Of a stretch of DNA of 32,000 bases, positions 1 to 32,000 are shown piece after piece. A program made the translations under genes and the position numbers. How positions within the stretch are numbered: the first letter of the stretch is position 1; every line of letters begins with the position of its first letter. The notes under the pieces were generated by a model, which was not told the origin of the DNA, did not search any database, and saw nothing but the letters and a program-made list of their open reading frames with translations. Source of the stretch: Phycisphaera mikurensis NBRC 102666 (GTDB lineage: Bacteria; Planctomycetota; Phycisphaerae; Phycisphaerales; Phycisphaeraceae); contig NC_017080.1 of the NCBI RefSeq assembly GCF_000284115.1, positions 450,001-482,000 of the forward strand, in the 5' to 3' direction.

Positions 1-2
1 TG

Positions 3-671
3 ATCAAGCGGCTGACCTGGACGCGGGAGATCCACGACTTCGGCTGCTCGCTGAAGGCCTACCGCCGCGAGATCCTCGACGACGTCACGATCTACGGCGA
101 GATGCACCGCTTCCTGCCGGCGATCTGCAAGTGGCGGGGGGCCCGGATCACCGAGCTGGAGGTGAACCACCGGCCCCGGGCCCACGGCAAGAGCAAGTAC
201 GGGCTCAAGCGGACCGGGAAGGTCCTGCTGGACCTCATGACCGTGAAGTTCCTGGGCGACTACCTCACCAAGCCGATCTACTTCTTCGGGAAGCTCGCCG
301 CGATCTCGCTGCTGGTCTCCGGCGTGGGGGTGGTCTTCGCGCTGGTCCAGAAGCTCGGCCACCTCACCGAGCACGGCCAGCCGGTGATGCTCAACGACAA
401 CATCCTGGTTCTGCTGGCGCTGCTCACGTTCATGATGACGGTGCTGTTCCTGGTGATCGGCGTGCTCTCGGAGCTGATGGTGCGGATCTACTACGAGAGT
501 CAGGACCGGGCGCCGTACAAGATCCGATCGCTGGACCGCGGCCTCGGCGGCGGGCCCGACGGCGGCGGGGCGGTGCCCGCGGACCGCGGCGCGGGGGAAC
601 CGTTCGCGGCCGCGGTCCGCGGGCATGCGGCGGCGGCCGGGCCGCTGGAGCGGGCGCCGGGCGCCGCCTGA
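3..671 (+). CDS. GT2-family polyprenyl-phosphate glycosyltransferase (ArnC/GtrB/Dpm1-like), 5'-truncated by window edge
   Basis: Frame-3 ORF is open from the window edge. Translation runs IKRLTWTREIHDFGCSLKAYRREILDD..GEMHRFLPAICKWRGARITELEVNHRPRAHGKSKYGL, then two hydrophobic C-terminal helices and MVRIYYESQDRAPYKI. This is the typical C-terminal half of ArnC/GtrB-type GT2 enzymes. Confidence 0.8.
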   Translation: MKRLTWTREIHDFGCSLKAYRREILDDVTIYGEMHRFLPAICKWRGARITELEVNHRPRAHGKSKYGLKRTGKVLLDLMTVKFLGDYLTKPIYFFGKLAAISLLVSGVGVVFALVQKLGHLTEHGQPVMLNDNILVLLALLTFMMTVLFLVIGVLSELMVRIYYESQDRAPYKIRSLDRGLGGGPDGGGAVPADRGAGEPFAAAVRGHAAAAGPLERAPGAA

Positions 672-738
672 GCCGCACCGCCGCGCCGCCGACGCCCGCG
701 TGCGCACGCGGTCTCGCGTGGCGGCACCCCGAAGACCG

Positions 739-1674
739 ATGGTGAACCCCTTGGCGCTGCTCCTTTCCCCGAACCCGCCAGTCGGCGTGCCCGCCGCGAC
801 GCCCGACGCCGCGGCCCCGCTGGAGCCGGTCGCCGCGCTGCCCGGACCGATCGCCGTGGACACGCACGCGCACCTGCACGCGGCGTGGCCGCTGGCGTCG
901 GCGCTGCGCAGCTCGCTGCGCCACGCGCAGCGGGCCGGTGCGGGCGCGGCGGTGCTCTGCCTGGCACGCGGCCCGGGGGAGGGCGGTTTCGAGCGGCTCG
1001 CCGGCGGCGGGGTGGCGGGGTTGCCGGCGCTTGCCCCCACCGCCGAGGCGGGCGTGCTGCGGGCGCCGCCGGAGGGCCCCGGCGGGATCCCGCTGGCGGT
1101 GGTCGATGGCCGGCAGCTGGTGACCGCCGAGCGGATCGAGGTGCTCGCGCTCGCGCTGGACCCCAACGCGGCACTCCGCGGGGGCCTGCCCCTGCACGAC
1201 ACGCTGGCCGCCGTCGCGGCGGCGGGGGCCGTGCCGGTGCTGCCGCACGGCGTGGGCAAGTGGCTCGGGCGGCGCGGCCGGCTGGTGGCCCGCGCCATCG
1301 ATCAGGCCCGGGGGGGCCGCCGGGCGCCGGCCTGGGGGCCGCGGCTGTGCGTCGCCGACAACGCCGGCCGCTTCACGCTCGGGCCGCGGCCGGCCGTCCT
1401 CGACCAGGCCGCCGCGCTGGGCATGACGATCCTCGCCGGCTCCGACCCGCTGCCGGTCCCCGGGGCCGGCGCCCGGCTGGGCGGCTTCGGGGTGGTGCTG
1501 CCCGGTCCGGTGCCCGTGGACGCGGTCGCGGCCTCGCTCCGCCGGCTGCTCCCGCTGCTGGGGCCGACGCCGCAGCGCTTCGGCGGCCACGCGGGAACCG
1601 CCCGCTCGCTCGCCGAGCAGGCCGCGCTGCGCCTGCTCGGGCGGCGGCAGAAGGCTGGGCGGTGTCCGGTTTGA
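739..1674 (+). CDS. hypothetical protein, weak PHP/amidohydrolase-like metal-dependent hydrolase signature
   Basis: ORF 625-1674. The Arg-rich first 38 codons are unlikely to be coding, so I start at ATG 739 (MVNPLALLL). Motifs VDTHAHL, VTAERIEVLAL, VPVLPHGVG and ILAGSDPLP resemble PHP-type metal-ligand blocks. The stop overlaps the next gene's GTG start. Confidence 0.55.
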   Translation: MVNPLALLLSPNPPVGVPAATPDAAAPLEPVAALPGPIAVDTHAHLHAAWPLASALRSSLRHAQRAGAGAAVLCLARGPGEGGFERLAGGGVAGLPALAPTAEAGVLRAPPEGPGGIPLAVVDGRQLVTAERIEVLALALDPNAALRGGLPLHDTLAAVAAAGAVPVLPHGVGKWLGRRGRLVARAIDQARGGRRAPAWGPRLCVADNAGRFTLGPRPAVLDQAAALGMTILAGSDPLPVPGAGARLGGFGVVLPGPVPVDAVAASLRRLLPLLGPTPQRFGGHAGTARSLAEQAALRLLGRRQKAGRCPV

Positions 1675-3356
1675 GCGCGGCCGGCGACGACGCGCACGCG
1701 GGCGCCGGCCTGGCGGTGACCGCCTCGGCCGCGGCGGCGCGCAGCCACGGGCTCATCGTCGTCGGCGGCGGGATCCAGGGTGTGATGGTGGCGCTCGAGG
1801 CCGCCCGCCGCGGGCACCGCCCGCTGCTGCTCGAAGCCGGGGATTTTGGCGGCGCCACGACCGCGGCGTCGCTCCGCATCGTCCACGGCGGGCTGCGGTA
1901 CCTGCAGTCGGCCGACGTCCGCCGCTTCCTGGAGAGCGTCAACGAGCGGCGTTGGTTCCTGCGGCACTTCCCCGACCTCGTGCGGCCGCTGCCGTGCCTG
2001 ATGCCGCTCTACGGGGTCGGCCTGCGCCGCCGGTCGACGCTGCGGCCCGCCCTGCGGCTCAACGACCTGCTGAGCCTCCACCGCAACCGCGGGGTGCCGC
2101 GGGGGGCGCGGATCCCGCCGGCGGGCTTGCTCGACCGGGACGGGCTGCTGGCGCGGGCGCCGGGCGTCTGCCCGCGGGGGCTCACCGGCGCGGCCGCTTG
2201 GACCGACGCCCAGATGACCCAGCCGCAGCGGCTGGTCATGGAGCTGCTGCGCTGGGCGGTGTCCGCGGGGGCGACGGCGCTGGCCCGGGTGGAGGCGCTG
2301 AGCCTCTCGCTGCACGGCGGAGCGGTCCGAGGCGTCGACGCCGTCGACCTGCGCACCGGCTGCACCCACCACTTCGAGGCGTCGGGCGTCGTCAACGCCG
2401 CCGGGCCGTGGTCGGGCGTGCTCGCCGAGGCCTTCGACCCGCCGGGCGCCCGCGACGCCGAGCCGCACGAGCTGGTCCGGCCGCAGCTTTCCTTCAACGT
2501 GCTGCTGGACGCGCCCCCGCCCGCGGGCGACGCGGCGGTGGCCGTGCACGCCGGCGACGCCGCCGCGGGCGCGGGGGACGCGGTCCGCCCCGCCGACGCC
2601 GCGGCGGGTGCACAATTTCTGGTGCCGCACGCCGGCGGCCCGCGGCCGATGACGATGGCGGGCACGGGGCAGGTTCCCTGGACCGGCGCCACGGGCGTGG
2701 CCGGCGGCGCAGGGCCCACGCCGAGCGAGGCCCAGCTCGGCGAGTTTCTCGACCGGCTCGGCCGTGCCCACCCGCCGCTGGCGGGGGTGGCGGTCCGCCG
2801 CGTCTTCGCCGGCCTGCTCCCGGCGGAGGCGGCGGGCTCGGCGGAGCCCCGGCACCGCCCGCGGTGGATCGAGCACGACCGCCACGGCGGCCCCGGCGGG
2901 CTCATCAGCGTCGCCGGCGTCAAGTACACGACGGCCCGCCTGGTCGCCGAGCAGACGCTGCGGCGGCTCCTGGGCAGCGGGCTGCACGCCGTGCGGACCG
3001 GCACCGGCCGGCCGCCGCCCGCGGAGGGCTGGGCGGCGGCCCGCTTCGAGCCCACGGCGGCGCTCGCCGCTGCGCTGCCGGGCCTGTGCGAGGCCGAGGC
3101 GGTGAGCTGCCTGCGCGACGTCACGCGCGGCCGGACCGGGTGGGGCGACGACCCCGAGGTGGAGGCCGAGGCGCTGGATTGGCTCGGCGGCGTGCTCGGC
3201 CTGCCGGTGGACTTCGAGGCGCAGCGCGGCGACGCGGGCGGCCGCGACCCCGCCCGCACGGGGCCGCCGCCCGATCGACGGGCGGCGTCCACCGAGCCTG
3301 AACGCGCGGAGGGCGGGCCCGGCCGCGGGGCCGCCGCCGAGGAGCACGCCGCGTGA
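1662..3356 (+). CDS. FAD-dependent oxidoreductase, glycerol-3-phosphate dehydrogenase (GlpD)-like
   Basis: This is the C-terminal part of long ORF 885-3356. Dinucleotide fold LIVVGGGIQGVMVALEAARRG and GlpD-like blocks SLRIVHGGLRYL and VNAAGPW are present. GTG at 1662 is in frame and overlaps the upstream stop (1672-1674). Confidence 0.8.
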   Translation: MSGLSAAGDDAHAGAGLAVTASAAAARSHGLIVVGGGIQGVMVALEAARRGHRPLLLEAGDFGGATTAASLRIVHGGLRYLQSADVRRFLESVNERRWFLRHFPDLVRPLPCLMPLYGVGLRRRSTLRPALRLNDLLSLHRNRGVPRGARIPPAGLLDRDGLLARAPGVCPRGLTGAAAWTDAQMTQPQRLVMELLRWAVSAGATALARVEALSLSLHGGAVRGVDAVDLRTGCTHHFEASGVVNAAGPWSGVLAEAFDPPGARDAEPHELVRPQLSFNVLLDAPPPAGDAAVAVHAGDAAAGAGDAVRPADAAAGAQFLVPHAGGPRPMTMAGTGQVPWTGATGVAGGAGPTPSEAQLGEFLDRLGRAHPPLAGVAVRRVFAGLLPAEAAGSAEPRHRPRWIEHDRHGGPGGLISVAGVKYTTARLVAEQTLRRLLGSGLHAVRTGTGRPPPAEGWAAARFEPTAALAAALPGLCEAEAVSCLRDVTRGRTGWGDDPEVEAEALDWLGGVLGLPVDFEAQRGDAGGRDPARTGPPPDRRAASTEPERAEGGPGRGAAAEEHAA

Positions 3357-4612
3357 GAATCCTCGTCCTCGCCCCGCACAACTTCTACGTCGATCGCGGC
3401 ACGCCGATCGACGTCGACCTCCTGCTGCGGGCGCTCTCCAACCGCGGCGAGGAGGTCCACGCGGCCGTCTACGACGGCGGCGAGGAGCGGGTCTACCCCG
3501 GCGTCACCGTGCACCGGCCCGGGGGCCCCGCGGCGCTGCGAGAGGTCGGGCCGGGCTTCTCGGCGAAGAAGCTGCGGGCCGACCGGCACCACTTCGCACT
3601 CGGCCGGCGGCTCGCCCGGAAGCTGCGGCCCGACGTCGTACACGCCGGCGAGGAGGCGGTGTTCCTGGCGGGCTGGCTCCGCCGCCGGCTCGGCCTGCCG
3701 TACGTCTACGACATGGACAGCTCCATTGCGCAGCAGCTCGTCGAGAAGAAGCGGGCGCTGCGTCCGCTGTCCCCGCTCTTCGACGGGCTCGAGGCCCGGG
3801 CGATCCGCGGGGCCCTCGCGTGTGCGCCGGTGTGCCCGGCGCTGGCCGACCTGGCGGTCGCCGCCGGTGCGCAGCACGTCGAGACGCTGCACGACGTCTC
3901 GCAGCTGGCCGAGCCCGACCGCCCCGCGACCGGGTGGCTGCACGGGCGTCTCGGGCTGCCGGCGTCGACGCCTCTGGCGGTGTACGTGGGCAACCTGGAG
4001 GCGTATCAGGGCGTCGGCCTGCTCGTGGAGGCGATGGCGACGCCGACGATGGCGGCGGGCGTCGCCGGCGACGCGGTCGCGGTGGTGGTCGGCGGCGGCG
4101 GCGAGCCCGGGGCTCGCGCGACGCTGGAGGCCCGGGCGGCGGCGCTGGGCGTCGGCGGCCGCGTCCGCTTCGCGGGGCCGCACCCCGCCGACCGGCTCGA
4201 CGAGGTCCTCGCCGAGGCGACGGTGCTGGTCGCCCCGCGGACCCGCGGCATCAACACGCCGCAGAAGGTCTTCCCCTACCTGCACAGCGGGAAGGCGGTG
4301 CTCGTGACCGACCTGCCGACGCACAGCCAGCGGCTCGGGCCCTCGTTCTGCCGGCTCGCCGCGCCCGAGCCGGTGGCCTTCGGGGCCGCGCTCGCCGGGT
4401 TGCTCGGTGACCCGGACACGCGGGCCCGCCTCGGCGCCGCCGGCCGCGCCTTCGTGCTGGCGGAGCACACGTTCAAGGCGCACCAGCGTCGGGTCGATCG
4501 CCTGTACGACCGCGTGGCCGCCGCGCTGGGGCTCGAGCCGCCGGCCCGCCGCGTGCCCGCCCCCGACCCCGCGCCCGACCCCGCGGAAGCACCGTCCCGG
4601 ACCGCCGCATGA
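3353..4612 (+). CDS. glycosyltransferase family 4 (GT-B, group 1)
   Basis: N-terminus MRILVLAPHNFYVDRGTPIDV. C-terminal Rossmann half contains VYVGNLEAYQGVGLL and VLVAPRTRGINTPQKVFPYLHSGKAVLVTD. ATGA overlaps at both ends (3353-3356 and 4609-4612). Confidence 0.85.
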   Translation: MRILVLAPHNFYVDRGTPIDVDLLLRALSNRGEEVHAAVYDGGEERVYPGVTVHRPGGPAALREVGPGFSAKKLRADRHHFALGRRLARKLRPDVVHAGEEAVFLAGWLRRRLGLPYVYDMDSSIAQQLVEKKRALRPLSPLFDGLEARAIRGALACAPVCPALADLAVAAGAQHVETLHDVSQLAEPDRPATGWLHGRLGLPASTPLAVYVGNLEAYQGVGLLVEAMATPTMAAGVAGDAVAVVVGGGGEPGARATLEARAAALGVGGRVRFAGPHPADRLDEVLAEATVLVAPRTRGINTPQKVFPYLHSGKAVLVTDLPTHSQRLGPSFCRLAAPEPVAFGAALAGLLGDPDTRARLGAAGRAFVLAEHTFKAHQRRVDRLYDRVAAALGLEPPARRVPAPDPAPDPAEAPSRTAA

Positions 4613-5694
4613 CCGCCCCCCCGACCCCGCGCACCGTGCTGGTCACCGGCGCCACCGGCTTCACCGGCGGGGCGCTCGCCCGCGCCCATGCGGCCCGGGG
4701 CGACTCGGTCCGCGCGCTCGTCCGCTCGCCGGGGGACGCGCCGGCGGCCGCGCTCCGCGACGCCGGCATCGAGGTCGTGCCCGGCGACCTCACCGACTCG
4801 GCCGCCGTGCACCGCGGCGCGGAGGGCTGCGACCTGATCCAGCACGTCGGCGCCCTGTTCCGCACCGCCGGGCACCCCGACAGCGTCTACCACGAGGTGA
4901 ACGACGAGGCCGTCGGCCACGTGCTCGACGCCGCGGCGCGGCGGGGCGTCCGCCGCGTGGTGCACTGCTCGACGGTCGGCGTGCACGGCCACGTGAGCGA
5001 GCTGCCCTCCGACGAGACCGCGCCCTTCAACCCCGGCGACGTCTACCAGCGGAGCAAGCTCGCGGGCGAGACGCGCGTCCGCGAGGCGATGGGCAACCGG
5101 CCCTTCGAGGCCGTCGTCTGCCGGCCCGCCGGCATCTACGGCCCCGGCGACCTCCGCTTCCTGAAGGTCTTCCGCGGGCTGCAGAAGGGCCGGTTCCCGA
5201 TGTTCGGCTCCGGCGAGGTCACGTACCACTTCACCTACATCGACGACCTCGTCGGCGGCCTCCTGCTCGCCGGAGATCATCCCGAGGCGGCCGGGCAGAC
5301 GCTGATCCTCGGCGGCGACGGCTTCTACCCGCTCAACCGCTTCGTCGGGCTGGTCGCCGCGGCCGTCGGCGGCAGGCCGCCGCGCCTGCACCTCCCGCTG
5401 CCGCCGCTGCTGCTGGCCGCGAGGCTGTGCGAGGGCGTGTGCCGGCCGCTGGGCATCGACCCGCCGCTGCACGTCCGCCGCTGCGAGTTCTACACCAAGG
5501 CCCGGGCGTTCTCCAACGCCAAGGCGAAGCGGGTGATCGGCTTCGACCCGCAAGTCGGCCTCGCCGATGGCGTCTACCGCACCGCGCAGTGGTACGCCGG
5601 CGAGGGCCTGATCGGCCCCCCGGTCGACCGCGCCGCTTACGACGCCGCGGTGTCGGCGTGGGCCGAGCCCGCCGCCGCCCCGGCCGCCGCCTGA
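4609..5694 (+). CDS. NAD-dependent epimerase/dehydratase family protein (extended SDR)
   Basis: VLVTGATGFTGGALA glycine-rich NAD motif and YQRSK catalytic YxxxK; length is about 360 aa. Confidence 0.85.
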   Translation: MTAPPTPRTVLVTGATGFTGGALARAHAARGDSVRALVRSPGDAPAAALRDAGIEVVPGDLTDSAAVHRGAEGCDLIQHVGALFRTAGHPDSVYHEVNDEAVGHVLDAAARRGVRRVVHCSTVGVHGHVSELPSDETAPFNPGDVYQRSKLAGETRVREAMGNRPFEAVVCRPAGIYGPGDLRFLKVFRGLQKGRFPMFGSGEVTYHFTYIDDLVGGLLLAGDHPEAAGQTLILGGDGFYPLNRFVGLVAAAVGGRPPRLHLPLPPLLLAARLCEGVCRPLGIDPPLHVRRCEFYTKARAFSNAKAKRVIGFDPQVGLADGVYRTAQWYAGEGLIGPPVDRAAYDAAVSAWAEPAAAPAAA

Positions 5695-5705
5695 ACCCCG
5701 CCACC

Positions 5706-6554
5706 GTGCACCCGCCACCCGCCGAAGCCGATGAGGACGCCGCCCCCGCACCCTCGGGCGGCGACCGGCGTGACCCCGGCCGCGCGGGCGACTCCGCGTT
5801 CCGGGCGCTGCTGCGCGACCGGCGTCTGCCCGCCTGGCGCAAGTACACCGGCCTGGTCATCGGCCGCCCGGGCCTTCTCCGCCTGCTCTGGCACGAGGCG
5901 GTGATCCTCGCCTGCGGCGACCTGCCGGGGGCGTTGGGGCTGCTGCTGCGGGGCTGGCTCTTCCCCACGCTGCTGGGGGCCTGCGGCGACAAGCCGGTGT
6001 TCGGGCGGGGCATCACGCTGCGTCACCCGCACCGGATCCGGCTGGGCGATCGGGTGATCGTCGACGACCGCTGCGTGCTCGACGCCAAGGGCGGGCACGC
6101 GGTGGCGATCGACCTCGGCGACGACGTCATCCTCGGCCGCAACTCCTCGCTGATCTGCAAGACCACCTCGGGAACCGCCGGGGTGGACGCCGCCGACCCC
6201 GGCGGCCGCATCGTGCTCGGCCCGCGGGCGAACGTCTCGCTGAACTGCACGCTGATCAGCGAGTCGAGCCTCGTGCTCGGCCCGAAGGTGCTCGTCGCCG
6301 GCCACTGCTACGTGATCGCCGGCGGCAACCACGGCGTCGCGCCCTCCGGCGAGGCGATCGTCGACCAGCCGATGGCCGACCGCGGCGGGGTCGAGGTCGG
6401 CGCCGGCGCCTGGATCGGCGCCAACGCGACCGTGCTCGACGGCGTCACCCTCGGGCCCGCGGCCACCGTGGGCGCCGGCGCCGTCGTCCGCGCGGACGTG
6501 CCCGCGCACGCGACCGTGGCCGGGGTGCCGGCGCGGCCGATCCGCGGGCGATGA
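5706..6554 (+). CDS. left-handed beta-helix (hexapeptide-repeat) sugar O-acyltransferase
   Basis: This is the tail of long ORF 4407-6554. Repeated hexapeptide pattern (IRLGDRVIVDDRCVLD, VILGRNSSL, VEVGAGAWIGANATVLDGVTLGPAATVGAGAVV) with GVPARPI near the C-terminus. GTG 5706 is the first plausible in-frame start after the upstream stop, but the start is uncertain. Confidence 0.75.
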   Translation: MHPPPAEADEDAAPAPSGGDRRDPGRAGDSAFRALLRDRRLPAWRKYTGLVIGRPGLLRLLWHEAVILACGDLPGALGLLLRGWLFPTLLGACGDKPVFGRGITLRHPHRIRLGDRVIVDDRCVLDAKGGHAVAIDLGDDVILGRNSSLICKTTSGTAGVDAADPGGRIVLGPRANVSLNCTLISESSLVLGPKVLVAGHCYVIAGGNHGVAPSGEAIVDQPMADRGGVEVGAGAWIGANATVLDGVTLGPAATVGAGAVVRADVPAHATVAGVPARPIRGR

Positions 6555-6612
6555 GCGCGGGGCAGGAACACCCGGTCGCGGTCCCGGGCGGCCACGGCCC
6601 GGTTCAGCTCCT

Positions 6613-7564
6613 CCATCGACGGAGTGGATGTGGCGGCTTGGGCGGACGGATGAGCTGGAAGCGGGAACCCCGCCCGGTCGCGGCTTCGGGCCGTCTCGGT
6701 TGCAATGAGCTTCTACATCGACGGAGTCGATGAGCCACCTGGGCGGGTGGCTCATCCACTCCGTGGATGTGGCGGCTTGGGCGGACGGATGAGCGGGAGC
6801 GGGGAACCACGCCCGATCGCGGCTTCGGGCCGATTCGGTTGCAGTCGGCTTCGACATCGACGGAGTCGATGTGCCACCTGGGCGGGTGGCTCATCCACTC
6901 CGTGGATGTGGCGGCTTGGGGGCACGGATGAGCGGGAAGCGGGGAGCCCGCTTGGTCGCGGCTTCGGGTTGCTTCGGTTGCAATGAGCTTCTACATCGAC
7001 GGAGTCGATGAGCCACCTGGGCGGGTGGCTCATTCACTCCGTGGATGTGGCGGCGTAGGGGTGCGGACGTGCTGGTAGCGGGGAGCCCGCGCGGTCGCGG
7101 CTTCGGGCCGATTCGGTTGCAGTGGGCTTCTACATCGACGGAGTCGATGAGCCACCTGGGCGGGTGGCTCATTCACTCCGTGGATGTGGCGGCTTGGGGG
7201 TGCGGACGTGCTGGTAGCGGGGAGCCCGCGCGGTCGCGGCTTCGGGCCGTTTCGGTTGCAGTCGGCTTCTACATCGACGGAGTCGATGAGCCACCTGGGC
7301 GGGTGGCTCATCCACTCCGTGGATGTGGCGGCTTGGGCGGACGGATGAGCTGGAAGCGGGAACCCCGCCTGGTCGCGGCTTCGGGTTGCTTCGGTTGCAA
7401 TGAGCTTCTACATCGACGGAGTCGATGAGCCACCTGGGCGGGTGGCTCATCCACTCCGTGGATGTGGCGGCTTGGGCGGACGGATGAGCTGGAAGCGGGA
7501 GCCACGCCCGGTCGCGGCTTCGGGCCGTCTCGGTTGCGGTCGGCTTCTCCATCGACGGAGTCGA
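6613..7564. repeat. 139-bp tandem repeat array: one 102-bp copy, six 139-bp copies, one 16-bp stub
   Basis: Direct reading gives copy starts at 6613, 6715, 6854, 6993, 7132, 7271, 7410 and 7549. Each full copy begins CATCGACGGAGTCGATGAGCCACCTGGGCGGGTGGCTCATCCACTCCGTGGATG. The period is not divisible by 3. Confidence 0.95.
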
Positions 7565-7578
7565 TCGGCGGTCCGCGA

Positions 7579-8919
7579 TCAGGCTTCCGGCGTCACCAGG
7601 TCGCCGAGGATCGGTTGCAGGAAGGCCGACCGCCACCCGCGGCGCAGCCGCGAGGGGGGAAGCGGCTGCCCCGCCGCATCGGCGTAGACCAGCGCCGTCA
7701 GCTCCTTCTTGTTCAGCAGCAGCGAAGGCGAGATGCCGGCGTCCTCGGCGAAGGCCCGCACGCGGGGCCAGATCGCGTCCAGCCGGGCCTTGTCCTCCTC
7801 GCTCGGCGGCGGGTTGCGGCGCGCGCGCGGCGGCAGCGGCCCGTCCGCCGCGTCTTTGCAGACGGCGGGGATCTCCGCGGCGTAGTGCTCCTTGACCGGC
7901 CGCGGCACGCCCTTGAAGCCCCGCAACGCCGCGGCGTCGGCCGGCGGGTGCAGCGCCAGGTCGACGAGCACCTGGTCGGCGAGGAACATCCGCACCGGCA
8001 CGTCGTTGCGGATCGCTTCGGCCTGCCGCCAGTGCAGCAGGGCGTCGAGCACCGCCCTGGTCCTCCGCGACATGCCGCGCGTGCCCTGCGCCTTGAGGCG
8101 CCCGGAAAGCGGGTCGGAGACGAACGCTCCCGGCGCACAAAGCCGGCGGTTCTCCTCGGGCACCTTGGCGGTGTGGCCACGCTTGGCGACCTCCTCGTCG
8201 ATCCGCTCCCGGAGCAGCGCGAGGTAGCGGACGTCGTTCGCGGCGTACTCCCGCTTGTCGCCGGTGAGCGGCCGCTTCCGCCAATCGGTGAACTTGTGGT
8301 CGGCGCCCAGGTCGGCGTCGGTCAGGGCGTCGGTGAGCTTGCGCAGCGAGCAGGGGTAGTCCAGGCCGGCGAAGCCCGCGGCGATCTGCGTGTCGTAGAT
8401 GGCCGCCGGCGGCCGGCCCGTCAGGCGCTCAACCGGCTCGAGGTCCTGGAGCCCGGCGTGCACGAGCGTCTCCACCGCCGGGTCGGCGATCAGCTCCCAG
8501 AGCGGCAGCAGGTCGACGCCGGCAAGCGGGTCGATCAGCGTCGCGGTCTGGATCGTCGCCACCTGCAGCAGGCAGAAGATCGGGAAGAAGTTCTGCTCGC
8601 CGATGAACTCGGTGTCGAAGGCGAAGGCGCCGGCCTCGCGCAGCGTCGCGACGAGGTCCAACAGCTCGCCGTCGGTGGTCACAAGCCCCGGCACGTTGGT
8701 GGCCACCAGCGGGTGGTCCAGCGGCTCGGGCGGCGGTGCCAGGTCCAGCTTCGCGATCCGGGCCTCCTCGCGGCGGCGGTGCGGCGGGACGTAACGCGGC
8801 CAGGAGGCGCCGGGGCCCTCGCCGCCGCCGTCGCCGGTGCGGCTGGCGCGGGACGACCGCTTCCGGGGGTGCGGGGCGTCGGTCTCGTGCGGGGCGTTTT
8901 CGGAGGAGGAACGGGTCAT
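7579..8919 (-). CDS. rnd: ribonuclease D (3'-5' exoribonuclease with HRDC region)
   Basis: DEDD exonuclease blocks FAFDTEF, LVHAGLQDLE and YAANDVRYL, followed by an HRDC-like segment (LDALLHWRQAEAIRNDVPVRMFLADQVLVDLA). Confidence 0.9.
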   Translation of the reverse strand: MTRSSSENAPHETDAPHPRKRSSRASRTGDGGGEGPGASWPRYVPPHRRREEARIAKLDLAPPPEPLDHPLVATNVPGLVTTDGELLDLVATLREAGAFAFDTEFIGEQNFFPIFCLLQVATIQTATLIDPLAGVDLLPLWELIADPAVETLVHAGLQDLEPVERLTGRPPAAIYDTQIAAGFAGLDYPCSLRKLTDALTDADLGADHKFTDWRKRPLTGDKREYAANDVRYLALLRERIDEEVAKRGHTAKVPEENRRLCAPGAFVSDPLSGRLKAQGTRGMSRRTRAVLDALLHWRQAEAIRNDVPVRMFLADQVLVDLALHPPADAAALRGFKGVPRPVKEHYAAEIPAVCKDAADGPLPPRARRNPPPSEEDKARLDAIWPRVRAFAEDAGISPSLLLNKKELTALVYADAAGQPLPPSRLRRGWRSAFLQPILGDLVTPEA

Positions 8920-9041
8920 GGGCGTCGGCGCCGGGCGGAGCCGACCGCGGGGTATCGGTCCAAAGTAGGAGCGGGGAGCGCGAAGTGGCCCGCGACCCGC
9001 CCGCCGGGGCTCCCGCCCCCGCCGGAGCTCTACGATGGGCG

Positions 9042-10004
9042 ATGCCCAACGCCCCCGCCGCCGACGCTCCCCAAGACCGCGCTCAAGCTGGCACCCCCGG
9101 GCCGGCCGCGGCGGGGAAGCGCCTGCGGATCGGCCACTCGCCCGACCCCGACGACGCCTTCATGTGGTGGCCGCTGGCGGACTTCACCTCGCCCGACGGC
9201 ACCGCCCACACGCCGCGGATCGACACCGGCGGGTACCGCTTCGAGCACGTGCTCGAGGACATCGAGTCGCTCAACGTCCGGGCGCACGCGGCCGAGCTGG
9301 AGATCACGGCGGTCTCGATCGCCTCGATGCCGGCCCTCGCGAAGCACTACGCGCTCACCGCCTGCGGCTCGAGCATGGGCGACGGGTACGGGCCGATGAT
9401 CGTGGCCAAGCCCGGCCGCTTCCCCTCCTTCGAGTCGCTACGCGGGGCGACGCTGGCGATCCCCGGCGTGGGCACGACCGCGTGGCTCAGCTGCCGGCTC
9501 GCTCTCAAGGAAGCGGGCCTCACCACCGACGACGTCGACTGGTCGGTGCTGCCCTTCGACGAGGTGATGGAGGCGGTGGTCGGTGGCCGCTTCGACGCCG
9601 GGCTCATCATCCACGAGGGCCAGATCACCTACGAGCGCGACGGGCTGGAGCTGGTGCGCGACCTGGGCGTCTGGTTCCAGGAGACGCGGGGGCTGCCGCT
9701 GCCCTTGGGCGGCAACGCGATCCGGCGCGACCTGGTGGACGCGGGGGAAGGCTCGGCGATCGCCGCGGTGCTCCGCCGGTCGATCGACTTCGCGCTGCGG
9801 AACCGGGAGGAGGCCGTCGCCTTCGCCCGGCAGTGGGGGCGGGGGCTCTCGCCCGAGCTGACCGACCGCTTCGTGGGCATGTACGTGAACGATTGGACGC
9901 TGGACTACGGCGAACGCGGGCGGGAGGCGGTCCGCCGGCTGCTCGGCGACGCCGCGGAGGCCCAGCTGGTGCCGGCGTGCGACCTGCAATTCGTGGAGGG
10001 CTGA
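9042..10004 (+). CDS. MqnA/MqnD/SBP-family protein (futalosine-route menaquinone biosynthesis, MqnD-like)
   Basis: ORF 8736-10004 with internal ATG at 9042 (MPNAPAAD). LRIGHSPDPDDAFMWWPL and IIHEGQITY are blocks I associate with the MqnA/MqnD periplasmic-binding-fold family. I cannot distinguish the exact member. Confidence 0.7.
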   Translation: MPNAPAADAPQDRAQAGTPGPAAAGKRLRIGHSPDPDDAFMWWPLADFTSPDGTAHTPRIDTGGYRFEHVLEDIESLNVRAHAAELEITAVSIASMPALAKHYALTACGSSMGDGYGPMIVAKPGRFPSFESLRGATLAIPGVGTTAWLSCRLALKEAGLTTDDVDWSVLPFDEVMEAVVGGRFDAGLIIHEGQITYERDGLELVRDLGVWFQETRGLPLPLGGNAIRRDLVDAGEGSAIAAVLRRSIDFALRNREEAVAFARQWGRGLSPELTDRFVGMYVNDWTLDYGERGREAVRRLLGDAAEAQLVPACDLQFVEG

Positions 10005-10164
10005 GCGGTGGGCTCCCGCGGCTCCTCCCAAGCTGCGGCCGGCAACCCCTGGAGGAGGCGTGGCGGCGGCGCTCGGCGGCATCGGGTCGCGGCCCCGGCT
10101 GCCGCCTAGCGTCCGGGTTGCCCGAGGCCGCAGGCCCGGCAGAACCACCCGCACGGAAACCCCC

Positions 10165-10317
10165 ATGCTCCGCAACGCCATCATCGCCCTGGTCATCGCC
10201 CTCATCCTCTTCGCGCTCGGCTTCAGCGGCCTCGGCCAGATCGCCTGGATCATCGCCGGCGTCTTCTTCGTCCTCTTCCTGATCGCGCTGGTCATGCACC
10301 TCACCAAGAAGGTCTGA
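10165..10317 (+). CDS. small two-helix membrane protein (DUF1328/UPF0391-like)
   Basis: ATG at 10165 gives the 50-aa product MLRNAIIALVIALILFALGFSGLGQIAWIIAGVFFVLFLIALVMHLTKKV. The upstream 35 codons of ORF 10060-10317 are Arg/Pro-rich and unlikely to be coding. Confidence 0.6.
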   Translation: MLRNAIIALVIALILFALGFSGLGQIAWIIAGVFFVLFLIALVMHLTKKV

Positions 10318-10359
10318 TCCGCGTCCGGGGACTCGCGGGGGGGGGCGCTCGCTCGCCGG

Positions 10360-11052
10360 GTGCCACGCCGCCGGCGGCTCCGCCCGCTCTACCGTCCGGG
10401 GGTGTCCGACGCCATCTACGACCTGCTCTGCGCCGGCGGCCGGCCGGTGTGGACGCTGTGCACGAGCCCGACGGTGCTCCATGCCGAGCGGGCGAAGCTC
10501 CCCCCGCCGTTCCTGGTGGCGGCGAACCACGAGGGACCCTTCGACATCCCGATGCTGATGCGGCACGTGCCCCAGCGGCTGGACTTCCTGTCGATCGTCG
10601 AGGTGTTCTCGCGGCCGCTGCTCGGGCCGTTCTACCGGAGCATGAACGCCTTCCCGCTGGACCGCTCGCGCCCCGACGCGGCGACGGTGCGGGTGATCCT
10701 CGACCGCCTCGCCCGCGGGCGGTGCGTCGCGATGTTCCCCGAGGGCGGGTTCCGCCGCGGACGCCACCGCGTGACGGCGGGCGGGCGGATCCGGCCGGGC
10801 CTCGGCGGGCTGGCGCGGCTGGCGGGGGTGCCGGTGCTGCCGGCGGTGATGGCCGGCGGCGAGCGCTTCGCCGGCGTGCGGCCCTGGCTGCCGACCCGCT
10901 CGGTGCGGTACGGCGTGGCGTTCGGCGAGGCGATGGACCCGCCGGCCGATCCGGCGGGCGAGCGGCCCTTCGAGCTCGCCTTCGAGGCGGTGGAGCGGGG
11001 GCTGGCGGAGCAGCTGCGGGCGGTGGGCGTGAGCGGCGGCCGCGGACCGTGA
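10360..11052 (+). CDS. lysophospholipid (1-acyl-sn-glycerol-3-phosphate) acyltransferase family protein
   Basis: PlsC-family motifs NHEGPFD (Hx4D) and MFPEGG, plus the GLARLAGVPVLP block. GTG start. Confidence 0.8.
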   Translation: MPRRRRLRPLYRPGVSDAIYDLLCAGGRPVWTLCTSPTVLHAERAKLPPPFLVAANHEGPFDIPMLMRHVPQRLDFLSIVEVFSRPLLGPFYRSMNAFPLDRSRPDAATVRVILDRLARGRCVAMFPEGGFRRGRHRVTAGGRIRPGLGGLARLAGVPVLPAVMAGGERFAGVRPWLPTRSVRYGVAFGEAMDPPADPAGERPFELAFEAVERGLAEQLRAVGVSGGRGP

Positions 11053-11102
11053 GCCTTTCCCGCCGCTTTGGCCGGCGGTCCGCGGGTCGCGGATGCTCCG
11101 GC

Positions 11103-11150
11103 GGGCGGGCGGGCGGGCGGGTGGGCGGGTGGGCGGGTGGGCGGGGTGGG
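11103..11150 (+). repeat. (GGGN)12 G-tract microsatellite, a G-quadruplex-forming motif on the + strand
   Basis: Direct reading: GGGC GGGC GGGC GGGC GGGT GGGC GGGT GGGC GGGT GGGC GGGGT GGG. That is twelve G3+ tracts with 1-nt loops, ending 43 nt upstream of the rfbC ATG. Confidence 0.9.
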
Positions 11151-11193
11151 CGTGGAGCGCCGGTAGATTGTCCTCCCGCTCCGCGTCCACGCC

Positions 11194-11775
11194 ATGCACG
11201 TCACCCCGCTCTCGCCGCCGGGCCTCCTGCGGCTCGTGCCGCCCCGCTTCGGTGACGGGCGGGGCTGGTTCTGCACCGTCTACGCCGCGGAGACGCTCGC
11301 CGGCCTGGGCATCGGCGAGGCCTTCGTGCAGGACAGCGTGAGCTTCTCCGAGCGGGCCGGCACGGTGCGCGGGCTGCATTTCCAGCGTCCGCCGCACGGG
11401 CAGGGCAAGCTGGTCCGCGTGGTCCGCGGTCGGATCCGCGACGTTTCGGTCGACCTGCGGGTCGGCTCGCCCGCCTACGGCGAGCACGCGGCGGTGGAGC
11501 TCGCGGCGGAGGGCGGCGAGCAGGTGTGGGTGCCCCCGGGGTTCGCGCACGGCTTCGTGACGCTCGAAGACGCCACGGAGGTTCACTACAAGAGCACCGC
11601 GGCCTGGGCGCCCGCCTCCGAGGGCGGCCTCGCCTTCGACTGCCCGGCGCTGGGGATCGACTGGGGCGTCACCCGGGCGGAGGCGGTGCTCTCCGAGCGG
11701 GACCGCGAGCTGCCGGGCTTCGCCGGCTTCGAGAGCCCCTTCCGCCCCGGAGCCGAGGCCGCGCGTGACCGCTGA
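11194..11775 (+). CDS. rfbC: dTDP-4-dehydrorhamnose 3,5-epimerase
   Basis: RmlC cupin blocks DGRGWF, RGLHFQ, GKLVRVVRGRIRDVSVDLR and VWVPPGFAHGF. Confidence 0.9.
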   Translation: MHVTPLSPPGLLRLVPPRFGDGRGWFCTVYAAETLAGLGIGEAFVQDSVSFSERAGTVRGLHFQRPPHGQGKLVRVVRGRIRDVSVDLRVGSPAYGEHAAVELAAEGGEQVWVPPGFAHGFVTLEDATEVHYKSTAAWAPASEGGLAFDCPALGIDWGVTRAEAVLSERDRELPGFAGFESPFRPGAEAARDR

Positions 11776-12661
11776 GCCCGACGACTTTGCCGAAGCCACC
11801 GGCCGCGTCGGGGTCGCGGGTGTCACCGGGCTGCTCGGGGCGGAGCTCGCCGCCGAGGTCCGGCGCCGCGGCGGCGTGCCCGTCCCGCTGGCGCGTCCCG
11901 CCTGGGACTTCGCCCGGCCGGACGGCTTCCCCGCGCTGCCCGCGGGCCTGCGGGCGGTGGTCAACGCCGCCGCGTACACCCGCGTGGACGAGGCGGAGGC
12001 GGAGGAGGAGCTCGCGACCACCGTCAACGGCCGGGCGGTCGGGGCGCTGGCGCGTCGCTGCGGCGACGCCGGCGTCCGGCTGGTCCACGTCAGCACCGAT
12101 TACGTGTTCGACGGCCGCCGCGACACGCCCTACCCGGTGGACCACCCGCTGAACCCGCGCTCCGCCTACGGACGCAGCAAGGCGGCGGGCGAGGCGGCGC
12201 TCGCGGCGTCGGGCGCGGCGTCGCTGTGCGTCCGCACGGGCTGGCTGCACGGCCCCGGCGGCCGGTGCTTCGTCCGGACGATCCGCGACGCGCTGCCCCG
12301 CCGCCCCAAGCTCCACGTGGTCGCCGACCAGCGCGGCCGGCCGACGGGCGCGGCCTCGCTCGCGCGGCTCCTGCTCGACCTGCTCGGCGCAGGCGCCCGC
12401 GGCACCTTCCACGGCACCGACGGCGGCGAGGCAACGTGGTTCGGCGTCGCCCGGGCCGTGGCCGGGCGCTACGGCCGCGGGGCCGACGTGCTGCCGGCGG
12501 AGACGCGCGAGTTTGCGCGGCCGGCCCGGCGCCCGGCGTACTCCGTGCTCGACCTCGCCGCGACCGAGGCGCTGCTCGGGCCCCGCCCGCCATGGACGGT
12601 GGCCCTCGCCGACACGCTCGACCGCCTCGACGCGGCCGGGCCGCCGCCCGCAGCCCGATAG
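11765..12661 (+). CDS. rfbD: dTDP-4-dehydrorhamnose reductase
   Basis: RmlD blocks VAGVTGLLG, VNAAAYTRVDEAE, HVSTDYVFDG and YGRSKAAGE. GTG 11765 overlaps the rfbC stop. Confidence 0.85.
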   Translation: MTAEPDDFAEATGRVGVAGVTGLLGAELAAEVRRRGGVPVPLARPAWDFARPDGFPALPAGLRAVVNAAAYTRVDEAEAEEELATTVNGRAVGALARRCGDAGVRLVHVSTDYVFDGRRDTPYPVDHPLNPRSAYGRSKAAGEAALAASGAASLCVRTGWLHGPGGRCFVRTIRDALPRRPKLHVVADQRGRPTGAASLARLLLDLLGAGARGTFHGTDGGEATWFGVARAVAGRYGRGADVLPAETREFARPARRPAYSVLDLAATEALLGPRPPWTVALADTLDRLDAAGPPPAAR

Positions 12662-12747
12662 GCCGATCCTGAGAGCGGCCGGGCGTCGCTCGGCGGGAGC
12701 GGCGACCGGCGGCGTTCGCGGGCGCGACCGAGTAGAAGGGCACCCCC

Positions 12748-13773
12748 ATGAATCTCCTCGTCACCGGCGGCTCCGGCTTCATCGGCACCACGCTCGTGCG
12801 GCTGCTCCTGCGAGAGACCGGCCACCGCGTCGTCAACCTCGACAAGCTGACGTACTCCGGCGACACCGGCTCGCTCGCCGGCGTCGGGGGCGAGCACCCC
12901 GGGCGGTACCGCCTCGTCCGCGGCTGCGTCACCGACGCCGCCGCGGTTTTCCCGCTCGTCGCCGAGGCCGACGCCGTGCTCCACCTCGCGGCGGAGAGCC
13001 ACGTCGACCGCTCGATCGCCACCGGGGGCGCCCGCGTCTTCGTCGAGACGAACGTGATGGGGACGCAGACCCTCCTCGATGCGCTGCGGTCCACGCCGGG
13101 CGGGCTCGCCAAGCGGCTCGTGCACGTGAGCACCGACGAGGTGTACGGGGACCTCCCGCTCGGCGAGCCCGGCGTTCGCTTCACCGAGGAGACGCCCTAC
13201 GCCCCGAGCAGCCCCTACTCGGCGAGCAAGGCGGCGAGCGATCTGCTGGTGCGGGCGGCGGTGCGGACGCACGGCCAGAACGCGTGCGTGACCCACTGCT
13301 CGAACAACTTTGGGCCCTGGCAGTTCCCCGAGAAGGTGATCCCGCTGTTCATCGCCCGGTTGATGGACGGGCGACGCGTCCCGCTCTACGGCGACGGCCG
13401 CAACGTGCGCGACTGGCTGCACGTGGAGGACCACGCCCGGGCGCTGCTGGCGGTGCTGGAGCGCGGCCGGGCCGGCGAGACCTACGACGTCGGCGGCGAC
13501 AACGAGCGCAGCAACGCCGAGCTGACCGCGATGCTGCTCGACGCTTTCGGCCTCGGCGAAGACCGCATCGAACGCGTCGCGGACCGGCCCGGCCACGACC
13601 GCCGCTACGCCATCGACGCCGCGAAGATCCGGCGGGAGCTCGGCTGGGCGCCGAGACGCTCCGCCTGGCCGGAGGCGCTGTTGGAGACGGTGGCCTGGTA
13701 CCGGGAGAACGAGGCCTGGTGGCGGCCGCTGCTGGAGAAGGCAGGCAGAGCGCAAACGAAGCGCAGGAACTGA
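12748..13773 (+). CDS. rfbB: dTDP-glucose 4,6-dehydratase
   Basis: MNLLVTGGSGFIGT, VSTDEVYG, YSASKAASD, CSNNFGPWQFPEKVIPL and HVEDHARA are canonical RmlB blocks. Confidence 0.95.
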   Translation: MNLLVTGGSGFIGTTLVRLLLRETGHRVVNLDKLTYSGDTGSLAGVGGEHPGRYRLVRGCVTDAAAVFPLVAEADAVLHLAAESHVDRSIATGGARVFVETNVMGTQTLLDALRSTPGGLAKRLVHVSTDEVYGDLPLGEPGVRFTEETPYAPSSPYSASKAASDLLVRAAVRTHGQNACVTHCSNNFGPWQFPEKVIPLFIARLMDGRRVPLYGDGRNVRDWLHVEDHARALLAVLERGRAGETYDVGGDNERSNAELTAMLLDAFGLGEDRIERVADRPGHDRRYAIDAAKIRRELGWAPRRSAWPEALLETVAWYRENEAWWRPLLEKAGRAQTKRRN

Positions 13774-13798
13774 GGAAGCCAGCAGGAAAAAACGCTCG

Positions 13799-13970
13799 CC
13801 CCCGCCGCCCCCGCCGCCCCCGACCCAACCCCCACACCCCAAGCCCCCACCTCCTCACCCCCTCGCTTCCCCACTCCCTCCCTCCCTCACTTCTTCGCTT
13901 CTTTGCTTCCTCACTTCTCCGCTTCCGCACTTCTTCGCTTCCTCGCTTCTCTCCATACCCTCTCTGCCCG
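13799..13970 (+). repeat. C-rich polypyrimidine tract with 12 C3-5 runs and three CACTTCTYCGCTTC direct repeats
   Basis: Direct reading of the 219-bp rfbB-DAHP synthase spacer. By hand count about four fifths of the + strand bases are pyrimidines. C-runs lie at 13799-13886. The 14-mer repeats start at 13888, 13912 and 13928. Confidence 0.85.
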
Positions 13971-13992
13971 CGCCGACGCCCCGCGACGCCCC

Positions 13993-15060
13993 ATGACCGC
14001 CGCCTCCCCCACCCAGAACCTCAACGTCACCGGATTCGACCCGCTGATCTCCCCTGGCGGCCTCAACGAGGCGTTGCCGATCAGCGCGGCGGCGGCGGCG
14101 ACGGTCACCCGCGGGCGGGACGACATCCAGCGGATCCTCCGCGGCGACGACCCGCGCCTGCTGGCGGTCGTGGGGCCCTGCTCGATCCACGACGTCGACG
14201 CCGCGGGCGAGTATGCCCAGCGGCTCGCCGCGCTCGCCGAGGAGGTGAGCGATCGGCTGCTGGTGGTGATGCGGGTGTACTTCGAGAAGCCGCGGACCAC
14301 GGTCGGCTGGAAGGGGCTCATCAACGACCCCTTCCTCTACAGCGACCGCGTGTTCGACATGAACACGGGCATCCGGCGGGCCCGGGAGCTGCTGATGAGG
14401 ATCGCCGAGCTGGGCCTGCCCGCGGGCACGGAGTTCCTCGATCCCTTCACGCCGCAGTACCTCGACGACCTCGTGAGCTGGGCGGCGATCGGGGCCCGCA
14501 CCACCGAGAGCCAGACGCACCGGCAGATGGCCAGCGGGCTGTCGATGCCGGTGGGCTTCAAGAACGCCACGACCGGCGACCTGCAGGTGGCACTGGACGC
14601 CATGAAGAGCGCGATGGCGCCGCACCACTTCGTCGGCATCGACGAGGAGGGCCACGCCGCCGTCGTCCACACCCGCGGCAACGCCTACGGCCACGCCATC
14701 CTCCGCGGCGGCCACTCGGCGACGAACTACGCCCCCGAGGACATCGCCGCCGCGGCCGGGCGGCTGGTGGCGGCCGGGCTGAACCCGCAGCTGATGGTCG
14801 ACTGCAGCCACGCCAATTCCGGCAAGAAGCACACCGCGCAGGCGAAGGTCTGGGACAGCGTGCTCGCGCAGCGGGCCGCGGGGCAGAGGGCCCTGGTGGG
14901 CGTGATGCTCGAGAGCAACCTGGAGCCCGGCAACCAGGGCGTGCCGACCGGGCCCAACGGGCGGCCCGACGCGTCCAAGCTCCTCCGCGGCGTCAGCATC
15001 ACCGACGCTTGCATCGGCTTCGAGGAGACCCAGCGCCTGCTCCGGGCGGCGCAGGCGTGA
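13993..15060 (+). CDS. aroG: 3-deoxy-7-phosphoheptulonate (DAHP) synthase, class I alpha (AroG/F/H type)
   Basis: Near-colinear with E. coli AroG as I remember it: [55 protein letters not shown] and SITDACIG. Start is ATG 13993 inside ORF 13903-15060. I cannot tell the G, F or H isozyme. Confidence 0.9.
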
Positions 15061-16127
15061 GCGGGTCCGTCGCCGACGAGGCGGCGCCCGCCACGCTGCG
15101 CTTCGGCTGCATCGGCTTTGGCAGGGTCGGGCGGAAGCGGGCGGGCGTGCTCCGCGGGCTCGGCCACCGGGTCGCGGCGGTGTTCGACCCCGCGGGCGTG
15201 GACGACCCGCCGGCCGGCGCCGCGGTGGCCGCCTCGCGGGACGCGTTGCTGGCCACGCCGGGCCTGGACGCGGTCGTGGTCGCCGCCTTCCCGGTCGCCG
15301 CCGCCGACGCGGTGTCCGCCGCGCTGGACGCGGGCCTGCACGTCTTCTGCGAGAAGCCCCCGGGCCGAACGCTCGCCGACGCCGAGGCGATGGCCGCCGC
15401 GAGCTCGCGTCACCCCGACCGCGTGCTGCAGTTCGGCTTCAACCACCGGCACCACCCGGCGCTGCGGGCGGCCCGGCGGCTCGTCGACGACGGGGCCGCC
15501 AACGGCCTGGGGCGCGTGATTTCCGCCCGCGGCGTCTACGGCAAGGCGGGCGGGCGCGACTTCGAGGCCCAGTGGCGGAGCGACCCCGCCCTCGCCGGCG
15601 GCGGCATCCTCACCGACCAGGGCATCCACCTCGTCGACCTGCTGCTGTGGTTCTGCGGCCCCTTCCACAGCGTGAAGGCGCACGTGGTCAACGCCTACTG
15701 GGGCATCGAGCAGGAGGACAACGCCGCGGCGATCCTCGTCGGCGACGGCCCCGACGGACGCTCCCCCTGCTTCGCCACGCTGCACTCCTCGGCGACGCAG
15801 TGGCAGCACCGCTTCGAGCTGGAGCTGGGGATGACCGGCGGCAGCGTCCGCGTCGACGGGATCCTCTCCTCCACCGGCAGCTACGGCGGCGGCACCGAGA
15901 CCCTGACGGTCGCCCGCACCGAGGACGCGCTGCGGCCCGCTTCGCTGGGGCGGCCGCGGGCCGAGGTCGTCTCCTTCGACCGCGACGACTCGTGGGAGCG
16001 CGAGATGAGGAGCTTCTGCGCGGCGGTGCGGGCCGGTTGCCCGGCGGCGGCGGGGACGTCCCGGGACGCGGTCGCCGCCATGGTGCTTCTCGAGTGGATC
16101 TACCGGGAGGGCGGCCGTGGCCGCTGA
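15057..16127 (+). CDS. Gfo/Idh/MocA-family NAD(P)-dependent sugar oxidoreductase
   Basis: This is the tail of long ORF 12513-16127. [13 protein letters not shown] Rossmann start, the EKP motif ([12 protein letters not shown]), FNHRHHP and [14 protein letters not shown] are present. GTG 15057 overlaps the aroG stop (GTGA). Confidence 0.85.
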
Positions 16128-17004
16128 CCCCGCCGCCCACGTGCCTCCGCCTTCACCGCTCCGCGTGCACCGCGCCGGCGGCCGGCGGGGGTGGGGCGGG
16201 TTGTGGGCCGACGCGCAGGCGATCGCGCGCGAGGGCCGCGACGGGCGCTTCCTCGCCTGGCGGCTCTTCCGCCGAGACCTCAAAGCGGAGTTCCTGCGGT
16301 CGAAGCTGGGGTGGTGGTGGAACCTCGCCGACCCGCTGATCCTCGCCGCGGTGTTCGTCTTCCTGCGCGGCGAGCGGGTGCTCAGCGGGCTGCCGCTGCC
16401 GATCCCCTACCCGGTCTGGGTCGTGCTGGGGATGCTCTCGCTGCAGGCGTTCCTCAACGCCTGGACGCAGCCGCTGCGGCTCCTGGGCCGCAGCCGCCCC
16501 CTGCAGCAGCAGGTGCCGGTGACGCCGGCCACGCTGCTGCTCTCCCAGGCGCTGCGGATCGGCTTCGACGCGGCCTTCTACCTGCCGGTGATGGGCCTGA
16601 CGCTCTGGTGGACCGGCACGCTGAATCTTCCCGGCGTGCTCGCGGCGGCGTGGCTGTATGCGCTGCTGGTCGCGTTGGGCTGCGGGCTCGGCGTCCTGAT
16701 GGCCCCGCTGAACGCGGCGGCGGAGGACGTGGGCAAGGCGGTCCGGTCACTCAACCGGCCGCTGCTGTTCCTGTGCCCCACGTTCTGGTACCTGACCCCG
16801 GGCGAGGGCACACTGGGCCGGCTCAACGCCCTCAACCCGATCGGGCGGCTGATGGACGCGATGCGCATCGCGGCGGTGGGGCGGCTCGATGCGCCCGGCG
16901 TGGCGGCCGCGGCGGCGGGGGGCACGGTGGCGATCGCGGCCCTGCTCGCCGCGGCGGCGCTGTGCTTCCACCGCACGGTCCCGGTGATCGTCTCGCGGAC
17001 CTGA
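16117..17004 (+). CDS. wzm: ABC-2 type polysaccharide export permease (Wzm/KpsM/TagG-like)
   Basis: RRDLKAEFLRSKLGWWWNLADPLI, the hallmark N-terminal block of ABC-2 permeases, followed by about 6 hydrophobic helices. The start is uncertain; GTG 16117 overlaps the upstream stop. Confidence 0.8.
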   Translation: MAADPAAHVPPPSPLRVHRAGGRRGWGGLWADAQAIAREGRDGRFLAWRLFRRDLKAEFLRSKLGWWWNLADPLILAAVFVFLRGERVLSGLPLPIPYPVWVVLGMLSLQAFLNAWTQPLRLLGRSRPLQQQVPVTPATLLLSQALRIGFDAAFYLPVMGLTLWWTGTLNLPGVLAAAWLYALLVALGCGLGVLMAPLNAAAEDVGKAVRSLNRPLLFLCPTFWYLTPGEGTLGRLNALNPIGRLMDAMRIAAVGRLDAPGVAAAAAGGTVAIAALLAAAALCFHRTVPVIVSRT

Positions 17005-17007
17005 AGG

Positions 17008-18336
17008 ATGCAAGCCGCACCCCCCGATGCCGGGCCGCCCGCGGACCGCGGGCCTCTGGAGCCGCCGGCGGTCGCGGTCCGCGGGCTGGTGAAGCGGCAC
17101 GCCCGCTCGGGCCGGCTGCCCACGCGGCGGCTGCTCCGCGAGCTCGGCCTGGCGGCGCTGGGTCGGGCGGCGCCCGCCGACGCGGACGCGGGCGAGTTCG
17201 CGGCCGTCGACGGAATCTCCTTCCGGGTGGAGCGGGGCGAGGCGGTCGCCCTCATCGGCCGCAACGGCTGCGGGAAGACGACGACGCTCAAGGCGATCGC
17301 CGGGCTGGTCCGGCCCGACGCGGGGGAGGTCGAGGTCCGCGGCCGCGTGCAGGCGCTCGTCGCGCTGGGGGCGGGCTTCAACGACGAGCTGTCGGGCGCG
17401 GAGAACGTCGTCAACAACGCGGCGGTGATGGGGCTCTCCGCCGCGGAGGCGGCGCGGGTGCTCAGAAAGGCGACCGGCTTCGCCGAGATCGGCCGCTTCA
17501 TCGAAGCACCGGTGGGCACGTACAGCTCGGGCATGCGGGCCCGGCTGGGCTTCGCGGTCGCGGTCAACCTCTCCCCCGACGTGCTGCTGCTCGACGAGAT
17601 CCTCGGCGTGGGCGATCTGGCGTTCCAGCAGAAGTGCTTCACCCGGCTGCAGCGGCTCCGGCGGGCGGGGGTGACGATCCTGCTGGTGAGCCACTCCCTG
17701 GATCAGGTGAGCAAGCTGTGCGACCGGGCGGTCTGGCTCGACGGGGGCAAGCTGGTGCAGGAAGGGCCCGTGAGCGAGGTCGTCCGGGCGTACCGGGCGG
17801 CCCACAAGCCCAGGAAGGCGCCGCCGGAGGTGCTTGAACCCGCGCCGGCCAAGCGGCCGGAGAAGCCCAAGCCGCCCGCGAAGGAGCGCAAACCGCTGCA
17901 CGGGCCGGTCGTCGCCGCGGACGCCGTGCGGAACGTCTGGCTCGACGCCCCGGCCGGCGTCGGCGCCGGGGAGCCGATCCGGCTCGGGTTCGGCGCGGTG
18001 CTGGAGCGTCGGTTCGAGGCCTTCAACTTCTCCCTGGAGCTGCACACGCGGTTCGGCGTGGTGGCCGCCGAGCTCTCGACCGCCGCCACGCCGGGCCTCG
18101 CGGGCGCGGCCGGGGGCGAGGTCGCCTTCGAGCTGGAGATGCCGGCCCCGGAGTTCGTGCCGGGCCCGCTCGTGGTGATGGGGGTCATCCACGAGGGCGG
18201 GACCTGCCGGTTCCGGGACCGGCTCGGCGTGGTGGAGGTCCGGGGCGAGCCGCCGCCGCGAGGGGTGGTCCGGCCGCGTGCGACGATCCGCCGGGGCGAC
18301 GCCGCCGGAACCCAGAACGCGGAGCGGACACCATGA
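17008..18336 (+). CDS. wzt: polysaccharide ABC exporter ATP-binding protein with C-terminal extension (Wzt-like)
   Basis: Walker [10 protein letters not shown], signature YSSGMRARL and Walker [13 protein letters not shown] Lys/Pro linker and a C-terminal domain of about 170 aa follow, in the position of the Wzt glycan-terminus-binding domain (inference). Confidence 0.9.
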
Positions 18337-21300
18337 GCCCCGGAGAGGCCGCGATGCCCCGCGGATCGGCCGAGCGGGCCTCCCGCTGCGTCTACTACCC
18401 CCGCTTCCGCGGGGCCGAAGCGCTCACCAGCCACTTCCACCGCGCGGGCTGGTACCTGCCGCACCGGCCGGGCGTCTGCGACCGGGTCACGCTGGGCGTG
18501 CGGGGCGGCGCGGTGCCCGGCGCGGCGCCTTGGGGCATGGTCGATGCCCGCGACGCCGGGACCAGCGGCCACCTGGAGGTGACGGCCAACCGAACCCTAT
18601 GGCTCCGCCGGTTGCTCGCCGCGCGGGTCGTGCTGGTCTGGGACCGGCGGCACCTGGCCGCGGCGCGGTCCCTGTGCGCGGGCCGGCGCGTCGCGGTCGT
18701 GAACGTCGACACGCACGACCCGGCGGCGTCGGAGTGGGGCGCGTACGCGGGGCTGCACTGGCGGGCGCTGCTCGGCCGCGAGCGGCGGGAGGCGCTGATC
18801 GTGGCGTCGCGCCGCCGCTTCGAAGCCTTCGCGGCGGGCCTCAGGGATGCGCCTTTCGAAGCGGCCGTGGTCTACGGCACCGGGCCCTCCCTCCGAGCTG
18901 CCCGGCGCTTCGACGCCGGCAACGCCTTCCGCGTGGTCTGCAACTCCACCGTGCAGGACGACGCCCTGCTCGACCACGTCCGCCCGCACGTGATCACCGC
19001 CGGCGACGCGCTCAGCCACTTCGGCGTCTCCCGCTACGCCGAGCGCTTCCGGGCCGACCTCGTGCGGGCGCTGCGGGAGCGTGACCTGCTGTTCTTCGGC
19101 ACGGCGACGTTCGCCTCGTTGCTGCTCGCCCACCACCCCGAGATCGAGGACAAGGTGGTGCTCGTCGAGCAGCGGCGGGCCGAGCCCAACCACGACCTCT
19201 TCCAACGCTTCGAGGCCCCGGCCCTCGACAGCACGATGAACATCCACATGCTGCCGCTGGCCGCGACCTTCGCGGGCGACGTCTTCGTCCTCGGCGCCGA
19301 CGGACAGGCGCCCGCCGGCGAGAACGAGGACTTCTGGGCGCACGCCGGCGGGGCGCAGTACCACGGCCTGGTCGACACCGGCCACGCCTGCCACCCAACC
19401 TTCGCGAAAGACCGCAGCGAGCGGACCTACGCCCGGCACCTCGCCTCGGTGGAGGCGACGCTGTCCGCGGGCGAGCGGCACCACGCGAAGCGCTACGCGT
19501 GCCTGCACCCCTCGCACATCCCCGCGATGGCCGAGCGGGCGCTCGACGACGGCTGGCTCGCCGCTCGCGGCCTGTCCGCCTCGGCGGAGCGGCCGGTGCC
19601 GATCGCTTCGCTGCGCCGCTTCCTCGACGGCGACCCGCGGTGGCCGGACCGCGGCGGGGCGGGGCCGACCCCCGGCCGCGCCCGGACCGCCCCCGAAGCC
19701 GACCGGGCGGCGCTGGCCGCGCTCCGCGGCCTGCACCGCGGCCGCGCCGGCCGGCTCGTCGGCGGCACCGCCGGCCCGGGGCCCGGCCGTCCGCGGACCG
19801 GGTCCGAAGAGGTCGTCGTCGCGGTCGACGCGGCCGACGTGCCCGAGGCGGCGGGGAGCGCGGCGGCCCGGCCCGGCTTCCACGCCACCTCGGGCGACCT
19901 GCCGGCGGCGGAGCTCGACGCGGCGCTCGCCGGTCGCATCGGGGTGACCCACGCTCCGGCCGGCTCGGCCGGCGGCCTCGCCCGGGTCCGCGTCGTCGCC
20001 TGGGACGACCTCGGGCCGGTGACCGCCGACCCCGCGGCGGGCCCGCTTTGCTTCAGCGACGACCTCACGCGCGGCGGCTTCAGCGGGTCGCCGCTGATGG
20101 CGGGCCTGCAGCTCGCGGCGCACCTCGGGCTGGACCCGATCCGCCTCGACGGCTGGGACCGAGCCGCCGTGCCGGCCCGCGAGCTCGCGCACGCCCGAGC
20201 CTGGGCACGGGCCCGCGGCGTGCGGCTGGAGGGCTTGCCCGCCGCCGCGGACCGCGGGCTCCCCGCGGCTCCGGGGCCGGCGGTCCGCGGCCCCCGCCGC
20301 CGGGTGGCGGTGGTGATGCGCAACCCGGCCCGCGGGTACAGCGGCGGCCGGTACCACGCGTGGTTCCTCGCCGCGGGCCTGGTGCGGGCGGGGCACCGGG
20401 TGCGCGTGCTGACCGACCGGCTCCCGGCCTTCCTGCACGAGATCCCGCCCGCGGAGCTCGCGGCGATGGACGTGGTGGTGTCCGAGCGGCTGGAGGTCCC
20501 GCGGGGCTGGGCGCCGGACCTGGTCGTGCTCGTGCCCGGCGGCCGCCTCGACCGCCCGCTGGAGACCGCCGGCGTCCGGCTGGCCCGGGACGCGGACGCA
20601 CGCCTGGCGCTCCTGAACTTCGAGAGCGCCGACTGGTTCAACGCGCTGGCGCCCGCCCGCCGCGACGCGTCGCGCTGGGGCGGCTGGCGTTACGTCGCCT
20701 CCCACGCGGACCTCGTGCTCTCCTCCGCCCGCGAGGGCACCCGCTTCGCCCGCCGCTTCTACCGCGAGGCTCCGGCCCACACGCTCTTCCGCGAGGTCGG
20801 CCCGCCGATCCACGACGCGGCGGCGCAGGCGGTGCTCGACGCCGCACCCGCCGCCGCGGCCGAACCGGGGCGCCCGCGGATCGTGTGCATCACACGCTTC
20901 GCGGTGGGCGATCCGCACAAGGGCGGGGCGGAGGTGGCCGGGCTGTTCGGGCCCGAGCTGGCCGGCGCCGAGCTGTGCCTGATCGTCGGCCGCGACGGCG
21001 TGCCCGACGCGGTCCGCGCCGGGCTCGACGCCGCCGCCGAGGCGGCGGGCATGGCGTGGTCGCTGCACGAGCAGGTGGACGACGCCGAGAAGTTCCGCCT
21101 GCTCCACCACGGCGGCCGGCCCAGCGTGCTCGTGTTCCCCAGCCGCTTCGAGGGCTTCGGCTACCCACCGGTGGAGGCGCTGTTCCTGGGCGTGCCCGCC
21201 GTCGCCTACCGGCTGCCGGTGCTCGAGGAGGTGACCGGGGGGCTGGTCGTCTCCGTCGAGCCCGGCGACGTCGCCGGGCTGCGGCGGGCCGCCGCGGAGG

Positions 21301-21641
21301 CGCTCGCCGCCGGCCGCCTCGGGCCCGCGACGCCCGACCCCGGCCGCCTCGCCGCCTGGGAGGACCTCCGCGACCGGGCGAGCCTCGGGGGCTTCGCCCG
21401 CCGCATCGACGGCGTCGTCGCGGAGGTCATGACGCGGCCCGCCCCCCCGGCCGCCCGCGGCGCCCGCCTCTGCGATTGGCCCGAGCCACGCCGCGACCGG
21501 GCCGGGCCGGCCCGCCCGCGGAGGCCGAGGCTCGACCCGAACCCGAGCCTCTACATCCGCGCCCGGCGCGTCGGCGGCGCCATCAAGCGCCGGCTGGGGA
21601 TGCCGACGTCGCTCTCGCGCGAGGCCGGCCCAAGCGGCTGA
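18333..21641 (+). CDS. 1102-aa multidomain glycosyltransferase: N-terminal DUF115/CstII-like module, Ala/Gly/Pro/Arg-rich middle, C-terminal GT4 domain
   Basis: N-terminal region has [15 protein letters not shown] and FVLGADG, paralleling GNGPSL and GxD in CstII/MptE-like proteins. C-terminal region has [21 protein letters not shown] and [27 protein letters not shown] (GT4 EX7E region). ATGA overlap with the wzt stop. Confidence 0.8.
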
Positions 21642-23419
21642 ACGGAAGAGCGCGACGCCGGCCCGGACGCGGATCGGGGCGGGTCCTGCCGGGGCTTGGG
21701 CTTGGGCTCCCAGACCTCCAGGATCAGCTCGGTGCACGACAGGCTCCGCGTCACGTCGTACTCCTCCCGCAGCCAGGCGAGCACCGCGTCGACCTGGTCC
21801 TCGCCGGGGTACCCCCGGCCGCCGCGCTTCTCCCAGGGCCGCATCGTCACGGTGCGGAGGGGGCCCCCGCCGCCGCCGGCACGCACCCGCGCCAGCGCCT
21901 CGGCGGGTGTGGAGGTCGCCAGCGGGTCGTCGATCCAGTCGCCGCTGAAGCGCCAAAGCAGCGGCGGCGCCTCTCCCGGGCGGCCCGCCCGCTGGTGCAG
22001 GTAGCGGAGGCGGTCGCGCTCGACCACGCCGCCGAGCGTGGGCAGGCCGTCGGTGGCGGCGACCAACGCGTCCATCTCCTCCATGCACGCGCGGAACCCG
22101 ACGCCGCGCACGAACGCGGGCGCCGAGGCGGCGAAACCCACCGCGGCGGCAGCGGCCACGAGGCCGAGGGAGGCCGCGCCGGGCACGCCCCGCGGCGCTC
22201 CGAGCCCGCCCCGCCGGGCCGCCGCCAGCGCCGCCCGGGTGGCCGACTCGAGCCCGCAGATCGCCACGATCAGCAGCGGCCCCTGGGTGAAGAGCGCGTA
22301 GCGGACGTAGCCGAACGGCAGCCGCCCCAGCAGGGAGGCCGCGGCGAGCACGGCCGCCTGGAGCAGCACGAACAGCACCGTCGCCCGCCGCGCCCCGCCG
22401 CGCGCGAGGCCGTCGACGCAGCCGATGCCCAGCAGCAGGAGCATCGCGGAGGTGATCCACCACGCGGCGGCGTCCGCCGCTCTTCGGTCGAGCAGGTCCC
22501 GCAGCGACACGGGCTCCAGCGCCGTCCACAGCCAGTTCCACCCGCGGTCGGCGAGGAAATGAACCGCCCCCGTGGCCCCGCCCGCTTCGGCCTCGACGCT
22601 GCGCGGGTAGAGCCACGGCCAGACCGCCGGGCGCGGGTCGGCCAGCTCGCCGTGGGTGAAACGCGCCAGCACCACGCCGATCGTCACCAGCAGCACCGCC
22701 GCCAGCGCCGCGGCGGGCGCCCACCGCACGCGCGGGACGCTCACCGGGCCCGCGTCGCGCCCGCGCAGGCACCCCGCGGCGAGCGCGACGGCCCCGGCCG
22801 CGGCCAGCGGGAGCGCCGAGCCCAGGTACGCGAACAGCATCGCCACCATGAGCGCCGCGGTGAGCACCAGCGTTCGGGGCGACTCCGCGAAGCCACGCCG
22901 CCGCCACCGCAGCATCAGGGCCCAGGCGACAACCGAGGCGGCGAGCATCAGCGCGTAGTTGAACCAGCCGAACCCGCCCCAGTAGAGCCACGCCGCGTTG
23001 CTCGCGAACACCAGCAGCGCCGCCGGGGCGAAGCCCGGCCGCAGCAAGCCCTCGCGGACCGCCGTCCACGCGGCCCCGATCGCGGCCAGGAAGGCGATGG
23101 CCACCGCGAGCAGGCGGTAGCTCTCGACGCTGCCCACGCCCGGCAGCCGCGAGTACGCGAACATGAGCACCTCCGCCCCGAAGTGCCCGACGCCGTAGAA
23201 CGCCGTCTCGGACAGCCGGTCGCTCGCGAAGAGGTCCTGCGCCCACCGGTACTCGTCGCTCCAGTGGCCGCCGCCGAAGACGCGGCCCAGAAGGGCGGCC
23301 ACGAGCGCGCCGGCCGCGGCGAGCAGCGGCGCGCCGCGTCGCCACCGGGGCGGGCGGCCGGCACCGGATGCCGCCGCGTCCCCGGGAGCCGCGGCCGGTG
23401 GCGGGAGCCTTTCCTGCAT
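21551..23419 (-). CDS. polytopic membrane protein, putative GT-C-fold (ArnT/PMT-like) glycosyltransferase; paralogue of 23533-25227
   Basis: ORF 21551-23551 with internal ATG at 23419 (MQERLPPP). It has many hydrophobic helices. SDEYRWAQ lies just after TM1, comparable to the DExRYA motif of ArnT-type enzymes. It aligns over its full length by eye with the neighbouring + strand protein. Confidence 0.7.
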   Translation of the reverse strand: MQERLPPPAAAPGDAAASGAGRPPRWRRGAPLLAAAGALVAALLGRVFGGGHWSDEYRWAQDLFASDRLSETAFYGVGHFGAEVLMFAYSRLPGVGSVESYRLLAVAIAFLAAIGAAWTAVREGLLRPGFAPAALLVFASNAAWLYWGGFGWFNYALMLAASVVAWALMLRWRRRGFAESPRTLVLTAALMVAMLFAYLGSALPLAAAGAVALAAGCLRGRDAGPVSVPRVRWAPAAALAAVLLVTIGVVLARFTHGELADPRPAVWPWLYPRSVEAEAGGATGAVHFLADRGWNWLWTALEPVSLRDLLDRRAADAAAWWITSAMLLLLGIGCVDGLARGGARRATVLFVLLQAAVLAAASLLGRLPFGYVRYALFTQGPLLIVAICGLESATRAALAAARRGGLGAPRGVPGAASLGLVAAAAAVGFAASAPAFVRGVGFRACMEEMDALVAATDGLPTLGGVVERDRLRYLHQRAGRPGEAPPLLWRFSGDWIDDPLATSTPAEALARVRAGGGGGPLRTVTMRPWEKRGGRGYPGEDQVDAVLAWLREEYDVTRSLSCTELILEVWEPKPKPRQDPPRSASGPASRSSVQPLGPASRESDVGIPSRRLMAPPTRRARM

Positions 23420-23532
23420 GGGCGCAACCGTAACGCGGAGTTCGCGTTTTCCCCCTGCGGCATCGGTACGGTTGCCGCCCGATCCGCGCCCCGGACGAGC
23501 CGAGGCGCGTCCTGGAACCCCTCGCCGCGTCC

Positions 23533-25227
23533 ATGAACCCGCCGCCCGCACCCGTGCCCCCCGCCGCCCCGCGGGCCCTGCTCCCGCCGCTTCGCGCCGG
23601 CGTCGCGGTCGTGGTGTCCCTGCTGGTGCTGGCGGCGGCGTTGTTCTCCCGCGCGCTGGCGGGCGGCCCCGGGTTCGACACCGACCAGTACGCCCTGCCC
23701 GCCCTCAACAACGCGGCCTCCCGCTTCGACGAGTCGATGTGGCACAACACGGGCCAGACCGGGATCAACCTGCAGATGTACGCGGCCTCGCGGCTGGGGG
23801 TGAGCTCGGTCGAGGGCTTCCGAATCGTCGCCGCGGCGATCGCGTTGGCCGCCGCCGCGGTGATGGTCCGGACCGCCGTGCGGGAGCGCGTGGTGCCCCG
23901 CGGGGCGGCCCCGCTCCTGGTGGCGGTGCTGCTGCTCAACGAGCCGTTCATGCACTGGGGCACGTACGGCCCCTTCATGTACGCCGAGTTCCTCGCGAGC
24001 GGAGCCCTCGCGTGGTGGTGGATGCTGCGGTGGCGGAGGACGCGCTTCCACGGCGGCCTCGCGGAGGCGGTGCTGACCCCGGCCGCGCTGGTTCTGAGTG
24101 TCTACGTCTACATCGGCAGCGCCCTGCCGCTGGCGGTGGCGGGCCTCCTGGCCCTCGGCCACGCCCTCGCCGCGGATCGCGGAGGCGGCTCGCCCACGCG
24201 GCCGCGGCCCGCCTGGGGCCGGGCGAGCCTGTACGCGGCGTCTCTGGCGATCGCCGCTCCCGCCGTCTACGCCCTCGCTTCGCACAAGGAGCTGCGCGAG
24301 CCCCGCCGCGGGATCCACCACCTGCTGTTCAGCAGGCAGAACGGGGGCAACGCCGGCGGGCTGGCCGCCGTGCCGGGCTTCCTGGTCGAGCACACGGGCT
24401 GGTGGATCCGCTCGGCGCTGCAGCCGGTGGAGGGCTTCGGCCTGCTCTTCTGGCCGATGGTGCTCGCGTTGCTGGTGGGGTTGATCGGCTGCCTGGCGCG
24501 GCGGGGCACGCCGGCGGCGGCGACCGCGTGGTTCGTGCTCTTGAACGCCGCCGGCATGGCGGTGCTGGCCATCCGTCCCGGCACCCCTTTCGGCAGCGTG
24601 CGCTACGGCCTCTTCGTGCAGCTGGCGATCCTGGTCACCGCCGCGGCCGGCCTCGGGATCCTCGCCGCGCGGACGCGGGCGGCCTTCGCGCGGGACGAAC
24701 GCGCGACGGCCCCCCCGGCGTCCGCGCCGCCGGCGCGCGCGCGGCCCCGGCGGTCGTGGCTCCTCCTCGCCGCCGTGGTCCTGCTCGGCGTCGTCCTCTC
24801 GGCGCGGTGGCTCGGGCAGGCGGCGGAGCACCGGGCCGCCTTCGAGCGGGTCGTCGCGATGGTGGAGCGCACGCGCGGGTGGCCCACCGTGTCGGACTCC
24901 CTCGCCCACTACGCGATGCTGTACATCGGCGAGTCGGCGCAGCACGCGGCGAGCGTCGTGCCGAAGAACCTCGTGCGGCCCGGCGACGCGGCGGACGACG
25001 CCGGCGCGGTCCAGGTCGCGGCGCTGGAAGCGCTCGGCGATCCGCCGAGGCTCCGCACCCTCTCGCGCTTCCAGAACGTGGAGCCCGTCGCCCGGCCCGG
25101 AGGCGAGGGCCCGCGGGTCGGGTACGAGAACCACCCGGTGGTCGACGCCTGGGTCAACGATCGCTACCGGCCGGTGGAGCGGGAGTCGGTGCCGAGCCTC
25201 AACGTCACGCTCTGGGAGCGGAAGTAG
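23533..25227 (+). CDS. polytopic membrane protein, putative GT-C-fold glycosyltransferase; paralogue of 21551-23419
   Basis: Blocks shared with the divergent neighbour: SRLGVSSVEGFRIVAAAIA vs SRLPGVGSVESYRLLAVAIA, MLRWRR in both, YIGSALPLAVAG vs YLGSALPLAAAG, FGSVRYGLF vs FGYVRYALF, and C-terminus NVTLWERK vs ILEVWEPK. DTDQYA follows TM1. Confidence 0.75.
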   Translation: MNPPPAPVPPAAPRALLPPLRAGVAVVVSLLVLAAALFSRALAGGPGFDTDQYALPALNNAASRFDESMWHNTGQTGINLQMYAASRLGVSSVEGFRIVAAAIALAAAAVMVRTAVRERVVPRGAAPLLVAVLLLNEPFMHWGTYGPFMYAEFLASGALAWWWMLRWRRTRFHGGLAEAVLTPAALVLSVYVYIGSALPLAVAGLLALGHALAADRGGGSPTRPRPAWGRASLYAASLAIAAPAVYALASHKELREPRRGIHHLLFSRQNGGNAGGLAAVPGFLVEHTGWWIRSALQPVEGFGLLFWPMVLALLVGLIGCLARRGTPAAATAWFVLLNAAGMAVLAIRPGTPFGSVRYGLFVQLAILVTAAAGLGILAARTRAAFARDERATAPPASAPPARARPRRSWLLLAAVVLLGVVLSARWLGQAAEHRAAFERVVAMVERTRGWPTVSDSLAHYAMLYIGESAQHAASVVPKNLVRPGDAADDAGAVQVAALEALGDPPRLRTLSRFQNVEPVARPGGEGPRVGYENHPVVDAWVNDRYRPVERESVPSLNVTLWERK

Positions 25228-25229
25228 GC

Positions 25230-25251
25230 GACGGGCCCGGCGCGGCCCGTC
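25230..25251. terminator. GC-rich hairpin between convergent genes (possible bidirectional terminator)
   Basis: GACGGGCC-CGGCGC-GGCCCGTC is a perfect 8-bp stem starting 3 nt after the TAG at 25225-25227. There is no U-tract, so the call is tentative. Confidence 0.3.
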
Positions 25252-25311
25252 AGCCGCCTCCGGCGAGGCAGCCACGAGGGGGCGTGGCGCCTCGGTCCGA
25301 TGCGCGGCGGT

Positions 25312-26463
25312 TCAGCGAAACGTCCGCGCGACGATCATGTATCCGATGTACGCGACGCCGGAGAGGAACTGGGCGACGAAGAGCCACTTCAGCACCCGGA
25401 TGCCCGGGGGCACGCAGCGCCCGAGGGCCCGGGGTGCGAAGTGCGCCGTGAGCACGATGAGCAGAAGGGCGCTGGCGGGGATGGTCTGCCAGACGAGGTT
25501 GCCGTGGTGCCGGCGGAGCCCCGACTCGATGAAGACTCCGCTGATCAGGACGCCGCAGGCGGTGAGCAGGCCCGCGTACAGGACCGGGAGGCTCCGCAGC
25601 AGGCGGCCGGGCTCCAGGGCGAGCGCGAGCAGCGGGATGCAGAAGGAGATCAGCAGCGAGACCGGCACGTACCAGGCCGCTGTCCAGGCGATGAACACCT
25701 CGAAGAAGCCCCCGATCGTCAGCCCGTCCTCGCCGTCGTTGAACGAGCCGACCCCGAGGCGGTAGATCAGCACGTACTGCGCGGCCACCGCGGCCGCGCC
25801 CACTGTGTACGCGGCCAGGTTCAGGAGCGTCTTCGCGACGCCCCGGTCCCGCGCGAAGACGATCAGCAGGAGCGTGGACACCGGGAGGAAGACGAAGAGG
25901 AAGGACGGCTTGATCAGCGCGTTCACGAGGATCAGGCCCGACAGCGCCGCGAACCGCCGCGGCGTCAGGTCGTGCCCGCCGGCGAACAGCTCCAGCTGCC
26001 GCCGGAACAGGAGGATCGCGAACGGGAACAGCACGATCGTCGTGGAGTTGTGCCAGACCACCGGCACGAACCGCCCGAGGTACATGCGGCCGAGGCCGAA
26101 AACCAGGTAGGGGTCCGGGATCGTGAAGCTGATCCCCAGCATCAGCGACAGCGACGCGATCGTGCGGGCGCCGGGGGTCGCGCCCCCGCGGGCGAGCAGC
26201 CACCGCAGCAGCGACTTCGTGAGGGCGTAGCGCCAGGCGACCGCGCCCGCGAGCAGGAACACGGCCGCGGCTCGGAGCGCCGCGAGGTCGCCCGAGAAGC
26301 CGCTGAGCAGGTCCAGCGCGAGGTAGTAGAGGAAGTTCGGCGGGTACGCGGCCTCGCCGTCGCGGATCTTCTGGACCTGCGCGACGTGAGGCAGGAGGTC
26401 GCCCTCGGCGTAGAGGAGCAGGTACGCGAAGAAGGCCGCGGCGGCCACGAACACCAGCGCCAC
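25312..26463 (-). CDS. polytopic membrane protein of unknown family (possible polymerase/GT-C-like)
   Basis: ORF 25312-26742. The body is about 10 hydrophobic helices. The first ~93 codons are Pro/Gly/Arg-rich and would overlap the wecE start. I prefer GTG at 26463 (VALVFVAAAAFF), but the start is uncertain. Confidence 0.6.
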   Translation of the reverse strand: MALVFVAAAAFFAYLLLYAEGDLLPHVAQVQKIRDGEAAYPPNFLYYLALDLLSGFSGDLAALRAAAVFLLAGAVAWRYALTKSLLRWLLARGGATPGARTIASLSLMLGISFTIPDPYLVFGLGRMYLGRFVPVVWHNSTTIVLFPFAILLFRRQLELFAGGHDLTPRRFAALSGLILVNALIKPSFLFVFLPVSTLLLIVFARDRGVAKTLLNLAAYTVGAAAVAAQYVLIYRLGVGSFNDGEDGLTIGGFFEVFIAWTAAWYVPVSLLISFCIPLLALALEPGRLLRSLPVLYAGLLTACGVLISGVFIESGLRRHHGNLVWQTIPASALLLIVLTAHFAPRALGRCVPPGIRVLKWLFVAQFLSGVAYIGYMIVARTFR

Positions 26464-26714
26464 GTCCGCGTGGAGCCGGTGCCCGGCGCGCGGGGGCGAG
26501 GCGGATGGGGGCGTGGCAGGCAGGGGCAGTCCTCGAGAGAATCCGAGCCCGGCTCGCGACCGTCCGGGCTGGCACGCGGGCCGCGGGCTCGATCCGCTGG
26601 AAAACCCTACCGGCCGACCGGCTCGCGTCGGGCCCGCTCCGCGGGTCGGGCCCGGTAACTTCCGTACGCCGGCCGTCGGATCGACCCGAACCCCGCCGCG
26701 GCCGAGCCCGACCG

Positions 26715-27887
26715 ATGCCGGAAGCTCCCGCCCCACCCCCACGGATCCCCTTCAACAAGCCCTTCGTGGCGGGCAAGGAGCTCTTCTACATCGCGCAGGC
26801 GGTGACCAAGGGCAACCTCGGCGGCGACGGCTTCTACACGCGGGCGTGCTGCCGGCTGATGGAGGAACGCTTCGGGGTGCCGCACGTGCTGCTCACGCCC
26901 TCGTGCACGGCGTCGCTGGAGATGGCGGCGACGCTCTGCGGCTTCGAGCCCGGCGACGAGGTCATCCTGCCCTCGTACACGTTCGTGTCGACGGCCTCGG
27001 CTTTCGTGCGCGCCGGCGCGAAGCCGGTGTTCGTCGACGTGCGGCCCGACACGCTGAACATCGACGAGACGCAGATCGAGGCGGCCGTCACCGAGCGGAC
27101 ACGCGCGATCTGCGTCGTCCACTACGCCGGGATCGCCTGCGAGATGGACACGATCCTGGCCATCGCGGAGCGGAACGGGCTGCGCGTGGTCGAGGACGCG
27201 GCGCAGGGCGTCAACGCCTTCTACAAGGGCCGCGCCCTCGGCTCGATGGGCGACCTGGGCTGCTACAGCTTCCACGAGACCAAGAACTTGATCTGCGGCG
27301 AGGGCGGGGCGTTGTGCATCAACGACCCGGCGCTGCTGCGGCGCTCGGAGATCCTCCGCGACAAGGGGACCAACCGGCAGGCCTTCTTCCGCGGCGACGT
27401 CGACAAGTACACCTGGGTCGACGTGGGCTCGTCCTACGTGCCCAGCGAGATCACCTCGGCCTTCCTCTACGCGCAGCTCGAGGAGATGGACCGCATCACC
27501 CGGCGGCGGGCGGAGATCTTCCGCCGCTACGCGGAGGGCCTCGCGCCGGAGGTCGCCGCCGGCCGGCTGCGGCCGCCGCACGCGCCCGCGGGCTGCGTCG
27601 GCAACCACCACCTCTTCTACGCGATCCTGGCGTCGACCGAGGCCCGGGACGCGGCGCTGGAAGCCTTCCGCGCCGCGAACATCCAGGCGGTTTTCCACTA
27701 CGTGCCGCTGCACGCGGCGCCGATGGGCCGCGAGCTCGCCGGGGGCCGATCGCTCCCGGTGACCGAGGACCTCGCCGCCCGGCTGCTCCGCCTGCCCATG
27801 TTCTTCGACCTGACCGAGACGGAGCAGGATCGCGTGATCGCCACCTTCCGCGGGTTCCTCGCGGGCGGGCCGCCGCCCGACGCGTGA
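26715..27887 (+). CDS. wecE: dTDP-4-amino-4,6-dideoxyhexose (WecE/RffA-type) PLP-dependent aminotransferase
   Basis: Near-colinear with E. coli WecE as I remember it: IPFNKP, LLTPSCTASLEMAA, PSYTFVSTA, VDVRPDTLNIDE, VVHYAG, VVEDAAQGV, SFHETKN (PLP lysine), DKYTWVDVGSSY and VFHYVPLH. Start is ATG 26715 inside ORF 26505-27887. Confidence 0.9.
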   Translation: MPEAPAPPPRIPFNKPFVAGKELFYIAQAVTKGNLGGDGFYTRACCRLMEERFGVPHVLLTPSCTASLEMAATLCGFEPGDEVILPSYTFVSTASAFVRAGAKPVFVDVRPDTLNIDETQIEAAVTERTRAICVVHYAGIACEMDTILAIAERNGLRVVEDAAQGVNAFYKGRALGSMGDLGCYSFHETKNLICGEGGALCINDPALLRRSEILRDKGTNRQAFFRGDVDKYTWVDVGSSYVPSEITSAFLYAQLEEMDRITRRRAEIFRRYAEGLAPEVAAGRLRPPHAPAGCVGNHHLFYAILASTEARDAALEAFRAANIQAVFHYVPLHAAPMGRELAGGRSLPVTEDLAARLLRLPMFFDLTETEQDRVIATFRGFLAGGPPPDA

Positions 27888-27901
27888 ATCCGCAACCGCC
27901 C

Positions 27902-28849
27902 TCAGCCCCGCCGCGTCGGCCCGGTCCGCACGGTGAACTGCGGCTTGCGGTTGACGTTGAGGTGCAGCCGCCCGAGGTACTCGCCCACGATGCCCAGGCT
28001 CAGCAGCTGGATGCCGCCGAGCACGAGCACGGCGACGATGATCGAGGCGTAGCCGGGCACGGCGATCTCCGAGAGCAGCGCCCAGAGCAGGTACCACACG
28101 CCCAGGCTCAGCCCGACCGCCGCGGCGAGCAGGCCCAGGATCGACACCGCCTGCAGCGGCAGCAGCGAGAAGTTGGTGAAGACGTTCATCGCCAGGCCCA
28201 CCAGCTTCGAGAGCGAGTAGCCGGAGCGGCCGCCGGCCCGGGCGTGATGCGGCACCTCCACCATGCCGATGCGGCGGGTGTTCCAAGCGAGCAGGCCGTC
28301 GATGTAGGTGAAGTTGAGGTCGTAGCGGACCACCGCCTCGATCAGCTCCCGCCGCACCGCCCGGAAGCTCGTCACCGAGACCGGCATCCGGAAGACCACG
28401 CGGTAGAAGCCGTTCACCAGCGCCGAGCCGAGGTTCCGCCCGCCGGCGTGCCGCTTCACCTCGTACACGCCGTAGACCAGGTCGTGCCCGTCCTCGAGCA
28501 GCGTGTCGACCAGGCGGGGGACGCACTCGGGCTCGTGCTGGAGGTCGTCGTCGATCGTCACCAGCACCCGGCCGTCCGCGTGGTGGAAGCCGCACATGAG
28601 CGCGTTGTGCTGGCCGAAGTTCCGCATGAGCTGGATGATCCGGGCCTGCGGCGCCGCGGCGGCGAGCTGCTCGAGCACCTGCCAGCTGTCGTCGGGGCTC
28701 TCGTCGTCGACGAAGACGACCTCCCAGGCGTCGGCCGCGTAGCGGGCGGAGAGCGTCGCCTCCAGCCGCGTCCAAAGCTCCCGCAGGGTGTTCTGCGAGC
28801 GGTAGACCGGGACGATCACCGAGACCTCGATCGGGGGGGCGAGGCTCAA
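27902..28849 (-). CDS. ArnC-like GT2 polyprenyl-phosphate (amino)sugar transferase
   Basis: This is the tail of ORF 27902-29968. VSVIVPVYRS, VFVDDESPD, MRNFGQHNALMCGF and TIDDDLQHEP are followed by two C-terminal TM helices and GEYLGRL, colinear with E. coli ArnC as I remember it. The only upstream in-frame start near the domain is TTG at 28849, forming a TTGA overlap with the formyltransferase stop. Confidence 0.85.
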   Translation of the reverse strand: MSLAPPIEVSVIVPVYRSQNTLRELWTRLEATLSARYAADAWEVVFVDDESPDDSWQVLEQLAAAAPQARIIQLMRNFGQHNALMCGFHHADGRVLVTIDDDLQHEPECVPRLVDTLLEDGHDLVYGVYEVKRHAGGRNLGSALVNGFYRVVFRMPVSVTSFRAVRRELIEAVVRYDLNFTYIDGLLAWNTRRIGMVEVPHHARAGGRSGYSLSKLVGLAMNVFTNFSLLPLQAVSILGLLAAAVGLSLGVWYLLWALLSEIAVPGYASIIVAVLVLGGIQLLSLGIVGEYLGRLHLNVNRKPQFTVRTGPTRRG

Positions 28850-29751
28850 GCGCCGAACCTCTGACGGAGGCGGGTGAGCGGCAGGGCGGGGCTGCCGTCG
28901 CCGAAGGTCATGTGCTCGATCCGCAGCAGCCCCGCGCCGCAGACGACCTCGGGCTCGCCGCCGGAACCGAGGCTCCAGAGCTTGCCCGGCTGCCGGAGCG
29001 CGAAGCGGACCTCCGGCAGCACGGCCGCCCGGTGAATGACGACGGCGCGGCCGCCCAGCGTCGACCGGGCTCCCGGGTAGGGGTCGCCGAGCGCGCGGAC
29101 GGCCCGCTCGATCGCGGCCGCATCCAGCGACCAGTCGATCCGGTAATCCGCGTCGTCGCGCCAGAGGCTGAAGGTCGCGGCGTCCTCGTCCTGGGGCACC
29201 GGATCGCCGAACTCGCCGGCGAGCAGCGCCCGCGCACCCTCGACGTAGAGCGGGACGACCTTGTCGATGAGATCGGCGATCGTGTCCCGCGGGCCGATGC
29301 CCACGGCGGCCTGCCAGTACACCCCGCCGGCATCGACGCGGTCGCAGGCCCGCAGGAAGGTGACGCCGGTCCGCGTCTCGCCGGTGAGCAGCGCCGTGGG
29401 CAGCGGAGCGAAGCCGCGGAGCTTCGGCAGCAGCGAGTCGTGCGCGACGATCACGTCGCCGCCGACGGCATCGGCCGTGGCCGCGTCGACGAGGTACCTC
29501 CAGCCGACGCACAGGATGCGCTCGATGCCGTGCTCGGCCACGACGCCCAGCGGGTCCTCCCGCCAGCGGGCGAGCGGAATCACCGGGATGCCCCGCGCTC
29601 CGGCGGCCCGGTGGATGTCCGCGTCGAAGGCGTGGACCACGCCGGTCTCGTGGAAGGTGCACACCGCGAGCCGGTCGGCGTCGGCCCGGCGGAGCGACTC
29701 CGCGACGGCGAGCCCTTTCCGGGTGGCGAGACAGAGAAGCGTTCGGGGCAT
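28846..29751 (-). CDS. Fmt/ArnA-N-type formyltransferase-family protein (putative sugar N-formyltransferase)
   Basis: ATG at 29751 inside ORF 28846-29853. The HDSLLPKLRGFAPL block (HxSLLPxxRG), TGVTFLRACDRVDAGGV (catalytic Asp region) and an Fmt-like C-terminal domain are present. Confidence 0.8.
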   Translation of the reverse strand: MPRTLLCLATRKGLAVAESLRRADADRLAVCTFHETGVVHAFDADIHRAAGARGIPVIPLARWREDPLGVVAEHGIERILCVGWRYLVDAATADAVGGDVIVAHDSLLPKLRGFAPLPTALLTGETRTGVTFLRACDRVDAGGVYWQAAVGIGPRDTIADLIDKVVPLYVEGARALLAGEFGDPVPQDEDAATFSLWRDDADYRIDWSLDAAAIERAVRALGDPYPGARSTLGGRAVVIHRAAVLPEVRFALRQPGKLWSLGSGGEPEVVCGAGLLRIEHMTFGDGSPALPLTRLRQRFGA

Positions 29752-29900
29752 CGGCGGCGGACGGGCTGCGTGCGGCGCAGCGCGCGCCGCAGCGTACGGA
29801 GCCGGGACGCTGCGGGTATGCCGTAACTTCGGGGCGTGATCCACCCGCCGCACGAAAGAACCCGGGGCAGACGGTCGCGACCGCGACGGGGCGGGTCCCG

Positions 29901-30806
29901 GTGAAGGGCATCCTCCTCGCCGGCGGCCACGGCACGCGGCTCGCGCCGCTGACCGGGGCGATCAGCAAGCAGCTGCTGCCGGTCTACAACAAGCCGATGA
30001 TCTACTACCCGCTCAGCGTGCTGATGCTCGCGGGCGTGCGGGAGGTCATGGTGATCTCCACGCCCACGCACCTCCCGCTCTTCGGGCAGGTCCTCGGCGA
30101 CGGCTCCGCGTGGGGCATGCGCTTCCACTTCGTGGAGCAGGCCGAGCCGCGCGGCCTGGCCCAGGCCTTCACGCTGGACCCCGGCTTCCACGGCACCGAG
30201 CCGGCCTGCCTGATCCTCGGCGACAACCTCATCTACGGCAGCGGGCTGGCGCGGACGCTGGCGTCCGCGGCCGCCGCCGCCCGGCGGCCCGGCGGCGGGG
30301 CGGCGATCTTCGGCTACCCCGTGCGCGACCCGCGGGCCTACGGCGTGGTCGAGGTCGACGGCGGCGGCCGGGCGGTCAGCCTCGAGGAGAAGCCGGCGCG
30401 GCCGCGCGGGCACCTCGCGGTGCCGGGGCTCTACTTCTACGACGGCTCCGCGGGCGAGCGGGCCGCGGCGCTGGCGCCCTCTCCGCGCGGCGAGCTGGAG
30501 ATCACCGACCTGAACCGCACGTACCTCGACGACGGCTTGCTGAGCGTCGAGCGGTGGGGCCGGGGCATGGCCTGGCTGGACGCGGGCACGCACGAGTCGC
30601 TGCTGGAGGCGCAGAACTTCGTGCGGACGGTGGAGCAGCGGCAGGGCACGATGATCGGCTGCCCCGAGGAGATCGCGCTGCGGAGCGGCTGGATCGGCGC
30701 GGACGACGTGCTCCGCGTCGCCGACGCGATGGGCGACAACCGCTACGCGTCGTACCTCCGCTGGGTGGCCGGGCCCCGGGACGGACCGGCCGAGGCGTGG
30801 GCATGA
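29901..30806 (+). CDS. rfbA: glucose-1-phosphate thymidylyltransferase
   Basis: KGILLAGGHGTRLAPLT, SKQLLPVYNKPMIYYPLSVLMLAGVREV, LGDNLIYG, EKP and LEITDLN are canonical RmlA blocks. GTG start. Confidence 0.95.
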   Translation: MKGILLAGGHGTRLAPLTGAISKQLLPVYNKPMIYYPLSVLMLAGVREVMVISTPTHLPLFGQVLGDGSAWGMRFHFVEQAEPRGLAQAFTLDPGFHGTEPACLILGDNLIYGSGLARTLASAAAAARRPGGGAAIFGYPVRDPRAYGVVEVDGGGRAVSLEEKPARPRGHLAVPGLYFYDGSAGERAAALAPSPRGELEITDLNRTYLDDGLLSVERWGRGMAWLDAGTHESLLEAQNFVRTVEQRQGTMIGCPEEIALRSGWIGADDVLRVADAMGDNRYASYLRWVAGPRDGPAEAWA

Positions 30807-30831
30807 GCCGGCTCCGGGCGAGGCCGAGCCG

Positions 30832-31713
30832 GTGATGCCCTGGCGCCCCGGCTTCCCGAACCGGCGCAAGCCGCTGGGCTACCTGCGCCTGCTCCGGGCC
30901 CGGCACCGCTTCCACGACCGGGTGCGGCCGGGCTTCCGCCCCGGCTCGCCGCGCCCGCGTCTGGTCGACGTGACCGGCGACAAGGCGCGGCTCGCGGCGC
31001 TGCGCGACCGCCACGCCGGCCGGCGCTGCTTCGTCCTCGGCAACGGCCCGAGCCTCGCGGCGATGGACCCGGCGCCGCTGCGCGACGAGGTGACGATCGG
31101 CAGCAACGGCCTCTACACCCGCTTCGCCTCGTGGGGGTTCGCCACCGATTACCTGCTCTTCGAGGACCTCGAGCAGACCGAGCTGCGCGGGCCCGACCTG
31201 CCGGGGATCCGCGGGCCCCTGAAGCTCGCGGGCCTGCACAACGCGTACGCCTTCCGGGCCGACCGCGACACGGTGTTCTTCAACGCCCGGCCCGGCGACC
31301 GCTTCTACTGGGACCACCTCGCGCCGATGTTCAGCCGGGACTTCGCGGAGATCGTCTACCTCAACTCGACCGTGACGACGATCGGGCTGCAGCTGGCCTA
31401 CCACCTCGGCTGCGACCCCGTCGTGCTCTTGGGCGTCGATCACGACTACGGCCGGCTGCCCGCGCTCTTCAAGCCCGGAAAGATCCGCGTCACGGCGGAC
31501 AACCTCGACCTGGTCCGCGGCTGCCACTTCGACCCGGGCTACTACAAGCTCGGCGACCTGATCGGCGTGCCCGACGTCGGGCTGCAGGAGCGGGGCTACC
31601 GGGAGGCCCGGCGGGTCTTCGAGCGGGACGGCCGGCGGGTGCTCAACGCGACCGCGGGCGGGAAGCTGGAGGTTTTCGAGCGTGTGAGCCTCGCGGAGGT
31701 CTGGACCCTGTGA
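30832..31713 (+). CDS. DUF115 (MptE-like)/CstII-like putative glycosyltransferase
   Basis: CFVLGNGPSL, TIGSNG, ATDYLLFED and TTIGLQLAYHLGCDPVVLLGVDHDY parallel the GNGPSL and GxD layout of CstII/Maf/DUF115 proteins. The start is GTG 30832 or ATG 30835. Confidence 0.75.
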   Translation: MMPWRPGFPNRRKPLGYLRLLRARHRFHDRVRPGFRPGSPRPRLVDVTGDKARLAALRDRHAGRRCFVLGNGPSLAAMDPAPLRDEVTIGSNGLYTRFASWGFATDYLLFEDLEQTELRGPDLPGIRGPLKLAGLHNAYAFRADRDTVFFNARPGDRFYWDHLAPMFSRDFAEIVYLNSTVTTIGLQLAYHLGCDPVVLLGVDHDYGRLPALFKPGKIRVTADNLDLVRGCHFDPGYYKLGDLIGVPDVGLQERGYREARRVFERDGRRVLNATAGGKLEVFERVSLAEVWTL

Positions 31714-32000
31714 ACGGGTCGCGCCCCCCGCGCGTGCTGCTGATCTCGCACGCGGCCGACCGCACCGGTGCGCCCCGCAGCTTGCTGGAGTTGCTCGGGT
31801 TCTTCTGCGTCCACACCGCGTGGGACCTGCGCGTGCTGCTGATCGAGACCGGTCCGCTCGCCCCGGCCTTCGCCGCGCTCGCTCCCACCGAGCTCCTTCA
31901 CCCGCCGCGGACCGCGGGCGGGAAAGCGCGCTCGGCCGCGCGGTCCGCGGCGTGGGCGGCGGGGTCGGGTCACCCGCGGCGGGCTTGGAAGCTGGCGACG
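31710..32000 (+). CDS. glycosyltransferase family 4, N-terminal fragment (runs off window)
   Basis: GTG 31710 overlaps the upstream TGA (GTGA). My translation VNGSRPPRVLLISHAADRTGAPRSLLELLGFF is a typical GT4 N-terminus. The frame stays open to base 32000. It is absent from the ORF track, presumably because it has no stop. Confidence 0.6.
   Translation, partial: MNGSRPPRVLLISHAADRTGAPRSLLELLGFFCVHTAWDLRVLLIETGPLAPAFAALAPTELLHPPRTAGGKARSAARSAAWAAGSGHPRRAWKLAT

What the first reader, a model, noticed from the sequence alone, without database searches (positions are those of the whole stretch)
6613..7564. 139-bp tandem array (1 short, 6 full and 1 stub copy) filling the gap between two convergent genes
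Copies start at 6613 (102 bp), at 6715, 6854, 6993, 7132, 7271 and 7410 (139 bp each), and at 7549 (16-bp stub). A degenerate partial copy may precede them at about 6570-6612. The array occupies almost all of the roughly 1 kb between the acyltransferase stop (6554) and the rnd stop (7579). The period of 139 is not a multiple of 3. The staggered ~93-aa ORFs on both strands in the track all initiate at the same ATGAGCCACC palindrome arm, so they are repeat artefacts rather than genes. It is not a CRISPR, because the segments between palindromes are homologous to one another and no cas genes are present. It is not an rRNA or tRNA, and no transposase is nearby. Each unit has a nearly invariant, structured 5' part of about 60 nt and a more variable 3' half. 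Known arrays of this kind include tandem multicopy sRNA loci (LhrC type), centromere-like protein-binding arrays (F-plasmid sopC, 12 x 43 bp each with an inverted repeat) and REP/BIME clusters at convergent 3' ends. None of these fits obviously. Adjacency to RNase D, an RNA 3'-end processing exonuclease, is suggestive but unproven.
Basis: partly seen in the sequence, partly recalled or inferred. Interest (0 to 1): 0.85.

Follow-up and report, generated by a model that had tools for sequence, protein, structure and literature searches.

The report
Palindrome-cored 139-bp tandem repeat family
The 1-kb gap between two convergent genes of the planctomycete Phycisphaera mikurensis holds a real, non-coding 139-bp tandem array built around a strongly conserved hairpin-forming palindrome; it belongs to a small species-restricted repeat family of at least three arrays, resembles known REP/REPIN/BIME clusters, and has no demonstrated function.

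Summary
The host is Phycisphaera mikurensis NBRC 102666 (Planctomycetota).

Each unit is a 56-nt composite palindrome plus an 83-nt G/T-rich linker. The palindrome has two 17-nt arm hairpins flanking a GC-rich central hairpin. It is nearly invariant (2/56 variable columns); the linker is variable (28/83) but fixed in length.

Two annotated spurious ORFs of the same genome, PSMK_01230 and PSMK_04550, are translations of further arrays with the same conservation pattern. The family therefore has at least 3 loci, so adjacency to RNase D is coincidental.

The array is absent from the syntenic 182-bp spacer of the closest relatives. I found no homologue in the genome, metagenome, viral, plasmid or phage searches I could run, nor among 1.84 billion protein representatives.

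It is not coding, not a CRISPR and not an Rfam family. It has no promoter- or terminator-like motifs and no covariation. The one Y1 transposase found in the genome is flanked by unrelated inverted repeats.

Best reading: a lineage-specific REPIN/MITE/BIME-like palindromic minisatellite that replaced most of the native hairpin after rnd. Any role is inferred only.

The parts
5706..6554 (+). Hexapeptide-repeat acyltransferase gene (left flank, converging on the array)
   Evidence: Pfam Hexapep. A 282-aa gene is called in draft contig L179. It is 67% identical over its full length to the orthologue in relative L050.
6550..6613 (+). Degenerate linker-like copy overlapping the acyltransferase stop codon
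   Evidence: nhmmer with the rotated unit profile: profile positions 18-103 align to 6550-6632, E 1e-4; the same hit recurs in L179 and L180.
6614..6631 (+). Collapsed palindrome CATCGACGGAGT|GGATGT: the 5' half of arm 1 fused to the 3' end of arm 2, with the 37-nt inner part missing
   Evidence: Sequence reading, pattern match, weak fold of -2.0 kcal/mol.
6632..6714 (+). First complete 83-nt linker
   Evidence: The rotated unit profile matches 6632-6770 at E 6e-44.
6715..6853 (+). Unit 1: 56-nt composite palindrome 6715-6770 (arm hairpins 6716-6732 and 6753-6769, central hairpin 6733-6752) plus 83-nt linker
6854..6992 (+). Unit 2 (A19T in the palindrome; its linker is closest to that of unit 5, 92.8%)
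6993..7131 (+). Unit 3 (C42T gives a G.T pair; variant-B linker)
7132..7270 (+). Unit 4 (C42T; linker 95.2% identical to that of unit 3)
7271..7409 (+). Unit 5 (consensus palindrome). RNA fold is -77.6 kcal/mol on the + strand and -60.7 on the - strand
7410..7548 (+). Unit 6
7549..7566 (+). Terminal 18-bp stub holding arm 1 only (CCATCGACGGAGTCGATC)
7569..7578 (-). Surviving proximal arm (TCGCGGACCG) of the native 46-nt hairpin element CCGCGGACCG-N26-CGGTCCGCGG. Relatives carry this element intact just after the rnd stop; here it is truncated by the array
7579..8919 (-). rnd (RNase D) gene (right flank, converging on the array)
   Evidence: Pfam DNA_pol_A_exo1 + HRDC. It is identical to the P. 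mikurensis proteins BAM02574 and WP_041377891.

Best explanation
The array is a non-coding, lineage-specific repeat family of Phycisphaera mikurensis. It behaves like a REPIN/MITE/BIME-type palindromic element amplified head-to-tail.

Anatomy. The conserved core is a 56-nt composite palindrome. Two 17-nt stem-loops (7-bp stem, 3-nt loop) sit in inverted orientation around a GC-rich central stem-loop. Together they can fold into one 25-bp-arm hairpin or cruciform. An 83-nt spacer of fixed length and variable sequence separates successive cores.

Shown:
- the anatomy;
- at least 3 arrays in one genome;
- arms conserved about 5-10 times better than the linker, both within and between loci;
- absence from the syntenic site in relatives;
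- no coding, promoter, terminator or known-RNA signal;
- truncation of the native post-rnd hairpin.

Inferred:
- The arms are kept because they are the structure recognised for propagation or maintenance by an unidentified protein that binds a hairpin or a dyad.
- The arrays grew by slippage or unequal recombination between the identical palindromes, which would explain the mosaic linkers and the absence of indels.
- At this site the hairpins now act as the barrier between the convergent transcripts. On the rnd-sense strand, strong hairpins alternate with C-rich, poorly structured 83-nt stretches that look like Rho entry sites. On the other strand the RNA is G/U-rich and highly structured.
For: Array and period.

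Nested dyads. The DNA hairpin has dG -25.3 kcal/mol (z -7.8). The arm hairpins are -5.2 and -5.0 and the central hairpin -8.1. The only two mismatches of the long hairpin (G6.G51 and C14.C43) are a compensated G-C to C-G flip that keeps each arm self-complementary.

Conservation asymmetry:
- 2/56 versus 28/83 variable columns, p 1.3e-5;
- locus 2 (PSMK_01230): 4/64 versus 24/83 codons changed, p 5e-4;
- locus 3 (PSMK_04550): 0/36 versus 21/54 codons changed, gapless, with only the loop longer, giving a period of 141.

The loci lie about 40 and about 292 genes from this one.

Absent in relatives. L050 and L051 keep the same gene order (acyltransferase 67% identical, RNase D 82% identical). Their spacer is 182 bp and shows no homology to the unit.

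Native hairpin. It is intact in L048, L049, L050 and L178. Here only its proximal arm remains.

Non-coding. No Rfam hit. No promoter or terminator motifs. No covariation.

Linker composition on the + strand is G 45%, C 26%, T 20%, A 9%.

Precedent. Ordered tandem REPIN and REP clusters of up to 12 REPs with fixed spacing exist in P. fluorescens SBW25 (PMC3116915).
Against: - No solo copy of the palindrome occurs in about 54 kb of P. mikurensis DNA, whereas REP/REPIN families are dense and mostly solitary.
- No cognate transposase was found. The one Y1_Tnp gene located is flanked by unrelated 23-bp inverted repeats.
- There is no canonical 5' GTAG or CGTC tag and no target-site duplication at the array ends.
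- Mobility, transcription and termination are all untested.
- The strictly fixed 83-nt linker length across 12 linkers in 3 loci, and the conserved blocks inside the linker (columns 103-115, 121-128, 134-139), suggest constraint beyond the arms. A pure selfish-element model does not predict this.
- Relatives manage without the array, so any host function is dispensable.
Confidence: 0.5

Rival explanations
1. Neutral minisatellite. The array is a by-product of slippage or unequal crossing-over seeded by a long palindrome. Nothing recognises it and it has no function. The palindromes look conserved only because recombination and repair tracts initiate at the hairpins and homogenise them, while linkers are reshuffled as blocks.
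For: - The array is absent from the closest relatives at the same site.
- Linkers are mosaic. Best matches are u3-u4 (95%), u2-u5 (93%) and u1-u6 (88%).
- There is no promoter, terminator, Rfam or covariation signal.
- Draft assemblies simply break inside it.
Against: - The same palindrome/linker asymmetry holds between three loci tens to hundreds of kb apart. Unequal crossing-over cannot homogenise across loci, and ectopic conversion would have to stop at the arm boundaries.
- The compensated flip keeps each arm self-complementary at the cost of the long hairpin.
- No indels occur in 12 linkers despite 20-40% divergence.
Confidence: 0.2
2. Protein-binding platform on double-stranded DNA. Each unit offers two near-identical 17-bp dyads (CATCGAC-N3-GTCGATG and CATCCAC-N3-GTGGATG) 37 bp apart, plus a GC-rich central dyad, repeated at a fixed pitch. 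The arrays would nucleate a dimeric DNA-binding protein, in the manner of centromere-like or nucleoid-organising arrays.
For: - The perfect 7-3-7 dyads are kept by a compensated change.
- Linker length is strictly fixed while its sequence is free.
- Several arrays occur per chromosome.
- Loop length varies (6, 7 or 8 nt) while the stems do not change.
Against: - No par, partition or regulator gene lies next to the array.
- The pitch is not constant between loci (139 versus 141 bp).
- Relatives lack the arrays.
- The dyads occur nowhere else in about 54 kb.
- Binding cannot be tested with these tools.
Confidence: 0.15
3. Array of structured non-coding RNAs. The array would be read from the + strand as the 3' extension of the acyltransferase operon and cut at the long hairpins (for example by RNase III) into about 139-nt units with a variable 40-nt segment. 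This would be a multicopy sRNA locus.
For: - The + strand folds better (-77.6 versus -60.7 kcal/mol).
- One-sided changes stay paired as G-U on the + strand but break on the - strand. The change inferred in locus 2 behaves the same way.
- The + strand carries CUUCGG motifs.
- Variable columns cluster at 63-102, between conserved blocks.
Against: - Z-scores are the same on both strands (-5.15 and -5.02), and both are driven by the palindrome.
- No compensatory pairs occur, the covariation term is positive, and several predicted linker pairs are broken.
- No per-unit promoter or U-tract terminator is present.
- No Rfam match approaches a family threshold.
- A G/U-rich strand tolerates transitions by composition alone.
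- Relatives lack the array.
Confidence: 0.12
4. Coding repeat, CRISPR array or type I/III toxin-antitoxin RNA array.
For: - ORFs of 93-127 aa lie on both strands, and two such ORFs are annotated as hypothetical proteins elsewhere in the genome.
- The layout of regular palindromes plus spacers of similar length superficially resembles a CRISPR.
Against: - The period is 139 (not a multiple of 3), and stops occur in all six frames.
- The ORFs have no Pfam hit and no homologue outside this genome among 1.84 billion representatives.
- The 16-20-aa ORF inside the palindrome varies in length and reads through in unit 4.
- The spacers are homologous to one another.
- No cas or toxN-like gene lies in the 32 kb.
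Confidence: 0.02

Closest known systems
Ordered tandem REPIN and REP clusters of Pseudomonas fluorescens SBW25 (Bertels & Rainey 2011, PMC3116915; read)
   Same: Both are extragenic tandem repeats whose unit is a hairpin-forming pair of inverted short palindromes plus flanking sequence, at fixed spacing. SBW25 has GI-GIII REP arrays with 112 + 72 bp spacing and up to 12 REPs. Both occur as several arrays per genome, and in both the palindromes are better conserved than the rest.
   Different: In SBW25 the same REPs also occur in hundreds of solitary doublets and lie next to their RAYT genes. Here no solo copy was found in about 54 kb, and the only Y1 transposase gene located is flanked by unrelated repeats. 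The sequences are unrelated. The arms are shorter (17 nt) and enclose a third, central hairpin.
E. coli BIME-2 arrays of alternating Y/Z2 REPs with short and long linkers (from my own knowledge, not checked here)
   Same: The architecture is (arm, short spacer, inverted arm, long linker) repeated n times. Both sit at 3' ends between convergent genes. BIME-2 is thought to act as an mRNA 3' stabiliser or attenuator and as a gyrase site.
   Different: The BIME-2 period is about 80-100 bp, the REPs carry a GTAG tag, and the family is dispersed at hundreds of sites. Host-protein binding is documented for BIMEs and untested here.
MITEs (miniature inverted-repeat transposable elements)
   Same: Read in the other phase, the unit is a 133-bp element with 25-bp terminal inverted repeats and a freer interior. 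It has no coding capacity and occurs at several loci. Inverted repeats conserved more than the interior is the classic MITE pattern.
   Different: There is no target-site duplication, no parent IS with the same ends, and no solitary insertion. All three known loci are head-to-tail arrays separated by 6-8 nt.
MIRU-type VNTR loci of mycobacteria (from my own knowledge)
   Same: Both are multi-locus intergenic tandem arrays in a high-GC genome, and both are lineage-restricted.
   Different: MIRUs are 46-100 bp, lack a long palindrome, and often carry small ORFs coupled to the flanking genes.
CRISPR arrays
   Same: Both show regularly spaced palindromic repeats separated by segments of constant length.
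   Different: The segments here are 77-95% identical to one another. The 'repeat' is 56 nt and the 'spacer' 83 nt. There are no cas genes and no leader.
Centromere-like arrays (F sopC: 12 x 43 bp, each with an inverted repeat)
   Same: Both are tandem units that each carry a dyad.
   Different: No partition genes are nearby. The arrays are chromosomal, multi-locus and have a much longer unit. Binding is untested.

Membership tests
REP/REPIN-RAYT system | Short imperfect palindromes (about 20-40 nt) able to form a stem-loop | tested here: met
   The arms CATCGAC-GGA-GTCGATG and CATCCAC-TCC-GTGGATG have 7-bp stems, with DNA dG -5.2 and -5.0 kcal/mol. At 17 nt they are at the short end of the range.
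REP/REPIN-RAYT system | Two REPs in inverted orientation forming a larger hairpin (the REPIN) | tested here: met
   The 56-nt hairpin has 23 of 25 arm positions paired, DNA dG -25.3 kcal/mol, z -7.8.
REP/REPIN-RAYT system | Tens to hundreds of dispersed, mostly solitary extragenic copies | tested here: not met
   No solo copies occur in about 54 kb of P. mikurensis DNA. Only 3 loci are known, and all are arrays. The whole chromosome could not be scanned.
REP/REPIN-RAYT system | A cognate single-copy RAYT (Y1 HUH transposase) flanked by the same REPs | tested here: not met
   The P. mikurensis Y1_Tnp gene P0129 (locus L175) is flanked by CGCGAAGGTGTCAGGTACATTCA / TGAATGTACCTGACACCTTCGCG, not by the array palindrome. 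This is the 'TIRYT' type of PMC3733652. Other Y1 genes in the genome were not surveyed.
REP/REPIN-RAYT system | An unpaired GTAG (or CGTC) tag 5' of the stem | tested here: not met
   A GTAG adjoins arm 1 only on the minus strand, on the 3' side and overlapping the stem. Arm 2 has none (sequence reading; definition from PMC3733652).
BIME-2-type mosaic array | Alternating inverted palindromic units with two linker classes, at 3' ends or between convergent genes | tested here: met
   The arrangement is (arm 1, 20-nt inner spacer, arm 2, 83-nt linker) repeated between the convergent acyltransferase and rnd stops.
BIME-2-type mosaic array | Binding by host proteins (gyrase, IHF, Pol I) and an effect on mRNA 3' ends | not testable with these tools
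   This needs ChIP, EMSA or Term-seq.
MITE | Terminal inverted repeats bounding a short non-coding element | tested here: met
   In the alternative phase, 25-bp arms bound an 83-nt interior.
MITE | Target-site duplications and a related autonomous IS with the same ends | tested here: not met
   No duplication is visible at the array ends. No transposase lies in the window or in the flanks inspected. The genome-wide search could not be run.
CRISPR | Unique spacers between identical direct repeats, with cas genes or a leader nearby | tested here: not met
   Linkers are 77-95% identical to one another. No cas domain occurs in the window ORFs scanned.
Tandem multicopy sRNA locus (LhrC or NsiR1 type) | Each unit has its own promoter and intrinsic terminator, and the RNA structure is conserved | tested here: not met
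   There are 0 promoter-like and 0 terminator-like sites. No compensatory pairs occur on either strand. No Rfam family is matched. Planctomycete promoters are poorly defined, so the promoter test is weak.
Centromere-like / partition-site array | Repeated dyads next to parA/parB-type genes, bound by the partition protein | tested here: not met
   The neighbourhood consists of glycan-biosynthesis genes, rnd and mqnD. Binding is not testable here.
Coding tandem repeat | An open frame maintained through the repeats, with a period that is a multiple of 3 | tested here: not met
   The period is 139 and stops occur in all six frames. Locus 3 has a period of 141, but its ORF is only 109 aa and ends in the same TAG.

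The most novel reading that the evidence does not exclude
The arrays could be a dedicated functional device of a kind not yet described. In this reading, a triple-dyad 56-nt palindrome held at an exact 83-nt spacing, in several arrays on the chromosome, acts as the assembly platform for an unknown hairpin- or dyad-binding protein. Alternatively it is a processed array of structured RNAs with a variable 40-nt segment. Either way the arm conservation and the fixed linker length would reflect host-level selection, not selfish propagation.
Probability: 0.15. Interest if true: 0.65.

Novelty: new variant of a known kind. Interest (0 to 1): 0.38.

Why it matters
Repeat families of Planctomycetota are almost undescribed. 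This one combines features usually seen apart:
- REPIN-like nested hairpins;
- MITE-like conserved ends;
- a BIME-like position at convergent 3' ends;
- CRISPR-like constant spacing.

So far it is seen only as arrays. If the arms prove to be a recognition structure, it offers a small, tractable case for asking how palindromic repeats are maintained without an obvious RAYT.

Practically, the arrays break short-read assemblies of this genome and generate spurious 'hypothetical proteins' (PSMK_01230, PSMK_04550). They would also serve as VNTR markers.

Otherwise this is an ordinary, probably dispensable, lineage-specific repeat.

Tried and rejected
1. Genome scan. A scan of 185,579 species genomes for ATGAGCCACC-N4-8-GGTGGCTCAT gave 45 loci. 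All were single chance 10-bp palindromes in unrelated taxa; none was tandem and none came from Phycisphaera. The window itself may be masked in that collection.

2. Metagenome scan. The tandem-aware pattern AGCCACC..GGTGGCT..AGCCACC returned mostly single chance matches. Its multi-match loci looked like low-GC CRISPR arrays (repeat GCAGCCACCTTCGGGTGGCTGTGTGTTGAAAC, read in L060). None of the returned loci was homologous to the unit.

3. Other collections. Viral contigs and plasmid and phage blastn gave nothing.

4. RAYT hypothesis. I located a P. mikurensis Y1_Tnp through a homologue in relative L049. It is flanked by unrelated inverted repeats.

5. Origin of the linker. I asked whether it derives from the native 46-nt hairpin element or from the ancestral rnd-acyltransferase spacer. 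Local alignments are not better than shuffles (p 0.05-0.9).

6. RNA structure. RNAalifold on both strands gave no compensatory pairs. The Rfam E-value search gave only sub-threshold miRNA-precursor-like hairpin matches.

7. Small toxic-peptide ORF (MSHLGGWLIHSVDVAAWADG). Its length is not conserved among units.

8. DNA of loci 2 and 3. I could not retrieve it.

9. Comparable arrays in relatives' contigs. TRF found none, but most of those contigs are short-read assemblies that could not hold one.
Full report
**1. Observation**

Tandem Repeats Finder reports one outstanding array in the window: 6624-7565, period 139, 6.8 copies, 89% matches, no indels, score 1474. Every other row in the window scores 50-83. 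The repeat finder places seven in-register copies exactly 139 bp apart.

A profile built from the six full units recovers three further pieces:
- the short first copy, 6614-6714 matching columns 39-139 (E 6e-25);
- a weakly significant degenerate linker-like copy at 6550-6632 that overlaps the acyltransferase stop codon (E 1e-4);
- the terminal arm at 7549-7566.

GC falls from 0.75-0.80 in the flanks to 0.65-0.68 in the array, and GC skew rises to +0.23.

The flanking genes are as stated. A hexapeptide acyltransferase ends at 6554. RNase D (DNA_pol_A_exo1 + HRDC) ends at 7579 on the minus strand.

The palindrome core matches only inside the array within the 32-kb window (12 matches against 0 expected).

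**2. Source**

The RNase D is identical to that of Phycisphaera mikurensis NBRC 102666. Neighbouring proteins carry accessions BAM02571 to BAM02581, rising with window coordinates. No BAM-numbered (GenBank) protein falls between the acyltransferase and rnd.

Both flanking contigs of the draft assembly GCA_014207395.1, and the Logan contigs of SRR12223476, stop inside the array.

The neighbourhood consists of glycan-biosynthesis genes: rml genes, glycosyltransferases, an ABC-2 exporter, and DegT- and formyltransferase-family enzymes. No transposase, cas or partition gene was found.

**3. Anatomy**

Each unit is a 56-nt palindrome followed by an 83-nt linker.

The palindrome reads ACATCGACGGAGTCGATGAGCCACC-TGGGCG-GGTGGCTCATCCACTCCGTGGATGT. 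As DNA it folds at -25.3 kcal/mol with z -7.8.

It is composite. Each arm contains its own perfect 17-nt stem-loop: CATCGAC-GGA-GTCGATG and CATCCAC-TCC-GTGGATG, at -5.2 and -5.0 kcal/mol. The centre is a third hairpin, AGCCACC-TGGGCG-GGTGGCT, at -8.1 kcal/mol.

The long hairpin has only two mismatches, G6.G51 and C14.C43. These are exactly the two positions that pair with each other inside each arm. Arm 2 therefore differs from the reverse complement of arm 1 by a compensated G-C to C-G flip. The flip preserves the local hairpins at the expense of the long one (read). It is a single evolutionary event, so the evidence is suggestive only. It nevertheless points to the 17-nt dyads or hairpins being what matters.

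The linker is G 45%, C 26%, T 20%, A 9% on the + strand. On the rnd-sense strand it is therefore C-rich and G-poor, and it is predicted to be largely unstructured.

**4. Conservation pattern**

Among the six full units, 2 of 56 palindrome columns vary against 28 of 83 linker columns (Fisher p 1.3e-5). Palindromes are 96-100% identical; linkers are 77-95% identical. There are no indels.

Variable columns cluster at 63-102, 116-120 and 129-133, between invariant blocks.

Linkers are mosaic. The best matches are u3-u4, u2-u5 and u1-u6.

**5. Other loci**

A search with the six-frame translation of the consensus hit one protein, PSMK_01230 (BAM02282, 263 aa). Its residues 117-263 are a gapless translation of at least 3.17 units in three successive frames, 81% identical to the consensus translation. 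Its N-terminus does not match the window, so it is a second locus.

An exhaustive phmmer search of that protein against 1.84 billion representatives found only itself and PSMK_04550 (BAM02614, 109 aa), again from P. mikurensis. PSMK_04550 covers at least 2.3 units with a period of 141 nt. The hairpin loop is 8 or 7 nt instead of 6. The arms and the linker length are unchanged.

The same asymmetry holds in both loci:
- locus 2: 4/64 palindrome codons changed against 24/83 linker codons (p 5e-4);
- locus 3: 0/36 against 21/54.

The family therefore has at least three arrays, about 292 genes to one side and about 40 genes to the other side of this one. All 12 linkers seen have the same length.

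ORF-based detection cannot see solo copies. However, about 54 kb of P. mikurensis DNA (the window plus L175, L179 and L181) contains none.

**6. Relatives and wider searches**

Contigs carrying RNase D at 80-82% identity were fetched.

L050 and L051 keep the same gene order: rnd converges on the acyltransferase, followed by the epimerase, glycosyltransferase and FAD-oxidoreductase genes. Their acyltransferase is 67% identical to the window's. Their spacer is only 182 bp and shows no similarity to the unit.

No homologue of the unit turned up in any of the following:
- the genome-collection scan;
- the metagenome scan, where the one multi-match locus I read (L060) is a CRISPR array;
- viral contigs;
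- plasmids or phages.

As far as these data reach, the family is restricted to P. mikurensis.

**7. What the array replaced**

In L048, L049, L050 and L178 a hairpin CCGCGGACCG-N26-CGGTCCGCGG lies within 5-16 nt of the rnd stop.

In P. mikurensis only the proximal arm survives (TCGCGGACCG, 7569-7578, minus strand). The array stub ends 2 nt from it, at 7566.

This 46-nt element is itself a dispersed family, unrelated to the array (see 'noticed in passing').

Similarity of the linker to that element, or to the relatives' spacer, is not significant.

**8. Tests of specific identities**

- Coding: rejected. The period is 139, stops occur in all frames, and there are no Pfam hits and no homologues outside the genome.
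- CRISPR: rejected. The spacers are homologous to one another and there are no cas genes.
- Known RNA: none at Rfam gathering scores. At relaxed thresholds only miRNA-precursor-like hairpin matches appear, far below cut-off.
- Per-unit promoter or intrinsic terminator: none.
- Conserved RNA structure: there are no compensatory pairs on either strand and the covariation terms are positive. On the + strand several one-sided changes stay paired as G-U where the minus strand breaks, and the + strand folds at -77.6 against -60.7 kcal/mol. The z-scores are equal, and a G/U-rich strand behaves this way by composition alone.
- RAYT link: relative L049 has Y1_Tnp genes just downstream of its rnd. The P. 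mikurensis homologue (P0129, 71% identical) is flanked by unrelated 23-bp inverted repeats, which are absent from the window. That is the 'TIRYT' arrangement of Di Nocera et al. 2013 (PMC3733652), not a REP-flanked RAYT.
- The canonical 5' GTAG or CGTC tag is absent.

**9. Interpretation**

What it is (high confidence): a non-coding, species-restricted, multi-locus tandem repeat family with a hairpin-forming composite palindrome as its conserved core.

How it most likely works (moderate confidence, inferred): a REPIN/MITE/BIME-like element. Its arms are maintained because an unidentified protein recognises them, as small hairpins or as dyads. It was amplified by slippage or unequal recombination between identical palindromes. 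At this site it replaces the truncated native hairpin as the barrier between convergent transcripts.

The closest documented precedent is the set of ordered tandem REPIN and REP clusters of P. fluorescens SBW25. That genome has 16 tandem REPIN clusters and 11 GI-GIII arrays with fixed 112 + 72 bp spacing and up to 12 REPs (PMC3116915). E. coli BIME-2 has the same alternating architecture (from my own knowledge).

Membership in the REP/REPIN family is not established. Three defining features were tested and not met: dispersed solo copies, a cognate RAYT, and the tag.

Rivals not excluded: a neutral minisatellite with hairpin-focused homogenisation, a dsDNA protein-binding platform, and a processed RNA array.

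The fixed 83-nt linker length across three diverged loci is the observation least well explained by the selfish-element model.

**10. Verdict**

The RNase D adjacency is coincidental. The array is a new variant of a known kind of bacterial repeat, of moderate interest.

Noticed in passing
window 577-622, 11040-11085, 17039-17084, 20245-20290, 31905-31950 (solo half at 19791-19800; truncated copy at 7569-7578); also L048, L049, L050, L051, L175, L178, L179, L181: A second, unrelated dispersed palindromic element: CCGCGGACCG-N26-CGGTCCGCGG (46 nt). The 10-bp outer stem is invariant. The interior varies in sequence but is 26 nt long in 19 of 20 copies. The 10-mer occurs 11 times in the window against 1.45 expected. 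Density is about one copy per 5-6 kb in P. mikurensis and in relatives with about 80% identical RNase D. Some copies lie inside genes and some span or follow stop codons. One is conserved just after rnd in four relatives. No Rfam family matches it, and RNAalifold finds no conserved inner structure.
   Followed up: partly
window 6715-7548: Linker similarity among the units is mirror-like (u3-u4 95%, u2-u5 93%, u1-u6 88%) although all units are direct repeats. Simple block duplication does not give this pattern; it points to repeated recombination between units.
   Followed up: partly
window 536-595: A 21-nt x 3 tandem repeat (CCGCGGACCGCGGGGCGGGC) overlaps one copy of the 46-nt element near the 3' end of the first ORF.
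   Followed up: no
window 11100-11152: A G-rich repeat (GGCGGGTG) x 6.5 lies in the short spacer between the PlsC-like acyltransferase gene and rmlC.
   Followed up: no
window 13797-13950: A C/T-rich block of short repeats (CGCCCCCGC x 2.9, CTTCTTCG x 7.6, and 16- and 24-nt periods) lies between the dTDP-glucose-dehydratase-like gene and the DAHP-synthase-family gene.
   Followed up: no
L175 5600-6400 (P. mikurensis draft contig JACHEL010000024.1): The Y1_Tnp (IS200-like/RAYT-like) gene is bracketed by 23-bp inverted repeats CGCGAAGGTGTCAGGTACATTCA / TGAATGTACCTGACACCTTCGCG. An ORF follows whose N-terminus (FFAIDLEERIRPDHPLRPI) looks to me like an IS5/IS1182-family transposase (from my own knowledge, not tested), and the contig ends there.
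   Followed up: partly
L049 11356-21356: In one relative, rnd is followed by two Y1_Tnp genes (206 aa and an unusual 499 aa), RHS/YD-repeat toxin-like genes, and a spacer with GGGCCTGGACACCAC direct repeats. The region downstream of rnd therefore varies between relatives.
   Followed up: no
PSMK_01230 (P0121) and PSMK_04550 (P0243), outside the window: Both annotated 'hypothetical proteins' are translations of arrays of this repeat family and should not be treated as genes. In P0121 the residues just upstream of the repeat (GRTA) could encode CGGACCGCC, which hints that this array also abuts a half 46-nt element. The hint is weak and post hoc.
   Followed up: partly
L060, L092, L105, L107, L114, L131, L132, L134 (metagenome contigs): Multi-match loci (6-26 pattern matches each, spaced about 200 bp apart; 44-56% GC) were picked up by the tandem search pattern. 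L060, the only one I read, is a CRISPR array with repeat GCAGCCACCTTCGGGTGGCTGTGTGTTGAAAC; the others are presumed similar. None is homologous to the array unit.
   Followed up: partly
window 21551-23704 (-), 23434-25227 (+), 25312-26751 (-): Three sizeable genes inside the glycan-biosynthesis region (called as 622, 564 and 380 aa in L181) have no Pfam match.
   Followed up: no

Follow-up and report, generated by a model that had tools for sequence, protein, structure and literature searches.

A 139-bp tandem repeat with a conserved 54-nt palindrome in Phycisphaera mikurensis resembles REP-dimer, BIME and NIME repeats

A non-coding tandem array with a period of 139 bp occupies positions 6544-7565 (1,022 nt) of the window, a 32-kb stretch of the chromosome of Phycisphaera mikurensis NBRC 102666, and the repeat from which it is built was found in this genome only, at three or more places. 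Each full unit combines a near-perfect palindrome of 54-56 nt, the arms of which are almost invariant across the three known arrays, with an 85-nt spacer that diverges by 10-20% at fixed length. We read the repeat, at a probability of about 0.5, as a lineage-specific extragenic palindromic family of the REP-dimer/BIME/NIME kind, the core of which would act as a single-strand hairpin.

Anatomy and setting of the array

The array (array 1) lies between the stop codons of two convergent genes, a hexapeptide-repeat acetyltransferase gene on the + strand (5706-6554; Pfam Hexapep match; the called gene L059 11098-11946 maps here) and an RNase D gene on the - strand (7579-8919; 3'-5' exonuclease and HRDC by Pfam), the product of which is 100% identical to P. 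mikurensis WP_041377891/BAM02574. The acetyltransferase stop codon (6552-6554) falls within the degenerate first repeat unit, and 13 nt separate the final array base from the stop codon of RNase D. Six full 139-bp units make up the array together with degenerate or truncated copies at its ends, and TRF gave a period of 139 with 0% indels. As delimited by TRF and unit alignment, the core (6631-7549) consists of six 54-nt palindromes (6716-6769, 6855-6908, 6994-7047, 7133-7186, 7272-7325 and 7411-7464), which start exactly 139 nt apart, alternating with seven 85-nt spacers (6631-6715, 6770-6854, 6909-6993, 7048-7132, 7187-7271, 7326-7410 and 7465-7549). The left edge is a degenerate partial unit (6544-6613), recognised by repeat-family search and local alignment, that corresponds to the 3' spacer part of the unit (positions about 66-139) at ~68% identity with small indels. 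It is followed by a truncated hybrid palindrome, CATCGACGGAGTGGATG (6614-6630), in which the left arm of dyad 1 is fused to the right arm of dyad 3 and the central 37 nt are gone; the distance to the next copy is 102 nt, not 139 nt. At the right end stands a truncated copy, CATCGACGGAGTCGAT (7550-7565), comprising the first 16 nt of dyad 1. Beyond it, on the - strand, CGCGGACCG (7569-7577) is a remnant of an ancestral hairpin downstream of RNase D, which in relatives is conserved directly after the RNase D stop codon. The tandem head-to-tail structure is present at array 1, and the sole other assembly of the genome, built from short reads, breaks there, both contigs ending inside the array as expected of a repeat.

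The palindrome on which the preliminary description was built is present in all six full units, although its coordinates were one base off and the example copy lies at 7272-7325, not 7271-7324. The three local dyads claimed for each unit are all real on direct reading, and in the example copy they occupy 7272-7288 (dyad 1, CATCGAC-GGA-GTCGATG), 7289-7308 (dyad 2, AGCCACC-TGGGCG-GGTGGCT) and 7309-7325 (dyad 3, CATCCAC-TCC-GTGGATG); the outer two are inverted 17-nt variants 37 nt apart that flank the 20-nt central dyad. A base-by-base check agreed with the earlier reading that positions 1-24 are complementary to 54-31 save for exactly two mismatches, G5:G50 and C13:C42, which together form one compensated pair within the outer small hairpins; A7271 and T7326 lengthen the pairing of the long hairpin to 25 bp. 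Extension of the middle hairpin to 11 bp, also proposed earlier, proved real (-21.2 kcal/mol). The substitution C41>T is indeed common to two copies, but these start at 6994 and 7133 and carry the change at 7034 and 7173, where starts of 6993 and 7132 and base 7033 had been given. The palindrome is not a product of chance, its fold having a z-score of -7.95 with 0 of 200 shuffles folding equally well, and the 17-mer matched the 32-kb window 22 times against 0.16 expected, all real copies lying within the array.

Neither promoter-like sites at the array locus nor terminator-like sites on either strand of 6300-7800 were found. Over that interval the G+C-rich hairpin is present with no T-run or U-tract after it, and an intrinsic (Rho-independent) terminator was rejected on that ground. 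Rfam 15 gave no match over the window at the gathering threshold; at E<=10 the matches scored well below it and were mostly to long-hairpin (microRNA-precursor) models. A known RNA family and a promoter or terminator consensus were dropped after these null searches, and a structured spacer RNA was dropped for want of covariation.

Folding of the palindrome

With RNA energies, the long 24-25-bp hairpin reaches -41.6 kcal/mol versus -28.4 kcal/mol for the state with three small hairpins, a gap of 13 kcal/mol, and the Boltzmann weight of the latter state is ~4e-10. The long hairpin is the MFE structure on both strands (MFE structure frequency 0.79, P(1:54)=0.94) and is likewise the minimum-energy fold with DNA parameters, and the fold z-scores of single units are alike on the + and - strands. 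When the minus strand of the entire array is folded, each palindrome makes its own hairpin. The + strand fold of the array is far more stable (-641 versus -496 kcal/mol for the - strand) because the + strand is G-rich. These energies speak against the suggestion that the sequence is tuned to keep both folds available; the single-unit folding on both strands that had been proposed as a check returned a dominant long hairpin and no balanced two-state ensemble. Nor do the small hairpins require the two mismatches, as had been supposed, since both folds would be free of mismatches in a sequence of the form s-L-rc(s) ... s-rc(L)-rc(s); being unnecessary, the mismatches are therefore merely a paired change (G5/C13 versus C42/G50) that marks the two outer dyads. 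On the modelled energies, the three small hairpins can only be, at most, a transient co-transcriptional intermediate. The repeat resembles the REP/BIME type and is not a finely tuned two-state RNA.

Distribution and conservation of the repeat family

Two further arrays were recognised through annotated ORFs. BAM02282/PSMK_01230 is the minus-strand translation of array 2, about 290 genes from array 1, and BAM02614/PSMK_04550 is the translation of array 3, which lies 40 genes from array 1 and has a period of 141 nt; the two "hypothetical proteins" are almost certainly translations of the repeat. The DNA changes in both arrays were deduced by codon-parsimony threading of their ORFs onto the array-1 consensus. 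By locus-tag number all three known arrays fall among the first ~460 chromosome genes, an apparent clustering that is biased, as only arrays annotated as ORFs could be found. Solitary palindromes with <=3 mismatches were absent from ~60 kb of non-redundant P. mikurensis DNA (the 32-kb window plus 72 kb summed over partly overlapping loci). Exact-pattern scans of GTDB species genomes (19-mer), JGI metagenomes (21-mer) and IMG/VR (17-mer), and blastn against plasmids, yielded single chance matches only, mostly in coding DNA; P. mikurensis itself was not returned by the GTDB scan, which thus has no bearing on its other copies. A six-frame pseudo-protein of three units matched only the ORFs of arrays 2 and 3 among 5.8 billion protein clusters, and the array ORF P0121 likewise found only these among 1.84 billion representatives.

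The orthologous site is empty in relatives. Where RNase D is 82% identical and the gene order is the same, the junction is only 181 nt long and holds no unit or palindrome, and two further relatives are likewise without an array at the junction. The patches of similarity between the unit and the relative's ancestral intergenic DNA were weak only (E=0.02), and an origin of the unit there was not accepted. One RAYT-type transposase gene, P0137 (L062 5717-6355), was detected among the best 120 matches examined, and a second, more distant RAYT may exist. The inverted 22-nt repeat that flanks P0137, TGAATGTACCTGACACCTTCGC, has no relation to the palindrome and does not occur in the window; within those best 120 matches, a REP/RAYT link was not supported.

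Palindrome and spacer differ sharply in conservation. Within array 1, 2 of the 54 palindrome columns vary compared with 29 of the 85 spacer columns (p=1.5e-5); residue changes relative to array 1 number 0/36 in the palindrome and 21/56 in the spacer of array 3 (p=5.6e-6), and 4/63 and 24/84, respectively, in array 2 (p=5.9e-4). The array-1 spacers differ pairwise by 4-19 of 85 nt, one of them carrying a 1-nt deletion compensated by an insertion that keeps its length, and their variants recur in different combinations from copy to copy, columns 115-132 showing recombinant haplotypes. A constant core joined to a drifting linker of fixed length clearly indicates that a non-coding hairpin is under constraint. 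Loop sequences vary (G27>A, C46>A), and so does loop length, array 3 having 2 extra nt in its central loop; C46>A is an array 2 change that falls in the spacer of a 17-bp dyad and breaks one pair of the long hairpin. Changes in the stems are wobble-type transitions only, save a single A18>T in the copy at 6855. One of them, the array 2 change A39>G, yields a G:U pair in the + strand but A:C in the - strand and adds one more case, after C41>T, to the earlier hint that a + strand transcript is the functional molecule, but the two events give p=0.25 only. The covariation check that had been proposed, for which no homologues outside the genome were found, showed among the three arrays that the stems are conserved as sequence and not by covariation; the 85-nt spacer showed 0 compensatory pairs for any RNA fold and a positive covariation term. 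Protein recognition or recent homogenisation would explain such conservation of stem sequence no less well than a hairpin role.

Comparison with known repeats and alternative readings

REPs are short imperfect palindromes, one end of which bears an unpaired GTAG (or CGTC) tag (PMC3733652). Like REP dimers/REPINs and BIME clusters such as E. coli BIME-2 (PMC2817692, PMC3733652, PMC3116915), the P. mikurensis repeat is a G+C-rich extragenic inverted pair of two variants (cf. the Y and Z REPs) that can fold into one larger hairpin, lies downstream of genes in the position between convergent ORFs that is often seen, and is species-specific; its pairs are reiterated in tandem with linker DNA, dyads 1 and 3 recurring 37 nt apart every 139 nt, six times, which is the arrangement of a BIME cluster. 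Against a REP-type reading, there is no GTAG/CGTC tag, the outer flanks being ...CTTCTA/CATCGAC and GTGGATG/TGGCGG while the inner flanks abut the middle dyad, and no solitary copy occurs in the ~60 kb scanned. REPs and REPINs number >100 dispersed singletons or dimers per genome; three arrays are known here, and the ~60 kb holds no singleton or dimer. The RAYT gene P0137 is not flanked by cognate palindromes. The repeat also differs from BIMEs in that its middle linker forms a perfect 7-bp dyad of its own and in that the unit (139 bp) and the linker between palindromes (85 nt) are longer. The NIMEs (dRS3/NTS plus RS; PMC1797815, PMC11893778) provide the second likeness: a conserved hairpin repeat alternates with far less conserved spacer repeats of ~50-150 bp at several intergenic loci per genome, in dynamic, lineage-specific arrays. 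The conserved hairpin of NIMEs is a protein target, of a phage recombinase and of the ssDNA nuclease SsnA (PMC1797815, PMC11893778). The likeness is architectural only, the dRS3 core ATTCCC-N8-GGGAAT being absent from the P. mikurensis repeat, whose palindrome is much longer, whose spacers are one family of fixed length, and for which no Ssn-like or recombinase partner was identified.

Other regularly repeated systems fit less well. As in CRISPR arrays, partly palindromic repeats recur at regular intervals at several loci, separated by DNA that is less conserved, but the P. mikurensis spacers are mutually homologous (80-95% identity) with a length of 85 nt, the 54-nt repeat is palindromic throughout, and no cas genes were found in the 32-kb window or its extensions; a CRISPR array was excluded on the homologous spacers and the lack of cas genes. 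Integron attC sites (e.g. the Vibrio cholerae repeats) are also imperfect palindromes of ~55-140 nt, present in many copies in one region, that work as folded single strands in which unpaired bases are informative. However, the P. mikurensis palindrome, ending in ACATCGAC...GTGGATGT, has no R''/R' core sites (RYYYAAC/GTTRRRY), its copies enclose 85 homologous nt and no cassettes, and no integrase occurs among the called genes; attC was excluded on this anatomy. Bacterial minisatellites or VNTRs, such as the mycobacterial MIRUs, are similar as head-to-tail intergenic repeats of tens to ~100 bp with several loci and degenerate edges that break short-read assemblies, but MIRUs lack a long palindromic core that is constrained separately, and they frequently contain small ORFs coupled to the neighbouring genes.

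In the reading that we favour, the repeat would have arrived at the junction of RNase D and the acetyltransferase, as well as at two or more further loci, and head-to-tail amplification by slippage or unequal recombination would have left the degenerate and truncated end copies. In a single-stranded state, either read-through RNA from one of the convergent genes or ssDNA, the core would form one 24-25-bp G+C-rich hairpin, the likeliest effect of which would be a barrier to read-through and to 3' exonucleases between the two genes. The strict conservation of the arms suggests that a sequence-specific protein may also recognise the hairpin. The fixed 85-nt spacer is not accounted for by this hairpin-repeat model.

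That spacer length, held despite 10-20% divergence, is one of several features that would suit an array of duplex-DNA protein-binding sites, a doubtful but still appreciable alternative in which the three dyads per unit (two 7-3-7, one 7-6-7) are operators for a dimeric protein and the array would function in the manner of a sopC-type plasmid centromere, a binding site for gyrase or a nucleoid protein (as in E. coli BIME-2) or a site-specific recombination or phage attachment site (as in Neisseria dRS3). The arms are conserved as sequence across the three arrays, the paired change of G5/C13 to C/G preserves the perfect dyad symmetry of each 17-bp site, the array 2 change C46>A alters only the spacer of the dyad yet costs the long hairpin a pair, and the three known arrays all lie within the first ~460 genes, although the ORF-based detection biases that clustering. 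A rigid dimer site is argued against by array 3, where the 2 nt added to the central dyad spacer would rotate the half-sites, and no recombinase, ParB/ParA-type or regulator gene adjoins array 1, the genes around which encode sugar and polysaccharide enzymes, including polysaccharide synthesis. One could also envisage, as an unlikely case, a functionless minisatellite of local origin that spread by ectopic recombination and in which recombinogenic hairpins homogenise arms faster than spacers, conversion tracts beginning at the hairpins and hairpin-templated repair correcting the arms. Template switching at quasipalindromes yields compensated changes, and the compensated G5/C13 change could be such a product; degenerate edges around homogeneous interior copies, as in concerted satellites, the shuffled spacer haplotypes and the restriction of the family to one species point the same way. 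Neutral conversion, however, does not reduce the long-term substitution rate, and the arms are near-identical though the spacers differ by 10-20%; for arrays 40 and ~290 genes apart to be homogenised, ectopic conversion tracts would have to be frequent and very short, and the spacer length is held without net indels.

The earlier idea of a + strand structured ncRNA that switches between three small hairpins and one long hairpin appears improbable. The two independent stem transitions, which both give G:U in the + strand and A:C in the - strand, and the more stable + strand fold of the array are in its favour, and the small hairpins would presumably form first during transcription; but the three-hairpin state, 13 kcal/mol weaker, is only ~4e-10 of the ensemble, the spacers lack covariation, Rfam offers nothing even at E<=10 beyond generic hairpin (miRNA-model) matches, there is no promoter-like site, the two transitions give no better than p=0.25, and single-unit z-scores are similar on both strands. 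That the arrays encode PSMK_01230, PSMK_04550 or similar proteins is scarcely credible, even though GenBank annotates ORFs over arrays 2 and 3 and the compensated 1-nt deletion and insertion keep one spacer at its length: 139 is not a multiple of 3, which places successive units in different frames, array 1 has stops in all frames of both strands (ORFs <=127 aa), and the two products have no Pfam domain and only each other as relatives among the clusters and representatives searched. Unlike the real genes of the window, moreover, the array ORFs appear under GenBank (BAM) accessions only, with no RefSeq WP_ or draft-genome MBB accession listed. A coding repeat and a type III antitoxin array were both rejected on anatomy. 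There is, finally, a small chance of an undescribed hairpin-repeat system, in which a dedicated protein reads the 54-nt hairpin and sets the 139-bp spacing or the arrays are transcribed and cut into unit-length structured RNAs. Such a protein might be a nuclease specific for single strands, a recombinase or an HUH enzyme distinct from the P0137 RAYT.

For P. mikurensis itself, the repeat almost certainly accounts for two hypothetical proteins in the databases, PSMK_01230 and PSMK_04550, and its 139-bp units break short-read assemblies of the genome. Extragenic palindromic repeats are well studied in Proteobacteria and hardly in Planctomycetota, and the core of this family is unusually long, with three dyads. 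Should the repeat have a partner protein, the case would be similar to that of dRS3/NTS and SsnA, and a dedicated protein, if there is one, might spread the arrays or use them, in recombination at island borders or in chromosome organisation near the origin.

Anatomy of array 1

Tandem Repeats Finder detected a 139-bp period at 6624-7565 (6.8 copies, 89% matches, no indels), and local alignment showed that a degenerate first unit reaches back to 6544; array 1 therefore covers 6544-7565, which corresponds to 1,022 nt or ~7.35 units. Array 1 takes up the whole interval between two convergent genes. The first (5706-6554, + strand) encodes a hexapeptide-repeat acetyltransferase and has its stop codon inside the degenerate first unit; the second (7579-8919, - strand) encodes RNase D, and 13 nt separate its stop from the last base of the array. 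The window belongs to the chromosome of Phycisphaera mikurensis NBRC 102666 and has a G+C content of 71-80%; its RNase D is identical to WP_041377891/BAM02574, and accessions in the range BAM02572-BAM02593 belong to other window proteins. The other genes within ~40 kb of array 1 encode sugar or polysaccharide enzymes and transporters, and no recombinase, transposase, cas or partition gene was found among them. The acetyltransferase stop codon lies within GATGAGC (window 6544-6554), which aligns with the spacer motif GGATGAGC, and the C-terminus of the protein (…PIRGR-stop) ends at the same position as that of an array-less relative (…PIRRG-stop). Two contigs of the short-read P. mikurensis assembly GCA_014207395.1, of 126 kb and 106 kb, both terminate in array 1. 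Elsewhere in the window, short low-complexity repeats are clustered in an intergenic region at 13797-13950 (CGCCCCCGC x2.9; CT-rich periods of 8, 16 and 24 nt), near which a Logan contig of the same genome stops (inferred window coordinate ~13,783), and a microsatellite-like run of ~50 nt, (GGCG)n / GGCGGGTG, is present at 11100-11152.

Six complete copies of the palindrome start at 6716, 6855, 6994, 7133, 7272 and 7411. At the left end of the array a 17-nt hybrid, CATCGACGGAGTGGATG (6614-6630), equals the palindrome minus its central 37 nt, and the right-end copy consists of the first 16 nt only (7550-7565). The 54-nt composite sequence is exactly that given in the preliminary description, but the example copy lies one base rightward, at 7272-7325, and A7271 and T7326 form a 25th pair of the long hairpin. 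Positions 1-24 pair with 54-31 save for the mismatches G5:G50 and C13:C42, and the three 7-bp hairpins and the 11-bp extended middle hairpin can each form, as had been proposed. The C41>T substitution is indeed common to two copies, although these are the copies at 6994 and 7133 (bases 7034 and 7173); with A18>T in copy 6855, it accounts for all substitutions in the complete palindromes. The fold z-score was -7.95, none of 200 shuffles was equally stable, and a 17-mer gave 22 matches against 0.16 expected, the real ones all being inside array 1. These values exclude chance, and the palindrome is a real, strongly non-random structure.

Two further arrays and conservation of the palindrome

Translation of three units in all frames, followed by searches of protein collections, uncovered two more arrays, and the repeat is thus spread over several loci of one genome. 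Residues 117-263 of BAM02282 (PSMK_01230, 263 aa) correspond to 3.2 units translated without gaps from the - strand, with 74-78% identity to array 1; because the first 116 residues of this protein are not present in the window, it represents a second array, which lies ~290 genes from array 1. The third array, of which BAM02614 (PSMK_04550, 109 aa) is the - strand translation, lies ~25 kb past the window end and 40 genes right of RNase D. The unit of array 3 is 47 codons, or 141 nt, and the central-hairpin loop accounts for its extra 2 nt (PPAHRW vs frames PPAQV/PPRW). PSMK_01230 and PSMK_04550 are almost certainly spurious ORF calls over repeat arrays; both are listed under GenBank (BAM) numbers alone (BAM02282.1 and BAM02614.1), and for neither is a RefSeq WP_ or draft-genome MBB accession given.

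Within array 1, 2 of 54 palindrome columns are variable, against 29 of 85 in the spacer (Fisher p = 1.5e-5). Arrays 2 and 3, known from protein only, were threaded onto the array-1 consensus by taking the most parsimonious codon changes, and their comparisons with array 1 count residue changes, not DNA columns: array 3 differs at 0 of 36 palindrome and 21 of 56 spacer residues (Fisher p = 5.6e-6), and array 2 at 4 of 63 and 24 of 84 (Fisher p = 5.9e-4). The four palindrome changes of array 2 are A39>G (twice), a stem transition that gives G:U on the + strand; G27>A, in the central loop; and C46>A, in the loop of dyad 3 at a position that is paired in the long hairpin. The counts and the mapped changes indicate that the arms are near-constant in sequence, the loops are free in both sequence and length, and the linker is drifting. 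Despite 10-20% sequence divergence, linker length is 85 nt in 12 of the 12 judgeable spacers of arrays 1-3, as read for arrays 2 and 3 from gap-free protein alignments; the spacer at 6770-6854 carries a compensated 1-nt deletion and insertion. No covariation supporting any RNA fold was detected in the spacer. Of the two strands, only the + strand accommodates both independent stem transitions as G:U pairs, which agrees with the earlier hint of a functional + strand transcript, but these are two events (p = 0.25).

Folding of the palindrome

The minimum-energy structure is the long hairpin on both strands. As RNA it reaches -41.6 kcal/mol on the + strand (MFE structure frequency 0.79; P(1:54) = 0.94) and -40.4 kcal/mol on the - strand, and as DNA -23.9 and -22.6 kcal/mol. 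The palindrome had been thought to be tuned so that both folds remain available; the three-hairpin structure, at -28.4 kcal/mol, has a Boltzmann weight of 4e-10, and the pairs of the outer small hairpins have a probability of ~4e-9 each, so there is no balance between two folds. The small hairpins would at most be the first to form during transcription and be displaced later. When the whole array was folded, each palindrome formed its own long hairpin on the - strand, whereas some palindromes paired with adjacent ones on the + strand; the + strand fold was the more stable (-641 vs -496 kcal/mol), as the G-richness of this strand would predict.

Nor are the two mismatches what makes the small hairpins perfect, since both schemes would be satisfied without mismatch by a design of the form s-L-rc(s)...s-rc(L)-rc(s). 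A paired change separates dyad 1 (CATCGAC...GTCGATG) from dyad 3 (CATCCAC...GTGGATG); it preserves the perfect pairing of either 17-nt dyad at a cost to the long stem. The same codons, His (CAC) and Asp (GAC), are found at these positions in arrays 2 and 3, so the difference is old. Hairpin-templated correction of quasi-palindromes is an established mutational mechanism, and the paired difference could reflect either selection on the local dyads or such a correction.

Relatives, analogues and possible roles

Four related genomes were inspected at RNase D (80-82% identity). One of them (loci L064/L065) has kept this convergent gene order (RNase D, acetyltransferase, epimerase, glycosyltransferase, FAD oxidoreductase), with the stops of the convergent genes just 181 nt apart, and this orthologous site is empty, having no unit and no palindrome; array 1 is accordingly read as a gain in the P. 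mikurensis lineage. Directly after the RNase D stop it carries a 13-bp inverted repeat, CCGCGGACCGTCG...CGACGGTCCGCGG (L064 9194-9239, L065 4835-4880), which is probably the ancestral 3' hairpin; in P. mikurensis the first arm alone is left (CGCGGACCG, 7569-7577), abutting array 1. Loci L001 and L002 have no array and carry different genes downstream of RNase D, and L067 has no palindrome in its 5.3 kb, a contig that stops 20 nt past the RNase D gene, short of the junction. No homologues of the repeat were found in GTDB species genomes, JGI metagenomes, IMG/VR or PLSDB, in which the matches were single chance ones, and no Rfam family matched. The GTDB scan, which used an exact 19-mer, returned no P. 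mikurensis contig though the window contains the 19-mer (and arrays 2 and 3 very probably do too); it therefore says nothing on P. mikurensis itself, whose genome seems to be either missing from the scanned collection or masked there. The family has been seen in one genome.

RAYT-type Y1 transposase genes adjoin RNase D in L002 (NCBIfam REP_Tyr_transpos, 93 bits; cut-off 80), where four tandem 31-33-nt repeats (CATCTCCGCCCGGGCCTGGACACCACCGATG-like, 7510-7657) are located just 3' of RNase D, followed by a RAYT gene. The RNase D 3' junction seems to gather repeats in more than one lineage. A RAYT was therefore sought in P. mikurensis, and a gene of this type, P0137 (71% identical), was found. 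An inverted 22-nt repeat, TGAATGTACCTGACACCTTCGC, surrounds it (L062 5629-5651 and 6354-6375, on contig JACHEL010000024.1), and the same repeat surrounds the L002 RAYT gene (27 nt, 100% complementary; 11716-11742 and 12450-12476), with more copies close by. In the terms of PMC3733652, P0137 belongs to the RAYTs that have long terminal inverted repeats at their flanks. TGAATGTACCTGACACCTTCGC is a separate repeat family common to P. mikurensis and L002 and is unrelated to the 54-nt palindrome. Since the GTAG or CGTC tag typical of REPs is missing from the palindrome as well, and no solitary copies were found in ~60 kb of non-redundant P. mikurensis DNA (window plus extensions), membership in a RAYT-mobilised REP family is not supported.

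A coding role, a CRISPR, an integron and any known RNA family are effectively excluded. The repeat resembles REP/BIME elements (PMC2817692, PMC3733652) in its inverted variant dyads, its tandem arrangement with linker DNA and its location between convergent ORFs. The other close analogue is the neisserial NIME array, in which a conserved hairpin repeat, targeted both by a phage recombinase and by the single-strand nuclease SsnA, alternates with poorly conserved RS elements of ~50-150 bp (PMC1797815, PMC11893778). The arrays may have a role in duplex protein binding or recombination, or they may constitute a purely neutral minisatellite with biased conversion. The best reading of the palindrome is that it forms the constrained core of a BIME/NIME-like extragenic palindromic tandem repeat, specific to the species and present in at least three arrays. 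These arrays would have been amplified via slippage or unequal exchange, and the hairpin, as RNA or ssDNA and possibly with a sequence-specific protein partner, would block read-through or exonucleases between the convergent genes.
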